DNA of 61,467 bases from Acidimicrobiales bacterium (GTDB taxonomy: Bacteria; Actinomycetota; Acidimicrobiia; Acidimicrobiales; CADCSY01), in contig DATMJI010000035.1 in NCBI GenBank assembly GCA_035553895.1, forward strand, positions 1-61,467. Reading direction: 5' to 3'. Both the position numbers and the translations under genes were made by a program. The notes beneath the pieces are model-generated. The model was not told the origin of the DNA. It searched no databases and saw only the letters and a program-made list of their open reading frames with translations. Position 1 is the stretch's first letter. Each line of letters starts with the position of its first letter. Of this stretch, positions 1 through 61,467 are shown piece after piece.

Positions 1-561
1 ACGTACGGGGCCACGGGGGAGCTCCCGGCGGCGGCCGACGAGCGTCAGTACGAGGTTGGCCACGGGCCCTGCGTCGATGCCGCCCAAGGGAACCAGTGGA
101 CCATCGTGGCCGACTGCCGGACCGACGACCGCTGGCCCGACGTCACCGGGCCCCTGGCGACGAAGGGCCTGCTCAGCTCCATGTCGATCCCGCTCCCCCT
201 CCATGAGGGCTCGGTGGGTGCACTCAACTCCTACGCCCGCACCCCGCGCGCCTTCGACGAGTCCGACGTCCCCCTGGGCGAGCAGTTCGCCGCGCTGGCG
301 GCGGTCACCGTGGCCAACGCCCGGTCCTACATCGATGCTGCCCGGGCGGCCGAGGGGATGCGCGAGGCCATGCGCTCCCGTTCGGTGATCGAGCAGGCCA
401 AGGGCATCATCATCGGCCGCACCGGCTGTAGCCCCGAGCGGGCCTTCGAGCTCTTGGTCCAGCAGTCCCAGCACGAGAACCGCAAGCTGCGCGAGGTCGC
501 CGCCAGCCTGGTGGCCCAGGCCGGCGGCCCGCGCCCGCCGGCTGCGCCGGCCGGGGGCTGA
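1..561 (+). CDS. GAF/ANTAR-domain regulator, C-terminal part (5' end lies outside the window)
   Basis: Frame 1 is open from nt 1 (TYGATGELPAAADERQYEVGHGPCVDAAQGNQW...) and runs into the 106..561 ORF. The tail RSVIEQAKGIIIGRTGCSPERAFELLVQQSQHENRKLREVA is a classic ANTAR helix motif, preceded by GAF-like sequence. Confidence 0.8.
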   Translation, partial: TYGATGELPAAADERQYEVGHGPCVDAAQGNQWTIVADCRTDDRWPDVTGPLATKGLLSSMSIPLPLHEGSVGALNSYARTPRAFDESDVPLGEQFAALAAVTVANARSYIDAARAAEGMREAMRSRSVIEQAKGIIIGRTGCSPERAFELLVQQSQHENRKLREVAASLVAQAGGPRPPAAPAGG

Positions 562-672
562 GGAGTCCGCCTGCACCTGGGATCGGCGTCCGGTAGACTG
601 GCGAGTGGTTCAGTAGTGAGCCTTCGCCTCGCTGCCTCGGCACTGCACCTGCAGCCAGTGCCGTAGACACCG

Positions 673-1128
673 ATGGGAGGTACGCCGGTGCCGTCGTCGC
701 TGATCGCATCATCACTGGCACCGCTCTGCCGCCCGTTGGTGTGCCCGTCCGGGAACGGGGACCACCCGGTGCTGGCGGGGTCCACCGTAGCCGTGCGGAT
801 CACTGCGGCCGAGGACCCGGGCGAATGCGTGGCCGTGGTGGAGGGTGAGGTGGATCTGCTCAGCGCACCGCTGGTGGCCGAGCACCTCGCGTCGTGCGTC
901 GGCGGGGGTTGCCGGCGGCTCACCGTCGACCTGTCGGGCGTGAGCTTCCTCGGCGCATCGGGATTGTCGGTCCTGGTTGCGGCCAGCGAGGATCTGGGCC
1001 GGAGCGGTGGGCTCCTCGTCCTCCACCGGTCCCGCCCTCTGACCCGGCGCATGTTTGCCATCACCGGCATCGACCAGCTCCCCCACATCGAGGTCAGCGA
1101 CTGCTCCGTCGTCTCCGATGACCGTTGA
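673..1128 (+). CDS. STAS-domain protein (anti-sigma-factor antagonist family)
   Basis: The 151-aa ORF contains VVEGEVDLLSAPLVAEHL...LTVDLSGVSFLGASGLSVLV...MFAITGIDQLPHI, typical of SpoIIAA/RsbV-like STAS proteins. The start is not certain. Confidence 0.7.
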   Translation: MGGTPVPSSLIASSLAPLCRPLVCPSGNGDHPVLAGSTVAVRITAAEDPGECVAVVEGEVDLLSAPLVAEHLASCVGGGCRRLTVDLSGVSFLGASGLSVLVAASEDLGRSGGLLVLHRSRPLTRRMFAITGIDQLPHIEVSDCSVVSDDR

Positions 1129-1468
1129 GGTCCACGTCCGCCAAAATGACGAGGTGCTCGAGGTGTCGCTGTCGGGTGCCATCGACCGGGAGGTGGCCGA
1201 GGTGATCGACGGTGCCGTCCTGGCCGTGGCCGGCCGGACCCGCCTGACCCTGGTCAACCTCGACGGCGCCGTCCTCATCGATCGGGACGGGCTCCAGGCC
1301 ATGGTCAGGCGACTCGTCGACCAGGGAGGCACTGCCCGCGTCGGGCTGGTGTGCGGGCGAAGCGGCTCGGTGGAGCTGCTCCGGCGCTGGGGCATCTCCC
1401 ACCTGCTGCCCGTGTACCCCAGCTTCGACGACGCCCTCCGGCGGGAACCGTCGGCCGGGCCCGCCTAG
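1118..1468 (+). CDS. STAS-domain protein (anti-sigma-factor antagonist family)
   Basis: An internal ATG at 1118 (MTVEVHVRQNDEVLEVSLSGAIDREVAEVIDG...) overlaps the stop of the preceding STAS gene. The layout is STAS-like, with a C-terminal LLRRWGISHLLPVYPSFDDAL. Confidence 0.7.
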   Translation: MTVEVHVRQNDEVLEVSLSGAIDREVAEVIDGAVLAVAGRTRLTLVNLDGAVLIDRDGLQAMVRRLVDQGGTARVGLVCGRSGSVELLRRWGISHLLPVYPSFDDALRREPSAGPA

Positions 1469-1926
1469 CGGCGACCGGCGGGCCGGCGACCGTCTCCGGC
1501 GGGGGACCCCAGCGTCCTCCAGCCGGCGCCGAACCCCAGCTGGTGATGGACCCGTGCCTGCAGGGCGTCGTTGATGCTGGAGAAGACGGGGAGGCCGCTG
1601 GGCCCGAACCGGCGCAGCAGTCGGCGCCCGCTCAGGCGCCGGCTCACCACGCAGAACTGGCGGTCGGCGCCCGTGAGGTCGTGCAGCCCCCCGACCAGGA
1701 CCTCGACGGCCGCCGGCTCGACGATGGTGAGCCGGCTGAGATCGGCCACCACGTGGTGGGCAAGGGGCCGGGCCCGCATCCCGTCGACGGCGGCGGCCGC
1801 CACCGCCGCGCTGCCCAGACCCCGGAGGGCGACCACGACGACGTCATCCGACAGCTCGTGGAGCTGGAAGGGCGCTCGGTGCTCGGAGGTGTCGATCGGG
1901 GGCGCCAGCACCGCGGTCGCCACCAT
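1465..1926 (-). CDS. STAS-domain protein (anti-sigma-factor antagonist family)
   Basis: This is the C-terminal 153 aa of the 1465..2070 ORF (MVATAVLAPPIDTSEHRAPFQLHELSDDVVVVALRGL...LLRRFGPSGLPVFSSINDALQA). It is convergent with the previous gene and the two stops share one CTAG (1465..1468). The start could also be 1995. Confidence 0.65.
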   Translation of the reverse strand: MVATAVLAPPIDTSEHRAPFQLHELSDDVVVVALRGLGSAAVAAAAVDGMRARPLAHHVVADLSRLTIVEPAAVEVLVGGLHDLTGADRQFCVVSRRLSGRRLLRRFGPSGLPVFSSINDALQARVHHQLGFGAGWRTLGSPAGDGRRPAGRR

Positions 1927-2082
1927 CCTGGCGCTCCGGAGCCCCGGTGCACCTCTCTCAGTACCCGGCTCTGGGGCCGGTACGACCTCTGGCATGCGGC
2001 ATGTCCCTTCGCTGGGGTCGATGCTGCGCCGCCAGGGTCCGGGGGGGCGTTGCCCCTCCAGTCTACCCACCCGCCAGGTTCG

Positions 2083-3048
2083 CTACCGGGTGGCTGCGGT
2101 CGGCCCGGGCACGCCACCCGGGCCGCCCAGGTGCTGCAGCGCATCGAGGACGTCGTTCACCCCGATGGCCAGCAGGCCCGGGGCCGGGGCGCCGGCGTGG
2201 GGATCCGAGGTCTGCCCGGCCCAGAGCACGGCGTGGGGACCACTGGGCGGTGGTCCCCAGCGGGCGGGTGCGGTCGGACCGAAGAGGACCACGGACGGCC
2301 GCCCCAGGGCGGACGCCAGGTGGGCGACGCCGGTGTCGCCACAGACGACCCGGCCGGCTCCGTGCACCAGGTGCACCAGCTCCCGCAGCGATGTCCGCCC
2401 GGCGAGGACGGAGTCCGGGCCGAGGCCGGCGTCCCGGGCGACGGAAGCCGCCAGGACCGCTTCCGCCCCCGTCCCGGTGATGGCCACCCGGCGCCCGGCG
2501 CCGGCCTCGGCGGCGGCGACCGCCGCCCAGCGCTCGGCCGGCCAGCACCGGGCTCCGCTGGAGGCCCCCGGGTGGATGATCGTGGCCCCGGCCAGGGCGG
2601 CCAGCCCCGCCGGTGCCGGCGCCGGGACGCCCAGGCGGAAGTCCTCGGGATCGGCAGGGATGCCGTGGTGCTCGAGCAACCGGCACCACCGGACCCGTTC
2701 GTGATCGCGGTCGTCCCAGGCCGGACCTCCGGCCACCTCGAAGGCGATCAGGCAGCCGGGCCGGCTCGCCCGCAGCAGCTCGGTCGAGCGAGGTCCCCGG
2801 CCGTGGAGATTGACGGCCAGGGCGGCGCCGGCGAGAACGGGGTCGAGGGGGACGAGCCCGGGTGTGTCGATCACGGCGTCGACGGCCCCGGTGAGCGCCG
2901 CCAGCGGTGCCAGCGCGGCCGGGGCGGCCAGGAGCCGGCGCCGGCGGGGAAAGGCCCGGGCCAGCGCTCGCAGGGCGGGGACGGCGGTGAGGAGGTCGCC
3001 GAGGTGCAGCGCCCGCAGCACCACGACGGCTCCCGGCGCCGCCCTCAC
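2083..3048 (-). CDS. Glycosyltransferase family 9 (heptosyltransferase-like)
   Basis: Carries VVVLRALHLGDLLTAVPALRAL at the N-terminus and VCGDTGVAHLASALGRPSVVLFGPT near the C-terminus, the hallmark GT9 layout. The GTG start forms a GTGA overlap with the upstream stop. Confidence 0.85.
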   Translation of the reverse strand: MRAAPGAVVVLRALHLGDLLTAVPALRALARAFPRRRRLLAAPAALAPLAALTGAVDAVIDTPGLVPLDPVLAGAALAVNLHGRGPRSTELLRASRPGCLIAFEVAGGPAWDDRDHERVRWCRLLEHHGIPADPEDFRLGVPAPAPAGLAALAGATIIHPGASSGARCWPAERWAAVAAAEAGAGRRVAITGTGAEAVLAASVARDAGLGPDSVLAGRTSLRELVHLVHGAGRVVCGDTGVAHLASALGRPSVVLFGPTAPARWGPPPSGPHAVLWAGQTSDPHAGAPAPGLLAIGVNDVLDALQHLGGPGGVPGPTAATR

Positions 3049-3737
3049 GGCCAGGAGCTCTCCTGGGGCGAGGTCACCACCAGCTCGCGGATCTCGCAGC
3101 CCGGCGCCTGCTCGAGCGCCACCACTACCGCCGCCGCTACCCGCTGGGGGTCGGCCAGGTCGGCGTCGGGCCCGGGCCGGTACTGGGCCTCGCGCCGGTC
3201 GAAGAAGTGCGTCTCCATCCCGCCCGGCGTGAGGAGGGTGACGCCGACTCGACCCTGGAGCTCGGCGGTGAGGGCCCGGGTGAAGCCCACCACCCCGAAC
3301 TTCGAGGCGCAGTAGGCGGTGGCGCCGCCCACCGCCCGGTGTCCCAGGGTCGAGGACACCGTGACCACCTTGCCCCGGGCCGGGATCAGCCAGGGCAGGG
3401 CGGCCCGGATCACCGCCGCCGTGCCCAGGAGGTTCACGGCGACGACGCGCTCCCAGGTGTCGGTGTCGAGTTCGGCGAGGTGACCGGGGACGTCGATGCC
3501 CGCCGAGGTCACGACGGCGTCGATGCGCCCGAGGTCGTCACCCACGCGCCGCAAGGCCTGCTCGGCGTCCTTGGCGCTGGCCAGGTCGACCTGCTGGTAG
3601 GGCCAGGGCCCGGCCGGGGGGCGGACGTCGAGGGCGGCCGGCTGCCAGCCGGCCCGGTGCGCCGCCCAGGCGACCGCCTCGCCGAGGCCGGACGAGGCAC
3701 CGGTGACGACGACGACGGGACGGTCAGGGCTGGACAT
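3045..3737 (-). CDS. Classical short-chain dehydrogenase/reductase
   Basis: Has the VVVTGASSGLG Rossmann motif and the YCASKFG (YxxxK) catalytic motif. The ATG at 3737 overlaps the hldE stop by 14 nt. Confidence 0.85.
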   Translation of the reverse strand: MSSPDRPVVVVTGASSGLGEAVAWAAHRAGWQPAALDVRPPAGPWPYQQVDLASAKDAEQALRRVGDDLGRIDAVVTSAGIDVPGHLAELDTDTWERVVAVNLLGTAAVIRAALPWLIPARGKVVTVSSTLGHRAVGGATAYCASKFGVVGFTRALTAELQGRVGVTLLTPGGMETHFFDRREAQYRPGPDADLADPQRVAAAVVVALEQAPGCEIRELVVTSPQESSWP

Positions 3738-5091
3738 GGCGGGATGCCTCCTCGAGGAGTCGGGTGGTGGATCGGCCCGAGACGTAGGGCACCACGACGG
3801 CGCACCCACCCCAGGCGGCCAGGGTGGCGGCTTCGGGAAGCTCGGCCCCGCCGTAGTCGCCGCCCTTGACGAAGACGTGCGGGCGCAGCGAGCCCAGGGC
3901 GGCGGCTGGGGTGTCCTCGTCGAAGACGTGGACGGCGTCGACCGACCGCAGCGAGCGCAGCACCGCCGCCCGGTCGGCGGCCGGTTGGCGGGGACGGTCG
4001 GGTCCCTTGAGCCGGCGCACGCTGGCGTCGCTGTTGAGGCACACGATCAGGCAGTCGCCCAGGCGGCGGGCGGCCTCGAGGGTGGCGACGTGGCCGGGGT
4101 GCAGCAGGTCGAAGCACCCGCCGGTGGCCACGACCGTGCCCCCGGCGGCGCGGACGCCCGCCGCCAGGTCCCCGGCCGAGGACGGGGCCGGCTGGGGCTC
4201 GGGTGGGGCCCACCCACCGGCACCCCCGCCCGCCACGAACGCCGAGGCGGCCGCCACCGCCACCTCCACCGCCTCGCTCACCACCGCACCACCGGCCAGG
4301 GCGAGGGCGGCGGCCCCGGCGAAGCGGTCACCCGCCCCGCACGGGTCGCCACCGGCGACGGGCGGGGCGGGCACCACCAGCGCCGGGCTGTCCCCGCCGG
4401 CGAGCAGGGCGCCACCTGCACCGCGGGTCACGGCCACCGCCGTCACCCCCCAGCGAGCGGCGAGGACGGCGGCTCGCCGGGCCAGCACCGCCAGGCCCTC
4501 ACCCTCGGCCTCGGGGACCAGCCGGGCCACCTCGGCGGCGTTGGGGGTGGCCAGGCGCACCCCAGGGACGGGCTGGGGGCCCCGGGGGTGGGGGTCCCAC
4601 ACCACGGGTACCGCGGCCCGCAGCGAGACCAGCTGGTCCCGCAGGGCCGGTTGGGCGGCGACGCCGCGGCCGTAGTCGGCCACCACGATGGCATCGGCGC
4701 CGGCCAGGGCCTCGACCACGGCCGGCCCAGGCGCCCCCACGGGGCCCGGCGCACCGCCGCGGTCGAGGCGCAGGAGCGACTGGTCGCCGCTGCGCAGGCG
4801 GACCCGCTCGGCGGTGGCACCGTCGAGGGTCAGGGCGGCCACGTCGACCCCGCCGGCGGCGAGCAGGCGGGCGACCTCGCCACCGGCCTCGTCGGTGGCG
4901 AGGGCGGTGACCAGGGTGACGGTGGCACCCTCGCCGGCCAGCAGCGAGGCGGCCAGCGCCGCCCCGCCCGGCCGGACCCGTTCGCCGTCCTGGTCGAGCA
5001 CCGGGACCGGGGCGTCGGGGCACACCCGCTCGACGGTGCCCGAGACGTCGCGGTCGACGAGGGTGTCGCCGACAACGACCACCCGCCTCAC
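3724..5091 (-). CDS. hldE: Bifunctional D-beta-D-heptose 7-phosphate kinase / D-beta-D-heptose 1-phosphate adenylyltransferase
   Basis: The N-terminus is a ribokinase-like PfkB domain (VVGDTLVDRDV..., GAGDRFAGAAA). The C-terminus is a cytidylyltransferase-like domain (GGCFDLLHPGHVATLEAARRLGDCLIVCLNSD). The GTG start forms a GTGA overlap. Confidence 0.9.
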   Translation of the reverse strand: MRRVVVVGDTLVDRDVSGTVERVCPDAPVPVLDQDGERVRPGGAALAASLLAGEGATVTLVTALATDEAGGEVARLLAAGGVDVAALTLDGATAERVRLRSGDQSLLRLDRGGAPGPVGAPGPAVVEALAGADAIVVADYGRGVAAQPALRDQLVSLRAAVPVVWDPHPRGPQPVPGVRLATPNAAEVARLVPEAEGEGLAVLARRAAVLAARWGVTAVAVTRGAGGALLAGGDSPALVVPAPPVAGGDPCGAGDRFAGAAALALAGGAVVSEAVEVAVAAASAFVAGGGAGGWAPPEPQPAPSSAGDLAAGVRAAGGTVVATGGCFDLLHPGHVATLEAARRLGDCLIVCLNSDASVRRLKGPDRPRQPAADRAAVLRSLRSVDAVHVFDEDTPAAALGSLRPHVFVKGGDYGGAELPEAATLAAWGGCAVVVPYVSGRSTTRLLEEASRHVQP

Positions 5092-5693
5092 CCCTGCACC
5101 TCCAGCGCCCTGGACGCGCCTACGGCGACGTCGACGGCGGCGCAGAGCAGGTGCACGGCGACCTGGTGGACCTCCTGGACGGTGGCGGTGTACGGGGCGT
5201 CGACGGACACGGCGTCGTCGGCCAGCGCCACCAGGGGATTGGGGGACCGGCCGGTGAGGGCCCAGGTGCGCAGGCCGCGCTCGGTGCCGGCCCGCACGGC
5301 GGCGAGGACGTTGGGGCTGCGGCCCGAGGTGGAGAGGGCCACGAGGATGTCCCCCGGTCGCCCGTGGGCCCGGACCTGGCGGGCGTAGAGCTCGTCGGGG
5401 GGGTAATCGTTGGCGATGGCGGTGAGGGCCGAGGTCTCGGCGTGCAGGGAGATGGCGCTGAGGGGCTGGCGCTCGTCGCGGTAGCGGCCCACCAGCTCTG
5501 ACGTGAGGTGCTGGGCCTGGGCGGCGCTGCCGCCGTTGCCCACGGCCAGCAGGCGCCCGCCGCCGCAGAGGACCCGGGCGGCGTGGGTGCCCCAGCCCTC
5601 GAGGCGGGCCAGGTCGGCTTCGAGGGCGACCAGGGGGCGCCGGAGGGCGGCCAGGTGGGCCCGGCCGGCGGGAAGGCTCGAACCGCCGCTCAT
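5088..5693 (-). CDS. gmhA: Phosphoheptose isomerase (SIS domain)
   Basis: The internal ATG at 5693 gives MSGGSS...LLAVGNGGSAAQAQHLTSELVGRY...ALSTSGRSPNVLAAV, matching GmhA motifs. It forms an ATGA overlap with the upstream stop. Confidence 0.9.
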   Translation of the reverse strand: MSGGSSLPAGRAHLAALRRPLVALEADLARLEGWGTHAARVLCGGGRLLAVGNGGSAAQAQHLTSELVGRYRDERQPLSAISLHAETSALTAIANDYPPDELYARQVRAHGRPGDILVALSTSGRSPNVLAAVRAGTERGLRTWALTGRSPNPLVALADDAVSVDAPYTATVQEVHQVAVHLLCAAVDVAVGASRALEVQG

Positions 5694-6901
5694 GGCGTTC
5701 GCCTTGCCGCCGCCGGCTCGACGTCGGCCAGGGCCTGGACGGCGCTGAGGGTCTCGGTGGCGATGTGGTCCCAGGAGAAGCGCTGGGCCCGCCGGCGACC
5801 GGACTGGCCGAGCCGACACCGCGCCACCGGGTCGCCCAGGAGCCGGCGCAGGGCGGCGGCGATGGCCGCCGGCGACCGGGGGGGCACGTGGGCGCCGGTG
5901 ACGCCGTCGACGACCGTCTCGGCCAGGCCCCCGACGGCGGAGGCCACCACGGCCACGCCGCAGGCCATGGCCTCGAGGGCGGTGATGCCGAAGGGCTCGT
6001 ACCACGGCGTGGTCACGAACACGTCGGCCGAGCGCAGCAGCGCCGGTACGCCGGGGCGGGGGACGGCACCGAGGAGCTGTACCCGCTCCCCCAGGCCCAG
6101 CCGGTCGGCCAGGGCCACGAAGCGCTGGGCCTCGGGATCGTCGTCGACCATCCCCGCCGGGGGGCCGCCCGCCACCACCAGCTCGGCGTCGGGAACCATC
6201 GCCATGGCCTCGATGAGGTTGCCGATGCCCTTGCGCTCCACCAGCCGGCTGACGGCCACCACCCGGGGGCGGCCCCCGCGGCGGGGGGTGCGGGGGCCGT
6301 GAGGGTGGAAGTGCCCCATGTCGACGCCGCAGGGCACGACGGAGATCCGCTCATCGTGGGCCCCCATGGCCAGCAGCTCCCGCCGCTCGTCGCCGCTGGT
6401 GGCGATGAGGCGGTCGACGTGGCGGGCCAGCCGGCGCTCGATAGCCAGGCGCGGCGGCGGGCTGGTGTCGGCCGTGCCCTGGTGGCGCCGCTTCACCGTG
6501 CCGAGAGCGTGGAAGGTGTGGGCCAGCGGGATGCCGAGCGCACCGGTCGCCTCCAGGGCGGCCAGGCCCGACATCCAGAAGTGGGAGTGGACCACGTCGG
6601 GCCGGTCCTGCGACCACTGCCGGGCGAGATCCTCGGCGAAGGGGGCCATGGTGGGCAGGAGGTCGTCCTTGGCCAGCGGGGCGGCGGGACCGGCGTCGAC
6701 GTGGTCGACCCAGACCCCCGGGGCGAAGGCCACCCGGCGGGGCAGGAGGGGATCGTCCCGGCGGGTGTGGACCACGACCTCGACGCCCTGGCGGGCCAGG
6801 GCCCGGGCCAAGTCGGCGACGTGGACGTTCTGGCCACCGGCGTCGACGCCGCCCAGCAGGGCCAGCGGGCTGGCGTGTTCGGAGACCATGGCGATCCTCA
6901 C
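5690..6901 (-). CDS. Glycosyltransferase family 4 (GT-B fold, MshA-like N-terminus)
   Basis: Has an MRIAMVSEHASPLALLGGVDAGGQNVHVADLARALARQG N-terminus and a C-terminal EPFGITALEAMACGVAVV (E-x7-E region). It forms a GTGA overlap with the upstream gene. Confidence 0.85.
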   Translation of the reverse strand: MRIAMVSEHASPLALLGGVDAGGQNVHVADLARALARQGVEVVVHTRRDDPLLPRRVAFAPGVWVDHVDAGPAAPLAKDDLLPTMAPFAEDLARQWSQDRPDVVHSHFWMSGLAALEATGALGIPLAHTFHALGTVKRRHQGTADTSPPPRLAIERRLARHVDRLIATSGDERRELLAMGAHDERISVVPCGVDMGHFHPHGPRTPRRGGRPRVVAVSRLVERKGIGNLIEAMAMVPDAELVVAGGPPAGMVDDDPEAQRFVALADRLGLGERVQLLGAVPRPGVPALLRSADVFVTTPWYEPFGITALEAMACGVAVVASAVGGLAETVVDGVTGAHVPPRSPAAIAAALRRLLGDPVARCRLGQSGRRRAQRFSWDHIATETLSAVQALADVEPAAARRTP

Positions 6902-7863
6902 CGTGCCACCCCGGCCAGCAGTGCGTCCCAGTCGGCCAGGAAACGTTCCAGGCCGTAGCGCTCGAGCACCGCCGCCCGCGCCGCCTTGCCCACCCGGCGG
7001 GCGTCCTCGGGGTCGTCGACGAAGTGCTGGAGGGCGTCGCCGAGCACGGCGAGGTCGTTGGAGACCACACCGGCCGAGGGCGGCACTGCCACCGGCACCT
7101 CGGTGGTGGCCAGGGCGACGACGGGCATGCCCAGGTGCATGGCCTCGATGAGGGCGAGCCCCAGCGAGGTCCAGCGCACGGGATGGAGGTAGACCCGGCG
7201 CCGGGCCAGCTCGGCGTGCATCCGGTGCTGGGGCACGTCGCCGTAGGCGGTGATGTCGTGGCCCCGCTTTTGCTGCTCCCCGGCGAAGCCGGTGCTGCCC
7301 ATGCCGAAGAGGTCGATGCCGACCCGGGCGGCGAAGGCGCCCAGCAGGTCGGAGCCGGTCACCCGGTTGCGGCGCCCGGCCTCGTTGACGACCACGGCCG
7401 CCCGTTCCCGTTCGCCGCCGTAGCGGTGGCCGGGGTCGACGATGCCGTGCTCGATCACCACCGTGGGCGTGGAGCCGCAGTCCCAGAACAACCGGTTGGT
7501 GTGGGTCACGTGGACCACGGTGAGGTCATCGCGGTCAGCCGCCGGGTGGCGCAGGTCGGCGATGCGCCCCTGCGGCGCGTTGTGCTCCACCCACACCGCG
7601 GGCAGGTCACGCCCCGGTCGCCGCCCGAGCCAGGCAGCCGCCAACTCCTCGTCCCGGGGGCGCTGGAGGATCACCACGTCGACGTCCTCGTGGCCCAGTT
7701 GGGCCGGTGTGCGCTCGACGGCTGACGCCGGCCATTCCCAGGTACGGGCTCGGCCCCGCCCGTCGGGGCCCCGGCCACCGTCAACCGGGATCAGGTAGCG
7801 ATGCGGTCCCTGGACCAGCGCCGTGGTCCACGAGCCGTGCACGTGCCACACCAGGACGTTCAT
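6898..7863 (-). CDS. Glycosyltransferase family 4-like
   Basis: The real start is the ATG at 7863 (MNVLVWHVHGSWTT...). The C-terminal SLGLALIEAMHLGMPVVALATTE is GT1/GT4-like. It forms an ATGA overlap with the upstream stop. The 474-aa ORF extension is an artefact. Confidence 0.75.
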   Translation of the reverse strand: MNVLVWHVHGSWTTALVQGPHRYLIPVDGGRGPDGRGRARTWEWPASAVERTPAQLGHEDVDVVILQRPRDEELAAAWLGRRPGRDLPAVWVEHNAPQGRIADLRHPAADRDDLTVVHVTHTNRLFWDCGSTPTVVIEHGIVDPGHRYGGERERAAVVVNEAGRRNRVTGSDLLGAFAARVGIDLFGMGSTGFAGEQQKRGHDITAYGDVPQHRMHAELARRRVYLHPVRWTSLGLALIEAMHLGMPVVALATTEVPVAVPPSAGVVSNDLAVLGDALQHFVDDPEDARRVGKAARAAVLERYGLERFLADWDALLAGVAR

Positions 7864-8891
7864 GCCGGCACCCGCAGCCTGCGTCCGGCCAGGGTGGCGA
7901 CGGCGTCGACCACCGCCTCGGGGGTGACGCCGGCCAGGCAGGGTTGGTCCTCGACGGGGCAGGACCGGGCTCGGCAGCCGGCGCAGGCGATGTCGTGGTC
8001 GCCGAGGAGGATCGAGGGCACCCCCCAGGGCCGCCACCGCTCGGGGGGGACGACGGGGGCGAAGATGGAGACCACGGGCGTGGCCACGGCCGCCGCCAGG
8101 TGGGCCGGACCGGTGTTGCCGCTCACCACCACCTCGGCTCCGGCCAGCACCCCGGCCAGCCCGGCCAGATCGAGTGCACCCCCGAGGTCGGCGACGTCCG
8201 CCTGCGGGTCTCCGGCCACCGTGGCGGTGAGGTGGCGCTCGGCGCTCCCGCCGGTGACCGCCACCTGGTACCCGCCGGCGGCCAGGAGCTGCACGCAGGC
8301 GGCGGCCCGGCCGGCGTCCCAACCCCGGGCCGGGACCGATGCACCGGGATGCAGGACCACGTAGCGCCCGGCGAACGGGCGCCAGGTGGGCAGCGGCCGG
8401 CGCACGGCGAGGCGGCCGGTGTCGCCGGCGGCCAGCCGGTGCCCGAAGCGCTCGGCCAGCGAGAGGGCCTGCTCGACCTCGTGGCGGCGAGGGTCGTCGC
8501 CGTGGCGCACGTCGAGCAGGGAGCCGGGGTGATCGGCGCAGGTGGCCCCGATCTCGGCCACGCCGGCCATGCGCAACAGCAGAGCCAGGGGCAGGGGGCT
8601 CTGGTGGAACGAGGTGAGGACGAGGGCCCGGTCGATCCCCAGGGTGCCCAGGTGGTCGACCAGTCCGTCCAGCGCCGATCGCTCCACCGCCGGGGCGTCG
8701 TCGCCTACCCAGGGGGCGTCGACGGCCACCACCTCGTCGACCCCGGGCAGGAGGCGGGCGGCGGCCGCCCCCCGGCCGGCGAGGAAGGTGACCCGGGACG
8801 CCCCGGTGGCCACCGCCCGCACCGCCGGGCCGCTGAGCAGGACGTCGCCGAGGTTGTCGAGGCGAGCGACGAGCACATGAGGCGCCCTCAC
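7860..8891 (-). CDS. Glycosyltransferase family 9 (heptosyltransferase-like)
   Basis: The GTG at 8891 gives VRAPHVLVARLDNLGDVLLSGPAVRAV...VVSGNTGPAHLAAAVATPVVSIFAP, which is the GT9 layout. It forms a GTGA overlap with the upstream stop. Confidence 0.85.
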   Translation of the reverse strand: MRAPHVLVARLDNLGDVLLSGPAVRAVATGASRVTFLAGRGAAAARLLPGVDEVVAVDAPWVGDDAPAVERSALDGLVDHLGTLGIDRALVLTSFHQSPLPLALLLRMAGVAEIGATCADHPGSLLDVRHGDDPRRHEVEQALSLAERFGHRLAAGDTGRLAVRRPLPTWRPFAGRYVVLHPGASVPARGWDAGRAAACVQLLAAGGYQVAVTGGSAERHLTATVAGDPQADVADLGGALDLAGLAGVLAGAEVVVSGNTGPAHLAAAVATPVVSIFAPVVPPERWRPWGVPSILLGDHDIACAGCRARSCPVEDQPCLAGVTPEAVVDAVATLAGRRLRVPA

Positions 8892-10399
8892 CGCCGGACT
8901 CCGAGGATCATGTCGGTGGCGGCAATGAGGTCGGGAGCCACGGCGGCCCCCCCGCCGGGGCGCCACCGGGTCCGTCGCACCTCCAGGCGCCGGGTGGCCG
9001 GGGTGGGGACGAGCACGGCCCGGGCCCCGGCGGCCCGGGCGGCGTCGACGTCGCTGCCGATGTCGCCCACGACCACGCACTGCGACGGGGCCACGCCCAG
9101 CTCGGCCGCCGCCTTGTCGATGAGGCCGGGACGGGGCTTGCGGCAGGCGCAGCCGTCCCCGGACCCGTGGGGGCACACGGCGACGGCGTCGAAGGGGCCG
9201 AGCAACTCCCCGACCCGGGCGTTGACGGCGTCGACCTCGGCGGCAGTGATCAGGCCCCGCGCCACCCCGCTCTGGTTGGTGACCAGGCCGAGGGCGACTC
9301 CCGCCGCCCGCAGGCGGGACAGCGCCCCGGCGGCAGCCGCCACCGGGGCCACGAGGGCCGGATCGCCGTTGTAGGCGACGTCGTGGATCAGGGTGCCGTC
9401 GCGGTCGAAGAGCACGGCCAACGGCCTGGTGCCGGCCAGCGGTGCCTGGCGGCGGGCCCGCGCTTCGCCGGCCAGGCGGTGGCCCACGGCCAGGGGGGGG
9501 ATGGCGGCCGAGGTCACGACCATGGTGGCCACCTCGGCCGGGGTCCGTGGTCCGGGGGCGATGCGCCGGCGGGCGAAGCCGGCGCTGCCGGCGGCCCACG
9601 CCAACCCGCCGGCCGCAGCCAGCCGGCGCCGGCCGGCGGCGGCACTCACGCCTGCGGCCAGGCCAGCGGCAGTCACCGCGGCGTGGCGCCGCAGGGCACC
9701 GCTCGGGGCCCCGGCCGCCGGGCGCCAGTGCCGGCCGTGGAGGCGGCCCATCAAGGCGTCGTCGGCGTTGCCCCGCTGCTTGGCCAGGCTGACCGACCAG
9801 GAGGCGGGGGGCACGGGGTGGCGGACGCGGCGCCGGCCCATGGCCAGATCGAGACCACGGTCGGCCAGGCGCAGGGCGAGGTCGGCATCCTCCCGGTAGG
9901 CGCGGGGGAAGCGCTCGTCGAAGCCACCGACCTCGACCAGGGCCCGCCGCCGCACGGCCAGATCGGCGGTGATCCAGCGGCTGGTTTCGAGCCCGGCCAC
10001 ATTGCGCTCCCAGTCGGTGGGGCGCCGGTGCTGCGGCAGCGGGACCTCGACCTGCCCCTGGACGGCGGCCACCTGGTCGCCGGCACCTTCCAGGTCGCCG
10101 GCCAGGTCCTCGGCCCAGCGGGAGTCGACGATCACGTCGTCGTCGAGGAAGGCGACCCAGTCGGCCCTGCTGGCCCGCCATCCGGCGTTGCGGGCGGCGG
10201 CCGGTCCCCAGCCTCGCCCGGCCAGCACCTGGACGCGCTCGTCGGCGGAGGGGAGCGCCGGCAGGGTCCCGGCGCCGGGGCGGTCGTAGACGACGAAGAC
10301 GCGGCCGGGAAGCGGTTGGGCGAGCAGGGTGTCAAGCAGGACGGCGAGCGATGGCCGGCCCAGCGAGGGGATCACCACGTCGGCGGCGGGCCCCGTCAC
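8888..10399 (-). CDS. Fusion protein: GT2 glycosyltransferase, hydrophobic linker, then HAD-type D,D-heptose 1,7-bisphosphate phosphatase (GmhB-like)
   Basis: N-terminus: VVIPSLGRPSLAVLLDTL...FLDDDVIV...ITADLAVRRRAL (GT2). C-terminus: AVLFDRDGTLIHDV...LVTNQSGVARG...CPHGSGDGCACRKPRPGLI...VVVGDIGSDVDAA (GmhB). The GTG start at 10399 forms a GTGA overlap. Confidence 0.8.
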   Translation of the reverse strand: MTGPAADVVIPSLGRPSLAVLLDTLLAQPLPGRVFVVYDRPGAGTLPALPSADERVQVLAGRGWGPAAARNAGWRASRADWVAFLDDDVIVDSRWAEDLAGDLEGAGDQVAAVQGQVEVPLPQHRRPTDWERNVAGLETSRWITADLAVRRRALVEVGGFDERFPRAYREDADLALRLADRGLDLAMGRRRVRHPVPPASWSVSLAKQRGNADDALMGRLHGRHWRPAAGAPSGALRRHAAVTAAGLAAGVSAAAGRRRLAAAGGLAWAAGSAGFARRRIAPGPRTPAEVATMVVTSAAIPPLAVGHRLAGEARARRQAPLAGTRPLAVLFDRDGTLIHDVAYNGDPALVAPVAAAAGALSRLRAAGVALGLVTNQSGVARGLITAAEVDAVNARVGELLGPFDAVAVCPHGSGDGCACRKPRPGLIDKAAAELGVAPSQCVVVGDIGSDVDAARAAGARAVLVPTPATRRLEVRRTRWRPGGGAAVAPDLIAATDMILGVRR

Positions 10400-12045
10400 G
10401 GCGCCGGTGCGAACAGGGTTGCCCGGCGGACGAGGAAGGGTCCCAGGGCCAAAGCGTCGATCGGCGCCGAGCCGAAGCACTCGAGGGCGTCCCGAGGATC
10501 GTCGACCATCGGCCGCCCGGCGGTGTTGAGGGAGGTGTTCACCACCACCGGGAGGTCGGTGCGGCGCTCGAAGGCGCTGAGGCAGCGGTGCAGGAGCGCT
10601 TCGTCGCCGCGCTCGACGGTCTGGATGCGGGCCGTGCCGTCGACGTGGACCACGGCGGGGATGCGGTCCTGCCAGTCCGGTCGCACCCGGTGCACGAAGA
10701 GCATGTAGGGGCTGGGGAAGGGCCCGCCCTCGAAGACGTCCTTGGCCCGCTCGGCCAGGACCATGGGGGCGACCGGGCGGAACTGCTCCCGACCCTTCAC
10801 GTCGTTCAGGCGTTCGAGATTGGCCCGCCGCCCCGGGTGGGCCAGCAGGCTGCGATGGCCCAGCGCCCGGGGACCGAACTCCGAGCGGCCCTGGAACCAG
10901 GCCACGATCCCGTCGTCGGCCAGCACGCCGGCCACCGCCTCGGCGATGTCGGCCGGCTCCTCGTAGGGCACCTTGGCCACCTCCAGGACCCGGCGGAGGT
11001 CGGCATCGCCCCACTGGCGCCCGAGGGCGGGGGAACCCATGGGCCGGACCTGGTCACCGAGGTCGTGGGCCGCCACCAGGGCCGCCCCCAGGGCGGTCCC
11101 GGCGTCGCCGGCGGCGGGCTGGACCCAGACGTCGTCGAACGGCCCCGCTTCGAACACCCGGGTGTTGGCCACGCAGTTGAGGGCCACGCCGCCGGCCAGG
11201 GCCAGGGCCCGCTCGCCCGTCCGCTCGTGCAGCCAGCCGGCCAGCTCCACTACCAGCTCTTCCAGGCGGGCCTGGACGCTGGCGGCCAGGTCGGCGTGGG
11301 CCGGGTCCAGGGTGCCGTCGCCCTGGCCGGGCGGGGCCAGGGCAGCCCAGTCGACGGGCTCGGTCACGATGCCCCCATCCGGAACGGCGCGTACCAGGTG
11401 GCGGAAGCGGTCCAGGTGGCGGGGCGTGCCGTAGGAGGCCAGCGCCATCACCTTGTACTCGTCACTCGAACGGCGGTAGCCGAGGTGGGCGGTCAGCTCC
11501 TCGTAGACCAGGCCCACCGAATGGGGGAGCTCGGTCTGGGCCAGTACTTCGAGGTCACCGCCGCCAGCCCGGCCGGCGAGGAACGATCCCCGCTCGCCCC
11601 GGCCGTCGAGCACGAGCACGGCGCACGAGGGGAAGGGGCCGCCCAGGTAGGCCGAGGCGGCGTGGGCCACGTGGTGGGGGACGAAGCGCACCACGCCGGG
11701 ATCGAGGCCGGGAAGGGCGCTGGCCAGGAAGCGGGGAGCGCGCTCGGTGTACAGCGTGCGCAGCGGCTCCCAGGGATCGGTCCCCGGGTGCAGGCCGTCG
11801 AAGGCGAGGGCGGGGTCGTAGGAGTAGGCCACGGCGTCGAGCTGGCCCGGGGGGACACCGGCGTGGTCGAGGCACCACCGGGCCGAGAGCTCGGGCAGCT
11901 CCCAGGTCGAAAAGGCCACCGGCACCTTGGCGTGCTTGCGCCGGTTGAAGCGCTCCTCCTCGGCAGCGGCCACGGTGACGCCGTCGACGACCAGCGCAGC
12001 TGCGCTGTCATGGAAGACCCCGTTGACGCCCAGGACTGCGGCCAT
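10396..12045 (-). CDS. Carbamoyltransferase (NodU/CmcH family)
   Basis: MAAVLGVNGVFHDSAAALVVDGVTVAAAEEERFNRRKHA is the canonical N-terminus of this family. The ATG is at 12045. Confidence 0.85.
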   Translation of the reverse strand: MAAVLGVNGVFHDSAAALVVDGVTVAAAEEERFNRRKHAKVPVAFSTWELPELSARWCLDHAGVPPGQLDAVAYSYDPALAFDGLHPGTDPWEPLRTLYTERAPRFLASALPGLDPGVVRFVPHHVAHAASAYLGGPFPSCAVLVLDGRGERGSFLAGRAGGGDLEVLAQTELPHSVGLVYEELTAHLGYRRSSDEYKVMALASYGTPRHLDRFRHLVRAVPDGGIVTEPVDWAALAPPGQGDGTLDPAHADLAASVQARLEELVVELAGWLHERTGERALALAGGVALNCVANTRVFEAGPFDDVWVQPAAGDAGTALGAALVAAHDLGDQVRPMGSPALGRQWGDADLRRVLEVAKVPYEEPADIAEAVAGVLADDGIVAWFQGRSEFGPRALGHRSLLAHPGRRANLERLNDVKGREQFRPVAPMVLAERAKDVFEGGPFPSPYMLFVHRVRPDWQDRIPAVVHVDGTARIQTVERGDEALLHRCLSAFERRTDLPVVVNTSLNTAGRPMVDDPRDALECFGSAPIDALALGPFLVRRATLFAPAP

Positions 12046-12098
12046 GGCCCACCTCACCGGAAGGCGGAGCGCACGCCTCGCTGCTGAAGCACGACCCG

Positions 12099-12156
12099 CC
12101 GCGGTCGAGAAGTAACTACCTCTGGCCCGGCGGGGACAAACACTTCTCCACCGCGG
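12099..12156. repeat. 15-bp inverted repeat (one mismatch) with a 28-nt spacer, directly after the GT2 stop
   Basis: ccgcggtcgagaagt (12099..12113) pairs with acttctccaccgcgg (12142..12156). The spacer has lower GC. Confidence 0.6.
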
Positions 12157-13074
12157 TCAGGGCCGGTGGCCGGCGACGGCCTCGGCCTGGGCCTCGGTCG
12201 CCGGGCTCAGGCGGCGGCGCCGGGCGCGGGCCCGGCGGTGGTGGCGAGCCAGCTCCCAGAGGGCGAGGCGGGCGACGGGATCGCGCCGGGCGGCTACGGC
12301 CAGCGCCCGGGTGCGGCGGTACGCCACCGGAGCCGGTCGCCGCAGCCAAGCGGTCAGCACCTCGTTGCGCAGCAACCGCGCCCGCCGGACCTCCCCGTCC
12401 CGGGGACCGCGGGGATGGTGGTGGGCCACCGTCTTCTCGTCGTAGCAGCAGCGCCAGCCGGCCTCGGCCAGGTCCAGGGCCAGCAGTTCCTCCTCGCCGG
12501 CGAAGAACAGGAGGTCGTCGAAGCCACCCACCGCCAGGAACGCGTGGCGGCGCACGACGGCCGAGCACGCCAGGAAGCCGAGCACCTCGGGCCCGGGCCC
12601 GCGGCGAGCCGGCCCGAGTGGGGAGGCGGCCAGGAGGGCGTTGAGGGGGTCCTCCCGGCGCTGGGGACCCACGAGGGTGCGGCCCGCCACCACGGCCACG
12701 TCCTGGTGGAGATCGAGGATCCCGCTGGCTTGGGCCAGCGCCCCGGGCGCCCACCAGGAGTCGTCGTCGGCGAAGGCGACGTAGGGGGTGGTGCTGGCGC
12801 CCACCCCCAGGTTGCGGGCCGTCGCCCCCACGTTGGTTGGCAGGGAGACCACCCGGACCGCGGGGTGGAGGGCGGCGACCGCTCTGGGGGTCCCGTCGCT
12901 CGAGCCGTTGTCGACGACGATGATCGGTGGTCGTTCCGGGAGCGCGACCAGGTGCGAGAGCGTCTCCAGCAGCTGCTGGCGGCGGTCCCGGGTGATGACG
13001 ACGACCGACACCCGGGCCGGGGGCACCGGGATGGCGGACGGAGCCGGACCGGCTGGCGGTCGGCCCGGCTCCAC
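12157..13074 (-). CDS. Glycosyltransferase family 2
   Basis: Carries VSVVVITRDRRQQLLETLSHL...IIVVDNGSSDGT...FADDDSWW, which are GT2 motifs. The start is either the GTG at 13074 (SD directly adjacent) or the GTG at 13011. Confidence 0.8.
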   Translation of the reverse strand: MEPGRPPAGPAPSAIPVPPARVSVVVITRDRRQQLLETLSHLVALPERPPIIVVDNGSSDGTPRAVAALHPAVRVVSLPTNVGATARNLGVGASTTPYVAFADDDSWWAPGALAQASGILDLHQDVAVVAGRTLVGPQRREDPLNALLAASPLGPARRGPGPEVLGFLACSAVVRRHAFLAVGGFDDLLFFAGEEELLALDLAEAGWRCCYDEKTVAHHHPRGPRDGEVRRARLLRNEVLTAWLRRPAPVAYRRTRALAVAARRDPVARLALWELARHHRRARARRRRLSPATEAQAEAVAGHRP

Positions 13075-13084
13075 CTCCTTCAGC

Positions 13085-13531
13085 TCAGGAGCCGGCCGGC
13101 CCGGCGTCGATGGCGGTCGCCTTGGAGTTGCCGGTGCCGACCTGGACCTTGCGGGGCTTGGCCTGCTCGGCCACGGGGACGGTCACGGTGAGGACGCCGG
13201 CGTCGTAGCTGGCCGTCACCTGTTCGGCATCCAGGCTCTCGCCGAGGAAGAGCTGGCGGCTGAAGGTGCCCTGCGGGCGTTCGGACGCCACGATCTGTTG
13301 GTCCTCGCTCGGCCGCCACTGGCGATCGGCCGACACGGTCAGCACGTTCTTCTCCACGGTGAGGTCGATCGACGACGGGTCGACGCCGGGGAGGTCGAAA
13401 TGGACGACGAACTGGTCTCGCTCCCGGTAGGCGTCCATGGGCATGACGGCGGCACGGGTACCCGTCTCGAAGGCCCGGGTCAGCCGGTCGAACTCACGGA
13501 ACGGGTCGGATCGCATCAACATGGCTGCCAT
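13085..13531 (-). CDS. Hsp20/alpha-crystallin family small heat-shock protein
   Basis: The ATG at 13531, preceded by GAAAGGGAG, gives MAAMLMRSDPFREFDRL...VVHFDLPGVDPSSIDLTVEKNVLTV...ASYDAGVLTVTVP. Confidence 0.9.
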   Translation of the reverse strand: MAAMLMRSDPFREFDRLTRAFETGTRAAVMPMDAYRERDQFVVHFDLPGVDPSSIDLTVEKNVLTVSADRQWRPSEDQQIVASERPQGTFSRQLFLGESLDAEQVTASYDAGVLTVTVPVAEQAKPRKVQVGTGNSKATAIDAGPAGS

Positions 13532-13643
13532 CTCCCTTTCTCGTCTCTGGCTCGTCTCTGGGTGTGGGCTGCCGCCCGCGCTGGACGATGCCCGGGCCGG
13601 CGAGGGCCTACACCTGGCGCTACGGGCAGGCCCCGCCCACCAA

Positions 13644-13696
13644 GGGAATTCGGGAGATCCGAGCGGCTCAGCCGCCTGGATGCTCCACAATGGCCT
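13644..13696. repeat. Palindromic REP-like element, subfamily 1, diverged copy
   Basis: gggaattcgggagatccgagcggctcagccgcctggatgctccacaatggcc. It is related to the copies at 14163 and 14241. Confidence 0.7.
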
Positions 13697-13795
13697 CGAC
13701 ACCGCGGTTGTTTCCCTGCGGCAGAGGTGGGGCAACTCCCCGGCGTGGCCCCCACCGACGGCCCCCGATCCCCTCGACCGGTGACGAGACCGGTG

Positions 13796-14122
13796 ATGCT
13801 TGCCCGCCCCCGCCCGCGGCGCCGGTTTCTCGCCGCCCTGGCCGTGGCCGGGCTGGCCGCCTGCGGTGGCGGTGCCGGGGAGGACGAGGCCCGCTTCTGC
13901 GATGCCGCCGCCGAGGAGGTGGAGGCGTTCCGCAGTGCCCAGGGCCAGGTCTCGCCGGCCATCATCGGGGTGCTGCGAGAGCTGGTGCGCGAGGCTCCCG
14001 GCGAGTTGGCCGACGACTTCGAGACCGTCACCGAGTCCACCAGCGAGCAGGAGGCGGACCGGGCCCTGGCCGAGATCGAAAGCTTCCTCATCGGGCGCTG
14101 CGACCTGGACGTCCGCTCCTGA
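13796..14122 (+). CDS. Small putative lipoprotein
   Basis: MLARPRPRRRFLAALAVAGLAACGGG is a signal peptide with an L-A-A-C lipobox. The protein is 108 aa. I recognise no family. Confidence 0.55.
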   Translation: MLARPRPRRRFLAALAVAGLAACGGGAGEDEARFCDAAAEEVEAFRSAQGQVSPAIIGVLRELVREAPGELADDFETVTESTSEQEADRALAEIESFLIGRCDLDVRS

Positions 14123-14162
14123 GTGCCGGGATCAGGTGGGCCGGGTGGGGTCGTGCCCGCGT

Positions 14163-14228
14163 CCGCATGGGATTCGGGAGGATCCGAGCGGCTCAGCCGC
14201 TCCGATCCTCCACAATTGGCCCATGCGG
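14163..14228. repeat. Palindromic REP-like element, subfamily 1
   Basis: The outer arms are ccgcatggg and cccatgcgg. The core is ggaggatccgagcggc-tca-gccgctccgatcctcc, with one mismatch, and it ends in cacaattggcc. Confidence 0.8.
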
Positions 14229-14240
14229 GCCCGCCCGCCG

Positions 14241-14289
14241 ATTGTGGAGGATCCGAGCGGCTCCGCCTCCTCGATCCTCCGGAATGGGG
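14241..14289. repeat. Palindromic REP-like element, subfamily 1, opposite orientation
   Basis: attgtggaggatccgagcggctccgcctcctcgatcctccggaatgggg. Its reverse complement aligns with the 14163 copy. Confidence 0.75.
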
Positions 14290-14311
14290 AAGGCGGCCGG
14301 CGAGCGAGCCC

Positions 14312-14911
14312 TCAGACCAGGGTGATCCCCGCGCCGGCCATGGTCTCCAGGGCCCGGGCGCCGTCACCCGGATGGAGCTCGACGGCAGCGGTGGCCTCGA
14401 CCACCACCGCCGTGTCGTAACCCAGGCGCCGGGAATCGAGGGCGGTGGCCTGCACGCACACGTCCCGGGCCAGGCCCACGACGACCACCCGGGTGGTGCC
14501 CCAGTCCTCCAGCACGGCCCGGAGATCGGTCGGGACGTCTCGGCCGGTGGCGACGTCGCGGGCAAAGAACCCCGAGTAGCCGTCCTCGCCTCCCGTTCCC
14601 TTGCGCACCACGGGGCCGACGGTGTCGAGGTCGGGGTGGAGCTGGGCACCCCAGGTGTCCCGCACGCAGTGCACCGGCCAGGTCCCACCGTGGGTGGCGA
14701 AGTGGGGGGTCTCGGGCGGGTGCCAGTCCTGGGTGAACACGACGCCCGCCCCGGCCGCCCGGGCGGTGGCGGCCAGGTCGTTGACGAGCGGGATGATCCC
14801 GTCCCCGCCGGTGACGAAGAGCGATCCCGACGGATCGGCGAAGTCGTTCTGGACGTCGACCACGACGAGGGCGCAGCGCTCGTCGAAGTCGATCCCGGCG
14901 GTGGGGGTCAC
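14312..14911 (-). CDS. pncA: Nicotinamidase/pyrazinamidase (isochorismatase family)
   Basis: The GTG at 14911 forms a GTGA overlap with the pncB stop. The product reads ALVVVDVQNDFADPSGSLFV...WPVHCVRDTWGA...VVVVGLARDVCV. Confidence 0.85.
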   Translation of the reverse strand: MTPTAGIDFDERCALVVVDVQNDFADPSGSLFVTGGDGIIPLVNDLAATARAAGAGVVFTQDWHPPETPHFATHGGTWPVHCVRDTWGAQLHPDLDTVGPVVRKGTGGEDGYSGFFARDVATGRDVPTDLRAVLEDWGTTRVVVVGLARDVCVQATALDSRRLGYDTAVVVEATAAVELHPGDGARALETMAGAGITLV

Positions 14912-16281
14912 GGTGCCTCCTCGACGTGGTGGCGGGTGCGGAGCTCCTCGGCGGTGCGGGCGAGGGCAACGGACACCTGCAGCTTCCGGGCCGGTGGGTC
15001 CTGCAGCCGGCGCAGGGGATCGGGGAGCTCGGCCCACTGCTGTTCGAAATGGTGGCGGGCGTCGACCACCGACCGCCGGCCGGCCGGGGTGCGCCGGCCC
15101 TGGTGCATGACCTCGACCAGCTGGGGCTCGAAACCCGGCCCCGGCGCCGCCTCGCCGGCCAGGGCGAGGACGTCGCTCGACCAGTCCGGGGCCCGCCACA
15201 GCTGCTTGGCCCCGGGCCAGATGGCCTTGGCCGCCGACGTCTTCATCACCGGCCGGCCGTCGAAGGCGACCAGCTTGTAGACGCTGTCCAAGGTTGGGGC
15301 ATCGGCGGAGACACCGAGGGCCGAGCCGAGGCCGAAGCCGTCGATGGGTGCCCCCTGCTCGACCAGCCGGTGCACGGCGTGCTCGTCCAGACCGCCGCTG
15401 GCCAGGATCTGCACGTACGGGAGACCGGCCTCGTCGAGCCGGCGGCGGGCGTGGGCGGACAGCTCGGCCAGGTCGCCGGAGTCGAGGCGGATGCCGCGGA
15501 TCTCGGTGCCGTCGGCCTTCAGCTCACGGGCCACGGTGATGGCCCGCTCGATGCCGCGGTGGCTGTCGTAGGTGTCGACCAGCAAGACGGCGGCCTCGCC
15601 GTAGGCCCGGGCGAAGGCCCGGAAGGCGTCGGTCTCGTCGGCGTGGGCCTGGACGAAGGCATGGCCCATGGTGCCGCTGGCCGGCAGCCCGTAGCGGGCG
15701 GCGCCGGCGACGTTGCTGGTGGCGCTCAAGCCGACGAGGGCCCCGCAGCGGGCGAGCTTCATCCCGGCGTCCACCCCCTGGGTCCGGCGCAGGGCGAAGT
15801 CGACCACGGCCCGCCCGGCGGCGGCGTGGCGGCACCGGGCCGCCTTGGTGGCCAGGGTGGTCTGGAGGGTGACCTGGTTGAGCAGGAAGGTTTCGGCCAG
15901 CTGGGCCTCGCCGATGGGCGCATCCACCTCGAGGATCGGTTGGTGGGCGAACACCACCGTCCCCTCGGGCACGGCCCGCACGTCGCCGGTGAAGCGCAGG
16001 CCGGCCAACCAGTCGAGGAAGCCGGGATCGAAGGCCGCCAGCCCGGCCAGGGCGGCCAGATCGCCGTCGGCGAAGTGCAGCTCCTCGAGCCAGGCCAGCG
16101 CATCGTCGAGCCCGGCGGCCACCAGGAATCCCCGTCCGGCGGGGAGGTCGCGCACGAAGAGGCTGAAGGTGGCCGGCCGCTGGTCCATGCCTTCCCGGCG
16201 GTAGGCGTCGACCATGGTCAGCTCGTAGAGGTCGACGAGCAGGCGATGGCGGGTGTCGGAGGTCACCGGTGCGTGCATCAT
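14908..16281 (-). CDS. pncB: Nicotinate phosphoribosyltransferase
   Basis: Carries LLVDLYELTMVDAYRREG..., SATSNVAGAARYGLPASGTMGHAFVQ and RLDSGDL motifs. Confidence 0.9.
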   Translation of the reverse strand: MMHAPVTSDTRHRLLVDLYELTMVDAYRREGMDQRPATFSLFVRDLPAGRGFLVAAGLDDALAWLEELHFADGDLAALAGLAAFDPGFLDWLAGLRFTGDVRAVPEGTVVFAHQPILEVDAPIGEAQLAETFLLNQVTLQTTLATKAARCRHAAAGRAVVDFALRRTQGVDAGMKLARCGALVGLSATSNVAGAARYGLPASGTMGHAFVQAHADETDAFRAFARAYGEAAVLLVDTYDSHRGIERAITVARELKADGTEIRGIRLDSGDLAELSAHARRRLDEAGLPYVQILASGGLDEHAVHRLVEQGAPIDGFGLGSALGVSADAPTLDSVYKLVAFDGRPVMKTSAAKAIWPGAKQLWRAPDWSSDVLALAGEAAPGPGFEPQLVEVMHQGRRTPAGRRSVVDARHHFEQQWAELPDPLRRLQDPPARKLQVSVALARTAEELRTRHHVEEAP

Positions 16282-16308
16282 GGCCCACCCGGCGACCTCC
16301 GTGCACCC

Positions 16309-17463
16309 TCAGGACCCGGTGATGGTGACCTCGAGCGAGGGGTCGATCTCGACGCCTCGCACGGTGATGTCGGTGTAGGTGTAGGTGCCGGGGTCCGAGC
16401 GCAGCACCACGGTGTAGACGCCGTTGCCGGCCTCGGCATCGGTGAAGGGGCCCCAGACGCCGGGGAAGTTCTCGATGAGATCGTCCAGGCCGGACGGCTC
16501 GGTCTGGCCGGGAACCACCAGCGAGAACTCGCTGGCCTCGAGGTCGTCGATCCCCCGGTTCTGGGCGTCGCGCACGGTAAAGGAGATGGTGGCGGTGCCG
16601 TTCCCGTTGTCCACCGATGCACTGGTGCTGAAGGGATCCGACGGGACGGACCGCTCGGGGAGGGGGGCGATGCGATCGGCGATCTCGAAGTTGGCCAGGC
16701 TGCGCATGATGAAGGCCGACATCTGGCCCCGGGTGACGTTCCCGTCGGGGGCGAAGGTCGCCGGACCCACGCCCACGGCGATGCCCACCTCGGCCAGGGC
16801 GTTGATGTTGTCCTCGTGCACGTTGGTGTCGTCGTCGTCGAAGTAGTCGGCCTCCGTCGCCCGCTCGACCCCGCTCAGGTACTCGAGCGAGCGGGTGACG
16901 AAGCTTGCCATCTGGTCGCGGCTGACCGGTTGCCCGGGCCCGTAGGACGTGGCCGGCAGGCCACCGGGCCCCCCCAGGGCGATGCCGGCGTCGGCGATGC
17001 GGTTGATGGCGGCCACGTGGGCCCCGTCGTCGGCCACGTCGGTGAAGTCGTTGGTGCCGTCGTACGCCAGGAGGTCGACGAGCTGGTCGTCGGGGTCGTC
17101 GGACCCGAGCTCCAGGTCGTTGGCGGTGTCGAGCAGGCGAGCCAGGAACGAGGCCATCTGGCCCCGGGAGACGAGCTCGCCCGGTGCGAAGCGACCGGGC
17201 TCGACGCCCGTGGTGATGCGGGCGTAGGCCAGGCACCGGATGGTCTCGGCGAAGGTGTCGGCATCGCTCACGTCGTCGAACGGTTGGTAGGCATCGGGCA
17301 CGTTGGCGCAGAAGGCATCGGTGGGCGTGGCGGCCGGCGGGTCGGCGGTCTGGGCCGACGCCGGCGCCAGGGCACTGGCAGCCAAGCCGACCACCGCCCC
17401 CACCGTCGCCCAAGAGGTGGCCCAGGACCACCCACGTCTTGTGGTGCCATCTCGGTCGTTCAT
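16309..17463 (-). CDS. Secreted SLH-domain surface protein (three SLH repeats plus a C-terminal beta-rich domain)
   Basis: Has a signal peptide (WATVGAVVGLAASALAPASA). SLH-like units recur three times, ending in RGQMASFLARL, RDQMASFVTRSL and RGQMSAFIMRSL. Confidence 0.8.
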   Translation of the reverse strand: MNDRDGTTRRGWSWATSWATVGAVVGLAASALAPASAQTADPPAATPTDAFCANVPDAYQPFDDVSDADTFAETIRCLAYARITTGVEPGRFAPGELVSRGQMASFLARLLDTANDLELGSDDPDDQLVDLLAYDGTNDFTDVADDGAHVAAINRIADAGIALGGPGGLPATSYGPGQPVSRDQMASFVTRSLEYLSGVERATEADYFDDDDTNVHEDNINALAEVGIAVGVGPATFAPDGNVTRGQMSAFIMRSLANFEIADRIAPLPERSVPSDPFSTSASVDNGNGTATISFTVRDAQNRGIDDLEASEFSLVVPGQTEPSGLDDLIENFPGVWGPFTDAEAGNGVYTVVLRSDPGTYTYTDITVRGVEIDPSLEVTITGS

Positions 17464-17601
17464 GAGCGAGCCCTACCCGGTCCCCCTCCGGGCGGGAAAC
17501 GTGGAGCCCGCCGCCGTCGCATCAGCGCAGTGGAGCTGCAAGGGTGGGGCCGTGGTGGGGAGGACCGACAGGCGGTGGCTCCGGGACCGCACCGCCGATC
17601 G

Positions 17602-18123
17602 GTGACGGCTCGGGGAGGGGCCCGGGTGCTGGTCGGCGGCGTCGGCCAGCTCTACCAGGGGGATCTCGACGCCGGCCGGGTCCTGGTGGAGCGCCTGGCG
17701 GCGATCGACCTCGGTCCCGGGGTGGCGGTGGAGGATCTCCACTACGGGGCCGTGGCCGTCGCCCAGCGCCTCGACGAGTTGGGCGTGGATGCGCTCGTCC
17801 TGGTGGGCGCCGAGACGCGGGGCAGGGCGCCGGGATCGGTCGAGCGCCGGCGGGTCGCCGCCGCCGGCCTGGGCCCGCAGGCGGCGCAGGCGGCGCAGGC
17901 GGCGGTGAGCGATGCCGTGACCGGCTACGTCGGCATCGACCTGGTCATCGAGGTCGCCCACGCCTTGGGCGCCCTCCCGAGCCGCACGGTGGTCATCGAC
18001 GTCGAGCCAGCGACGACGGAGCCTCGCGACGCGCTCTCGGGAGCGGTTGCCGCCGCCCTGGACGACATGGTGGAGCTCGTCCGCCACGAGGTCCGGGCGC
18101 TGAAAGGCGCTACCCCTCCATGA
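17602..18123 (+). CDS. Hydrogenase maturation endopeptidase (HybD/HupD, peptidase A31)-like protein, probably degenerate
   Basis: ARVLVGGVGQLYQGDLDAGRVLVERL...GVDALVLVGAETRGRAPGSV...TVVIDVEPATTEPRDALSGAV parallels the HupD/HybD layout. The usual VDA Asp and DAHG His positions read VGA and DAVTG. The start is uncertain. Confidence 0.5.
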   Translation: MTARGGARVLVGGVGQLYQGDLDAGRVLVERLAAIDLGPGVAVEDLHYGAVAVAQRLDELGVDALVLVGAETRGRAPGSVERRRVAAAGLGPQAAQAAQAAVSDAVTGYVGIDLVIEVAHALGALPSRTVVIDVEPATTEPRDALSGAVAAALDDMVELVRHEVRALKGATPP

Positions 18124-18150
18124 CGCCGGAGCCTCGAGGTCGCCGACCGG

Positions 18151-18828
18151 GTGCGCGGGCGCGACGAGCGCCTCCTAACCTGGGGCATCGTGCATCGCAA
18201 GCTCTTGGGCATTCTGGCGTTGGCCGTCGCCGTCCTGATTCTCGGCAACCTGGCCATCCTCGCCGCCTTCGCCGTGGGGCGGGCCGTCGAGCCCGGGGCC
18301 GAGCTCGCCATCGAGGGGATCGACAACGTGCGCCGGGTCGACGACCGGCTGTTCCGGGGGGAGGCACCCACGGCCGGCGGCTACCGGGCGCTGGCGGAGC
18401 GCCAGGTGGCCACCGTCGTCGACCTGCGGGCCGAGCGGGATCTCGACGTCCCCCGAGCACTGCTCGGAGAGCTCGGCATCGACCGGGTGAGCATCCCCAT
18501 CCGCGACGGGCAGACGCCGACGCGAGCGCAGGTGGAACAGTTCCTCTCCGTCATGGGCCGGGCCGAGGGCCCGGTCTTCGTGCACTGCGGCGCCGGCGTG
18601 GGCCGGGCCGGTTCCATGGCGGCCGCCTACCTGGTTGCCCAGGGCGAGGCCAGCGCCCGGGGGGCCCTGGCCCGCAACCTGGCCGTGGGCCCACCGTCGC
18701 TCGAGCAGATCGTCTACGTCTCCTCCCTCGACTCCGACCGCTTGCCGGAGCAGCCGCCGAAGTGGATCGAAACGGTCAGCCGGGTCTTCGACGGGCCCCG
18801 CCGCATCTGGTCGGCGTTGCGGGCCTGA
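18151..18828 (+). CDS. Membrane-anchored Cys-based protein tyrosine/dual-specificity phosphatase
   Basis: Has an N-terminal TM helix (LLGILALAVAVLILGNLAILAAFAV) and the CX5R P-loop VHCGAGVGRAGS. Confidence 0.75.
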   Translation: MRGRDERLLTWGIVHRKLLGILALAVAVLILGNLAILAAFAVGRAVEPGAELAIEGIDNVRRVDDRLFRGEAPTAGGYRALAERQVATVVDLRAERDLDVPRALLGELGIDRVSIPIRDGQTPTRAQVEQFLSVMGRAEGPVFVHCGAGVGRAGSMAAAYLVAQGEASARGALARNLAVGPPSLEQIVYVSSLDSDRLPEQPPKWIETVSRVFDGPRRIWSALRA

Positions 18829-18832
18829 GCGC

Positions 18833-19222
18833 TCAGGCCGCCGGCAGGGGGCGCAGGGAGACGACCTCGAGCTGCACGTGGTCGAGCCGGGCATCCTCCA
18901 GGCACCCGTGGAGGCGCCGCTCGTCGAACTCGTCGAGGGCCGGCTCCAGGACGAGGCGGTAGCGCTGAACACCGGGGCCGGGCCGCTCCATGGGACCGGC
19001 CGGCTCGGCATCCACTTCGAGGCGGCAGGCGAGCAGGAGGGCGGCAGCGAACTCGTCGGGGGCGCTGCGGGGGGTGGCGCCCCGCACCCGGGCCCGGACG
19101 ACCACCTCGGTCGCCGTCCCCGGTCGTCCGGGCTCGTGCCTGGTCATGGTCCGCTCCCGCAGGGCCAGGACGCCGGCCACCACGGCCAGCGCGACCAGCC
19201 CGGCGAGTAGGCGCGAGTTCAC
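18833..19222 (-). CDS. Hypothetical single-pass membrane protein
   Basis: The GTG at 19222 forms a GTGA overlap with the upstream stop. The N-terminal TM is LLAGLVALAVVAGVLAL. I recognise no family. Confidence 0.45.
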   Translation of the reverse strand: MNSRLLAGLVALAVVAGVLALRERTMTRHEPGRPGTATEVVVRARVRGATPRSAPDEFAAALLLACRLEVDAEPAGPMERPGPGVQRYRLVLEPALDEFDERRLHGCLEDARLDHVQLEVVSLRPLPAA

Positions 19223-19743
19223 CGGCGCTGGCGGGTGCCGAGGAGGAGGCGCAGCTCGGGGTCGTCCTCGAAGGGCTCCTGGTCGGCCAGCAGCTCGGAT
19301 TGGCCGGCGAGGAAGCCGTGGCGGGGAAAGCTGATGGGCGACAGCCGGGCCGCCAGATCCCGTTCGAGGTGCCGGCCGCCGGTGCGCCGGGCCAGGCGGT
19401 CGAGGCCCCAGGCCAGGCCGGAGATGAGGATGCCCCCGCCCACGAACATGGTGATGAAGACGTTGGTCCGGCCCGAGCGGGGGTCGAGCCAGGCGAAGTG
19501 CGAACGCTGCGGCGCCGACGCCCGCACCCGTTCCAGCACCAGCGGCTCGGGCGAGGTCTGGCGCCGGGGAGACCGGCCCAGTTGCCGGAGCACCAGGGCG
19601 GTGGCGAAGGGGATCTCGGCGGCGATGAGGAAGATCCCCATGATGAGGGCCCGGTGCCACTCCCAGCGGTAGAGGTAGACGAACACGTAGCCGCCGCAGC
19701 CGGCGACCACGGCGCCGGCGATGACCCAGGCCAGCTTCCTCAT
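19219..19743 (-). CDS. Hypothetical integral membrane protein (about three TM helices)
   Basis: MRKLAWVIAGAVVAGCGGYVFVYLY..., IMGIFLIAAEIPFATALVL and VFITMFVGGGILISGLAWGL. It forms an ATGA overlap with the upstream PEP-utilising enzyme gene. Confidence 0.6.
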   Translation of the reverse strand: MRKLAWVIAGAVVAGCGGYVFVYLYRWEWHRALIMGIFLIAAEIPFATALVLRQLGRSPRRQTSPEPLVLERVRASAPQRSHFAWLDPRSGRTNVFITMFVGGGILISGLAWGLDRLARRTGGRHLERDLAARLSPISFPRHGFLAGQSELLADQEPFEDDPELRLLLGTRQRR

Positions 19744-21815
19744 GTCTCACCGATCCTCTCGACCTGGCCGCCGTCGCCGTCGACGCGCACCATGGTGCCC
19801 GGTGGGAAGCTCCGAACGGCACCGGCCAGCCCCACCACCGTGGGCACGCCCGACTCCCGGGCCAGGATGGCGATGTGGGCCAGCACGTTGCCGGTCTCGC
19901 ACACCAGTCCGGCCAGCCGGGGCAGCATCGTGGCGAGGGCCGGATCGAGGGTCGCCACCACCAGCACGACGCCGTCCTCCACATCATCGCCGTGGTGGGC
20001 CACCGGCCCCTGGCCGGTCCCGCCGCCGGCTCCCGTGCCTCCCGAGCCGGCCCGCTCGAGCACGGGGATGGGCCGCCCCTCCGGCGACAGCTGGAATTGC
20101 GCGGGCAGCGGCGCCCCGCCGGCGCCCCCGGACCGCTCGGCCAGGTCGGTCGGCGCCGAGCCGCCTCCGAGGACCAGCGACACCAGCTCCTCCTTGGTCA
20201 ACCACCGCACCAGGTCGGGTTCGGCGAGGATCCGGCGCTCGGCCAGGCGCTCGGCCAGCAGCCAGGCGGCCCGGCCGGTGAGCTCCTGGATCCAGCGGAC
20301 CCGGAGGCGGAGGGCCTCCCGGAGCACGGCATCGTGGTTGCGCTCGCTGCCCGCTTCCCAGGTGGGGGCAGAGACGGGTCGGGGCAGGGACGGCCCGGGC
20401 CCGATCCGGGGTCCGGTGAGGGCCAGGACCACCGGGTGGCGGGCGACAATCTCCTCCTCCGGCGTCCCCCGCTGGCGGGCGTGGGCCAGCACCCGCAGCG
20501 CCACGGAGGTCCCCGTCAGGTGGGGCCTGGCGTGGTCGAGGAGCTGGCCCATGAGGATCTCGTGGGCGTGGCAGGCCACCAGGGCGGGACTACCCCGGTC
20601 GATCACCGCCAGGAGCTGCAGATCGGTCAGGGTGTCGAGGGCGGGAACGCCGGCCAGGGCGGCGTCGGCCTGGTCCACCACGTCTTCGGCCAGCGCCGGC
20701 AACGCCGACCGCAGGCGCCCGATCCGCCAGGCGCTACGCAAACGCCGCCACCGGGGGCGGGGGTCGAGGCGGGAGGGCGGCGAGCGGTGCGGCACCGCTC
20801 CCACCAGCTCCAGGTCGACCGCCACCCGCCCGCCGACGGCGGCCACCACCGGTGAATCGGCCAGGTCGGCGTCCTCAGCCGCTCCCGCTAGGCGGAGGGC
20901 CTCGACGAAGGCGTCGTGCAGGGGCGCCAACCACAGATCCTGCTCCAGGGCCGAGAGCGGCTCGGGAAACGTCTCCGACACCGGTCCCGGCCCCATGACC
21001 GGGCCCTGGGGGACCCCCCGCACCTCGGTGGAGACGGGACGGCTCTGCAGCAGGCGCAATCGGCCCTGGCGGTCGGCGGCCCACTCGATGTCCTGGTGAC
21101 CGCCGAAGACCCGGCCCGCCTCCTCCACCAGCCCGGCGAGGCCGGCCAGCGTGCGCCGGTCCAGCCGGGCACCCCCCTCCCCGGGAATCGATTCGACCAC
21201 CCGGCCGTCGCGTTCGAGCACGTAGCGGGTGGCCTCTACCTGGCCGCTGACCACGGCGCCGGGGCCGTCTCGGGCAGCCACCACCACGATGCGGTCGCTG
21301 CGCCCGCTCACCGGCTCGACGCCGAAGGCGACACCACCGGCGGCTCCGTCGAGTTGGGGCTGGACGAGCACGGCCAGGGGCTCGTCTCCCGCCAGCCCCT
21401 CCACCCCCTCGGCCGCCGTGACCCGGGACGCCAGGACGGTCTGCACCGCCTCCACGAAGGGTTGCCAGCCGACCACGCCCACGACCGACTGGTAGCGGCC
21501 GGCCATGGACCCGCCGGCGAGGTCCTCGGCCGTCGAGGAGGAGCGTACGACCAGCGGCTGTTCCCCCCCGCCCGAGAGCCGGCGCCAGGCTGCCTCCACC
21601 TCCGGGCCCGAGCCGGCGTCCCTGTCGGTGGCGGTGAGCACGGTGGTGAGCACGAACCCGGGCAGGGCCGGCATCCCGTTCCCCAAGGCCCGGGCCAGAG
21701 CGGCCGCCTTGGTGCCGGTGAGCTCGGCGTCGGTACTGCGCTCGTCGTCGAGGCTCACCACGCCGGGTCCGACCGGGCCGGAGCGTCCGGCGCCGCCGGT
21801 CCCCCGGGTTTCCAT
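19740..21815 (-). CDS. PEP-utilising enzyme family phosphotransferase (PPDK_N ATP-grasp plus C-terminal swivel His domain; PEP synthase / rifampicin phosphotransferase-like)
   Basis: N-terminus: LTGTKAAALARALGNGMPALPGFVLT...VVRSSSTAEDLAGGSMAGRYQS...AVLVQPQLDGAAGGVAFG. C-terminus: VVLVVATLDPALATMLPRLAGLVCETGNVLAHIAILARESGVPTVVGL. The ATG is at 21815. Confidence 0.8.
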   Translation of the reverse strand: METRGTGGAGRSGPVGPGVVSLDDERSTDAELTGTKAAALARALGNGMPALPGFVLTTVLTATDRDAGSGPEVEAAWRRLSGGGEQPLVVRSSSTAEDLAGGSMAGRYQSVVGVVGWQPFVEAVQTVLASRVTAAEGVEGLAGDEPLAVLVQPQLDGAAGGVAFGVEPVSGRSDRIVVVAARDGPGAVVSGQVEATRYVLERDGRVVESIPGEGGARLDRRTLAGLAGLVEEAGRVFGGHQDIEWAADRQGRLRLLQSRPVSTEVRGVPQGPVMGPGPVSETFPEPLSALEQDLWLAPLHDAFVEALRLAGAAEDADLADSPVVAAVGGRVAVDLELVGAVPHRSPPSRLDPRPRWRRLRSAWRIGRLRSALPALAEDVVDQADAALAGVPALDTLTDLQLLAVIDRGSPALVACHAHEILMGQLLDHARPHLTGTSVALRVLAHARQRGTPEEEIVARHPVVLALTGPRIGPGPSLPRPVSAPTWEAGSERNHDAVLREALRLRVRWIQELTGRAAWLLAERLAERRILAEPDLVRWLTKEELVSLVLGGGSAPTDLAERSGGAGGAPLPAQFQLSPEGRPIPVLERAGSGGTGAGGGTGQGPVAHHGDDVEDGVVLVVATLDPALATMLPRLAGLVCETGNVLAHIAILARESGVPTVVGLAGAVRSFPPGTMVRVDGDGGQVERIGET

Positions 21816-21851
21816 GGCGCCAGCCTGCCCGCTCGGCGAGCGCTCCCGTCG

Positions 21852-21898
21852 TTCTGGCGTCAGAAATCGACACCGGCGGTGCATTCCTGACGCCAGAA
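21852..21898. repeat. Perfect 12-bp inverted repeat with a 23-nt spacer upstream of the PEP-utilising enzyme gene
   Basis: ttctggcgtcag (21852..21863) pairs with ctgacgccagaa (21887..21898). The patch has lower local GC. Confidence 0.7.
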
Positions 21899-21916
21899 TC
21901 GATGGCTGCGCCTCAT

Positions 21917-22193
21917 TCAGGTCGGACCCACCTCCAGCAGGCCCAGGTGCTGGGGACGGATCGCCACCGGGGCGCCGCTCGCCGTCTCCACGACCAGCGC
22001 ACCGTCACGTCCCAGGTGATCGGCCCCTCGGGGCGGCCTGGTAGTCGGCGACCACTACAGCGCCAACAGGGGCGCCGGCGCGGGCCCAGGCCAGGGCATC
22101 GGCCTCGGTGGACAGCGGGGCCGGGTAGCTGCGCAGCGGCCGATCGGGGAGGGCGGCGGCCAGCACGCCGGCCGAAAGGTCGTCTACCCCCAC
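21917..22193 (-). pseudogene. birA: Biotin-protein ligase (BirA) remnant: an N-terminal fragment joined out of frame to a C-terminal fragment
   Basis: ...LSTEADALAWARAGAPVGAVVVADYQAAPRGR resembles the STNxD...G..VvvAe.QTAGRGR segment, then hits a TGA at 22005..22007. An adjacent frame continues as ADHLGRDGALVVETASGAPVAIRPQHLGLLEVGPT*, which looks like a BirA C-terminus and ends at 21917. About 150 central residues are missing. Confidence 0.5.
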
Positions 22194-23428
22194 CGGCCGC
22201 CGAGCCCCAGATCCTCGGCGGCCCGGGAGAAGAAGCTCTGTAGCCGCATCCACTGGGGGACGTTGAAGCGGCCCATGGCTTGTGAGGTCTGGCTGCGGAA
22301 GGACTGGCGGTCGTCCTCCTCCCGGGCGGCCAGCGCCTCCAGGGTGGTGCGGATGAGCTGCTCCATGGCCGGTGGGGGCAGCTCGAGCAGCGCCCCCAGC
22401 CAGGACTCGGCCCGCTCCGGGCCCTGGCCCGGGCGGTCGAGCTGGCCCTGGATCCAGCCGGCGGCGGATCGCCGGCGCTCCCCGTCATCGGCATCGACGA
22501 GGCGGGCCAGCTCCTCGCCGGTCACGGCCAGCCAGCGCTCCGGCGGCTCGTCGTCGAGCACGGCGGCCAGGTCGCCCTCGTTGCGTCCCAGCCGGGCGAG
22601 GACGGCCTCGGCCTGGGCCCGCACCGGTGCGTCGGCTCCCGGTGTCCCCGCCGCCTGGGCCGCCGCCAGGCGGGCCCGGGGGTGGTCCCCGTGAGCTTCG
22701 TAGGCCAGCGCCAGGTTGGCCTTGGCCATGGCGTAGCCCCCGGGGCGTACACCCCGGGGGTGGGCGCCGGTGGCCGAGCGCAGTGCCTCGATGGCCTCGG
22801 CGGTGCGCCCTCCGGCCAGCAGGGCCAGGCCCAAGGTGTTGGCGCCCGCCGCCTGGCCGACGCGGTCACCGGCTCCGGCGCTGGCGTCCACGGCCGAGCG
22901 CATCACCTCGACGGCCCGCTCGGGCTCCCCGATGGCCAGCAGGGCGGCGCCCAGCTCCCGGCCGGCGGCCGCCGCCTGGACGGTGGCGCCCATGCCGTTG
23001 AATCGCTCCCGAGCGGCCTCGAACGAGTCGCGGGCCGCCCCGTGGTCGCCGGTCTGGGCCTGGACCAGGCCCAGGTTGTAGGCCGATGCCGCCGCCTCCA
23101 GGGCCTGGCCCTCGGCCTCGAATCCGGCGAGCGCAGCCTCGAAGGCGGCCGCCGCCCCGTCGAGCCGGCCGTCCATGCGCAGGGCCGCTCCCAGCAAATT
23201 GCGGGCCCGGGCCTGCTGGTGGGGGAGCCCGGCGAAGAGGTCGGCGGCCTCCTCCAGGACCTCCGCCGCCTCGCCGGCCCGGCCCCCTTGGAGCAGGGCC
23301 CCACCCTCCTGGAACCGGGCGGTGGCGTGCTCATGGGGCTGGCCGCCGGGGGGAGCGTGGCGCCGGCCGGCCCCCGCCTTCGCGTCCCGCCCGGTGCCGC
23401 TGCCCGGGGGCCGGCGGGGGTCGTTCAC
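22184..23428 (-). CDS. TPR-repeat protein
   Basis: Contains repeated about 40-aa Ala/Leu-rich units (A..LG.AL...G....A...F..AL). The GTG start forms a GTGA overlap with the NifU stop. Confidence 0.7.
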   Translation of the reverse strand: MNDPRRPPGSGTGRDAKAGAGRRHAPPGGQPHEHATARFQEGGALLQGGRAGEAAEVLEEAADLFAGLPHQQARARNLLGAALRMDGRLDGAAAAFEAALAGFEAEGQALEAAASAYNLGLVQAQTGDHGAARDSFEAARERFNGMGATVQAAAAGRELGAALLAIGEPERAVEVMRSAVDASAGAGDRVGQAAGANTLGLALLAGGRTAEAIEALRSATGAHPRGVRPGGYAMAKANLALAYEAHGDHPRARLAAAQAAGTPGADAPVRAQAEAVLARLGRNEGDLAAVLDDEPPERWLAVTGEELARLVDADDGERRRSAAGWIQGQLDRPGQGPERAESWLGALLELPPPAMEQLIRTTLEALAAREEDDRQSFRSQTSQAMGRFNVPQWMRLQSFFSRAAEDLGLGGRWG

Positions 23429-23967
23429 CGGCGCCGGATCTCCACCAGCGTGGGGCCGGGCGGGGGATGGGCCCGGCCCTGGTCTTCGGCCACCTCCAGG
23501 GTGGCGAAGCCGGGGAAGTGCTCCCGCAGCGCCTCCTCGATGCCCTCCTGGAGGGTCACGGCCGAAGCGGTGCAGCCGGAGCAGGCCCCGGTGAGGCGGA
23601 CGCGCACGGTCCCCGCCCCGGCTTCGAGGAGCTCGACCTCGCCACCGTGGGAGTGGAGGTAGGGGCGGATGTGGTCCAGGGCGGCGTCGGCCGCCGCCCG
23701 CTCGTCGACGCCGACCCCGTAGGCGTCGAGCAGCCAGGCCAGGGCGGGGTCGGCCCGCAGGCCGGCCACGGTCTCGGGAGCGAGGGCGGCCTCGAGGCGG
23801 CCGAGGGCCAGGCGGTGCAGGGCGTCGATGCCGTCGAGCAGCTCGTAGACCAGGGCCCGGTCGTCGAGATCGTCGACGGCGGCGAGTACCCCCTCGAGGC
23901 GTTCCAGCAGGGCATCGAGGGTGCGGGCGTCGCCGGCGCCGGCCGGTGCGGTCTGGTTCTCGGCCAC
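23425..23967 (-). CDS. NifU/Nfu-family Fe-S assembly domain protein
   Basis: The C-terminal IRPYLHSHGGEVELLEAGAGTVRVRLTGACSGCTASAVTLQEGIEEAL is the Nfu CxxC domain. The GTG at 23967 is the proposed start. Confidence 0.75.
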   Translation of the reverse strand: MAENQTAPAGAGDARTLDALLERLEGVLAAVDDLDDRALVYELLDGIDALHRLALGRLEAALAPETVAGLRADPALAWLLDAYGVGVDERAAADAALDHIRPYLHSHGGEVELLEAGAGTVRVRLTGACSGCTASAVTLQEGIEEALREHFPGFATLEVAEDQGRAHPPPGPTLVEIRRR

Positions 23968-24067
23968 CTCGACGCCGTACCCCGAGGCCCGGCTTCCATA
24001 CGTCCGCCGCCGCCCCGGCGCCAGGGCCGTCCCCGCGACAGCGGATCGAGCGCGATCATCGGGCCGG

Positions 24068-25711
24068 GTGGACGACCGCAGCGATCTCGAGGCCAGCCGG
24101 CGAGCCCATGCCCGCCATGACTGGGCCGCGGCCCGCCGGGGGTTCCTGGCGGCCCAGGACCGGGCCGGACTCGCCCCTGACGACGCCGCCGGGCTGAGTG
24201 ACGCCGCCTGGTGGCTCGGGCGCATCGAGGAGTCCCTGGTGGCGGGGGAGGCGGCCTACCGCGGCTACCTCGACGAGGGCCGGCCCCGCCCGGCGGCCAT
24301 GGCGGCCATCTTCACGGCCGTCAACCTTTTCCTGCGGGGCGATGACGCCGAGGGTTCGGGCTGGATGGGCCGGGCCCAGCGCCTGCTCGACGGGGAGGAG
24401 GAAGGTCCCGAGCACGGCTACGTCCGGTACCTCCTCGGTGTGGAGGCCGCCCTCGACGGTCCCGACCTGGGCGCTGTAGTGGCAGCGGCGCAGGAGGTGC
24501 GGGCCATCGGCGAGCGCCACGGGGACCCTGACCTCGTCGCTCTGGCCACCGTCGGTGAGGGCCGGGCGCTGATCAGGCAGGGACGGGCGGCGGCGGGCAT
24601 GGCCCTGCTCGACGAGGCCATGGTGGCAGCCACGTCGGGGGAGCTGGCGCCCGAGTGGGCCGGGAACGTCTACTGCCACCTGATGGCCGCCTGCCACGAG
24701 CTGGCCGACCTCGCCCGGGGGGCGGCGTGGACCGATGCCACGGCCCGCTGGCTGGAGACCCTTCCGGCCGCGGTCCTCTTCACCGGCATCTGCCGAGTCC
24801 ACCGCTCCCAGATTCTCCAGGCCCAGGGGGCGTGGCCCCAGGCCGAGCGCGAGGCCACCCTGGTGTGCAGGGACCTGCGCCACATCCACCGCTCGGCGGC
24901 GGCCGAGGGCCACTACCAGCTGGGCGAGCTGCACCGGCTGCGAGGCGACCTGGCCGCCGCCGAGGCCGCCTACGCCTGCGCCCACGACCTGGGCCACGAT
25001 GCCCAGCCCGGGTTGGCCCTGCTGCGCCTGGCCCAGGGCCGGCCGGCAGCAGCGGCGGCGGCCGTCCGCACGGCGCTGGCGGCGTCGACCACCCCGCTCG
25101 CCACCTTCCCGCTGTCGGTGGCCCAGGTGGAGATCGCCCTCGACACCGGGGATCTCGACACCGCCGGGCAGGCCTGCCGCCGGCTGGAGGAGCTGGCCAC
25201 CACCTACGCCAGCCCGGGCATCGAGGTGGCGGCCCTCGAGGCCCGGGGCGCCCTGGCCCTGGCCCAGGGGCGGCCCGAGGAGGCGCTGGCCGACCTCCGC
25301 CAGGCGTGCCGCCGCTGGCGGTCCCTCGGTGCTCCCTTCGACGGCGCCCTGGCCGGGGTACGCCTGGCCCGGGCGTGCCGGGCCCTGGGTGACGTGGACA
25401 CCGCCGGGCGGGAGCTCGACGCCGCCGCGCAGATCTTCGAGGCCCTGGGGGCGCAGGCCCAGCTGCAGCGGGTGCGGGATCTCCGGGAGCCGCCGGCGAT
25501 GCCGGGCGGGCTGACCGGCCGGGAGGTGGAGGTGCTGGCCCTGGTCGCCGCCGGCCACACCAACCGCCAGGTGGCGGACTCGTTGACCATCAGCGAGCGG
25601 ACCGTTGGCCGCCACCTGTCCAACATCTTCGTCAAACTCGGCGTCTCCTCCCGCACGGCGGCAGCCGCCTTCGCCTACGAGCACGGGCTGGTTCCGCCGG
25701 CCGGTGGGTAG
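24068..25711 (+). CDS. LuxR-family transcriptional regulator with a TPR-like sensor domain
   Basis: The C-terminal HTH is GLTGREVEVLALVAAGHTNRQVADSLTISERTVGRHLSNIFVKLGV. The GTG start at 24068 was chosen to avoid overlap with the divergent NifU gene; the ORF is open from 23921. Confidence 0.8.
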   Translation: MDDRSDLEASRRAHARHDWAAARRGFLAAQDRAGLAPDDAAGLSDAAWWLGRIEESLVAGEAAYRGYLDEGRPRPAAMAAIFTAVNLFLRGDDAEGSGWMGRAQRLLDGEEEGPEHGYVRYLLGVEAALDGPDLGAVVAAAQEVRAIGERHGDPDLVALATVGEGRALIRQGRAAAGMALLDEAMVAATSGELAPEWAGNVYCHLMAACHELADLARGAAWTDATARWLETLPAAVLFTGICRVHRSQILQAQGAWPQAEREATLVCRDLRHIHRSAAAEGHYQLGELHRLRGDLAAAEAAYACAHDLGHDAQPGLALLRLAQGRPAAAAAAVRTALAASTTPLATFPLSVAQVEIALDTGDLDTAGQACRRLEELATTYASPGIEVAALEARGALALAQGRPEEALADLRQACRRWRSLGAPFDGALAGVRLARACRALGDVDTAGRELDAAAQIFEALGAQAQLQRVRDLREPPAMPGGLTGREVEVLALVAAGHTNRQVADSLTISERTVGRHLSNIFVKLGVSSRTAAAAFAYEHGLVPPAGG

Positions 25712-25790
25712 ATCTGCCCATGCCCCCACCCACCGGGTTGCAGCGTTCGCCCGATGACGGCCCCGCCGCCGATCCCTAGCGTTCGGCGTG

Positions 25791-25802
25791 GTTCCCGGGA
25801 AC
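25791..25802. promoter_or_regulatory. Perfect 12-bp palindrome GTTCCCGGGAAC, 33 nt upstream of the methyltransferase start (candidate operator)
   Basis: Read directly from the sequence. It sits between the LuxR stop and the methyltransferase RBS. Confidence 0.3.
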
Positions 25803-25834
25803 GGTCCCGGGCAGGGGAAGGAGAGGTGTCGGCC

Positions 25835-26929
25835 ATGAACGTCGAGGTGGCGCAGGAACGGGTGAGCATCGATGAGGCGGCGGTGGAGGCGTTCGCCGGG
25901 CGGCTTTTCGACGTCTACGCCGGCGGCATGCTCACCCTGATGGTCGACTTCGGGTGGCGCAGCGGGCTCTTCGACGGCCTGGCCGCCGGCCCCGGCACCA
26001 GCGAGGATCTGGCGCAGCGGGCCGGCATCGCCGAGCGCTACGCCCGGGAGTGCCTGGGATCGCTGGTGACGGGCGGGCTGGTCGGCTACCAGCCGGCCAC
26101 CGGGACGTATTCGCTGCCCGCCGAGCACGCCCTGTGCCTGGCCGGGGAGGGCTCGAGCAACCTGGCGCCCCTCAGCCGCATCACCACCCTGCTGGCCAAG
26201 CACGTGGACGGCGTCCTCGACGCCGCCCGCACCGGGAGCGGGGTCCCCTACGAGGCCTTCCGTCCCGAGTTCACCGGCGTCATGGACGCCATCTCCCGGG
26301 GAGCCCTCGACGGCCAGCTCCTCGACGGCATCCTCCCGCTGGTGGCGGGCCTCGTCGACCGCCTGGACGCCGGCATCCGGGTGGCCGACGTCGGTTGCGG
26401 CACCGGCCACGCCGTGAACCTCATGGCCCAGGCCTTCCCCCGGTCGACCTTCGTCGGCTACGACCTGGCGCCCGACGCCATCGAGGCGGCCACCGCCGAG
26501 GCCGCCGGGCTGGGCCTGGCCAACGTCTCCTTCGAGGTCCTCGACGTGGCCGCCCTGCCTGGTGACCCACCCTTCGGTGCCGTCTTCGCCTTCGACGCCA
26601 TCCACGACCAGGTCGATCCCGCCGGCGTCCTGGCGGGTGTCCACGCCGCCCTGGTCCCGGGGGGAACCTTCGTGATGCTCGACATCAAGGCGTCGAGCGA
26701 GCTCGAGGGCAACCGCACCAACCCGCTCGCCCCCTGGCTCTACGGCGTCAGCACACTGCACTGCATGACGGTTTCGCTGGCCCACGGCGGCGCCGGCCTG
26801 GGCACGGTGTGGGGGGAGCAGCGGGCCCGGGCCCTGCTGGCCGAGGCCGGGTTCGTCGGCATCGAGGTGCTCGACGTCCCCGACGACCCCCTCGACTCGC
26901 TGTACGTGTGCCGCACCCCCGGCCCCTGA
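25835..26929 (+). CDS. Class I SAM-dependent methyltransferase
   Basis: The ATG at 25835 is preceded by GGAAGGAGAGG. Motif I is VADVGCGTGHAV, and FAFDAIHD lies further downstream. Confidence 0.8.
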   Translation: MNVEVAQERVSIDEAAVEAFAGRLFDVYAGGMLTLMVDFGWRSGLFDGLAAGPGTSEDLAQRAGIAERYARECLGSLVTGGLVGYQPATGTYSLPAEHALCLAGEGSSNLAPLSRITTLLAKHVDGVLDAARTGSGVPYEAFRPEFTGVMDAISRGALDGQLLDGILPLVAGLVDRLDAGIRVADVGCGTGHAVNLMAQAFPRSTFVGYDLAPDAIEAATAEAAGLGLANVSFEVLDVAALPGDPPFGAVFAFDAIHDQVDPAGVLAGVHAALVPGGTFVMLDIKASSELEGNRTNPLAPWLYGVSTLHCMTVSLAHGGAGLGTVWGEQRARALLAEAGFVGIEVLDVPDDPLDSLYVCRTPGP

Positions 26930-26945
26930 CCGGGTCCACCCCGAG

Positions 26946-27016
26946 AGCGGGCGACGGGTGTCGAACCCGCGTCACCAGCTTGGAAGGCTGGAGCTCTACC
27001 GTTGAGCTACGCCCGC
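26946..27016 (-). tRNA. tRNA-Gly (anticodon TCC)
   Basis: The reverse complement GCGGGCGTAGCTCAACGGTAGAGCTCCAGCCTTCCAAGCTGGTGACGCGGGTTCGACACCCGTCGCCCGCT folds as a cloverleaf with anticodon loop CTTCCAA. CCA is not encoded. Confidence 0.9.
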
Positions 27017-27043
27017 GAGGCTCCTGAGGCTAGCCCCGCCCGC

Positions 27044-27091
27044 CTTTGTGTGCACGAAACCAAGCTATGAGGTGGGTTCGTGCACACAAAG
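27044..27091. repeat. Perfect 15-bp inverted repeat (18-nt loop) in the spacer between the two tRNA genes
   Basis: ctttgtgtgcacgaa (27044..27058) pairs with ttcgtgcacacaaag (27077..27091), extended by GC-rich flanks cccgcc and ggcggg. Confidence 0.75.
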
Positions 27092-27114
27092 TCCGGCGGG
27101 AGGACGGCGTCGGC

Positions 27115-27186
27115 GTCGGGGAGACGGGATTTGAACCCGCGACCTCCTGCTCCCAAAGCAGGTGCGCTGCCGCTGCGCCACTCCCC
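27115..27186 (-). tRNA. tRNA-Pro (anticodon TGG)
   Basis: The reverse complement CGGGGAGTGGCGCAGCGGCAGCGCACCTGCTTTGGGAGCAGGAGGTCGCGGGTTCAAATCCCGTCTCCCCGA folds as a cloverleaf with anticodon loop TTTGGGA. Confidence 0.9.
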
Positions 27187-27248
27187 GGGCACCTCGCAGG
27201 ATAGGTCGGTCTGGGACGTCCCGCCCGCCCGTTACACTGCCCACCTTG

Positions 27249-28670
27249 GTGCGGACCACTGTCGAGCCCCTCGAGGGCAACCGGGTCAAGCTCATGGTCG
27301 AAGTGGACGAGGCCGAGTTTGAGCGAGCCCTCGACGCCGCTTTCCGGCGCATCGCCCGGGAGGCCCGCATCCCCGGTTTCCGGCCCGGCAAGGCCCCCCG
27401 GCGCCTGCTCGAGGCCCGCATCGGCACGGAGATCGCCCGGGAGGAGGCTCTGCGGGAGTCCCTGCCCGGCTACTACGAGCAGGCCCTCACCGAGAGCTCG
27501 GTGGATGCCATCGCCTCGCCCGAGATCGACATCACCGCCGGCAAGGACGCCGGCCCGGTGGCCTTCGACGCCGTGGTGGAGGTCCGGCCCAAGGTGAGCG
27601 TGCCCGGCTACGCCAGCCTGCGGGTCACCATCCCCGATCCCCGGGTCAGCGACGAGGAGGTCGACGCCCAACTCGAGCGCCTGCGGGCCCAGTTCGGCGA
27701 GCTCGAGGTGGTCAACCGCCCGGCGCTCGACGGTGACCACGTCACCATCGACATCTCCGGATCGCTGGGGGGCGAGGCCATGGAGGGCCTCACCGCCGAC
27801 GACTACCTCTACGAGGTGGGCAGCGAGGCCATCGTGGCCGACGTCGACCGCCACCTCCGGGGGGCCAAGGTGGGCGACATTCTGGTCTTCGACGTGGAGC
27901 ACCCCGACGTCGGCGAGCACCGCCGCATCGCCATGCGGGTCCTGGTCAAGGAGATCAAGCAGAAGGTCCTGCCCGACATCGACGACGAGTGGGCCAACGA
28001 GGCCTCGGAGTTCGAGACGGTGGCCGAGCTGCGCGATCACCTGCGAGCGCGCCTGGCCGAGATCAAGCCGGCCCAGAGCCGGGCCGCCCTGGAGGACGGC
28101 ACCCTGGCGGCTCTGGTGGAACTGGTCGACGAGGAGCCACCGGCCTCGCTGGTCGACGCCGAGCTCGAGCGCCAGGTTCAGCAGCTGGCCTTTCGCCTCC
28201 AGTCCCAGGGCGTCTCCCTGGAGGACTACCTCGAGGCGTCGGGGCGCAGCGGCGAGGAATTGACCGACCAGCTCCGGGAGCGCGCCGGCAACGCCGTGGT
28301 CGCCGACCTGGGCTTGCGAGCGGTGGCCGAGGCCGAGTCCATCGAGGTCTCCGACGACGACCTCGACGCCGAGATCCACCGCCTGGCCCACCAGGTGGGG
28401 GAGAAGCCCGCCGCCCTGCGCCGGCGCTTCGAGCGCGCCGACGGGCTCGGGGCGGTACGCTCAGACGTCGAGAAGTCCAAGGCGCTCACGTGGCTCATCG
28501 ACCACGCCGAGATCGTCGACGAGGAGGGCCGGCCCATCGATCGAGCCGACCTGGACGCGCCCGGCGATCACGTCGCCGGCGACGGCGACGCCCGGTCCAC
28601 GGGTGACGAGGACGAGAGCGACCATCCCGACCACGAACCTCCGGCGACGTCCGAGGAGCAGAGCGCATGA
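27249..28670 (+). CDS. tig: Trigger factor
   Basis: [55 protein letters not shown] is a canonical Tig N-terminus. The start is the GTG at 27249 or the TTG at 27246. Confidence 0.9.
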
Positions 28671-29350
28671 CCGATCCGATCCGGACCCAGGCCCGGCTGG
28701 CAGGTGGCGAGCGGGGCCTGCAGGCCCTCAACTACCTGGTGCCCACCGTGGTGGAGCAGACCAACCGGGGGGAGCGGGCCTTCGACCTGTACTCCCGGCT
28801 GCTCAAGGAGAACATCATCTTCCTGGCCACGCCCATCGACGACACCGTCGCCAACCTGATCGTGGCCCAGCTCCTGCACCTCGAGTCCGAAGATGCCGAC
28901 AAGGACATCAGCCTCTACATCAACTCGCCCGGGGGCGACATCACCGCCCTCTTCGCCATCTACGACACCATGCAGTACATCAAGCCCGACGTGACCACCT
29001 TGTGCTTCGGCCAGGCGGCGTCGGCGGCGGCGGTCCTGCTGGCGGCGGGCACCAAGGGCAAGCGCCTGGCGCTGCCCCGGGCCCGCATCATCATCCACCA
29101 GCCCTACGGCCAGGCCATCGGCCAGGCGGCCGACATCGAGCTGGCGGCCAAGGAGATCGACCGGATGCGGACCATGCTCGAGGAGATGCTGGCCGAGCAC
29201 ACCGGCCAGCCCATCGAGAAGGTGCACAAGGACACCGATCGCGACTTCGTGATGTCCGCCGAGGAGGCCAAGGCCTACGGCATCATCGACGAGGTGCTCA
29301 GCGTACGGGAGTCTGCAGCGGCGACGGCGATCGCATCGGCCGGCGCGTAG
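28667..29350 (+). CDS. clpP: ATP-dependent Clp protease proteolytic subunit
   Basis: Carries [20 protein letters not shown]...[41 protein letters not shown]. It forms an ATGA overlap with the tig stop. Confidence 0.95.
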
Positions 29351-29387
29351 GCGACGGACTTCGACGACGGGACCGGGGGAACAGCAC

Positions 29388-30665
29388 ATGGCGAGGATCG
29401 GCGACGGAGGCGGCGAGCTGTTGAAGTGCTCGTTCTGCGGCAAGTCCCAAAAGCAGGTCAAGAAGCTCATCGCCGGGCCCGGCGTCTACATCTGCGACGA
29501 GTGCATCGACCTGTGCAACGAGATCATCGAAGAGGAGCTCTCCGACACCGCCGAGCTCCACTTCGACGAGCTGCCCAAGCCCAAGGACATCAACAAGTTC
29601 CTCGACGACTACATCGTGGGCCAGACCCATGCCAAGAAGATCCTCTCGGTGGCCGTCTACAACCACTACAAGCGGGTGCAGGTGGGCAGCGGTGCCGACG
29701 CCGACGTGGAGCTGGCCAAGTCCAACATCTTGCTCCTCGGGCCCACCGGCTGCGGCAAGACGCTGCTGGCCCAGACCCTGGCCCGGATGCTCAACGTGCC
29801 CTTCGCCATCGCCGATGCCACCGCCCTCACCGAGGCCGGCTACGTGGGCGAGGACGTCGAGAACATCCTGCTCAAGCTCATCCAGGCCGCCGACTACGAC
29901 GTCAAGAAGGCGGAGACGGGGATCATCTACATCGACGAGATCGACAAGGTGGCCCGCAAGTCGGAGAACCCCTCGATCACCCGGGACGTGTCGGGCGAGG
30001 GCGTGCAACAGGCCCTGCTCAAAATCCTGGAGGGGACCACGGCCTCGGTGCCACCCCAGGGGGGGCGCAAGCACCCCCACCAGGAGTTCATCCAGATCGA
30101 CACCACCAACATCTTGTTCATCTGCGGTGGGGCCTTCGCCGGCCTGGAGAAGATCATCGAGTCCCGCGTCGGTCGTAAGGGTGTCGGCTTCGGTGCCGAC
30201 GTGCGCCGCTCCGGCGACAAGGAGGTCGGTGAGGTCCTGGCCCAGGTGCTTCCCGAGGACCTGTTGCGCTTCGGCCTTATCCCGGAGTTCATCGGCCGCC
30301 TGCCGGTCATCGGCGCCGTGTCCAGCCTCGACTCCGACGCCCTGGTGTCCATCCTGGTGGAGCCCAAGAACGCTCTGGTCAAGCAGTACCAGCGCATGTT
30401 CCAGTTCGAGGAGGTGGAGCTGGAGTTCTCCTCCGACGCCCTCGAGGCTGTGGCCGAGCAGGCCCTGTTGCGGGGGACGGGTGCCCGCGGGCTGCGGGCC
30501 ATCCTCGAAGAGGTGCTGCTGCACGTCATGTACGACCTGCCCAGCGCCACCGACGTGGGCCGCTGCGTGATCGACCGCCAGGTGGTCCAGGACAAGGTCA
30601 ATCCCACCCTGGTGCCCCGCTCCGGCTCGACCCGTTCGCAACGGCCGCGGCGCGCCGCCAGCTGA
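29388..30665 (+). CDS. clpX: ATP-dependent Clp protease ATP-binding subunit ClpX
   Basis: Has the zinc-finger [27 protein letters not shown], the Walker [18 protein letters not shown] and [10 protein letters not shown]. Confidence 0.95.
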
Positions 30666-30729
30666 CTCTCGGGCGGCCCTCGCCACGGCGCTGGCTGCCC
30701 ACCCACAACCCGGCGACAGGAGGTCGGTG

Positions 30730-31329
30730 ATGCACAAGGCATGGAAGGGTGCGCTCGTGGGCGCGGCCGTCGGAGCAGCCGTCTCGGCCGCCAGGACCCC
30801 TCCGGCGCCGAGCGAGGGGGACGACGCCACGCCGCTGGGCGCCCGCCTGGCAAAAGGGGCAGCCGAGGGCGCGGTCCTCGGCGGCCTGCTCGGCTGGCTG
30901 CTGGCCTGGCGCGATGCCCGGCGGGCGGCCAAGGTCGCCGCCATGCGCAAGCGACCGTTGACGGCGGTCTCGGCCCTGGCCGACGCCGCCCGCCCGGCTG
31001 TGCACCGGGCCGCCGACCGGGCCGGCAAGGCGGCCAGCGACGTGGTGGAGTCGGCCCGCCCCCGCGTCCTCACCGCTGCCGAGGCGGCCCGGGAGCAGGC
31101 CCAGCGGGCGGCCGATGCGGCCCGCCCCCACGTGACCAGCGCCGCCGAGGCGGCCCGGGAACGGGCCCAGCGGGCGGCCGATGCGGCCCGCCCCCGTGTG
31201 GCCACCGCCGCCGAGGCGGCCCGCGAGCAGGCCCAGCGGGCGGCCCAGGGCGCCCGCCCCCACCTCGACGGGCTGGTGACCCGTGCCGGGGCCAACGGCC
31301 GCCAGGCGCCGGTCGTCGTTGCCGTCTAG
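30730..31329 (+). CDS. Hypothetical membrane-anchored protein with three 22-aa tandem repeats
   Basis: An AGGAGG sits 6 nt upstream of the ATG at 30730. The N-terminus has hydrophobic Gly/Ala segments. The unit [22 protein letters not shown] is repeated three times. Confidence 0.6.
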
Positions 31330-32638
31330 CTCCCTGCGTCCAGCATTACCGGCGACCTACGAGGCGGCGCTGGCTTACCTCGACGACCACGTCAACCTCG
31401 AGGCGGTGGCGTCGGGGCGCTTCGAGGCGCCGACCCTGGAGCGCATGGAGCACCTCTGCACCCTGCTGGGCGATCCCCAGCACGACGCCCCGGTGGTGCA
31501 CGTCACCGGCACCAACGGCAAGGGTTCCACGGCTCGCCTCACCACCGCCCTGCTCCAGGCCCACGGCCTGGCCGTGGGCACCTACACCAGCCCCGACCTG
31601 GGTCGGGTCACCGAGCGCATCTCCCGCAACGGCGAGCCCATCGGCGAGGCCGACTTCACTGAGGCGGTGGCGGCGGTGGCAGCCACTGCCCACGCCGGCG
31701 GAATCGTCCCCTCCCGCTTCGAGATCCTCACCCTGGCCGCCCTGCGGTGGTTCGCCGACGTGGCCGTCGACGCCGCCGTGGTCGAGGTGGGCATGGGCGG
31801 GCGCTGGGACGCCACCAACGTGGTCGAGGCCGGGGTGGCGGTGGTCACCAACGTCGGGCTCGATCACACCGACGTGCTGGGACCGACCCGGGCCGACATC
31901 GCCGGGGAGAAAGCCGGCATCGTGGGGCCCAAGGCCACCCTGGTGCTGGGCGAGGCGGATCCTGCGCTGGCACCGATCTTCGAGGCGACCGGGCCCGGTG
32001 CCCTGTGGACCCGCCACCAGGACTTCGGCGTGCGGACCAACGACGTGGCCGTCGGTGGCCGCCTGGTCGACCTCTACACGCCCGGCGCCAGCTACGACCA
32101 GCTCTTCGTCCCCCTCCACGGCGCCCACCAGGGCGACAACGCCGCCGCCGCGGTGGCCGCCGCCGAGGCCTTCTTCGGCCGGCCCCTCGATCCCGAGGTG
32201 GTCCGCCAGGGCTTGGCCGGCGTGCAGGTGCCGGGCCGCTTCGAGGTGGTGGGGCGCCGGCCCCTGGTCGTGCTCGACGGTGCCCACAACCCCGACGGGT
32301 GCCGGGCCGCCGCCACCACCCTCGGCGACTTCTCCATCGCCGGCTCGCCGGTGCTGGTGGTGGGCATGAACCGGGGTCGCTCGCCGGCCGAGATGCTGGG
32401 CGCCCTGGAAGCCGCCCACGCCGGGCTGGTGGTGGCCTGCGCCGTGGACTGGCCCCGGGCCGTGCCCGCCGCTGAGGTGGCCGCCGCCGCCCGGGAGCTG
32501 GGGGCCGAGGTGGAGGTGGTCCCGGCGGTGGGCGAGGCGCTGTCCCGGGCTCTGGCGGTGGCCGGTCCCGACGACGCCGTGCTCGTCACCGGCTCCCTGC
32601 ATGTGGTGGGCGCCGCCCGCTCGGCACTGCGTCCCTGA
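31283..32638 (+). CDS. folC: Folylpolyglutamate synthase / dihydrofolate synthase
   Basis: Carries YEAALAYLDDHVNLE...VVHVTGTNGKGSTARL...GMGGRWDATNV...DGAHNPDG. The start is uncertain (GTG at 31283 or TTG at 31319). Confidence 0.85.
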   Translation: MPGPTAARRRSSLPSSSLRPALPATYEAALAYLDDHVNLEAVASGRFEAPTLERMEHLCTLLGDPQHDAPVVHVTGTNGKGSTARLTTALLQAHGLAVGTYTSPDLGRVTERISRNGEPIGEADFTEAVAAVAATAHAGGIVPSRFEILTLAALRWFADVAVDAAVVEVGMGGRWDATNVVEAGVAVVTNVGLDHTDVLGPTRADIAGEKAGIVGPKATLVLGEADPALAPIFEATGPGALWTRHQDFGVRTNDVAVGGRLVDLYTPGASYDQLFVPLHGAHQGDNAAAAVAAAEAFFGRPLDPEVVRQGLAGVQVPGRFEVVGRRPLVVLDGAHNPDGCRAAATTLGDFSIAGSPVLVVGMNRGRSPAEMLGALEAAHAGLVVACAVDWPRAVPAAEVAAAARELGAEVEVVPAVGEALSRALAVAGPDDAVLVTGSLHVVGAARSALRP

Positions 32639-32713
32639 GCGCCGCACCGGCCGGCCACGCCCCCCGCGCCGGACGCTCCCCGCCGAGCCGGGCTGGGCTA
32701 GGGTCGGCCCGCA

Positions 32714-34660
32714 ATGTTGAGCGCCGTCTGGCTGATCCCTGCGCTGCCCCTGGCCGGATTCCTCATCCTGTTGCTCTGGGGCCGCAGGCTGGGCGAACCG
32801 GGGGCCGGGTGGCTGGCCACGGCCATGGTGGCGGGGTCGTTCCTGGCCGGCCTGGTCACCTTCGCCGGACTGCTGGCCAAGGACGAGCACCACCGCCAGT
32901 TCGTATTCACCCTCTTCGAGTGGCTCCCCGTGGGAGGGCTGTCGGTCGACATGGGATTCCTGGTCGACCCCCTGTCGATCACCATGGTCCTCTTCGTCAC
33001 CGGCGTGGGGTCGCTGATCCACCTCTACTCCATCGGCTACATGCACGGCGACCCCCGCTTCCACACCTTCTTCGTCTACCTCAACCTCTTCGCCTTCTCC
33101 ATGCTGATGCTGGTGCTGGGCGACAACCTCCTGGTCACCTTCCTCGGCTGGGAAGGGGTGGGTGCGTGCTCGTACCTGCTGGTGTCGTTCTGGTTCGAGC
33201 GTGACTCGGCGGCGGTGGCCGGCAAGAAGGCCTTCGTCACCAACCGGGTGGGGGACTGGGGCTTCATGGTCGCCATGTTCCTCACCTTCACCTCCCTCGG
33301 CACCCTGACCTACGCCGGCGAGGAGGGGATCCTCGAGGGCGCCGGGGCCCTGCCCGAGACCACCGCCGTGGCCATCGCCCTGCTGCTGTTCGTGGGCGCA
33401 GCGGGCAAGTCGGCCCAGCTGCCGCTCTACGTGTGGCTGCCCGATGCCATGGAGGGGCCCACACCGGTCTCGGCCCTGATCCACGCCGCCACCATGGTCA
33501 CCTCCGGCGTCTACCTCATGGCCCGGATCAACCCGATCCTCGACGTCGCCGGCGGCGTCCTGGAGATCATCGCCGTGGTGGGGGCGGCCACCGCCCTGTT
33601 CGCCGCCACCTGCGCCGTGGCCCAGCGCGACATCAAGAAGGTGCTGGCCTACTCCACCGTCTCCCAGCTCGGCTACATGTTCCTGGCGGTGGGGTCGGGC
33701 GCCTACGTGGCGGCCATCTTCCACATGATCACCCACGCCTTCTTCAAGGCCCTGCTCTTCCTCGGCGCCGGCTCGGTGATCCACGGGATGCACGACGAGC
33801 AGGACATGCGCCGCATGGGGGCCCTGCGCCGGCTCATGCCCGTGACCGCCGGCACCTTCATCGTGGGCTGGCTGGCCATTGCCGGTATCCCCCCCTTCGC
33901 CGGGTTCTGGTCCAAGGACGAGATCCTCGCCGCGGTGTGGGACCTGAGCCCGGCGCTGTGGCTGGTGGGGGTGGTCACCGCCCTCCTCACCGCCTACTAC
34001 ATGAGCCGCCAGGTGTTCCTGGTCTTCTACGGCGAGCCCCGCTGGCAGCAGGCCGGTGCCGGCGAGACGGCGGGGGAGGCGCTGGGGGACCCGGAGCACG
34101 AGCCGGCGGCGGCCACCCACGCTCCCGCCACGCCCCATGAGTCGCCCCGGCTCATGACCGTCCCGCTGGTGGTCCTGGCCGGCCTGGCGGCCGTGGGTGG
34201 GGTCTTGAACCTGCCGGGGGTTTTCACCCTGGAGCACTTCCTCGAGCCCGTCTTCGAGGACCGCCTGCACGAGCTGTCCATCACCGCCGGCATGCAGGTG
34301 GCCCTGGCCCTGGTGGCCGTGGTCGGGGCAGCCGTCGGCATCGCCGTGGCCCGGTCCATCTACCTGGCCCGCGGCGGACCCACCGACCGCTACGAGCCGG
34401 AGCTGCTGGCCCGGGCCTGGCGCTACGACGAGGCCCTGGCCACCTTCTTCGCCGGTCCGGGGCGGGCGGTGGCCGATCTCTCGGCCCGCTTCGACCGGCA
34501 GGTCATCGACGGTGCCGTCAACGGGGTGGCCACCCTGGCCCGGCGCAGCGGCGCCGTGTTGCGGGTCACCCAGACCGGCTACGTGCGCAACTACGCCCTG
34601 GGCATGGCCGCCGGCGCCGTGCTCCTCCTCGGCTTCTTCGTGCTGCGAACAGGCATCTAG
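32714..34660 (+). CDS. nuoL: NADH-quinone oxidoreductase subunit L-type antiporter-like subunit (copy 1, outside the nuoA-N operon)
   Basis: Carries VDPLSITMVLFVTGVGSLIHLYSIGYMHGD...GWEGVGACSYLLVSFW...KSAQLPLYVWLPDAMEGPTPVSALIHAATMVTSGVYL. Confidence 0.9.
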   Translation: MLSAVWLIPALPLAGFLILLLWGRRLGEPGAGWLATAMVAGSFLAGLVTFAGLLAKDEHHRQFVFTLFEWLPVGGLSVDMGFLVDPLSITMVLFVTGVGSLIHLYSIGYMHGDPRFHTFFVYLNLFAFSMLMLVLGDNLLVTFLGWEGVGACSYLLVSFWFERDSAAVAGKKAFVTNRVGDWGFMVAMFLTFTSLGTLTYAGEEGILEGAGALPETTAVAIALLLFVGAAGKSAQLPLYVWLPDAMEGPTPVSALIHAATMVTSGVYLMARINPILDVAGGVLEIIAVVGAATALFAATCAVAQRDIKKVLAYSTVSQLGYMFLAVGSGAYVAAIFHMITHAFFKALLFLGAGSVIHGMHDEQDMRRMGALRRLMPVTAGTFIVGWLAIAGIPPFAGFWSKDEILAAVWDLSPALWLVGVVTALLTAYYMSRQVFLVFYGEPRWQQAGAGETAGEALGDPEHEPAAATHAPATPHESPRLMTVPLVVLAGLAAVGGVLNLPGVFTLEHFLEPVFEDRLHELSITAGMQVALALVAVVGAAVGIAVARSIYLARGGPTDRYEPELLARAWRYDEALATFFAGPGRAVADLSARFDRQVIDGAVNGVATLARRSGAVLRVTQTGYVRNYALGMAAGAVLLLGFFVLRTGI

Positions 34661-36195
34661 TGGAGTCCGATTTCCCCCTGCTCAGCCTGTTGATCCTGGT
34701 GCCGGCCGCCGGGGCCGCCCTGGTGGCGCTCGTACCGCGGGGCAACGACGCCCTGGCCCGTCCCCTGGCCGTCGCCACCACCGCAGTGGTGGCCGTGCTC
34801 AGCGTGATCGTCCTCGCCGGCTTCGACGCCGGTGACGCCGGCTTCCAGCTGGCCGAGCGCTACGTATGGATCGCCGACTTCGGCGTCGCCTGGAACCTGG
34901 GGATCGACGGGATCTCCCTGTTCCTGGTGGTGCTGACCGGTCTGCTGTTTCCCCTGGCCGTCGTGGCGGTCAAACCGACGCATGACGACAAGGCCTACCT
35001 GGCCTGGCTCCTGCTGCTGGAAGCCGGCTGCATCGGGGTGTTCCTGGCCCTGGATCTGTTCCTGTTCTTCGTCATGTTCGAGATCGTCCTGGTGCCCATG
35101 TACTTCCTCATCGGTGGCTGGGGCTACGGGGAGCGGGTCTACGCCGCCCTCAAGTTCTTCCTCTTCACCATGCTCGGTTCGGCCTTCATGCTGGTGGGGA
35201 TCCTCACCGTGGCCTTCCTGCACCAGCGGGCCACCGGGGTGCTCACCTTCGACCTGGTGGAGATCGCCGAGGCCCAGGGCGCCATCGGCCAGGGCGCCGC
35301 CCGCTGGCTCTTCCTGGCCTTCGCCGTGGCCTTCGCCGTCAAGGTGCCGGTCTTCCCCCTGCACACCTGGCTGCCCGACGCCCACACCCAGGCCCCTACC
35401 GCCGGCTCGGTCATCCTCGCCGGGGTCATGCTCAAGCTCGGCACCTACGGGTTCCTGCGCTTCGGTCTGTACCTTTTCCCCGAGGCCGCCACCTACTTCG
35501 CCCCCCTGCTCGTCACCCTGGGGGTGATCGGCATCATCTACGGGGCGGTGGTGGCCGCCGTGCAGCGGGACCTCAAGCGGCTGGTCGCCTACTCCTCGGT
35601 GGCCCACCTCGGCTTCATCGTGCTGGGCACCTTTGCCTTCACCACCCAGGGGCTCCAGGGCGGGGTCATCCAGATGGTCAACCACGGCATCTCCACCGGC
35701 GCCCTGTTCCTGCTCGTGGGCATGATCTCGGACCGGCTCCACACCCGGGAGATCGCCCAGCTGGGGGGGCTGCAGAAGGCTGCGCCCGTGCTGGCCGGGG
35801 TGTTCACCGTGGTCATGCTGTCCTCTGTGGGCCTCCCCGGGCTCAACGGCTTCGTCGGTGAGTTCCTCGTACTCATCGGCAGCTTCCCCACCCGGCGCTG
35901 GTGGGCGGTGGTTGCCACCGCCGGGGTGATCCTGGCCGCCCTCTACATGCTGTGGGCCTACCAGCGGGCCTTCCACGGTGAGCCTCAGGGGGCCAATGCC
36001 ACCATGGCCGACATGAGCCGCCGGGAGCTGGCGGTGATGGCGCCCCTGCTGGCCGCCATCGTCTTCCTCGGCGTCTACCCCAAGCCGGTGCTGGAGCGCA
36101 TCGAACCCGCCGTCGACCGCCTCATCAGCCACGTCGAGGACAACTCCGGCTTCACCCAGCCCGAGGTCGCCGCCGGGGAGGGTGAGCGGGAGTGA
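34660..36195 (+). CDS. nuoM: NADH-quinone oxidoreductase subunit M-type (copy 1)
   Basis: Carries FFVMFEIVLVPMYFLIGGWGYGERVYAALKFFLFT...FAVKVPVFPLHTWLPDAHTQAPTAGSVILAGVMLKLGTYG. The GTG overlaps the nuoL stop. Confidence 0.9.
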   Translation: MESDFPLLSLLILVPAAGAALVALVPRGNDALARPLAVATTAVVAVLSVIVLAGFDAGDAGFQLAERYVWIADFGVAWNLGIDGISLFLVVLTGLLFPLAVVAVKPTHDDKAYLAWLLLLEAGCIGVFLALDLFLFFVMFEIVLVPMYFLIGGWGYGERVYAALKFFLFTMLGSAFMLVGILTVAFLHQRATGVLTFDLVEIAEAQGAIGQGAARWLFLAFAVAFAVKVPVFPLHTWLPDAHTQAPTAGSVILAGVMLKLGTYGFLRFGLYLFPEAATYFAPLLVTLGVIGIIYGAVVAAVQRDLKRLVAYSSVAHLGFIVLGTFAFTTQGLQGGVIQMVNHGISTGALFLLVGMISDRLHTREIAQLGGLQKAAPVLAGVFTVVMLSSVGLPGLNGFVGEFLVLIGSFPTRRWWAVVATAGVILAALYMLWAYQRAFHGEPQGANATMADMSRRELAVMAPLLAAIVFLGVYPKPVLERIEPAVDRLISHVEDNSGFTQPEVAAGEGERE

Positions 36196-36250
36196 GCGGA
36201 CACGAGATCGCCACCCTCCCCTCGAACGCCAGGGCGACGGGGGAGCGCGC

Positions 36251-37792
36251 ATGAGCGCCGGCGTCCTCGCCCAGATCCAGCCCGTGCCCACACCGGCCAT
36301 CGAGTGGTCGGCGGTGTCGCCCCTGCTCGCCCTGGTGGGTGGGGCCCTGCTGTTGCTGACCCTCGCCGCCCTCACCCGATCGCGTCCGCCCCGGGGGTTC
36401 TACGCCGCCTTCACGGTGGCCACGGCCGTGGTGGCCATGGTGCTCTCGGGCCTGCAGTGGGGCCGGGTGACCGACCCCGCCCGGGGTGGCTACAGCGCCA
36501 TCGGCGGGGCGGTCGCCGTCGACGGCTTCAGCGTCTTCTTCGCCGTGGTGATCTGCGCCGCCATCGCCTTGGGGGCCCTGCTGAGCGACGACTACCTACG
36601 GCGGGAGGGCCTGGACGGGCCCGAGCTGTACGTGCTCATGCTCCTGTCCGGGACCGGGGGCCTGGTGATGGCCGCCGCCAACGACCTCATCGTCATCTTC
36701 CTCGGCCTCGAGACCCTCTCCATCGCCCTCTACGTGATGGCGGGGTTCCACCTGCGGCGCCTCGAGTCCCAGGAGTCGGCCATCAAGTACTTCGTGCTCG
36801 GCTCGTTCTCCTCGGCGTTCCTCCTCTACGGCATCGCCCTGGTCTACGGGGCCACGGGATCGACCAACATCACCGCCATCGCCTCCTTCCTCGCCGACAA
36901 CCTGTTGGTGTCCAACGGCTTGCTGCTGGCGGGTTTCGCCCTGTTGCTGGTGGGTCTGGGGTTCAAGGTGGCGGCCGTGCCCTTCCACGTCTGGACGCCC
37001 GACGTCTACCAGGGCGCCCCCACCCCGGTGACCGCCTTCATGGCCTCGGCGGCCAAGGCCGCCGGTTTCGCCGCCCTGCTGCGGGTCTTCCTGTCCACCT
37101 TCGAGCTCTACCGCCTCGACTGGCGGCCCATCATGTGGGCCCTGGCCACCCTCACCCTGGTGGTGGGCTCGTTCCTGGCCATCGTCCAGAGCGACGTCAA
37201 GCGCATGCTGGCCTACAGCTCCATCAGCCACGCCGGCTTCGTCCTGGTGGGGGCGGAGGCGGCCAGCGACCGGGGCGTGGCCGGTGCCCTCTTCTACCTC
37301 CTGGCCTACACCTTCATGGCCGTGGGCAGCTTCGGCGTGGCCACCCTGGTGGGGCGCCGGGGCGACGCCGACCACGGGCTGGACGCCTACCGCGCCCTCG
37401 CCAGCCGGCGCCCGGTGCTGGCCCTGGCCTTCACCGTGTTCCTCCTGGCCCAGGCCGGGGTGCCGCTGACCTCCGGTTTCCTGGCCAAGTTCTACGTGAT
37501 CGGTGCGGCGGTGGAGGCGGGCAGTTACGCCCTGGCCATCATCGCCATGGTGTCGGCAGTGGTGTCGGCCTTCGTCTACCTGCGCATCATCGTGGCCATG
37601 TACATGGGCGGTGACGCAGCGGGGGCGCCGGCGCCCGCCCTGCCCGTGCCCTTTGCCGCCGGCCTCGGGCTGGCCGTGGCCGTGGCCTTCACCGTCGTCG
37701 TCGGCCTGGTCCCCTCCCCCGTGGTCGACTTCGCCCGCGACGCCGTCCCGATCGTGCCCGCCGTCCCGGAGCTGGTGAGCACCGGCTTCTGA
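36251..37792 (+). CDS. nuoN: NADH-quinone oxidoreductase subunit N-type (copy 1)
   Basis: Carries DLIVIFLGLETLSIALYVMAGF...SAIKYFVLGSFSSAFLLYGIALVYG...FKVAAVPFHVWTPDVYQGAPTPVTAFM. The ATG is at 36251. Confidence 0.9.
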   Translation: MSAGVLAQIQPVPTPAIEWSAVSPLLALVGGALLLLTLAALTRSRPPRGFYAAFTVATAVVAMVLSGLQWGRVTDPARGGYSAIGGAVAVDGFSVFFAVVICAAIALGALLSDDYLRREGLDGPELYVLMLLSGTGGLVMAAANDLIVIFLGLETLSIALYVMAGFHLRRLESQESAIKYFVLGSFSSAFLLYGIALVYGATGSTNITAIASFLADNLLVSNGLLLAGFALLLVGLGFKVAAVPFHVWTPDVYQGAPTPVTAFMASAAKAAGFAALLRVFLSTFELYRLDWRPIMWALATLTLVVGSFLAIVQSDVKRMLAYSSISHAGFVLVGAEAASDRGVAGALFYLLAYTFMAVGSFGVATLVGRRGDADHGLDAYRALASRRPVLALAFTVFLLAQAGVPLTSGFLAKFYVIGAAVEAGSYALAIIAMVSAVVSAFVYLRIIVAMYMGGDAAGAPAPALPVPFAAGLGLAVAVAFTVVVGLVPSPVVDFARDAVPIVPAVPELVSTGF

Positions 37793-37842
37793 GAGCCACC
37801 ACCCTCCTCGCCGGACCCCCTGCGGGCGCCGGCCGCCGAACG

Positions 37843-37860
37843 ACTGAAGCTTTGCTGAGG
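37843..37860 (+). promoter_or_regulatory. Two 11-bp-phased heptamers, ACTGAAG and GCTGAGG, just upstream of the 37874 gene
   Basis: aCTGAAGctttGCTGAGG. The heptamer and the spacing match the array at 44269..44308. Confidence 0.3.
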
Positions 37861-37873
37861 CCGAAGGGATTCC

Positions 37874-39037
37874 ATGATGATGCATTCCCTTTCATGCCCC
37901 CAGGACGGTGCGGCAGTGCGATACTGGGAGCCAGGCTCCGGCAACGAGAGGAGGGCGATCTACCTCGTGCCCGGGACGACGAGCGACGCCGGTGCCGCTG
38001 GCGATGACGTCATCGAGGTCGTGGTGGACGCAGCGGCGCTGGTTCGGCACTCCCCGGACGCTCGGCTGTCGATGCCCAGACCCCGGCGGCTGCGCCGCCA
38101 GGAGCGGCGGGTCCAACTCCAGCGGGGCTACACCTGGCACCACCTGACCGGGGGTGGCTACCAGCCCTACCGGGTGCGGACTCCCTCGGTGGAGGCGACA
38201 GCCCATGCCGGCACCACGTTCATGGTCACGGTGGAGCCGGACGCCAGCTGCTTCGTGGTGGTGCTCGAGGGGGCCGCCGACGTCGCCCTGCGCCCGGACG
38301 AGCCCCCGGTGCGCCTGCGCGCCTCCCAGGCCGTGGTCTGCCAGCCCGGTGGCGGGCTCAGCCCCGTCGTCGACGTGGCGGACGATGAGCTGGCCCGGGA
38401 CCCCTGGATCGCTCGGAACCGCCCGCTCGACGCCAAAACCTTCGCCCCCGCCCCCGAGCTGGCGCCGTCGCGTTTCGTGCCCCGCCTGGTCGCCGCCGCG
38501 GGCGCCGTCGCCCTCGGGCTGCTCCTGGTCGTCATCCCCCATGGCGATGGCCGCCCCATCACCCTGGTGGAGGAGCGAGCCCCGCAGGCGACGGCGCAGC
38601 CCTCCCAGCTGGCCCCGGCGGCGAACACCACCACCCCGACGGCGCTCGCGCCGGCGGCGCCTCCCACCACGGCGGCGACGGTGCCGGAGCGGGCTGGCCA
38701 GCCCGCCACCACGGTGCCGGTGGCCCCCCCCACCACGGTGCCCGTGGCCCCGGAGCCGGCGGAGCCACCGCCCGCCGTCACCGCGGCCCTGACCGCCTGC
38801 CAGGGTTCGGGTACGGGCACCGTCGCCCTGGCCGGGACGCTGGCCAACGGCGACGGCCGGGCGCACCGCCTGGTGCTCGAGGTGTCGGTCAGCGACGGGG
38901 CCGGTGTCACCCGGGGATCCGGCGAGGTGGTGGTCGAGGTCGGTCCCGGCCAGCAGGAGACCTGGCAGGCCCGACTCCCCCGACCGGCGGGCGGCGGTGG
39001 CCGCTGCGTTCTCGGCGACGTCACCGTGGCCGGCTGA
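37874..39037 (+). CDS. Hypothetical single-pass membrane protein (cytoplasmic N-domain, TM, Pro/Thr/Ala-rich linker, C-terminal beta-rich domain)
   Basis: The TM is LVAAAGAVALGLLLVVI. The linker reads APAANTTTPTALAPAAPPTTAATVP...VPVAPPTTVPVAPEPAEPPPA. The N-domain is faintly FecR-like (TTFMVTVEPDASCFVVVLEGAADV). The family call is unsupported. Confidence 0.5.
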   Translation: MMMHSLSCPQDGAAVRYWEPGSGNERRAIYLVPGTTSDAGAAGDDVIEVVVDAAALVRHSPDARLSMPRPRRLRRQERRVQLQRGYTWHHLTGGGYQPYRVRTPSVEATAHAGTTFMVTVEPDASCFVVVLEGAADVALRPDEPPVRLRASQAVVCQPGGGLSPVVDVADDELARDPWIARNRPLDAKTFAPAPELAPSRFVPRLVAAAGAVALGLLLVVIPHGDGRPITLVEERAPQATAQPSQLAPAANTTTPTALAPAAPPTTAATVPERAGQPATTVPVAPPTTVPVAPEPAEPPPAVTAALTACQGSGTGTVALAGTLANGDGRAHRLVLEVSVSDGAGVTRGSGEVVVEVGPGQQETWQARLPRPAGGGGRCVLGDVTVAG

Positions 39038-39072
39038 GGGCGCCGGGGATCCGACCCACCCGCTCCGGTGAG

Positions 39073-39765
39073 TTAGCCGTCGCTCCCGGACGCACCGCCG
39101 ACCCCGGTGCCGGTCGTCAAAATCTGGTTCAGGTCGGCCACCACGGCCCGTAGCTGGGCCACCGTCTCGTCGCGCTGGTGGGCGAGGGTGCCGAAGCGGC
39201 GGTGCGCCTCGGCCCGGGCCGCCTCGAGGATCTGGTCGGCCTGCTCGTGGGCGGCGTCGAGGTGGCGTTCAGCGGCGGCCCGCAGCTCGCGAATGGCCGC
39301 CACCTCCGCCGTCAGGGCACGACGCAGCTCGATTACGTCGGCTTCGTCAGGGGACCGGGTAGCGCCGGTCTCGGCCTGGTCGGCGAGCTCGACAGTCCCG
39401 GTCGGATCGGCAGGCCGGGCACCGGCGCCGGCGTCATGGGAGCTCGGCGGGTGCGCCTGGCCCTGCAGCTCGGTGATCTGGCCCTGCAGCTCGGTGATGG
39501 TCGACCGGGCCGCCACCAGCTCGCGGGCCATGGCGCTGTCGGCGGGTGGCACCTCGGCCGGGCGACTCTCACGCTCGGCCAGCCGGCGCTCGAGGTCGCC
39601 GAGGCTCCTGGCCAGCTCGCTCCTCGCCTCCTGGGCCGCCAGGAGGCGGTTCTCGGCCGCTTCCAGCTGGGCCCGGTGAGAGGCCAGCTCGGCCTCCACC
39701 TCGTCGGGGTCGTAGCCTCGCAGGGCAAGCGTGAAAGCGGGCTGCCTCGTGCTCTCGCTGAACAT
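39073..39765 (-). CDS. DivIVA-domain coiled-coil protein
   Basis: The ATG at 39765 follows a GGAGG. MFSESTRQPAFTLALRGYDPDEVEAELASH is the DivIVA N-terminal motif, and the rest is a coiled coil. Confidence 0.8.
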   Translation of the reverse strand: MFSESTRQPAFTLALRGYDPDEVEAELASHRAQLEAAENRLLAAQEARSELARSLGDLERRLAERESRPAEVPPADSAMARELVAARSTITELQGQITELQGQAHPPSSHDAGAGARPADPTGTVELADQAETGATRSPDEADVIELRRALTAEVAAIRELRAAAERHLDAAHEQADQILEAARAEAHRRFGTLAHQRDETVAQLRAVVADLNQILTTGTGVGGASGSDG

Positions 39766-39938
39766 CTCGTTGCCTCCCACCGCGGTGGATCCTGATCCTA
39801 ACGATGCGGTCCGCCCCTGCGCCGACGCGGCGGCCCGGCCGGGTGGACGGCAGACCCTTCGCCGGCCTGCGGTGTCCACCGCTCGGCGGCCACCGCCGCG
39901 GGGTCCCGTGCCGGCGAGCGCGTCGAGCCCGTCCAGCA

Positions 39939-41129
39939 CTAGAGGGCCGCCACCTCGGCGTCGACCCCGAGCCCCTCGAGCGTGTGCTGGATCTCCTCGA
40001 CGTAGATCGGGTTCATGGCGACGACGAGGTCGGGGCGGTAGGCGACCAGGAACTGGGGGGGGACGATCTGCTGGCCCGTGCCGGCCATGTAGCGGTGGTG
40101 CTTGTGGGGGTTGATGTCGACGGCGTACTCGATGAGGCCACCGGCTCCCCGGGCGTGCAGGTGGTTGAGGTAGGCCACCCCCTTGGAGCCCGCACCCCAG
40201 ATGACCGCTCGGCCTCCAGCCGAGGCCATCCGCTGCAGCGCCGCCTTCCCGTGGTCCAGCCGCTCCCCGAGGCGGGCACTGAAGTGCTCGACGGCCTCGG
40301 CCAGGTCGCGGAGATCGTCCTCCAGGGCGAAGTGGCGGCCACCACCGGCAGCGGTGGCCGGCCGGGCTTCTACCAGGAGGTACTGGTCGTCGTAGGCCAG
40401 GGACAGGTCGAGGACCTCGAAGCCGCTGCCCCGGAATAGTCGGGCCAGCGAGCCGGCACTGAAGTACGAGCAATGCTCGTAGTAGACGTCCCAGAAGGCA
40501 GCCTCCCGTAACACCCGCACCACGTCGGGCACCTCGAAGAGCACCACGGTGTCGAGCCGGCGCCCGATCGCCTTTCGCAAGGTAGCCAGGAACTGGCCGA
40601 CGGGCTGGATGTGCTCGAGGGTGTGGCGGCATACCACGGCGTCGGCCTCGAGGTGGGCGTAGCGCTGCGAGTAGAAGTCGGTGATCCAGGTGATGTGCTC
40701 GGCGGCCGGGCCCACCGCCCGCTCGCTGTTCACTCCCGGATCGATGCCCACGCCCCGCCCCACCCCGTGCTCGCACATCATCTGGAGGAACTCACCCTTG
40801 CCACACCCGATCTCGAGCACGCTCCGGCCGTGGAGGTCGTAGGTGTCGACCCACTGCTTGGCCAGCCGGTCGGCGAAGTCGACGAAGCGGGGGGAGAAGG
40901 CCTGCGTTTCTTCGTAGCGGGGCGAGTACTCCGCCCGTGCCGGGTCGAAGCCGACGTTGCCCACGAAGCCGCATCCCGGGCACCAGGCCAGGCGCAGGGT
41001 CCCTCGAGGGAAGGCCTCGGCCTCGGCCCGGTCCTCGAGCAACAGGCAGCTGTTGACCGGCACGCTCGCTTCCTCGTGGAAGACCCGCATGGATGCGCCA
41101 CCGCAGGCCGGGCAGCGGTGGGCGGTCAC
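39939..41129 (-). CDS. NDP-sugar C-methyltransferase family protein (Zn-ribbon, class I SAM methyltransferase, C-methyltransferase C-terminal domain), paralogue 1
   Basis: Carries CPACGG...CPGCGFV (Zn ribbon), [12 protein letters not shown] (motif I) and a C-terminal [13 protein letters not shown]...[16 protein letters not shown]. Confidence 0.75.
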
Positions 41130-42358
41130 CGGATCTCCGGTGTGGGGACGGGGATGATGAAGCGGCCGCCGCCCGCCCGGAAGTCAGCCTGTTGCCGGAA
41201 GATCTCCTCGGCGAAGTTCCACGCCAGGAGCAGCAGGTAGTCGGGGCGCTCGTCGACCAGGGCGCTCGGGTCCCTGATGGGCAGGTGGGTGCCGGGCATG
41301 TACCGGCCCTGCTTGTGGACGTTGCGGTCGACGACAAAATCGAGGAGCCCGGGGCCGATGCCCGTGTAGTTGAGCAGGGTGCTGCCCTTGGCCGCGGCAC
41401 CGTAGGCGGCGATACGGGCCCCCTGCTCCCTGAGGCCCTCGAGGAGCGCCACCAGGTCGGCCTTCAGCCTCTCGACCCGGTCACCGAAGCCTGCGTAGAA
41501 GGCGAAGGTGTCGAGCCCGCTCGCCGCCTCGTCGGCCAGGTGGGCCCGCACCTCCTCGCTCTGCTGCTCCCGCCGCCCGAGATGCCAGCGCCGGGTACCG
41601 CCGTGGAGGTCGGGGAAGTGCTCGACGTGGTTGAGGAACAGCCCGTGGCGACGGACGAGGGTGTCCACGGCGCTCGACGAGAAATAGCAGAAGTGCTCGT
41701 GGTAGATGGTGTCGAAGGCGCCTCCGACCACCAGGTCGCCCACCGACGGGTTCTCGACGGTGATCAGGCCGTCGTCGGCCACCAACGCCGCCATGCCGGC
41801 GACGAACCCGTTGAGATCGGGCACGTGGGCCATGACGTTGTTGGCGATGACGACGTCGGCCGGGCCCCGCTCACGCCGCAACTCCTCGGCCAGCTGGCGG
41901 TTGAAGAAGGCCCGCAGGGTCGGGATCCCCGCCGCCTCGGCGGCCGCAGCCTGGCCCGGCGCCGGATCGATGCCGAGCACCGGGATGCCGTGCTCGGCGA
42001 AGTTCCGCAGCAGGTAGCCGTCGTTGCTGGCCAGCTCCACCACCAGGCTGTCCCGGGCGAGCCGGCGGGACCGCATGAGGCCGAGGGCGTGGCGGCGGGC
42101 GTGGGCCAGCACCTGGTCGGAGAACGAGGTGAAGTAGAGGTAGTTGTCGACGAAGAGCCACTCGGCCGGTACCTCCTCGAGAATCTGCACCAGGGAGCAC
42201 CGGGGGCAGAAGGCCACCTCTAGGGGGTAGACCTCCTCGATCTCTCCGAGGCCGGCTTCGTCCACCAGAGCGTCGGCCAGTGGGGTCTTCCCCAAGTTGA
42301 GGAAGGTGCGCAGCCCGGGAGCGGCGCAGCCGCGGCAGCGGGGCTCAGGCATCGGCAC
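41126..42358 (-). CDS. NDP-sugar C-methyltransferase family protein, paralogue 2
   Basis: Carries CRGC...[20 protein letters not shown] and [14 protein letters not shown]...[20 protein letters not shown]. The downstream paralogue's start forms a GTGA overlap with its stop. The start is the GTG at 42358 or the ATG at 42352. Confidence 0.75.
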
Positions 42359-43391
42359 CGGTGACGGCGGGGGACCACCGCAGGGACTCGTCGAGCAGGC
42401 CCCGCCTCTTCAGGTCCTGGATGTGGCGGATGCGCTGGAACCGGCTCCCGGTCAGCTGGTCGAGGGTGAGGTGGTAGCGCAGGTAGTCGCCGTAGAGCTG
42501 GGCGACCCCGTCGGAAACCGACCAGCGGGGCCGGAAGCCGGGAACGACCGTGGCGATCTTGTTGCAGCTCACCCGGTAGTTGCGCACGTCGGGCCCGGCC
42601 CCGTCGGCCAGGACGATGGTGCATCCGGGGACGATGTCGCTGACGATGGCCGCCACCTCGCGGATCCGGTAGTTCTCGGCGGTCTCGCCCACGTTGAAGG
42701 CCTCCCCGTGCACGCGCTCTCGTGGCGCCTCCAGCACGGCCAGGACGGCCCGGGAGATGTCCTCGACGTGGACCAGGGGCCGCCACGGAGAGCCGTCGCT
42801 CTTGAGCAGCACCTGGCCCGTGGTGAAGGCGTAGCCGGTGAGATTGTTCACCACCAGGTCCCCCCGCAGGCGGGCCGAGCTGCCGTAGGCGGTGCCGTTG
42901 CGCAAGAAGGTGGGGCTGAAGGAGTCGTCGGCCAGCTCGGCGATGTCCTGTTCGGCCAGGACCTTCGACCGCCCGTACGGCGTCACCGGGTGGAACTCGG
43001 CCCGCTCGTCGATGAGGGTGTCGCCGTGGGCCCCGTAGAGGCTGCAGGACGAGGAGAACACGAACCGGGACACGCCGGCGTCCTTGGCCGCACGGGCCAC
43101 GCGAACGGCTCCCCGGTGGTTGACGTCGTAGGTCGTCTGCGGGCGGAGGTTCCCCAGTGGGTCGTTGGAGATGCCGGCCAGGTGGACCACGGCGTCGAGT
43201 CCGCTCAGGTGCGCGGGCCGGACCTGGCGGATGTCGAGGCGCTGGGACGGGATGTCGTCGATCCCGGGGCCCAAGGTGCACTCGGCGAAGAGGTAGGTGT
43301 CGAGCCCCGCCACCTGGTGGCCGGCCTCCACCAGCAGGGGGACGAGCGAGCAGCCGATGTAGCCGTTGTGGCCGGTGACGAGGATGCGCAT
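42345..43391 (-). CDS. NAD-dependent sugar epimerase/dehydratase (extended SDR)
   Basis: Carries [17 protein letters not shown] (GxxGxxG), SSSCSLYG and YGRSK (YxxxK). Confidence 0.85.
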
Positions 43392-43393
43392 GG

Positions 43394-44164
43394 TCAGGTC
43401 CAGACCTTCCAGGGTGCGTTGCCGCTCTGCCAGAGATCCTCCAGGAGCTTGCGGTCGCGGAGGGTGTCCATGCACTGCCAGAACGAGTGGTGACGGTAGG
43501 CCATGAGTTGGCCGTCCTTGGCCAGGTGCTCGAGAGGGGAGCGCTCCCACTGGGTGCCGTCGCCCTCGATGTAGTCCAGGACCTCCGGTTCGAGGACGAA
43601 GAAGGCCCCGTTGATCCAGCCCTCGCCGACCTGGGGCTTCTCCGAGAACTCGGTGATCCGGTCGCCGTCGAGCTCGAGGTGGCCGAAGCGCGCCGGCGGG
43701 CGCACGACGGTCATAGTGGCCAGGCGACCGTGGGTGCGATGGAACGCCACCAGGGCGTGCAGGTCGACATCGGCCACGCCGTCCCCCCACGTGAGCATGA
43801 AGGTGGTGCCGCCGAGGCGGTCGCCCAGGCGCTTGATGCGCCCCCCGGTGGCTGTCTCCTGGCCGGTGTCCACCAGGTCGACGGTCCAATTGTCGACCGA
43901 CCGGCGGTGCAACGCCACGGAGCCGTCCCGTGAGCTCACGGTGAGATCGCTGGCCAGGGAGGCGTAGTCGACCATCCAGCGCTTGATGTACTCGCCCTTG
44001 TAGCCGAGGGCGATGACGAAGTCTTCGAACCCGGCCGCGGCGTAGTACTTCATGATGTGCCAGAGGATGGGCTGGTTGCCGACCTCCACCATCGGCTTGG
44101 GCTTGGTGACCGTCTCCTCGGCCAGCCGGCTGCCCACCCCGCCGGCGAGGATGGCCACCTTCAT
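43394..44164 (-). CDS. rfbF: Glucose-1-phosphate cytidylyltransferase
   Basis: [57 protein letters not shown]...[18 protein letters not shown] is an RfbF signature. Confidence 0.9.
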
Positions 44165-44268
44165 GGCGTCAGGTCCTCGACATCGAACCGGGAACGGCCG
44201 TGAGTGTCGTGCCCGCGCCCGCGTGCCTCGGGCTTCCGTAGGCCACGGCGTTCACGGTGACGCACCAG

Positions 44269-44308
44269 GCTGAGTCGGTGCTGAAGCCGAGCTGAAGGGT
44301 TGCTGAAG
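44269..44308 (+). promoter_or_regulatory. Four direct heptamer repeats, GCTGA(A/G)(G/T), at exact 11-bp phasing (candidate OmpR/PhoB-type binding array)
   Basis: GCTGAGT at 44269, and GCTGAAG at 44280, 44291 and 44302. The array lies in the divergent rfbF / response-regulator intergenic region. Confidence 0.45.
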
Positions 44309-44465
44309 CTGAGGACCCGAGGGTCGGGCGGGCGCTACGGTGCTCACTCGCTGAACAGGGGGCGACCGCACCGGCGCCACGAGCAGGAACGGTCGCCGAA
44401 CCGAGACAGGAGGCATCGTCGTTGCCAGGCCGTGGGGACTACCGATGCACGGCGGCGACAGGGCG

Positions 44466-45131
44466 ATGATGCGGGCACTGGTCTTCGAGGACGAGCCCGA
44501 GGTCCGGGAACTCGTGGCCGAGGCCCTCGGTCACGAGGGGTTCGATGTGCGGGCCGAGCCGGGGGGCAGCGATGCCGAGCAGGTGGTTGCCACCTTCCGG
44601 CCCGACATCGTCTTGCTCGACATCGGGCTGGGGGAGGGGCCCAACGGATTCGAAGTCGCCCGCCGCCTGCGCAGCGCCAGCGACGTGCCCATGGTCTTCG
44701 TCAGCGGCGCCCACGGCATCCGCGAGCGCCTGGCCGGCTTCGCTGCCGGCGGGGACGACTACCTCACCAAGCCCTTCGCCGTCGAGGAGCTGCTCGCCCG
44801 GGTTCGGGCCATCATGCAGCGCAGCGGGCGCGCCCCCCGCCGGGTGTGGAGGGTGGGCGACATGGTGGTCGACGAGGATGCCCACACCGTGGCCGTGGGC
44901 GATTCCCTGGTCGACCTCACGTCGATCGAGTTCGCCCTGCTCGTCACCCTCTGTCGCAACCCGGGCCGGGTTATGGCCAAGATCCAGCTGCTCAACGAGG
45001 TGTGGGGCTTCGACCAGTACTCCCTCAACCTGGTCGAGGTGCACGTGAGTGCCCTGCGGCGCAAGCTCGAAGCTCACGGTCCCCGGATGATCCACACCAT
45101 CCGCAACGTCGGCTACGTCCTGCGTCCCTGA
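44466..45131 (+). CDS. OmpR/PhoB-family response regulator
   Basis: The receiver domain reads MRALVFEDEPEVRELV...DIVLLDIGL...DDYLTKPF. The winged-helix domain reads LTSIEFALLVTLCRNPGRVMAKIQLLNEVWG...VEVHVSALRRKLE...IHTIRNVGYVL. Confidence 0.9.
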   Translation: MMRALVFEDEPEVRELVAEALGHEGFDVRAEPGGSDAEQVVATFRPDIVLLDIGLGEGPNGFEVARRLRSASDVPMVFVSGAHGIRERLAGFAAGGDDYLTKPFAVEELLARVRAIMQRSGRAPRRVWRVGDMVVDEDAHTVAVGDSLVDLTSIEFALLVTLCRNPGRVMAKIQLLNEVWGFDQYSLNLVEVHVSALRRKLEAHGPRMIHTIRNVGYVLRP

Positions 45132-45142
45132 GCGGCTTCAGC

Positions 45143-46474
45143 TCAATCGTCAACCGCCGGCAGGGTGCAGGACACCCGCAGACCGCCGTCGATGCCGTCG
45201 TCGACCCAGATGCGCCCGCCGTGGCGCTCCACCACCCGCTTGCAGATGGCCAGGCCCATGCCCGAGCCCGGCGGACCGGCCGAGCGATGCAGCCGGTGGA
45301 ACATGTGGAAGACGTCAGCCCGGTCCTGGGGGGCCACGCCGATGCCGTCATCGGCCACGGAGTAGACGTTCTGGTCTCCGACGCGGACCATGGAGACCTC
45401 GATGTGGACCCGTCAACCGGGCCGCCGGACCTTCAAGGCGTTGGCGATCAGGTTCTGGAAGAGCTGCACCAGCTGGGTCCGTTCCCCGGCCACCTTGCCC
45501 ATCGACGGCAGGCTCAGGCTGGCCCGGGCATCGAAGATGTCCGGCGCCAGGTGCTCGAGCACCTCGCCGATCACGTCGTTGCAGTCGACGATCTGGCGTG
45601 CCTGGTCGTCGCTCCCGGCCCGGCAGAAGGCGAGGATGTCGTCGATCATGCGCCCCATCGTTCCCACCTTGGCCAGTACCGCAGCCAGGTGGCGTTGCGA
45701 CTCGTGGCTCAGCTCCGACCCGCTGCGCCGGGCCAGGAGCTCGGCACTTCCGGCCAGGGCGGCCAGAGGTGCCCGTAGGTCGTGGGCGGCGATGTAGGCG
45801 AACTCGGAGAGCTCGCGGTTGGAGCCCTCGAGCTGCTCGGCCCGCAGCTCGGCCTCGGCCAGGGCGACCCACTGGGGATCACCCCGGGCATCGACCACCT
45901 TCGCCGGGCCGTCCGGGTCGTCGGTGGCCGGGTCGGCGCCGGCAGCGGTGGCGGGAGTGGCCTGACCGGCCAGCTCGAGCACCTGGCGGACGAACAGCGC
46001 CGAGAGGCCGGTGGCGTCGGAGCCGGAGGGGGCAAGATCGAGGCGCGAGCCCCGGACCAGCACCGTTGCCCCCTCGCCGGAGGGCCCGGGCCAGCGCTGT
46101 TCCAGCTCGTAGTGGGGGCGGGCCGGGCCGAGTCCCTTCATGGCCAGGTGCTCGAGGCGCAGCTCGTCCGGGTCCAGCCACTCGCCCAGGTGGTGCCCGG
46201 CCGAAGAGGTGGTGGCGCCGAGCAGCCGCTCGGTGGCACCGTCGCCCCACAGCACTCGCTGATCGGCGTCGACGATGGATATCGCTCCGTCCCAGGGCTC
46301 CCGGAAGACCGGGCGCCGGGGCTTCGAGCACGCCACCGGCTGGCGCCGGTATCCGCTTCTGGCTCCTCCCATGGCCAATCCCTCCCGCCTCTCCGGCTCC
46401 GTGTTCGGTTCGGTCTGCGAACCTGGATGAGACGTGCTGGCCCGCTCCTCACAGCACTGTGACTGATCTTCCAA
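45143..46474 (-). pseudogene. PAS sensor histidine kinase interrupted by an in-frame TGA (45413..45415)
   Basis: The H-box FAYIAAHDLRAPL and N-box LFQNLIANALKVRRPG lie upstream of the TGA. The G1 VADDGIGV and G2 GSGMGLAICKRVVERHGG boxes follow in the same frame. The junction reads KVRRPG*RVHIEVSMVRVGDQ. Confidence 0.6.
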
Positions 46475-46645
46475 CTCTTTCTACCAGAACCTCGGGCAAG
46501 TCCGTACGTATTAGACCACCCGCGTCCTAGGTCCCAAGTTCGCCAGTTTACGATCCTGTGTCGAACGCATGGCGCCGTCGACCTGTCCACCGCGACCGTG
46601 CCCGCCTTTGGCCTGGCCCGAGCCGTGTCACTAGTCTGAGCGAGA
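46475..46645. promoter_or_regulatory. Lower-GC divergent region upstream of nuoA (likely nuo promoter and leader)
   Basis: About 46480..46560 is visibly AT-richer than the surroundings (ccaactctttctaccagaacc...gtacgtattagacc...agtttacgatcc). I could not place -35/-10 boxes with any confidence. Confidence 0.3.
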
Positions 46646-47011
46646 GTGTCCGAGTTCCTCCGTGCGTACCTGACCGTGGCCGTCTTCGCGGGAGCGGCGG
46701 GCTTGCTCGTGGCGTTGCTCTCCGGCGTCGGGTGGGTCCTGCGCCCTTCTCGGCCCAGTCCCCAGAAGGCCATCGCCTACGAGAGCGGCGTCGATCCGGT
46801 GGGCCCCGGGTTCGGCCAGAGCCAGATCCGCTACTACATCTTCGCCCTCCTCTTCGTGCTCTTCGACGTCGAGGCGGTCTACATCTTTCCGTGGGCTCTG
46901 CGCCTGGAAGAGTACGGGGTCTTCGGCCTGGTGGAGATGGGCGTGTTCATCGTCATCCTCGCCCTCGGGCTGGTCTACGCCTGGCGCAAGGGGGTGCTGC
47001 GGTGGGTCTAG
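46646..47011 (+). CDS. nuoA: NADH-quinone oxidoreductase subunit A
   Basis: Carries [40 protein letters not shown]. The start is GTG. Confidence 0.9.
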
Positions 47012-47502
47012 TGGAGCGAGGGCGTTTACCCAAGCCGCTCACCCAGCTCCTCAACCTGAGCCGCAGCTACTCGCTGTGGGTCTACCAGTGGGGCCTGGCC
47101 TGCTGCGCCATCGAGATGGGGGCGTGCTTCGGATCTCCGCGCTACGACGTCATGCGCCTCGGGGTCATCCCCTTCCCGGCCAGTCCCCGCCAGGCCGACC
47201 TGGTGGTCATCTCCGGCACCGTGACCGACAAGATGGCGCCGGCCATCCGCCGGCTCTACGAGCAGATGCCCGACCCCAAGTACGTGATCTCCATGGGCAG
47301 CTGTGCCAACTGCGGCGGCCCCTACTGGGATTCCTACTCGGTGACCAAGGGGGTGGACCAGATCGTGCCGGTGGATGTCTACGTGCCGGGCTGCCCCCCC
47401 CGCCCCGAAGCGCTGCTCGAAGGCATCCTGTTGCTCCAGGAACGGATCCGGAACGAGGACATGGCCGAGCGGTGGCGAGGTGATCCCATTGTCGTCGCCT
47501 GA
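47011..47502 (+). CDS. nuoB: NADH-quinone oxidoreductase subunit B
   Basis: Carries [16 protein letters not shown]...[39 protein letters not shown]...[17 protein letters not shown] (cluster N2 cysteines). The GTG overlaps the nuoA TAG. Confidence 0.95.
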
Positions 47503-48682
47503 CGCCGGGGGCGGCGGGGCCGAGGACGATCGCCACCCGCCGGCGGAGGCCGTCACCGATCCCGATCTGGCGGCAGAGGTCGACAACCCCGCCGACGCCA
47601 ACCCGCCGACGGGTGAGCAGGCGGGACCGGCCAGCCCGGCGGCGGCCGACCAGGGGCCCATCGCCGCTCCCGGTGCCCCGGGGGAGCTGACCAGCGAGGT
47701 CACCCCGTCCCAGGGCGAGGAGCGGGGCGAGGCGACACCCGCCGGCGACGTGGGAGAGGTCCCCGGGGGCGATGCCGGTGCTCCCGAGTCCGGTGCCGGG
47801 CCGGCGGCGGCGCCCCCGGCGCCCGGGGGGGGACCGCCGGCGCCCAGCAGCGGCGGGTCCGGGCCCAGCGCCCTGGATCCCGAGCAGGAGGGCGCAGGGG
47901 GAGCGAGCCCGGCGGCCGTTGCCGTGCAGCGGGCCGCCGAGGACAAGGCGGCCCAGGCCGCGGCCGCCCGGGAGGCGGCGGCGGCGGCCGCTCCGGCGCC
48001 CAGCGTCGAGCCCGACGCCGAACCGGCCGCCCTCGACGAGGCCCGCCAGGAGCTGCTGGCCCGCCTGGGCACCGTCCTCGGGGCCGGGTTGGTCGAGTCC
48101 CACGTGGTGGCGGGCGTCGACGTCTGGGCCCGGGTGTCGGTCGAGGCTTGGCGCCTGGCGGCCGAGGCATGCCGTGACCAGCTCGGCCTCAGCTACTTCG
48201 ACTACCTCTCGGCCATCGATTGGCTCCCCTCCCCCTACGGCCGCAGCGAGGACCCTCCGCCGGCCGACGACCCCGAGGGGGGCGAGGCGGCCACGGGCGA
48301 CGCCGGCGGCGGTTCCGAGGCTCCGGCGGTGCTCGAGCACGGCTACGCCGGCGGCGAGACCCGCCTGCAGCTCCTGGCCCGGCTGGTGTCCCCGACCACC
48401 CATCTGGGAATGACCCTCAAGGCCGACATCGACGACGAGGCCCCGGTCGCCCCGTCGTGGGTCGAGGTCTACCCCGGTGCCGACTGGCACGAGCGCGAGG
48501 TCTGGGAGATGTACGGGATCGACTTCCGCGGTCATCCCAACCTGGTGCACCTGTACCTGCCGGGTGACTTCGAGGGCCACCCGCTGCGCAAGGACTTCCC
48601 GCTCCTGGCTCGCGAGGTCAAGCCGTGGCCCGGCCTGGTCGACGTGGAGGCCATGCCCGGCGAGGGGGACGGGGAGGGCTGA
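47480..48682 (+). CDS. nuoC: NADH-quinone oxidoreductase subunit C with an N-terminal low-complexity extension of about 180 aa
   Basis: The C-terminal part, [12 protein letters not shown]...[45 protein letters not shown], is canonical NuoC. The preceding about 180 aa are rich in Pro, Ala, Gly, Glu and Asp. The GTG at 47480 is the proposed start. Confidence 0.85.
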
Positions 48683-49851
48683 TGCCGGTCACCGAGCACC
48701 AGCAGCGGGCCTACATCGGGGGTCAGGCCGCCGACGCCCGGGTCAACGTCGAGCTCGAATCCGACGGCATGACCCTCAACATCGGCCCCCAGCACCCGGC
48801 CACCCACGGCACCCTGCGCATCATCACCCGCCTCGACGGGGAGCAGGTGATCTCGGCCGAACCGATGATGGGCTACATGCACCGGGGCTACGAGAAGCTG
48901 GCCGAGGTCCGTACCTACCCCCAGGTCACCACCCTGATCAACCGCATCGACTGGCTGGGCAGCTTCGCCAACGAGGTGCCCTTCATCCTGGCTGCCGAGC
49001 GGCTCATGGAGATCGAGGCCCCACCCCGGGCCCAGTGGATCCGCACCATCCTCTTCGAGCTCTCCCGCATCGCCAACATCACCCTGTTCCTCGGCGACAT
49101 GGGCGTGCAACTGGGGGCCATCACCGCCGTGTTCTACGCCTTCCGGGACCGTGAGCACGTGCTCAACCAGATCGAGGCGGCCACCGGGGGGCGCTTCCAC
49201 CCCAACTTCGACCGCATCGGCGGCCTGAAGGAGGATCTGCCCAAGGGCTGGGTGGCCGAGACCAAGGCGACCATGGCCAAGGTGCGGGAGTTCTGCGACG
49301 AGATGGAAACCCTGCTCATGGGCAACGAGATCTTCGAGACCCGCACGCGGGGCATCGGGGTGATCCCCGCCGACGTCGCCCTCGGCTACGGCCTCTCGGG
49401 GGCCAACCTGCGGGCCGCGGGAGTGGACTGGGATTTGCGCCGGGACGCACCCGGGCCGCTGGCGTGGTCCGAGGTGGACTGGAAGGTCTGGACCCACCCC
49501 GACGGCGACAGCTACGCCCGCTACTGGGTCCGGCTCCAAGAGACCAGGGAGGCGGCGGACATCGTCGACCAGCTCTGCGACGGGCTGCCCAGCGGCCCGA
49601 TCATGGCCAAGGTGCCCCGCATCATCAAGGTGCCGGCCGGCGAGGCCTGGGTGGCCACCGAGAACCCGCTCGGCGAGATGGGCTACTACGTGGTCAGCAA
49701 GGGCGACCTGGGGCCGTTCCGGGTCAAGATCCGCACCCCGTCCTTCTCCAACATCTCCGTGGTCCCCTGGGTCCTCAAAGGCGTCTACGTCCCCGACGTC
49801 ATCACCATCCTCGCCTCCCTCTACTTCATCCTCGGAGACATCGACCGATGA
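48682..49851 (+). CDS. nuoD: NADH-quinone oxidoreductase subunit D
   Basis: Carries MTLNIGPQHPATHGTLRIITRLDGE...GYMHRGYEKL...RVKIRTPSFSNI...LASLYFILGDIDR. The ATG overlaps the nuoC TGA. Confidence 0.95.
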   Translation: MPVTEHQQRAYIGGQAADARVNVELESDGMTLNIGPQHPATHGTLRIITRLDGEQVISAEPMMGYMHRGYEKLAEVRTYPQVTTLINRIDWLGSFANEVPFILAAERLMEIEAPPRAQWIRTILFELSRIANITLFLGDMGVQLGAITAVFYAFRDREHVLNQIEAATGGRFHPNFDRIGGLKEDLPKGWVAETKATMAKVREFCDEMETLLMGNEIFETRTRGIGVIPADVALGYGLSGANLRAAGVDWDLRRDAPGPLAWSEVDWKVWTHPDGDSYARYWVRLQETREAADIVDQLCDGLPSGPIMAKVPRIIKVPAGEAWVATENPLGEMGYYVVSKGDLGPFRVKIRTPSFSNISVVPWVLKGVYVPDVITILASLYFILGDIDR

Positions 49852-50077
49852 GGAGAGAACCTGCGCCGAAGGCGCACCTTCAGCCCTCTCTCCCCTCCTT
49901 CACAACTTGGGGTGAGCTGCTGCCGGTGGGGGTAGCCAGGGGGGTGCCGAGCGGGTGGCGGCGCGTAGCCGCACGGGTGGCACCGAGGGGAGGGGCCCAC
50001 CCGCCCGCAGCGCAGCGAGGACGGGTGGGAGGGAACCTCCTCGGTGACAGGACCCGTGCGGCGGGAGAGGTCGCGCC
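49852..50077. repeat. 226-bp non-coding spacer of nested palindromes between nuoD and nuoH, at the position occupied by nuoEFG in 14-gene operons
   Basis: Contains ctgcgcc-gaa-ggcgcac, cccacccg...cgggtggg, and ctctctcccctccttcacaacttggggtg, which resembles the reverse complement of the 58847 element flank. Codon usage across it is poor. Confidence 0.6.
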
Positions 50078-51112
50078 GTGCTGACCCTCGCTCTCGAGCT
50101 GGCTTACTGGCAACAGCTCACCATCAAGGTCCTCGCCATCCTGATCATCGTCCCCACGGCGACCGTCGTCATCGTGCAGACCTTCTTGTTCAAGACCATG
50201 GCCCACATGCAGAGCCGCCTCGGGCCCATGGAGGCCGGCCCCCACGGCCTGCTCCAGCTGGTGGCCGACGGGGCCAAGTTCGTCCAAAAGGAGCTGCTGG
50301 CGCCGGCTCAAGCCGACCGCCGGGTCTTCGCCCTGGCCCCGGTGGTGGTCTTGCTGTCGACCTTCCTGCTCTTCGTGGTCATCCCCGCCGGGCCCAGCGC
50401 CGTGGCCGAGGATCTCGACATCGGCATCTTCTTCGCCCTGGCCGTCTCTTCGATCTCCGTCCTCGGCATCCTCATGGCCGGCTGGTCGTCGGCCAACAAG
50501 TACGCCCTCATGGGCGGCCTGCGGGCCGCCGGCCAGCTCATCGCCTACGAGCTGCCGCTGGTGCTGGCCGTGGTGGGGGTGGTCATCCAGGCCGGGACGC
50601 TCAGCCTGCAGGGCATCGTGGCCGCCCAGGCCGAGGGCGAGATCTTCGGCGTGGGTCTGATCGGGCTGCCCTTCATCTTCACCCAGTTCGTGGGCTTCGC
50701 CCTCTTCCTGGTGGCGACCCAGGCCGAGCTCACCCAGCCGCCCTTCGACATGCCGATCGCCGAGTCCGAGCTGGTGGCCGGCTACCAGGTGGAGTACAGC
50801 GGCCTGCGGTTCCTGTTCTTCTACCTGGGCGAGTTCGGCGCCGCCTTCGCCTTCTCGGCCCTGGCCGCCACCATGTTCCTCGGGGGTTGGTATGTTCCGG
50901 GCCTGGACCTGGACGGGGGGCTGGTGTCCAACCTGGTGGGCCCAGGCGTGCTCTTCGCCAAGACCATGGTGGTGGCCTTCCTGATCTTTTGGATCCGCTT
51001 CACCTACCCTCGCCTGCGTGAGGACCAGCTGCAGACCTTCGCGTGGAAGTACCTGATCCCCCTGTCGCTGGCGAACATCCTGCTCACCGGCGTCTTCAAG
51101 GTCGCCTTCTAA
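50078..51112 (+). CDS. nuoH: NADH-quinone oxidoreductase subunit H
   Basis: Carries MAHMQSRLGPMEAGPHGLLQLVADGAKFVQKE...AELTQPPFDMPIAESELVAGYQVEYSG...YPRLREDQL. The start is GTG. Confidence 0.95.
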   Translation: MLTLALELAYWQQLTIKVLAILIIVPTATVVIVQTFLFKTMAHMQSRLGPMEAGPHGLLQLVADGAKFVQKELLAPAQADRRVFALAPVVVLLSTFLLFVVIPAGPSAVAEDLDIGIFFALAVSSISVLGILMAGWSSANKYALMGGLRAAGQLIAYELPLVLAVVGVVIQAGTLSLQGIVAAQAEGEIFGVGLIGLPFIFTQFVGFALFLVATQAELTQPPFDMPIAESELVAGYQVEYSGLRFLFFYLGEFGAAFAFSALAATMFLGGWYVPGLDLDGGLVSNLVGPGVLFAKTMVVAFLIFWIRFTYPRLREDQLQTFAWKYLIPLSLANILLTGVFKVAF

Positions 51113-51142
51113 TGTGCCGCCCATGAGAGGAGGTCTTGTCCC

Positions 51143-51619
51143 GTGCCAGCGCTACCCGGTCTGATCAAGGGCCTGGGCGTCACCCTGGGCACCATGCTGC
51201 GCCCGGCGGTCACCACCCAGTACCCCCACGTCAAGGAGGCCCCGCCGGCCCGCGCTCGGGGGGTCATCGCCCTCAAGGAGGAGAACTGCACCGTCTGCAT
51301 GCTCTGCGCCCGGCAGTGCCCGGACTGGTGCATCTACATCGAGGGCTACAAGACCAAAGCGCCGCCCCGGCGCGAGGGGGGTCGGCCCCGGACGGTGCAG
51401 CTCCTCGACCGTTTCGACATCGACTACTCGCTGTGCATGTACTGCGGGATCTGCGTGGAGGTCTGTCCCTTCGACGCCCTGTTCTGGAGCCCCGACTACG
51501 AGTACTCCGAGCCTCGCATCGCCGACCTGCTCCACGACAAGGACCGCTTGGGTGAGTGGATGGAAGGCGTGCCCGAGCCCCTCCCCCTCGAAGCCGGCGC
51601 CGTCGCCGGGAAGAAGTAG
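51143..51619 (+). CDS. nuoI: NADH-quinone oxidoreductase subunit I (2x[4Fe-4S])
   Basis: Has the cluster motifs [12 protein letters not shown] and [12 protein letters not shown]. Confidence 0.95.
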
Positions 51620-51626
51620 CCCTGCG

Positions 51627-52145
51627 GTGCTGGCCCAGAACCTCTCCTTCGCCGTCCTGGCCACCGTGGCCACCGTCGCCGCCTTGCGGGTGGTGAGCAC
51701 GCGCAACGTGGTCCATGCGGCGCTGTACCTGGTGGTGGTGCTGGCCAGCGTGGGCGCCCTCTACGTGCTGTTGGCGGCCGAGTTCGTGGCTGCCGTGCAG
51801 ATCCTCATCTACATCGGGGCCATCGTCGTGCTGTTCCTCTTCGGGATCATGCTCACCCGACCCACGATCGGCAGCGAGCACGGTCTGGACAACGACCAGC
51901 GCTGGATGGCCGGGGTCACGGGCCTCTTGTTGTTGGGACTGCTCTCCTTCGTGCTGGTCGACGGCTTCGGGGACCGCCAGCTTCCCCGTCTCGACGGGAT
52001 GAGCCGGGAGGCCCTGACCGCCGAGCGGGGAACGGCGGCGGTGGCCGACTCCATCTTCTCCACCTACCTCGTCCCCTTCGAAGCCGTCTCCATCCTGTTG
52101 CTGGCCGCCCTCGTCGGGGCCATCGTGTTGGCCCGGCGCGACTGA
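51627..52145 (+). CDS. nuoJ: NADH-quinone oxidoreductase subunit J
   Basis: The GTG at 51627 gives [72 protein letters not shown]. Confidence 0.9.
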
Positions 52146-52160
52146 TGGCTGGCACTGCCC

Positions 52161-52208
52161 TTCTGGCCCCACAAGTGGTCGCGATAGCGACCACTTGTGG
52201 GGCCAGAA
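52161..52208. repeat. Perfect 22-bp stem / 4-nt loop hairpin between nuoJ and nuoK
   Basis: ttctggccccacaagtggtcgc-gata-gcgaccacttgtggggccagaa. It is followed by GGGGGAGGG 6 nt upstream of the nuoK ATG. Confidence 0.9.
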
Positions 52209-52245
52209 CACCGGGGTGGGCCCGCCGCGGCGGGGGAGGGCATCC

Positions 52246-52554
52246 ATGCTGGTGAACCAGTTCCTGATCCTCGGTGCCGTGCTGTTCTGCATCGGGGTCT
52301 ACGGGGTGCTGGCTCGGCGCAACGGAGTGCTGGTGCTCATGTCCATCGAGCTCATCCTCAACGCCGTGAACATCAACCTCATCGCCCTGGGCGCCCTGCA
52401 GGGACCCGAGGCTGCCGTCACCGGGCAAGTCTTCTCCCTGTTCGTCATCACCATCGCCGCTGCCGAGGTGGGGGTGGGCCTGGCCATCGTGCTGCTCATC
52501 TACCGCAACCGGACCACCGTCGACCTCGACGAGGTCGACCTCATGAAGGGATAG
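52246..52554 (+). CDS. nuoK: NADH-quinone oxidoreductase subunit K
   Basis: Reads [47 protein letters not shown]...[22 protein letters not shown]. Confidence 0.95.
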
Positions 52555-52566
52555 GGGAGCGCACCG

Positions 52567-54723
52567 GTGCTCGAGAACATCTGGGTGGTCCCTGGCCTCA
52601 CCTTCGCCTCCTTCTGGCTGATCCTGTTCTTCGGCAAGCGCCTGCCCAAGGGCGGTGCCGAGATCGGCATCGCTGCCGTGGGCCTGGCCTTCGTGCTCTC
52701 CAGCGTGGCGGTCGTCGAGTGGAACGACCGGCCGGCCACCGAGGAGGTCGAGGCGGTGAGCACCGGCGAGCACGGCGAAGCCGAGGCCCACGGCTCGGAG
52801 CCCGATGCCCACGAAGAGGCCGAAGACGAGCACTCCTTCGGCGAGGTGCGGGCGCTGGCGGTCGATCTGGCCGCCGCCGAGGCGGGTGAGGGGGAGGCCG
52901 GCGAGCACGAGGCCGAGCCCATCCGCAGCGCCGTGGAGCGCAACCTCACCTGGTTCTCCTTCGGCGGGGTGGACATCACCGTGGGCACCGCCGTCGACGG
53001 GCTGACGGTGATCCTGCTGTTCACCGTCACCCTGATCTCGCTTTTGGTGCACGTCTTTTCCACCAACTACATGCACGGTGACGTGCGCTTCACCTACTTC
53101 TTCGCCGCCCTGTCCCTCTTCACCACCGGGATGCTGCTGCTGGTGGTGTCGTCGAGCCTGCTCCAGGCCCTCTTCGGCTGGGAGCTGATGGGGTTGTGCA
53201 GCTTCATGCTGATCGGCCACTGGTGGGAGAAGAAGCCGAACTCCGACGCCGCCATGAAGGCGTTCCTCACCACTCGCACCGGTGACATCGGACTGCTCGT
53301 GGGCCTGGTCATCATGTTCTTCGCCGCCGGCCAGACCTTCGACATCGCCGCCGTCAACGAGGCCGCCCTCACCGGTGCCATGGGGGAGACCGTCCTGCTG
53401 GTGGGCGCCTCGGCCCTGTTCGTCGGGGTCATCGGCAAGTCGGCCCAGTTCCCCCTCCACACCTGGCTGCCCGACGCCATGGCCGGTCCCACCCCGGTGT
53501 CCGCCCTCATCCACGCCGCCACCATGGTGGTCGCCGGTGTCTACCTGGTGGCCCGGCTCTACGGGGTCTTCTGGTCGGCCTTCGACATCGAGGCGGGAGG
53601 GGTCAACCCCATCGCCGTCATCGGCGGGATCACCGTGCTGATCGCCGCCGCCCTGGCCTTCGTGCAGACCGACATCAAGAAGGTGCTGGCCTACTCCACC
53701 GTCAGCCAGCTGGGGTACATGGTCATGGCCCTCGGCGTGGGGGCCTGGACGGCGGCCATCTTCCATCTCTTCACCCATGCCTTCTTCAAGGGCCTGCTGT
53801 TCCTGGGTGCCGGCTCGGTGAGCCACGCCGTGCACAGTTTCGAGATGCGAGACGACATGGGGGGCCTACGCAAGTTCATGCCCACCACGTTCGTGACCTT
53901 CATGATCGGATCGCTGGCGCTCGCCGGAGTCTTCCCGCTGGCCGGATTCTGGTCCAAGGACGAGATCCTCCTGGGGGCGGCCGAGAACGGCTACCGCCTC
54001 TTCGAGGTGGTCGGGCTCATCGGCGCCTTCATGACCGCCGCCTACATGACCCGCTGCGTGTACCTCACCTTCTTCGGCAGCTACCGGGGGCACGGCCACC
54101 CCCACGAGTCGCCCCCACCCATCACCGTTCCCCTGATCATCCTGGCCGTCTTCTCGGTGGGCGCCGGCCTGCTCAACGCCCCGGGGTTCGAGAAGTTCTT
54201 CGAGTTGACCGAGAACCGGGTGTTCCTCCTGGCCGGGATCGAGCATCACAGCTTCGAGATCGTTCCCGCCGTGGTCTCGAGCGTGGTGGTGCTGGCTGCC
54301 CTCGCCCTGGGAGGCCTGCTGTTCTTCGCCGGCCGGCTGCCCCGGGGCGTGACCGCCCGCAGCCGGGCCGCCCGGGCCGGCTACCGGCTGCTGGCCAACA
54401 AGTACTACCTGGACCACCTCTACACCGGGGTGGTGGTGGGATCGATCAAGGGCCCCATCGCCCGGGCCGCCTACTGGGCCAACCAGAAGGTGATCGACGG
54501 GGTGGTCAACGGGGTGGGCGTGGCGTCCACGCGGGCCGGACTGTGGGTCTACCGCCACATCGACCAGCGGGTGGTCGACGGTGCCGTCAACGGTGCCGGC
54601 TTCGGGGCGGAGGGCTTCGGCGGGATTTTGCGCACCATCCAGACCGGGCGCGTCCAGCAGTACGGGGCCCTGCTCTTCGGAGCCACCGCCGTGCTTGCCC
54701 TCGGCCTCGTCATCTTCGTCTAG
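52567..54723 (+). CDS. nuoL: NADH-quinone oxidoreductase subunit L (copy 2, in operon) with a His/Glu/Asp-rich insert of about 70 aa
   Basis: Carries GWELMGLCSFMLIGHWW...KSAQFPLHTWLPDAMAGPTPVSALIHAATMVVAGVYL. The insert is EEVEAVSTGEHGEAEAHGSEPDAHEEAEDEH...GEGEAGEHEAEP, after the second TM helix. Confidence 0.9.
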   Translation: MLENIWVVPGLTFASFWLILFFGKRLPKGGAEIGIAAVGLAFVLSSVAVVEWNDRPATEEVEAVSTGEHGEAEAHGSEPDAHEEAEDEHSFGEVRALAVDLAAAEAGEGEAGEHEAEPIRSAVERNLTWFSFGGVDITVGTAVDGLTVILLFTVTLISLLVHVFSTNYMHGDVRFTYFFAALSLFTTGMLLLVVSSSLLQALFGWELMGLCSFMLIGHWWEKKPNSDAAMKAFLTTRTGDIGLLVGLVIMFFAAGQTFDIAAVNEAALTGAMGETVLLVGASALFVGVIGKSAQFPLHTWLPDAMAGPTPVSALIHAATMVVAGVYLVARLYGVFWSAFDIEAGGVNPIAVIGGITVLIAAALAFVQTDIKKVLAYSTVSQLGYMVMALGVGAWTAAIFHLFTHAFFKGLLFLGAGSVSHAVHSFEMRDDMGGLRKFMPTTFVTFMIGSLALAGVFPLAGFWSKDEILLGAAENGYRLFEVVGLIGAFMTAAYMTRCVYLTFFGSYRGHGHPHESPPPITVPLIILAVFSVGAGLLNAPGFEKFFELTENRVFLLAGIEHHSFEIVPAVVSSVVVLAALALGGLLFFAGRLPRGVTARSRAARAGYRLLANKYYLDHLYTGVVVGSIKGPIARAAYWANQKVIDGVVNGVGVASTRAGLWVYRHIDQRVVDGAVNGAGFGAEGFGGILRTIQTGRVQQYGALLFGATAVLALGLVIFV

Positions 54724-54751
54724 CCAGGAAAAAAGGAGACACACCGACCTC

Positions 54752-56281
54752 ATGGACGGCCTCGACGACATCGCCCTGACCGCTGCGGTCTTCCTGCCCC
54801 TGGTCGGCGTGTTGGCCATGATGTTCACGCCTCGCCAGCACGAGGCCGACCACAAGGTCATGGCGCTCATCGCCACGCTGGCCACATTCGGAGTGGGCGT
54901 CTACCTCCTGTTGCGCTTCGACTACGCCAGAGCCGACGCTCTGCAGTTCGACGTCGACGCCTCGTGGATCGAGGTCATCAACAGTCGCTACATCCTCGGC
55001 GTCGACGGCATCTCCCTGCCGCTGCTGGTGCTGTCGATGTTCGTCTGCGTGCTGGTCGTCGTCTACTCCTGGAACCACTTCCCGGAGCCGCACAACCCCA
55101 AGGCCTTCCTCATCTTGATCCTCATCCTCGAGACCGGGATGAACGGCACCTTCGTAGCCCAGGATCTCATCTTGTTCTTCGTGTTCTTCGAGGTCGTGCT
55201 CCTGCCCATGTACTTCATGATCGGCGTCTGGGGTGGCGAGCAGCGCCAGTACGCGGCCATCAAGTTCTTCCTCTTCACCCTCTTCGGCTCGGCACTGATG
55301 ATCCTCAGTTTCCTGGCCCTGTTCTTCCAGGGGGGCCAGACGTTCGCCATCGCCGAGCTGGTGGCGGTGGCCTCCGACAACATCCCCCGGTCCACCCAGA
55401 TCCTGATCTTCGGCGGGCTGTTCATGGGCTTCGCCATCAAGGTGCCGATGTTCCCCTTCCACACCTGGCTTCCCGACGCCCACACCCAGGCCCCGACCCA
55501 AGGATCGGTGATCCTGGCCGCCATCCTCCTCAAGCTGGGCACCTACGGCTTCGTGCGCATCGCCATTCCCATCCTGCCGGAGGCGGCCCAAGCCTGGGCC
55601 CCCTGGATCGGCGGCCTGGCGGTGATCGGCATCATCTACGGCGCCCTGGGCTGCCTGGCCCAGTCGGACATGAAGCGCCTCATCGCCTTCTCGTCGGTGG
55701 CCCACATGGGCTACGTCATGCTCGGCATCGCTACCCTCACCGACTTCGGCATCAACGCCGCCGTGTTCGGCATGGTGGCGCACGGCCTCATCACCGGGAT
55801 GTTGTTCTTCGTGGCCGGCTCGGTGAAGGACCGCTTCCACACCCTGGAGCTCTCCCGTCTCGGCGGCCTGCTCATCCAGTCGCCCCGGATGGGCTGGATC
55901 CTCGGGTTCTGTGCCATGGCCTCCCTCGGCCTGCCCGGCCTGGCCGGCTTCTGGGGGGAGTTCCCGGTCATCCTGGCCGCCTACAACCCGGCCGAGGGCC
56001 TGTCGGTCGGGCTGTTCCGCGGCTACATGGTGGTGGCGGCGGTGGGGACCGTCTTCGCCGCCGGCTACCTGCTGTGGATGTTCCAGCGAGCCGCCTTCGG
56101 TACCCCCAAAGAGGAGTTCGCCGACACCCCCATCCCGGGCATGCACTGGCCCGAGTACGTGGCCTGGACCCCGATGCTGGTGCTGATCGTGGTCCTCGGG
56201 CTGTTTCCCAACCTGCTCTTCGGGCTCACTGACGGCGCCGTGGGCACGGCGCTGGCCGCCTTCGGAGGGGGAGGGAACTAA
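54752..56281 (+). CDS. nuoM: NADH-quinone oxidoreductase subunit M (copy 2)
   Basis: An AAAAGGAGAC RBS precedes the ATG at 54752. Carries FFVFFEVVLLPMYFMIGVWGGEQRQYAAIKFFLFT...FAIKVPMFPFHTWLPDAHTQAPTQGSVILAAILLKLGTYG. Confidence 0.95.
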   Translation: MDGLDDIALTAAVFLPLVGVLAMMFTPRQHEADHKVMALIATLATFGVGVYLLLRFDYARADALQFDVDASWIEVINSRYILGVDGISLPLLVLSMFVCVLVVVYSWNHFPEPHNPKAFLILILILETGMNGTFVAQDLILFFVFFEVVLLPMYFMIGVWGGEQRQYAAIKFFLFTLFGSALMILSFLALFFQGGQTFAIAELVAVASDNIPRSTQILIFGGLFMGFAIKVPMFPFHTWLPDAHTQAPTQGSVILAAILLKLGTYGFVRIAIPILPEAAQAWAPWIGGLAVIGIIYGALGCLAQSDMKRLIAFSSVAHMGYVMLGIATLTDFGINAAVFGMVAHGLITGMLFFVAGSVKDRFHTLELSRLGGLLIQSPRMGWILGFCAMASLGLPGLAGFWGEFPVILAAYNPAEGLSVGLFRGYMVVAAVGTVFAAGYLLWMFQRAAFGTPKEEFADTPIPGMHWPEYVAWTPMLVLIVVLGLFPNLLFGLTDGAVGTALAAFGGGGN

Positions 56282-56283
56282 GC

Positions 56284-57780
56284 ATGCCCTTCGACTCTCC
56301 ATCGCTCGACTACCACGCCTTCGCCCCGGAGATCGTCCTCGTCGCCACCCTGGTCGTCCTGCTCTTCGTCGATCTGGTCTTCGAGGAGCGGGCCCGGTGG
56401 GCCACCTCCACCGTCGCCGGCGTGGGGCTGCTGGCCAGCGTGGTGCCCGTGCTCACCCTGGCCGTCGACGGGGCCGACCGCGGGCTCTTCGACGGCGCCT
56501 ACGTCGTCGACAATTTCGCCCTCGTGCTCAAGGCCCTGTTCCTGGCCGCGGGGTACGTGACCGTGCTCATCAGCACCGACTACATCGGCGACGGCGACTA
56601 CTACGAGGGCGAGTACTACTTCATGCTGGTGTCGTCGCTGCTGGGCATGACCTTGATGGCGTCGTCGCGCGACCTCATCAGCATCTTCGTCTCCCTCGAG
56701 CTCCTCTCCATCCCCGCCTACCTGCTGGCCGGCTGGCGCAAGCGGGACCTGCGGGGCAACGAGGCGTCGCTCAAGTACTACCTGCTCGGGGTCTTCGCCT
56801 CGGCGGTGATGCTCTACGGGATGTCGCTGGTCTTCGGGGTGACCGGGTCCACCGTGCTCGTCGAGATCGGTGACGTCCTGGCCGGTGGCATCGGCGCGGC
56901 ACCGCTGGTGACGGTGGGGATCGTCTTCATCGTCGTCGGCTTCGCCTTCAAGGTGTCGGCCGTCCCCTTCCACGCCTGGGCCCCCGACACCTACGAGGGG
57001 GCCCCGACCCCCATCACCGCCTTCCTGTCGGTTGCCTCCAAAGCGGCCGGCTTCGTCGCCCTGGTGCAGCTCGTCTTCATCGCCTTCCTCGGGCGCGACG
57101 ACGTGTGGGCCCCGATGTTCTGGCTGCTGGCCGCCGTCACCATGACGGTCGGCAACCTCATCGCCCTGCGCCAGACCAACGTGGTGCGCCTGCTCGCCTA
57201 CTCCTCGGTCGCCCAGGCCGGCTTCATGCTGGCGCCCTTCGCCGTGGCCGCAGACATCCCGGTCGATCGGGGCGGTGTCGCGGCCGCCACCGGCGCTGTG
57301 ATCACCTACCTGCTCATCTACGCCGCCATGAACCTGGGTGCCTTCGCCGTGGTCATGGCCGTGGCCCGCCGGACCCGCTCGGCCGAGCTCGGCTCGCTGG
57401 CCGGGCTGTTCTCCTACGCGCCCGGCCTGGCCGTGCTCATGTCCGTCTTCTTCTTCGCCCTGGCCGGCATCCCCCCGCTGGCTGGCTGGTACGCCAAGTT
57501 CGTGGTGTTCAAGGTCCTGCTCGACGCCGGCAACGCCGCCGCCGTCACCCTCGGGGTCATCGCCGCCGTCAACTCGGTGATCGCCCTGTTCTACTACGCC
57601 TCGGTGGCCCGGCACATGCTGCTCGACCCGGCCGCGGGCACGGACACCAGCCGGGTGCGCGTCCCCGCTTCGCTGGGAGCGGCCCTCGGCCTGTGCGCCC
57701 TGGCCACCCTGGCTTTCGGGGTCCTCCCCGGCCTCATCGCCGAGCTGGGCGACGTCGCCCTCTTCGGCCTCCTCCCCTGA
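56284..57780 (+). CDS. nuoN: NADH-quinone oxidoreductase subunit N (copy 2)
   Basis: Carries DLISIFVSLELLSIPAYLLAGW...ASLKYYLLGVFASAVMLYGMSLVFG...FKVSAVPFHAWAPDTYEGAPTPITAFL. Confidence 0.95.
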   Translation: MPFDSPSLDYHAFAPEIVLVATLVVLLFVDLVFEERARWATSTVAGVGLLASVVPVLTLAVDGADRGLFDGAYVVDNFALVLKALFLAAGYVTVLISTDYIGDGDYYEGEYYFMLVSSLLGMTLMASSRDLISIFVSLELLSIPAYLLAGWRKRDLRGNEASLKYYLLGVFASAVMLYGMSLVFGVTGSTVLVEIGDVLAGGIGAAPLVTVGIVFIVVGFAFKVSAVPFHAWAPDTYEGAPTPITAFLSVASKAAGFVALVQLVFIAFLGRDDVWAPMFWLLAAVTMTVGNLIALRQTNVVRLLAYSSVAQAGFMLAPFAVAADIPVDRGGVAAATGAVITYLLIYAAMNLGAFAVVMAVARRTRSAELGSLAGLFSYAPGLAVLMSVFFFALAGIPPLAGWYAKFVVFKVLLDAGNAAAVTLGVIAAVNSVIALFYYASVARHMLLDPAAGTDTSRVRVPASLGAALGLCALATLAFGVLPGLIAELGDVALFGLLP

Positions 57781-57817
57781 GCGACACCCCCGCCTCCCCC
57801 CTTTCGTTCTTTGTCGG

Positions 57818-59038
57818 ATGAGCAGTGCGACGCCCGAGCGAGCCGACAAGGAACGGGAGGGGGTGCCGGTCGACGAGTTCCTGGACGAGGCGCTGTACGG
57901 GCCGGCGGGCTTCTACACCAGGGGCGGCGGTGCCGGCCGCCGGGGTGACTTCCTAACCAGTCCCGAAATCGGCGGCCTGTTCGGCGCGGTAGTGGCCCGC
58001 GCCCTCGACGCCACCTGGGACGACCTGGGCCGTCCCGACCCCTTCACGGTGGTCGAAGCAGGAGCCGGGCGGGGGGCTTTGGCCCGGTCGGTCCTGGACA
58101 GCGCCCCGGCGTGCGCCGGGGCGCTGCGGTACTGGTGCGTCGAACGTTCGCCGGTGCTGCGCCGCCTGGCCGGGGAGGTGGCGGGCACCCGGGCCGCCGG
58201 CCGCTTCCCGGCCGGGCCCCTCACCGGCGTGGTGGTGGCCAACGAGCTGCTGGACAACCTGGGCTTCCGCCTCCTCGAACGCCGGCCCGGCGGCTGGGCC
58301 GAGGTGCTGGTCGCCGGAGGCGGCTCCGAGGTGGTGGTTCCGGCCCTGCCCGAGGCCGCCGAGCGGGCCGCGGTCCTGGCCCCCGAGGCCGACGCCGGGG
58401 CCCGGATCCCGCTCCAGGACCGGGCCGCCTCCTGGCTGGCCGCGGCCCTGGCCGCCCTCCAGCGGGGGAAGCTGGTGGTCGTGGACTACGCCGACGTGAC
58501 CCCCTCGCTGGCCCGGCGCCCGTGGCGGGACTGGGTGCGGACCTACCGGGGCCAGCAGCGGGGCGGCCACCCCTGGGCCGACCCGGGGAGCCACGACGTC
58601 ACCTGCGAGGTGGCGGTCGACCAGTTGGCCGCCGTGCGCCCACCGGACCGGGACCGCAGCCAGGCCGAGTGGCTGGCCGCCCACGGTGTGGACGACCTGG
58701 TGGCCGAGGCCCGGGCCACCTGGCACGAGCGGGCCCAGGTCGGCGACCTGGCCGCCCTGGCCGCCCGCAGCCGGGTGGGGGAGGCGGCCGCCCTCTGCGA
58801 CCCGGCCGGCCTGGGCGCCTTCCGCGTCCTCGAGTGGGACGTCCCCGCCCCGGCATCCCTGCGAACTGGTGGCAGAAGCGGGGCCGGTTCGGCCCCGCAT
58901 CTGCCACCAATTGGCCGAAGGGGGGAGGGAGCCACCGGGGCGGGCGCCCCGGCATCCCTGCGAACTGGTGGTAGAAGCGGGGCCGGTTCGGCCCCGCATC
59001 TACCACCAATTGGCCCGCGGGGGGAGGGAGCGAGGTGA
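57818..59038 (+). CDS. MidA/NDUFAF7-family (DUF185) SAM-dependent methyltransferase whose 3' end reads through two palindromic repeats
   Basis: Carries FLDEALYGPAGFYTRGGGAGRRGDFLTSPEIGGLFGAVVARAL...VVEAGAGRGALARSVL...VVANELLDNL. The last about 66 codons are the 99-bp tandem repeat and use rare codons. Confidence 0.75.
   Translation: MSSATPERADKEREGVPVDEFLDEALYGPAGFYTRGGGAGRRGDFLTSPEIGGLFGAVVARALDATWDDLGRPDPFTVVEAGAGRGALARSVLDSAPACAGALRYWCVERSPVLRRLAGEVAGTRAAGRFPAGPLTGVVVANELLDNLGFRLLERRPGGWAEVLVAGGGSEVVVPALPEAAERAAVLAPEADAGARIPLQDRAASWLAAALAALQRGKLVVVDYADVTPSLARRPWRDWVRTYRGQQRGGHPWADPGSHDVTCEVAVDQLAAVRPPDRDRSQAEWLAAHGVDDLVAEARATWHERAQVGDLAALAARSRVGEAAALCDPAGLGAFRVLEWDVPAPASLRTGGRSGAGSAPHLPPIGRRGEGATGAGAPASLRTGGRSGAGSAPHLPPIGPRGEGAR
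58847..59030. repeat. Tandem duplication (period 99 bp) of a palindromic element with an about 22-bp stem, subfamily 2
   Basis: Copy 1 starts at 58847 and copy 2 at 58946. The stems are 58867..58909 and 58966..59008. The copies differ by the paired change C58873/G58903 to T58972/A59002, plus gaa to cgc in the flank. Confidence 0.9.
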
Positions 59039-60483
59039 GTACGCGGGCGGCGGCGGTGCTGGTGTTCTGCACCTCGGCGGCGGTGCTGGTGATCGAGATC
59101 CTGGCCGGGCGCCTGGTGGCGCCCTACGTCGGGGTGTCGATCGAGACCTTCACCGGGGTCATCGGCACCATCCTGGCCGGCATCGCCCTCGGCAGCGCCG
59201 CCGGCGGGCGCCTGGCCGACCGCTACGACGCCCGGCGGCTGGTGGGTCCGGCCGTCGCGGCCGGTGGCCTCGCCGCCCTGGTGTCGCTGCCGGTCGTGTC
59301 GGCGGTCGGGCCGGTGGTGCGCGGCGGTGGGCCGGCGGCCATCGTCGCCCTGGCCGGTGGCGCCTTCTTCCTCCCGGCGGCGGTGCTCAGCGCCGTCGGC
59401 CCCATGGCCGCCCAGCTGCGCCTGGCCAGCCTGGCCGAAACCGGCTCCGTGGTCGGTGGCCTCTCGGCGGCCGGGACCGCCGGCGCCCTCTTCGGCACCT
59501 TCGTGACCGGCTTCGTGCTGGTGGCCACCGTTCCCACCCGCCCCCTGGTGGTGGCCCTCGGTGTCGCCCTGGTGGTGGCCGGAGCGGGCCTGTGGTGGCG
59601 GTTGGGTACCACCCGGGTGCCGACGGCGGGCCTGTCGGTGGTCCTGGTCGCCGCCACCGGCCTCTCGCTGGCCGTGCCCGGCCCGTGCGGGGAACACACC
59701 GTCTACTACTGCGCTCGCGTCGAGGTCGACCCGTCCCGGCCCTCGGGCCGGGTCCTGATCCTCGACACGCTGCGCCACAGCTACGTCGACCTCGAGGACC
59801 CTACCTACCTGGAGTTCCGCTATGTGCGGCTCTTCGCCGACATGGTCGAGCTCCAGCTCGGGGGTGATCGAGCCGTCGACGCCCTGCACCTGGGGGGTGG
59901 GGGATTCAGCTTCCCCCGCTACCTGGCTACCACCCGGCCGGGCTCCACCAGCCTGGTCCTGGAGATCGACGGTGGGTTGGTCGACCTGGCCCGGGACGAG
60001 CTCGGCCTGCGTACCGGCGACGACCTGGCGGTGCGGGTGGGCGACGCCCGTACCGCCCTGGCCGAGTTGGCGGATGACCGCTACGACGTGGTGGTAGGCG
60101 ACGCCTTCGGCAGCTTGTCGGTGCCCTGGCACCTGGCCACCCGGGAGGTGGCGGCCGAGATCACGCGGGTCCTGCGGCCCGGGGGCGTCTACCTGGCCAA
60201 CGTCATCGACGGTGGCCCGAACCGCCTGGTCCGGGCCGAGGTGGCCACCCTCGCCGCCGAGTTCGCCAACGTGGCCGTCGTCGTCCCGCCGGCCGGGACG
60301 GGCGATGCTCCCGCCAACTACGTCCTCGTGGCCTCCTCCGGCCCGATCACCTCGGCCCTCGCCGCCTACGACGCCACCGACGGCGTCGCCCTCACCGGAG
60401 CCGAAGTGGACGCCTTCGTCGACGGTGCCCGGCCCCTCACCGACGACTTCGCCCCGGCCGACCAGCTCCTCACCCGGGGCTGA
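59035..60483 (+). CDS. Fused polytopic membrane domain and spermidine-synthase-like (class I methyltransferase fold) protein
   Basis: The N-terminal about 200 aa form multiple TM helices (AAVLVFCTSAAVLVIEILAGRL...). The C-terminal part reads ALHLGGGGFSFPRYL...DVVVGDAFGSLSVPWHLATREV...LRPGGVYLANV. It forms a GTGA overlap with the upstream stop. Confidence 0.75.
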   Translation: MSTRAAAVLVFCTSAAVLVIEILAGRLVAPYVGVSIETFTGVIGTILAGIALGSAAGGRLADRYDARRLVGPAVAAGGLAALVSLPVVSAVGPVVRGGGPAAIVALAGGAFFLPAAVLSAVGPMAAQLRLASLAETGSVVGGLSAAGTAGALFGTFVTGFVLVATVPTRPLVVALGVALVVAGAGLWWRLGTTRVPTAGLSVVLVAATGLSLAVPGPCGEHTVYYCARVEVDPSRPSGRVLILDTLRHSYVDLEDPTYLEFRYVRLFADMVELQLGGDRAVDALHLGGGGFSFPRYLATTRPGSTSLVLEIDGGLVDLARDELGLRTGDDLAVRVGDARTALAELADDRYDVVVGDAFGSLSVPWHLATREVAAEITRVLRPGGVYLANVIDGGPNRLVRAEVATLAAEFANVAVVVPPAGTGDAPANYVLVASSGPITSALAAYDATDGVALTGAEVDAFVDGARPLTDDFAPADQLLTRG

Positions 60484-60537
60484 GCGGGCGGACGGGACCA
60501 GCCGGCGGCGGCCGGGCCAGGACTACCCTCACCCCCC

Positions 60538-61467
60538 ATGGTCTCTGAGCGCCGTGACAACCCCGCCATCGAGGTCTATGCCAGCGAGAGCCGGCGGTTC
60601 CCCCCCTCGGACGCCCTGCGGGCCTACGCCCAGATCACCGGGACCGAGGTCTACGACGAGGCGGCCGCCGACCACGAGGGCTTCTGGGCCCGCCAAGCGG
60701 CGGAGCTGCTGAGCTGGCGCAGCGAGTGGCACACCATCTGCGACTGGAAGCCGCCCTTCGTCCAGTGGTTCGTCGAGGGCACCCTCAACGCCGCCGAGAA
60801 CTGCCTCGACCGCCATCTGGCGGCGGGCCTGGGCGACAAGGTGGCCTACCACTGGGAGGGCGAGCCGGGGGACACCCGCACCATCACCTACGCCGACCTC
60901 CACGCCGAGGTGTGCCGCTTCGCCAACGTGTTGAAGCACCTCGGGGTAGCCAAGGGCGACCGGGTGGCCATCTACCTGCCCATGATCCCCGAGCTCCCCG
61001 TGGCCATGCTTGCCTGCGCCCGCATCGGCGCTCCCCACACCGTGGTCTTCGGCGGCTTCTCGGCCGAGTCCCTCGCCGGGCGCATCGTCGATGCCGACGC
61101 CAAGGTGCTGGTGACCGCCGACGGGGGCTGGCGCCGGGGCCAGGCCGTCCCGCTCAAGGACAACGCCGACGCCGCTGTGGCCACCACGCCCTCCATCGAC
61201 CACGTGGTCGTCGTGCGCCGCACCGGGGAGCCGGTGACCATGGCCGAGGGGCGCGACCAGTGGTACCACGACCTCATGGTGACGGTGTCGGCCGACTGCC
61301 CGGCCGAGGCCATGGGTGCCGAGGACCTGCTCTACCTGCTCTACACGTCGGGGACGACGGCCACGCCCAAGGGGATCATGCACACCACCGGTGGCTACCT
61401 GACCCAGGTGGCCTTCACCCACCGCTACGTCTTCGACCTCCACGCCCACACCGACGTCTACTGGTGC
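60538..61467 (+). CDS. acs: Acetyl-CoA synthetase (AMP-forming), N-terminal 310 aa; the 3' end lies outside the window
   Basis: This frame is open to the window end and so is not in the ORF track. It reads [14 protein letters not shown]...[45 protein letters not shown]...[23 protein letters not shown]. Confidence 0.9.

Follow-up and report, generated by a model that had tools for sequence, protein, structure and literature searches.

A predicted cwg-type operon for heptose activation in an Acidimicrobiales bacterium

Results

Ten minus-strand genes and their junctions

The stretch of DNA analysed here (the window) comprises 61,467 nucleotides from an Acidimicrobiales bacterium. Between positions 2083 and 13074 it carries ten minus-strand open reading frames, and a sequence-only reading that had placed them in one block proved correct in coordinates and 5'-to-3' order. 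All ten show GC3 values of 0.90-0.96 and GC2 values of 0.50-0.62, a high-GC coding signature with which the frame plot agrees, and Pfam, NCBIfam and PDB searches returned every family proposed for them. In the direction of transcription, the features are:

12157-13074, minus strand: GT2, accessory family-2 glycosyltransferase related to cwgK/cwgL, upstream of the core (Glycos_transf_2, 75.6 bits)
12099-12156, minus strand: hairpin with 15-bp arms (12099-12113 and 12142-12156, 93% complementary) and a 28-nt A+T-richer loop
10396-12057, minus strand: O-carbamoyltransferase of the NodU/TobZ/NovN family, first gene of the core (Carbam_trans_N 174 bits, Carbam_trans_C 217 bits; counterpart of cwgB)
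8888-10399, minus strand: GT2-GmhB fusion, a GT-A glycosyltransferase, a three-helix linker and a HAD-IIIA heptose-1,7-bisphosphate-phosphatase-like domain (Glycos_transf_2 and HAD; counterpart of cwgC plus cwgD)
7860-8891, minus strand: GT9a, family-9 glycosyltransferase, heptosyltransferase-like (PF01075, 81.7 bits; counterpart of cwgE)
6898-7863, minus strand: GT4L, shortened divergent GT4 paralogue (Glycos_transf_1, 40 bits, C-terminal half only; counterpart of cwgF)
5690-6901, minus strand: GT4, retaining GT-B glycosyltransferase, MshA/sucrose-phosphate-synthase-like (Glycos_transf_1 141 bits, Glyco_transf_4 132 bits; counterpart of cwgG)
5088-5693, minus strand: GmhA, predicted sedoheptulose-7-phosphate isomerase (SIS_2, 79 bits; counterpart of cwgH)
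3724-5091, minus strand: HldE, predicted heptose-7-phosphate kinase/heptose-1-phosphate nucleotidyltransferase (PfkB and CTP_transf_like; counterpart of cwgI)
3045-3737, minus strand: classical short-chain dehydrogenase/reductase (SDR), 230 aa (adh_short 132 bits; TGASSGLG and YCASK motifs)
2083-3048, minus strand: GT9b, family-9 glycosyltransferase, heptosyltransferase-like, last gene of the core (PF01075, 88.7 bits vs cutoff 22; counterpart of cwgJ)

The eight overlapping junctions described earlier were each found exactly as written. Five are 4-nt GTGA overlaps (3045/3048, 5088/5091, 6898/6901, 8888/8891 and 10396/10399), two are 4-nt ATGA overlaps (5690/5693 and 7860/7863), and the HldE/SDR junction overlaps by 14 nt (3724/3737). 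The GT2/carbamoyltransferase junction, with its 99-nt spacer (12058-12156), is the sole non-overlapped one. Two of the seven 4-nt overlaps, those of GT9a and GT4, are decided by start choice: on a metagenome contig of 99.9% identity (L081), an automatic gene caller set downstream starts (GT9a 338 aa, GT4 399 aa). In the 16 colinear loci from which junctions were counted, the 4-nt overlaps on both sides of GT4L are kept in 15-16 (GT4L/GT4 in 16/16, GT9a/GT4L in 15/16), and alignments of GT4 homologues start at residue 1-2. The carbamoyltransferase probably begins at the ATG at 12045, which follows a GAGGTGG ribosome-binding site; the gene caller gave this protein 549 aa on L081. Since 4-nt overlaps are common elsewhere in the window (e.g. 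19740/19743, 28667/28670, 41126/41129 and 59035/59038), the tight packing of the block is partly a habit of the genome.

The upstream GT2 has a GAAGGAG ribosome-binding site 10 nt past the hsp20 stop and finds its best NCBIfam matches in MftF-like and EpsD-like proteins. In relatives it occurs in one or two copies, either upstream (divergent or co-directional) or downstream. The hairpin begins directly after its stop codon, inside the spacer, and the fold of 12040-12175 has a free energy of -70.5 kcal/mol (z-score -1.9). We found no U-tract, sigma70-like site or Rfam match for this hairpin, and no second copy within the window; it may be a terminator or a processing element, or may overlap a promoter of the core operon.

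Heptose-activation genes

The assignment of GmhA-, HldE- and GmhB-type enzymes was upheld by Pfam, NCBIfam and PDB matches. GmhA is 55-71% identical to its relatives and best matches the phosphoheptose isomerase models PRK13936 (171 bits) and TIGR00441 (154 bits), both under cutoff. The top NCBIfam match of HldE is HldE PRK11316 (262 bits vs cutoff 521; domain II 174.2 vs 181.5), its PDB matches are HldC 5x9q and HldA 4e84, and it carries the motifs GAGD (251), HPGH (324) and YVSGRSTT (436). The arginine in the GRSTT position recurs in 40/66 relatives; according to the STTR5 rule, this residue is tied to CDP/UDP-heptose synthesis, i.e. to promiscuity (PMC11461863). The GT2-GmhB fusion, of which we found >7400 homologues, exceeds the cutoff of TIGR01656 (110.8 bits vs 84) and stays below that of GmhB PRK08942 (107.5 vs 178). 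Fourteen sequences share its DDD, DRDGT and C-x-H...C-x-C-RKP motifs without variation, and in the AF2 model (pLDDT 87) the HAD domain is closest in structure to GmhB 3l8h and 2gmw, with TM scores of 0.77-0.81.

As previously claimed, HldD is absent from the cluster and from the window, and the HldD model, with a cutoff of 274.6, gives just 58 bits even for the extended SDR that relatives carry beside the cluster. None of the NCBIfam equivalog cutoffs for GmhA, HldE, GmhB and heptosyltransferases I-III was reached, which marks these proteins as divergent homologues that may act on other substrates.

Could the organism be a diderm and the block an LPS inner-core locus? The enzyme set (GmhA, HldE, GmhB, two GT9 and GT4) fits LPS core assembly, but the missed cutoffs for the LPS enzymes speak against it, as do the closest homologues of every block gene, which are actinobacterial, and the trigger factor, which is 71-80% identical to proteins of Acidimicrobiales/Actinomycetota metagenome-assembled genomes and bears out the description of this genome as actinobacterial. 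Pfam scans of the window ORFs found no families of lipid A or Kdo biosynthesis. We thus regard a diderm LPS locus as extremely improbable.

Glycosyltransferases, carbamoyltransferase and SDR

GT9a has heptosyltransferase III as its top NCBIfam match (68.6 bits vs cutoff 170) and matches 3tov and WaaC in the PDB. GT9b, with an N-terminal 'LHLGD' motif, best matches LPS heptosyltransferases I/II/III, all under cutoff, as well as WaaC and WaaF (38-39 bits) in the PDB; its final position in the block is conserved in relatives. GT4 reaches 261 bits against MshA TIGR03449 (cutoff 462), its EX7E motif reads 'EPFGITALE', and its PDB matches are the sucrose-phosphate synthase Tll1590 (221 bits) and MshA of C. 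glutamicum (189 bits). GT4L aligns, profile to profile, with GT4 residues 99-393 (probability 97.9%), and its family consensus, 'RWTSLGLSLlEAM', has another residue in place of the first EX7E Glu. The carbamoyltransferase matches NovN (323 bits), GdmN (287) and TobZ (283). The SDR, whose ATG is preceded by a GAGGAGG ribosome-binding site, sits between HldE and GT9b in 46/80 related loci and is missing from Streptomyces and Geodermatophilaceae.

A nine-gene core shared with the Streptomyces cwg operon

Is this cluster conserved in related Actinobacteria? In 80 fetched related loci, we found that a nine-gene core (carbamoyltransferase, GT2-GmhB fusion, GT9, GT4-like, GT4, GmhA, HldE, SDR, GT9) recurs at 45-71% identity in Acidimicrobiia, Thermoleophilia, Euzebyales and Actinomycetes, including Nocardia, Mycobacterium and Streptomyces. 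All nine genes are present in 34/80 loci, 16 of which have exactly the same order. The ten genes first read as one unit are all present, but the conserved unit is nine, the tenth (GT2) being mobile among relatives and set behind the hairpin spacer. The source is an uncultured soil organism, and the sequence is also present in soil metagenomes.

By sequence comparison, the cluster is a phylum-wide homologue of the cwg operon of Streptomyces coelicolor and hence not new. Hong, Paget & Buttner gave the cwg ('cell wall glycan') operon its name in 2002, and it is a sigmaE/vancomycin target (PMC6767563, PMC5839063, PMC5882110); it comprises 12 genes, sco6179-6190, and is induced by vancomycin (Tran et al. 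2019, PMC6767563). In published annotations sco6179 is a nucleotide-sugar dehydratase, sco6183/cwgE a putative heptosyl transferase (PMC5882110), sco6186 a phosphoheptose isomerase and sco6187 a bifunctional synthase/transferase. Indeed, the 12-gene Streptomyces loci, with the order EPI-CmT-GT2/HAD-GT9-GT4L-GT4-GmhA-HldE-GT9-GT2-GT2, agree with these annotations. Families and order are shared between both systems (carbamoyltransferase, GT2, HAD phosphatase, GT9, GT4-like, GT4, GmhA, HldE, GT9, GT2) at 46-69% identity. They differ in that GT2 and HAD are fused here and separate genes in Streptomyces, the cwgA nucleotide-sugar dehydratase is missing here, a classical SDR lies between HldE and GT9b here and not in Streptomyces, and one GT2 lies upstream instead of two downstream. 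Moreover, the junctions are much tighter here, and a search for a sigmaE-type promoter at the cluster found none. The earlier view that such clusters are poorly characterised holds for the product, as the searchable literature, 2026 papers included, reports no heptose-containing cwg product, but not for the operon, which is a known regulatory target.

The breadth of this conservation bears on a secondary-metabolite origin, in which the cluster would make a natural product containing heptose, comparable to septacidin or hygromycin B. Actinomycete products do use sedoheptulose-7-phosphate-derived heptoses (PMC9978623), and carbamoyltransferases of the TobZ/NovN/GdmN type are typical tailoring enzymes. 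However, a set of nine genes that keeps its order and tight coupling across several actinobacterial classes shows the pattern of a core genome rather than of a natural-product cluster, the adjoining genes are housekeeping genes, and no PKS, NRPS, aminotransferase, resistance or export gene was found in the cluster or its neighbourhood. A natural-product cluster is therefore very improbable.

Discussion

Gene content, motifs, synteny and cwg orthology are what this analysis establishes. Building on them, we consider that the block is probably the Acidimicrobiia-type cwg operon, predicted to make activated heptose for a glycoconjugate whose chemistry, acceptor and destination we infer as follows. 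After isomerization by GmhA, the PfkB half of HldE would form the beta-1,7-bisphosphate, and the GT2-fused HAD-IIIA domain would strip the 7-phosphate. The activated product would be ADP-heptose; given the G-R-STT motif of HldE, CDP- or UDP-heptose may be made as well. With no 6-epimerase, the heptose should remain in the D,D form. The two GT9 enzymes would attach heptose, and the addition of other sugars would fall to GT4, its truncated paralogue GT4L and one or two GT2s; the product may be O-carbamoylated by the NodU/TobZ-type enzyme and one of its sugars modified by the SDR.

Where would this product be assembled? No clear transmembrane segment emerged from a simple hydropathy scan of the ten proteins. 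With every enzyme apparently soluble or peripheral, the most likely site of assembly is the cytoplasmic face, where a lipid or another acceptor would be used as in the LPS core, with export genes elsewhere. No transporter, flippase, polymerase, priming phosphoglycosyltransferase or ligase was found in the cluster or conserved beside it. The envelope or protein glycan proposed from the sequence alone thus drew no support from linked genes, and an envelope destination is our inference.

The same observations would suit a soluble or cytoplasmic glycoside assembled from a sugar phosphate (compatible-solute- or mycothiol-like) instead of a wall polymer. GT4 would then glycosylate an acceptor that bears a phosphate, and dephosphorylation of that product would be a further, or the actual, role of the HAD domain. 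The nearest solved relatives of GT4, sucrose-phosphate synthase and MshA, use sugar-phosphate acceptors followed by a phosphatase; cwgA is salt- and cold-induced in S. coelicolor, and a Frankia heptosyltransferase is up-regulated under salt. We nevertheless deem a soluble glycoside unlikely: the HAD domain has a GmhB/HisB-type zinc loop and GmhB as its best structural match, six glycosyltransferases exceed the need of a simple solute, and cwg answers cell-wall antibiotics via sigmaE. Furthermore, the LPS-core members of the family, WaaC and WaaF, work on a membrane-anchored acceptor.

We also weighed a TibC/AAH-like O-heptosylation of protein by the GT9 enzymes, with S-layer or SLH-anchored surface proteins among the candidates, for instance the SLH-domain protein encoded 3 kb upstream (16309-17463). 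Gram-positive S-layer glycans with heptose exist in Aneurinibacillus, via GDP-heptose, and GT9a faintly matches the TibC/AAH model, but with 18.7 bits against a cutoff of 200. In the neighbour survey of the 80 loci, in which the SLH protein was not itself a query, no SLH protein stood out as recurring, and the cluster is carried by Streptomyces and mycobacteria, which are not known to have S-layers. Protein heptosylation thus appears quite improbable.

The predicted cwg-type operon resembles the Gram-negative ADP-heptose route of the LPS core in its SIS isomerase, PfkB kinase-nucleotidyltransferase fusion, zinc-loop HAD phosphatase, GT9s and GT4, and in soluble enzymes presumably placed at the inner membrane face. 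It differs from that route in the D,D-heptose expected without HldD, in equivalog scores that all stay under cutoff, in a monoderm-type actinobacterial host whose window lacks lipid A/Kdo acceptor genes, in the added carbamoyltransferase and SDR, and in the fusion of GmhB to GT2. Heptose glycoconjugates in bacteria without LPS are also known from the GDP-D-glycero-alpha-D-manno-heptose pathway of S-layer glycans in the Gram-positive Aneurinibacillus thermoaerophilus and from the mycobacterial genes Rv0112-0115. These systems share GmhA and a GmhB-type phosphatase with the block, but rely on the GHMP kinase HddA together with the guanylyltransferase HddC and yield the alpha anomer, whereas here a PfkB-type kinase is fused to an HldC-type nucleotidyltransferase, pointing to the beta anomer. 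Finally, the Streptomyces heptose branches of septacidin and hygromycin B (PMC9978623) are likewise actinomycete pathways that start at sedoheptulose-7-phosphate, but they belong to sporadic natural-product clusters, whereas the operon described here is conserved, syntenic and housekeeping-like.

Reading frames and junctions

The ten minus-strand open reading frames that the sequence-only reading had placed between 2083 and 13074 were all present, and Pfam and NCBIfam profile searches of each frame reproduced every family assignment made there. The genes are, in the direction of transcription:

12157-13074, minus strand: glycosyltransferase GT2 (Pfam/NCBIfam)
10396-12057, minus strand: O-carbamoyltransferase (CmT), NodU/TobZ type (Carbam_trans_N 174 bits, Carbam_trans_C 217 bits)
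8888-10399, minus strand: GT2 fused to a HAD-IIIA phosphatase, GT2-HAD (Pfam/NCBIfam)
7860-8891, minus strand: GT9a (PF01075, 81.7 bits)
6898-7863, minus strand: GT4L, a truncated GT4-like paralogue (Pfam/NCBIfam)
5690-6901, minus strand: GT4 (Pfam/NCBIfam)
5088-5693, minus strand: GmhA (SIS_2, 79 bits)
3724-5091, minus strand: HldE (PfkB kinase and cytidylyltransferase-like domain)
3045-3737, minus strand: classical SDR of 230 aa (Pfam/NCBIfam)
2083-3048, minus strand: GT9b (PF01075, 88.7 bits)

Because the region has about 77% G+C, at which long frames alone are weak evidence for genes, we checked the codon-position composition. Every one of the ten frames had a GC3 of 0.90-0.96 and a GC2 of 0.50-0.62, and in a sliding frame plot the coding frame changed precisely where one gene was proposed to give way to the next. 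All seven overlaps of 4 nt (GTGA or ATGA), like the one of 14 nt between HldE and SDR, matched the earlier description exactly; only the upstream GT2 and the carbamoyltransferase do not overlap, being set apart by a spacer of 99 nt (12058-12156). With seven of nine junctions overlapping by 4 nt the cluster is dense in this arrangement, but the style is not peculiar to it, as such overlaps were also found elsewhere in the window.

A metagenome contig in ENA (L081, 13349 nt) comes from the same species, with 99.9% identity and four gaps over 13.3 kb, and on it the automatic gene caller let GT9a, GT4 and the carbamoyltransferase begin further downstream. For GT9a and GT4 we consider the overlapping starts the better reading, because junctions of -4 nt are kept in relatives of the same order (GT4L/GT4 in 16 of 16, GT9a/GT4L in 15 of 16, among the loci listed) and alignments of GT4 homologues begin at residue 1-2. 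On the same contig the GT2-HAD fusion (2902-4415) was called as two genes of 295 and 211 aa, presumably owing to an indel that is either an assembly error or a strain variant.

Enzyme families

The carbamoyltransferase carries both the N- and the C-terminal Carbam_trans domain, as members of the NodU/TobZ/NovN family do, and its matches in the PDB were NovN (323 bits), GdmN (287) and TobZ (283), those to NovN and TobZ over the full length. In the HAD domain of the fusion, the DRDGT (DxDxT) motif and the zinc loop CPH...CxCRKP (Cys-x-His...Cys-x-Cys) are invariant in 14 homologues, and the domain exceeds the TIGR01656 cutoff (110.8 bits against 84). In the AlphaFold model built for the fusion (pLDDT 87), a confidently modelled linker of three helices joins a GT-A domain to the HAD domain, whose best fold match was GmhB (3l8h; TM 0.80, 34% identity). 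We also considered the GT2 domain of the fusion as a pointer to a lipid carrier; its modelled-structure matches resemble generic GT-A enzymes and not polyprenyl-phosphate glycosyltransferases specifically.

How close are the heptose enzymes to their Gram-negative counterparts? GmhA lies well over the SIS_2 cutoff of 27 bits, and its top NCBIfam matches are phosphoheptose isomerases, reached at scores under the equivalog cutoffs (171 against 276 and 154 against 209). HldE contains GAGD at residue 251, HxGH at 324 and xxGxSTT at 436, and matches HldA (4e84) and HldC (5x9q) in the PDB; it, too, falls under the curated equivalog scores (PRK11316, 262 against 521 bits; domain I, 137 against 345; domain II, 174.2 against 181.5). 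Both GT9s exceed the PF01075 gathering score of 22 and match WaaC/WaaF in the PDB at 35-39 bits, and both lie outside the equivalogs of LPS heptosyltransferases I, II and III and of TibC/AAH (best 69.6 against 185, 63.7 against 135, 68.6 against 170 and 18.7 against 200). A profile alignment places GT4L on residues 99-393 of GT4, and the first Glu of EX7E is missing from it. The cluster proteins all score under the cutoffs that NCBIfam sets for the Gram-negative equivalogs; by these curated thresholds they are divergent relatives and not orthologues. The enzymology of the earlier interpretation is supported at the level of families by the Pfam, NCBIfam and PDB comparisons.

Relatives and the cwg operon

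Is this arrangement conserved in related Actinobacteria? A scan of species-representative genomes gave at least 80 loci; among the 80 listed, all nine genes other than the upstream GT2 were found in 34 and stood in identical order in 16. The order CmT, GT2-HAD, GT9a, GT4L, GT4, GmhA, HldE, SDR, GT9b recurs at 45-71% identity among the loci listed, in Acidimicrobiales, Euzebyales, Gaiellaceae and Solirubrobacteraceae as well as in Nocardia, Mycobacterium, Amycolatopsis, Cellulomonas, Kocuria and Streptomyces, and the mean identity over the cluster proteins does not exceed about 62% in any fetched genome locus. For the GT2-HAD fusion more than 7400 homologues were found, and those with a name are essentially all actinobacterial. 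Four related clusters lie on MAG contigs labelled Dormibacteria, Methylomirabilota, Binatia and Acidiferrales (L030, L035, L052 and L063), which is due either to lateral transfer out of Actinomycetota or to wrong binning of these contigs.

The Streptomyces block comprises twelve genes: an NDP-sugar dehydratase-like SDR, CmT, GT2, HAD in a separate frame, GT9, GT4L, GT4, GmhA, HldE, GT9, GT2 and GT2. In gene families and order it agrees with the published per-gene annotations of the 'cell wall glycan' operon cwg of Streptomyces coelicolor (sco6179-6190, cwgA-cwgL), in which sco6179/cwgA is a nucleotide-sugar dehydratase (2025-26 preprint), sco6183/cwgE a putative heptosyl transferase, sco6186/cwgH a phosphoheptose isomerase and sco6187/cwgI a bifunctional synthase/transferase (published annotation). 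This fit suggests that the Streptomyces block and cwg are the same operon. The window differs from cwg in the following: the cwgA dehydratase, the first gene of cwg, is absent beside its cluster, and GT2 and HAD, genuinely split into two frames in Streptomyces, are fused in it. The operon is cited without a product structure in PMC6767563, PMC13011467 and the 2025-26 preprint, and our literature search found no paper describing its glycan. The earlier remark that such clusters are poorly characterised holds for the chemistry, but the cluster itself is no novelty: judged by gene families and order, it adds a new member, compact and with fused genes, to the cwg family, which has long been known and is chemically unsolved.

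Extent of the transcription unit

The 99-nt spacer contains a hairpin right after the GT2 stop codon, with 15-bp arms (12099-12113 and 12142-12156) that are 93% complementary and a 28-nt loop that forms the lowest-G+C stretch of the spacer. The fold z-score of the region is only -1.9; the hairpin has no U-tract, no sigma70-like site nearby and no second copy in the window. Among relatives the accessory GT2 gene or genes shift between an upstream divergent, an upstream co-directional (the case of the window) and a downstream position. Taken together, the hairpin and the shifting GT2 suggest that the conserved transcription unit would be the nine-gene core from the carbamoyltransferase to GT9b. 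The ten-gene operon proposed earlier stands as ten adjacent genes; a better description is a set of nine conserved genes to which a mobile, accessory GT2 is added.

Generic scans of 1-15000 gave neither a sigma70-like promoter nor an intrinsic terminator, and Rfam returned only two tRNAs and no known riboswitch or leader in the spacer. A sigmaE-type promoter (AAC, 16-17 nt spacer, CGTCT) was not found upstream, the only AAC...CGTC match in 11900-14400 lying inside the GT2 coding sequence, and the published cwg promoter was absent from the 80 fetched loci, Streptomyces included, at up to 6 mismatches. Public sequencing runs containing the cluster sequence were DNA soil metagenomes only, with no RNA run found. 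Two flanking genes were considered as further members and set aside: hsp20, whose end lies 10 nt ahead of the start of GT2, does not recur as a neighbour among the related loci listed, and orf201 (1465-2070), 12 nt after GT9b, has no Pfam match and no homologue beside the related clusters listed.

Predicted heptose chemistry

The HldD 6-epimerase is required only for the L,D-heptose branch. No HldD-like gene was found in the cluster or the window, which bears out the earlier statement on this point; the only extended SDR of the window (42345-43394) is part of another sugar cluster, and the cwgA-like SDR that neighbours the cluster in relatives is not HldD by model (TIGR02197, 58 bits against a cutoff of 274.6). 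The sugar should therefore remain D,D-heptose. NDP-heptose would be the donor of the two GT9 enzymes, as we infer from their family and their co-location with the heptose pathway; they would add heptose, GT4, GT4L and the GT2 enzymes would attach other sugars, and tailoring of the product would fall to the carbamoyltransferase and the SDR.

The third HldE motif reads Y-V-S-G-R-S-T-T at residue 436, with arginine at position 5. This arginine, the 'STTR5' feature, is reported to permit CDP- and UDP-heptose synthesis (PMC11461863), and it occurs in 40 of 66 related HldE sequences, the rest having Tyr or His. The predicted product is ADP-heptose, and possibly also CDP- or UDP-heptose.

Acceptor and destination

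In LPS core assembly, the acceptor is anchored in the membrane, the GT9 and GT4 enzymes that act on it are soluble, and the export genes lie elsewhere. The cluster resembles this system: none of the ten proteins showed a clear transmembrane segment in a simple hydropathy scan, and no flippase, ABC transporter, polymerase, priming transferase or LCP ligase was found in the cluster or recurrently beside the related loci listed. The same features are equally compatible with a glycoside that is assembled in the cytoplasm on a sugar phosphate, at which two further observations hint, namely that the nearest solved relatives of GT4 are a sucrose-phosphate synthase and MshA, and that cwgA is induced by salt and cold (PMC13011467; 2025-26 preprint). 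Acceptor and destination are thus inference and not result, and an envelope destination is unproven.

Recurrent neighbours among the 80 loci listed were a UDP-glucose/GDP-mannose dehydrogenase in 17 (neighbouring sugar genes lie, for example, at 6846-8165 of L024 and 7317-8324 of L075), a cwgA-type SDR resembling NDP-sugar 4,6-dehydratases and UDP-xylose synthases in 35, a weak pyruvyltransferase in 9 and lineage-specific genes. The first two hint at uronic acid or pentose units in the putative glycan of those lineages; neither adjoins the cluster of the window.

We speculate, tentatively and with more doubt than confidence, that Actinomycetota make a conserved LPS-core-like oligosaccharide, rich in D,D-heptose and O-carbamoylated, on a lipid or wall acceptor, possibly from CDP- or UDP-heptose, for which the G-R-STT motif of HldE speaks, and not only from ADP-heptose. 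The fused GT2-GmhB would work in an assembly complex with GT9, GT4L and GT4, a trio in obligate coupling, and the window would hold the ancestral, compact nine-gene form. For more than 20 years cwg has served as a marker of the Streptomyces envelope-stress response without a known product. Occurrence of the nine-gene core from Acidimicrobiia to Mycobacterium, with the overlaps kept, speaks for a function that is ancient and under selection and that belongs to the envelope or stress biology of actinobacteria, monoderm and mycolate alike. Since ALPK1 senses heptose nucleotides as innate-immune agonists (PMC11461863), producers that are widespread among actinobacteria would be relevant beyond Gram-negatives. 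The gain from this window is modest, being one more copy from an uncultured soil lineage that is not experimentally tractable; worth keeping are the phylum-wide synteny with conserved overlaps, the widespread GT2-GmhB fusion, the HldE arginine motif and the complete absence of linked export functions.

Host and the rest of the window

The description of the genome as actinobacterial in type was right and can be narrowed to an uncultured soil Acidimicrobiia-like lineage: the best named matches of the trigger factor are Acidimicrobiales and Actinomycetota MAG proteins (71-80% identity), and the cluster sequence is present in soil-metagenome runs. Outside the cluster, the window carries chromosomal housekeeping genes (tig-clpP-clpX, folC, nuo, NAD salvage). 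The G+C content is 0.75-0.79 at 2001-10000 against 0.66-0.74 for most of the window beyond 26 kb; apart from this, the cluster bears no sign of foreign origin.

Downstream of the cluster lie a GAF-ANTAR regulator cut by the window edge (1-561), two STAS-domain proteins (673-1128 and 1043-1468, plus strand) and orf201 (minus strand), a third STAS-like frame by eye only. Upstream, the hsp20-pncA intergenic region (13635-14287) contains three copies of an element of about 59 nt, two adjacent copies of which make a 49-nt inverted pair. Its palindromic core, GATCCGAGCGGCTCAGCCGC, has 4 matches against 0.05 expected and occurs nowhere else in the window, and the element looks like an intergenic repeat of the REP/MITE type. 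A protein with two SLH domains and an invasin-like Ig domain is encoded 3 kb upstream of the cluster (16309-17463, minus strand), and the next frame (17473-18174) has no Pfam match; a csaB-like pyruvyltransferase gene was not seen anywhere in the window.

A second, unrelated sugar-nucleotide cluster (39939-44251, minus strand) holds two C-methyltransferases (Methyltransf_14), the NAD-dependent epimerase/dehydratase at 42345-43394 and a nucleotidyltransferase, which suggests that it may make a C-methylated deoxysugar. In the nuo locus (46640-57780, plus strand) the 49-kDa subunit gene ends at 49851 and NuoH starts at 50048, leaving no room for nuoE/F/G and thus pointing to a complex I locus of the 11-subunit type. 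Apart from this locus, three NuoL/M/N-like genes of the antiporter type lie at 32702-37792 on the plus strand, and a FecR-domain protein comes after them.

Follow-up and report, generated by a model that had tools for sequence, protein, structure and literature searches.

A second, eleven-gene nuo operon with substituted quinone-pocket residues accompanies canonical complex I genes in an Acidimicrobiales bacterium

The closest described counterpart of the locus studied here is the truncated nuo cluster of Ca. Actinomarinales, in which nuoABCDHIJKLMN and a following NDUFAF7 gene adjoin a full 14-gene nuo operon (Lopez-Perez et al., 2020, PMC7771536; Bulzu et al., 2021, bioRxiv 10.1101/2021.02.01.429150). 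The pairing of a 14-gene with an 11-gene operon, including NDUFAF7, has thus already been published for Acidimicrobiia and is not new. In this study, we analysed a stretch of 61,467 nucleotides from an Acidimicrobiales bacterium (the window), which carries the same gene series (nuo-11). In contrast to Ca. Actinomarinales, the canonical operon (nuo-14) is split in the lineage of the window, the Actinomarinales neighbours (heliorhodopsin, Fe-uptake, htpX, rhodanese and pfkB genes) are absent from the window, and the GC content is about 72% instead of 33%. The nearest outgroup cluster of the window NuoD, locus L093 (56% identity), lies in exactly the published Actinomarinales context. On balance, we favour the view that nuo-11 is an Acidimicrobiia-wide second nuo paralogue, encoding an 11-subunit complex-I-like, redox-driven proton pump that has no NADH module of its own and exists beside canonical complex I.

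All genes of the plus-strand series nuoABCD-HIJKLMN (46646-57780) were identified by Pfam well above the curated cut-offs (Table 1). Their starts agree with independent gene calls on an ENA contig, and the order A, B, C, D, H, I, J, K, L, M, N is the same in about 80 related loci. The operon and its canonical motifs, as reported in the preliminary description, were confirmed by Pfam matches in order and by direct reading of the proteins. In NuoB, the N2 cysteines lie in a 19-residue motif, accompanied by a 14-residue motif and PGCPP; NuoI contains two CxxCxxCxxxCP motifs of 12 residues each. NuoD begins with GPQHPATHG and ends with LGDIDR, and in this N-terminal motif and C-terminus none of the NiFe-ligating CxxC pairs of membrane-bound hydrogenases were found. 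As read from the sequence, the cluster ligands (N6a and N6b in NuoI, N2 in NuoB) and the pump Glu and Lys residues of NuoA, NuoK, NuoL, NuoM and NuoN are kept; NuoM retains the TM5 Glu, the TM7 and TM8 Lys and the TM12 Glu.

Table 1. Genes and other features of the two nuo sets in the window.
Feature	Position	Strand	Remarks
canonical nuoL	32714..34660	+	PF00361 + PF00662; displaced from its operon
canonical nuoM	34660..36195	+	PF00361; synteny
canonical nuoN	36251..37792	+	PF00361; synteny
nuoA	46646..47011	+	121 aa; PF00507, E = 2.8e-34; FDVE motif present
nuoB	47002..47502	+	166 aa; PF01058, E = 1.4e-29
nuoC	47480..48682	+	400 aa; PF00329, E = 1.5e-28
nuoD	48682..49851	+	389 aa; PF00346, E = 8e-78
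D-H spacer	49852..50077		GC-rich, structured, lineage-specific
nuoH	50078..51112	+	344 aa; PF00146, E = 4e-101
nuoI	51143..51619	+	158 aa, short form; Fer4 families, two 4Fe-4S motifs
nuoJ	51627..52145	+	172 aa; PF00499, E = 1.3e-38
nuoK	52246..52554	+	102 aa; PF00420, E = 2.1e-28; both membrane Glu present
nuoL	52567..54723	+	718 aa; PF00361 + PF00662
nuoM	54752..56281	+	509 aa; PF00361, E = 1.3e-74; single copy
nuoN	56284..57780	+	498 aa; PF00361, E = 3.8e-68
NDUFAF7/MidA-family SAM methyltransferase	57818..59038	+	406 aa; PF02636, 92.6 bits (cut-off 23.3)

The end of nuoD at 49851 and the start of nuoH at 50078, as first placed, were borne out, and the 226-bp spacer between them is non-coding and rich in inverted repeats, as had been stated. 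It contains no ORF with a coding signature and no consensus promoter or terminator was found in it, while it folds better than shuffled sequences (z = -3.2). What did not hold is its use as a marker of the position of nuoEFG. In 72 related loci nuoD and nuoH lie between -16 and +169 bp apart (median about 2), and one contig carrying an identical NuoD has no gap at all, which rules out the spacer as a scar of former EFG genes. Part of it is common to one relative (L005), but it is missing from another (L002) and from most relatives. By this comparison of sequences, the gap is a lineage-specific variable spacer between two genes that normally abut.

A Pfam scan of about 50 ORFs covering the window detected no NuoE, NuoF or NuoG domain, in agreement with the earlier statement that the window lacks such homologues. 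However, three further antiporter genes had gone unnoticed in the first reading (32714-37792). The NuoL encoded there is 84% identical to the orthologue that ends a B-C-D-E-F-G-H-I-J-K-L-M-N operon in GCA_019348495.1, and the folC-to-nuoL junction of this canonical nuoLMN was found in two independent contigs. In a close relative, a canonical 14-gene operon with E, F and G stands directly upstream of the 11-gene operon, and in 36 of 60 loci canonical nuoN lies at most 5.3 kb upstream of nuoA of nuo-11 (minimum 84 bp). In this lineage, nuoC-K stand on a separate contig and are followed by ndk-mreBCD, as in the MAG GCA_038220145.1; the EFG-bearing contig is cut before nuoC, so that canonical nuoA and nuoB fall outside the sequence seen. 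The NuoF attributed to the MAG of the window (HWH34433.1) shares its accession series with HWH34046, HWH34061 and HWH34069, which are encoded in the window, and its contig comes from the same three samples as the window contig. From MAG binning, accession order and co-occurrence, rather than from a closed genome, the EFG contig very probably belongs to the same MAG as the window. To judge from these sequences, the canonical operon is split in this lineage, with LMN at 32.7-37.8 kb in the window and C-K, including EFG, elsewhere. Because canonical LMN is present in the window and EFG in what is very probably the same MAG, an NADH-oxidising complex I very probably also exists in this organism, and nuo-11 is very likely a paralogue that coexists with it. 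The preliminary description had implied that the organism lacks nuoEFG, and this was not supported. It had also named the discovery of nuoEFG elsewhere, co-purifying with the complex, as an observation against its reading; of these two parts, the genes were indeed found elsewhere, very probably in the same MAG.

This coexistence raises the question whether both sets share one N-module. The canonical NuoE, NuoF and NuoG might dock on either of two Q/P-modules, making nuo-11 an NADH dehydrogenase as well, an isoenzyme with a different acceptor or different pumping properties. The tight tandem placement with nuo-14 would also fit such sharing: the operons are sometimes only 84-194 bp apart and therefore probably co-transcribed, and EFG is available in very probably the same MAG. 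Against it, the two sets have markedly dissimilar versions of the subunits in contact with NuoG. NuoI has 158 aa in nuo-11 and 239-244 aa in the canonical paralogue; NuoD has 389 against 442-443 aa, with only about 40% identity between the two; and NuoC has 400 aa (variable) against 161-164 aa. Furthermore, EFG has moved away from nuo-11 in this lineage while nuo-11 itself is intact. We therefore consider a shared N-module unlikely. In NuoC, about 190 residues rich in Pro, Ala, Gly and Glu extend the N-terminus, and a low-complexity insert lies inside the protein. The extension differs in length between relatives (nuoB end to nuoD start, 680-1200 bp), and extensions of NuoC were also reported in some 11-subunit 'ancestral' enzymes (PMC3144371, PMC11238625). 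Among the lineage-specific features proposed earlier, the NuoL inserts and the linked NDUFAF7-like gene stand, whereas the NuoC extension, a variable low-complexity segment, is not a defining one.

An unusual property of nuo-11 is found in the quinone pocket of NuoD. Sites were mapped by a gap-free HMMER alignment to Nqo4 of T. thermophilus, the codons were checked, and columns were counted in 201 orthologues and 4 canonical paralogues. His42, the equivalent of Nqo4 His38, is kept. The quinone-ligating Tyr87 is replaced by Trp91 (codon 48952-48954), with Trp in all 201 orthologues; Asp139 is replaced by Gln143 (codon 49108-49110; Gln in 197 orthologues, His in 4), and His129 by Ile133. The canonical NuoD paralogue retains Tyr, Asp and His at these positions, while of the canonical Tyr87 and the His38-Asp139 pair NuoD-11 has only the His. 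Judged by alignment, the acceptor pocket of nuo-11 is remodelled, with His42/Trp91/Gln143 in place of the Thermus His38/Tyr87/Asp139. With the proton-donating Tyr replaced, and likewise the Asp that pairs with the His, it is uncertain whether the usual quinone reduction, or any, would take place. Loss of these catalytic residues, together with the low-complexity inserts in NuoC and NuoL, could be taken as signs of a decaying, functionless duplicate. Conservation effectively disposes of this explanation: none of the eleven ORFs is broken, and each has a strong coding signature (GC3 0.89-0.95); every cluster ligand and pump residue is retained, and NuoD-11 is 79-95% identical across 593 relatives, from which the 80 kept are all Acidimicrobiia, with the substituted residues themselves invariant. 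The conservation of NuoD indicates that the nuo-11 genes are under strong purifying selection.

A second substitution connects NuoD with the gene downstream of the operon. Using a bovine-Thermus numbering offset of 21 together with PMC3750175, Arg68 of NuoD (codon 48883-48885) was mapped to Arg85 of bovine NDUFS2; it is Arg in 201 of 201 NuoD-11 sequences, whereas canonical NuoD-14 has Thr. NuoB-11 has Thr at the position of Thermus Nqo6 Arg83 (ISGTVT instead of VAGRVS in canonical NuoB). The residues are thus swapped, Arg in NuoD and Thr in NuoB of nuo-11 against Thr and Arg, respectively, in the canonical pair. These NuoD and NuoB positions have been described as evolutionarily coupled (PMC5552823), and the methylated bovine Arg85 was aligned with Thr in Thermus (PMC3750175). 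The methyltransferase encoded after nuoN matches the PDB entries 4f3n, 1zkd and 5ztz, the last being a Dictyostelium NDUFAF7 homologue, and a gene of this type follows nuoN in 38 of 51 related loci. We propose that the enzyme methylates Arg68 of NuoD during assembly, symmetric dimethylation being the modification expected of the NDUFAF7/MidA family; it is probably a maturation factor for NuoD of the nuo-11 operon.

NuoL contains two inserts. The loop between TM2 and TM3 is enlarged by an acidic segment of about 70 aa (about 52705-52926), and a pairwise alignment with the canonical NuoL encoded on the contig shows 27 additional residues in the region of the lateral helix (54538-54618). The lateral-helix insert is conserved in 37 loci with a C-terminal tail of 107-111 aa, and also occurs in the Actinomarinales-type locus L093. 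The lateral helix is predicted to exceed its normal length by 27 residues; AF2 models the insert as helical, but at a pLDDT below 50. We found no earlier report of this insertion, of the Trp and Gln substitutions in the pocket or of the Arg in NuoD where canonical NuoD has Thr. In size and location the insert resembles the 26-aa insertion that marks the '2M' complex I of Nitrospira (Chadwick et al., 2018, cited in PMC9040806 and PMC6606698). According to these papers, at least one 2M-type cluster lacks several N-module genes and 2M complexes are proposed to reduce ferredoxin. By analogy, nuo-11 might run in reverse, with the proton-motive force driving electrons from menaquinol to ferredoxin. 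The genes that separate nuoK from the methyltransferase gene are L, M and N alone; a second nuoM, the defining second pump subunit, is missing, and nuo-11 is for this reason not classed as '2M'. Neither the low confidence of the modelled insert nor the lack of any obvious ferredoxin-demanding pathway such as rTCA among what was seen favours reverse operation. The carrier lineages are, moreover, mostly heterotrophic, and we regard a reverse-running enzyme as quite unlikely.

For the forward-running pump that we favour, the proposed electron source is a soluble carrier of low potential, most likely reduced ferredoxin, with NuoI as the point of entry. From there the route would lead via N6a, N6b and N2 to an acceptor in the membrane, presumably menaquinone, which would be held in a non-canonical manner. 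Ferredoxin is a tentative best guess, suggested by analogy and a weak similarity ranking. Among solved structures, NuoH comes closest to NdhA of plastids and cyanobacteria and NuoL to NdhF, which amounts to a mild affinity with the NDH-1 that depends on ferredoxin. Genes for a donor protein or a docking subunit (NdhS/V/O-like, FpoF-like or flavodoxin) were not found in or beside the operon, in the window or in 80 related loci, and the earlier assessment that the donor cannot be identified from the sequence stands. A different donor was suggested for Ca. Actinomarinales, namely reduced coenzyme F420 (PMC7771536), which in an Fpo-like F420H2 dehydrogenase would donate by way of an FpoF/FrhB-like subunit encoded elsewhere. 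NuoCD homologues of methanogen-related archaea (Methanonatronarchaeales and Ca. Methanofastidiosia) likewise have Trp where Tyr87 would stand, and the 11-subunit core is common to nuo-11 and to archaeal Fpo and Fpo-like enzymes. However, identity to these is only 36-40% (about 35% to Fpo in PMC7771536), neither the window nor the flanks of the operon in the inspected relatives yielded an FpoF-, FrhB- or FpoO-like domain, and the host is a bacterium that presumably uses menaquinone. An F420H2 dehydrogenase is hence improbable.

Though this is rather unlikely, the nuo-11 clade could be a mechanistically distinct complex-I-like class without textbook quinone reduction. Such an enzyme may employ a different acceptor or mode of binding, work backwards towards ferredoxin or take up an extra antiporter subunit. 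The replacement of both usual proton donors (Trp for Tyr87, Gln or Glu for Asp139), the mitochondrion-like methyl-arginine system and a lateral helix with room for a fourth pump subunit may point in this direction. The basic finding is ordinary: nuo operons without an N-module are widespread, and this organism is very probably no exception that lacks NADH oxidation. Nevertheless, in nuo-11 the quinone-ligating Tyr, supposedly invariant, and the Asp that partners it have been exchanged naturally throughout a class, and the canonical paralogue of the same genome provides an internal control; this bears on quinone protonation and the coupling mechanism. The Arg/Thr swap tracks the linked NDUFAF7 gene, which offers a clean bacterial model for mitochondrial assembly methylation. 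At least one carrier, Aquihabitans sp. McL0605 (locus L009), is in culture, and the long-standing question of the donor of 11-subunit complexes is therefore open to experiment.

Compared with known systems, nuo-11 is most similar to the Actinomarinales-type cluster: the window and L093 have in common the Trp that replaces Tyr87, Arg68 and the insert in the lateral helix of NuoL, and differ at the Asp139 position (Gln in the window, Glu in Actinomarinales) and at the His129 position (Ile and His, respectively). The 11-subunit 'ancestral' enzymes (Moparthi and Hagerhall, 2011, PMC3144371), for example that of Desulfitobacterium hafniense (PMC11238625), likewise lack an N-module, NiFe cysteines in NuoD and a designated donor gene. 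Unlike these, nuo-11 coexists, usually in tandem, with canonical complex I and has a linked NDUFAF7 and a longer NuoL helix; its Q-site with Trp for Tyr may be a further difference. Cyanobacterial and plastid NDH-1 also consists of an 11-subunit core without NuoE, NuoF and NuoG, is the top solved match for NuoH and NuoL and the second best for NuoD, and has Arg at the NuoD position that is methylated in mitochondria. Its NdhH keeps Tyr87, Asp139 and His129, unlike NuoD-11, and Pfam domains of the oxygenic-specific or ferredoxin-docking subunits NdhL-Q, NdhS and NdhV were not found among the window ORFs. Canonical 14-subunit Nuo/NDH-1 has E, F and G encoded with the complex, whereas here they are absent from the nuo-11 operon and present only in the separate canonical cluster. 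In the flavodoxin-dependent Campylobacter-type complex I, NuoG is retained and NuoE and NuoF are replaced by two unrelated genes; in the window, no gene lies between nuoD and nuoH. In contrast to mitochondrial complex I (PMC3829151, PMC3750175), nuo-11 is bacterial and has no N-module, and methylation of its Arg68 is only predicted, but both systems have an NDUFAF7-family methyltransferase, Arg at the NDUFS2 Arg85 position and Thr in PSST/NuoB.

Eleven successive plus-strand genes of the window encode NuoA, B, C, D, H, I, J, K, L, M and N, all with Pfam scores far above the curated cut-offs, and their starts match those called independently on an ENA contig with an identical operon (nuo-11, see table). 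Motif reading recovered the N2 cysteines in NuoB-11, two CxxCxxCxxxCP motifs in NuoI-11 and the charged pump residues in NuoA, K, L, M and N. No NuoE, NuoF or NuoG (EFG) domain was detected by Pfam in the ~50 ORFs covering the window, and the eleven-gene operon without EFG proposed in the preliminary description is thus confirmed. The NDUFAF7-like gene described there as adjacent was also recovered, and follows nuoN-11 in 38 of 51 loci. The NDUFAF7-like gene and the second methyltransferase gene overlap at the stop codon of the former; relatives do not conserve the latter at that position, and often have an acetyl-CoA synthetase directly next. The window has a GC content of ~72%. Its tig-clpP-clpX locus contains a single clpP gene, and SLH domains, as found in one window protein, are uncommon in Actinomycetota.

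Features of the window with their coordinates
Feature	Position	Strand	Remarks
High-GC stretch	2082-10700		77-79% GC
Long ORFs of this stretch	3601-5388, 5502-6302, 8837-10708		Coding-like GC3, no Pfam match
Protein with S-layer homology (SLH) domains	16309-17472	-	
Two tRNA genes	26946-27016, 27116-27187	-	Just upstream of tig-clpP-clpX
Canonical nuoL, nuoM, nuoN	32714-37792	+	One NuoL-type gene, two others with Proton_antipo_M
Interval between canonical nuoN and nuoA-11	37859-46480		~9 kb; FecR-like gene, two C-methyltransferases, epimerase and nucleotidyl transferase (sugar-modification cassette), two-component system
Histidine kinase	45143-46474	-	Divergent from nuoA; in-frame TGA at 45413-45415
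nuo-11 operon	46646-57780	+	nuoABCD-HIJKLMN
D-H spacer	49852-50077		226 bp; nuoD ends at 49851, nuoH starts at 50078
NDUFAF7/MidA-family methyltransferase	57818-59038		PF02636; after nuoN
Second methyltransferase	59035-60483	+	482 aa, hydrophobic N-terminus, Methyltransf_11

A scan of the genome collection with NuoD-11 returned at least 593 relatives, and the best 80 were taken for locus comparison. All 80 belong to the Acidimicrobiia (Actinomycetota), with NuoD identities of 79-91%, and local tblastn synteny gave the order A-B-C-D-H-I-J-K-L-M-N in every locus. Aquihabitans sp. McL0605 (NZ_CP188252.1) is one of the organisms that carry nuo-11. Many loci carry a second set, H-I-J-K-L-M-N, immediately upstream of nuo-11, with H to K only ~40% identical. 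For the close relative GCA_019348495.1 this upstream set is a canonical B-C-D-E-F-G-H-I-J-K-L-M-N operon (nuo-14) with NuoE/F/G Pfam domains, and nuoA-11 begins ~50 bp past it. Among the 60 loci with enough upstream sequence, canonical nuoN lies at most 5.3 kb from nuoA-11 in 36, and down to 84 bp in some. The window itself contains a canonical nuoL, nuoM and nuoN, orthologous to L, M and N of the upstream set and missed in the preliminary description. The interval that separates them from nuoA-11 measures only 84-200 bp in some relatives. The interrupted histidine kinase of this interval has HisKA and HATPase_c in separate ORFs, a split also called on the ENA contig; it may be a pseudogene, be read through at the TGA, or be a kinase that is genuinely split.

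Canonical nuoL in the window follows a folC-like Mur-ligase gene and not nuoK. This folC-nuoL junction is also present in a JGI contig (NuoL identical) and, independently, in the MAG GCA_038220145.1 (NuoL 87% identical); as it recurs in other assemblies, a mis-assembly is ruled out. A separate contig of GCA_038220145.1 carries nuoC-D-E-F-G-H-I-J-K, then ndk-mreB-mreC-mreD-PBP2. The split seems, by our inference, to be due to an inversion that has its breakpoints at nuoK/nuoL and folC/ndk and is common to a sublineage. The window is one entire contig (61,467 bp) of an NCBI TPA MAG, and its proteins include HWH34046.1, HWH34061.1 and HWH34069.1. Clustered with the GCA_038220145.1 NuoF at 90% identity is HWH34433.1, a protein of a TPA 'Acidimicrobiales bacterium' MAG; the 22.7-kb contig encoding it is arranged in the same way (nuoC-K, then ndk-mreBCD). 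This contig was recovered from ENA ERZ27256747, JGI 3300028040 and JGI 3300072976, and parts of the window occur in the same three samples, either the nuo-11 operon or NuoD (ERZ27256747, 3300072976) or the folC-nuoLMN segment (3300028040). Because the NuoF contig shares its accession series and three samples with the window, the genome of the window very probably also contains nuoE, nuoF and nuoG, belonging to canonical complex I, as judged from MAG binning, accession order and co-occurrence and not from a closed genome. Therefore, the earlier implication that the organism has no NADH-oxidising module is unsupported. A sharing of this N-module between nuo-14 and nuo-11 is unlikely, and NuoI, NuoC and NuoD, which differ greatly in size between the two sets, speak weakly against it.

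The gap between nuoD and nuoH had been regarded as the place where EFG are missing. It is indeed 226 bp long, non-coding (no coding ORF was found in it) and rich in inverted repeats, folding better than shuffled controls (z = -3.2). However, it does not mark the position of EFG, as the D-to-H distance in 72 related loci ranges from -16 to +169 bp (median ~2), and the spacer of the window is the longest. Only part of the spacer recurs in the window's closest relative from the collection, with 78% identity over 108 bp, and it is lacking in a JGI contig with identical NuoD (L002), where nuoH overlaps the nuoD stop codon (ATGATG). It matches no Rfam family and no promoter or terminator consensus. 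A functional element and an EFG deletion scar were both rejected on these grounds, the gap being absent or tiny in most relatives. Since the same gap recurs in other assemblies, mis-assembly is ruled out and the spacer is a real, lineage-specific expansion, not a former EFG site. Comparison of L002 (1814-1945) with the window (50078-50210) showed a clearly diverged NuoH N-terminus next to a 100% identical NuoD, which suggests that NuoD is under extreme constraint or that the operon has recombined internally.

NuoD-11 was aligned without gaps to T. thermophilus Nqo4 by HMMER, and columns were counted over 201 orthologues, with the canonical paralogue taken from 4 genomes. His38 (Nqo4 numbering) is retained in 201/201 and in the canonical paralogue. 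Tyr87 is replaced by Trp in 201/201 (Trp91 in the window), Asp139 by Gln in 197 and His in 4 (Gln143), and His129 by Ile, Val, Leu or Met; the canonical paralogue has Tyr, Asp and His at these positions. Tyr87 and the His38/Asp139 pair have been described as the proton donors in quinone reduction (PMC5552823). Among the best 150 50%-cluster representatives, most of them without taxon names, Trp87 also occurs in the nearest outgroup, an Actinomarinales-type locus (Trp87, Glu139, His129), and sporadically in distant homologues, among them the NuoCD proteins of Methanonatronarchaeales and Ca. Methanofastidiosia. Our literature search found no natural Tyr87-to-Trp variants, which does not prove that none has been reported. 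An orphan NuoD-like gene without other nuo genes (locus L094, 10001-11179) has Trp at the Tyr87 and Ala at the Asp139 position; its neighbours are folate-biosynthesis and ftsH genes, and a Methyltransf_28 gene lies 6.5 kb off.

A second difference concerns a putative arginine-methylation system. In bovine NDUFS2, NDUFAF7 dimethylates Arg85, a residue whose Thermus counterpart is a Thr (PMC3750175, PMC3829151), namely Nqo4 Thr64. NuoD-11 has Arg at this position (Arg68; 201/201), together with Thr in NuoB-11 where Nqo6 has Arg83; in the canonical paralogue the residues are exchanged, NuoD carrying Thr and NuoB Arg. The two positions have been described as coupled in evolution (PMC5552823). Judged by sequence, the residue expected to be the substrate of the NDUFAF7-like enzyme is offered only by nuo-11 NuoD and not by canonical NuoD.

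Two inserts set NuoL-11 apart from canonical NuoL of the same contig. One, acidic and of low complexity, adds ~70 aa to the TM2-TM3 loop (residues ~47-120); the other adds 27 aa to the lateral-helix region (residues 658-684) and duplicates the IDGxVNG segment. The NuoL insert previously noted as lineage-specific thus holds, and the lengthened C-terminal tail is kept in 37 loci (107-111 aa) and in the Actinomarinales-type NuoL. In the AF2 model the TM core is confident, and helices are predicted through the insert at low confidence, pLDDT being under 50 for residues 589-702. The Pro/Ala/Gly/Glu-rich NuoC-11 extension, listed with the insert, varies in length among relatives and does not count as a defining character.

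That nuo-11 acts as an active redox-driven proton pump is supported by strong purifying selection and by the intact state of its cluster ligands and pump residues; that it is a decaying duplicate, the last of the alternatives in the order of our confidence (after the shared N-module, reverse operation and F420H2), is hardly credible. No donor module was found in or beside nuo-11, neither in the window nor in ~80 relatives. Four relatives carry islands of 3-5.7 kb between nuoH and nuoI (L032 4451-9643, L034 12230-17983, L044 12290-15331, L057 12192-17892); donor genes in them were ruled out, the cargo being unrelated and defence-like or mobile in look (AAA_21/AbiEii-like ATPases, Uma2 endonucleases, SDR, PhyH and similar). 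The best solved matches of NuoH-11 and NuoL-11 are plastid or cyanobacterial NdhA and NdhF, which are ferredoxin-dependent, and NuoD-11 matches Thermus best and cyanobacterial NdhH second. Ferredoxin is a known or proposed donor of Fpo-like complexes. The same applies to cyanobacterial NDH-1 and the 11-subunit enzyme of D. hafniense (PMC11238625). Because of these matches and the ferredoxin donors of other 11-subunit enzymes, we tentatively favor reduced ferredoxin, which by analogy might feed electrons to nuo-11. Reverse operation of nuo-11 towards ferredoxin seems slightly less likely than a shared N-module, and F420H2, suggested as donor in PMC7771536, is improbable.

None of the following was found reported in the literature searched: an acceptor site with Trp91 and Gln143, the Arg/Thr swap tracking NDUFAF7 linkage, a conserved insert in the lateral helix of a complex that has no second NuoM, and the split canonical operon. 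Together they are of moderate interest for the mechanism of complex I. A 26-aa insertion in the NuoL lateral helix is the hallmark of '2M' complex I (PMC9040806, PMC6606698). nuo-11 has an insertion of similar size there, but a single nuoM, and its assignment to the 2M type was rejected for that reason. In general, 11-subunit complex-I-like enzymes are widespread, and a common donor has not been identified (PMC3144371). A 14-gene operon paired with an EFG-less 11-gene nuo operon, which is then followed by NDUFAF7, has already been published for Ca. Actinomarinales, which belong to the class Acidimicrobiia (PMC7771536; bioRxiv 10.1101/2021.02.01.429150), and the operon of the window is therefore a further case of a kind already known.
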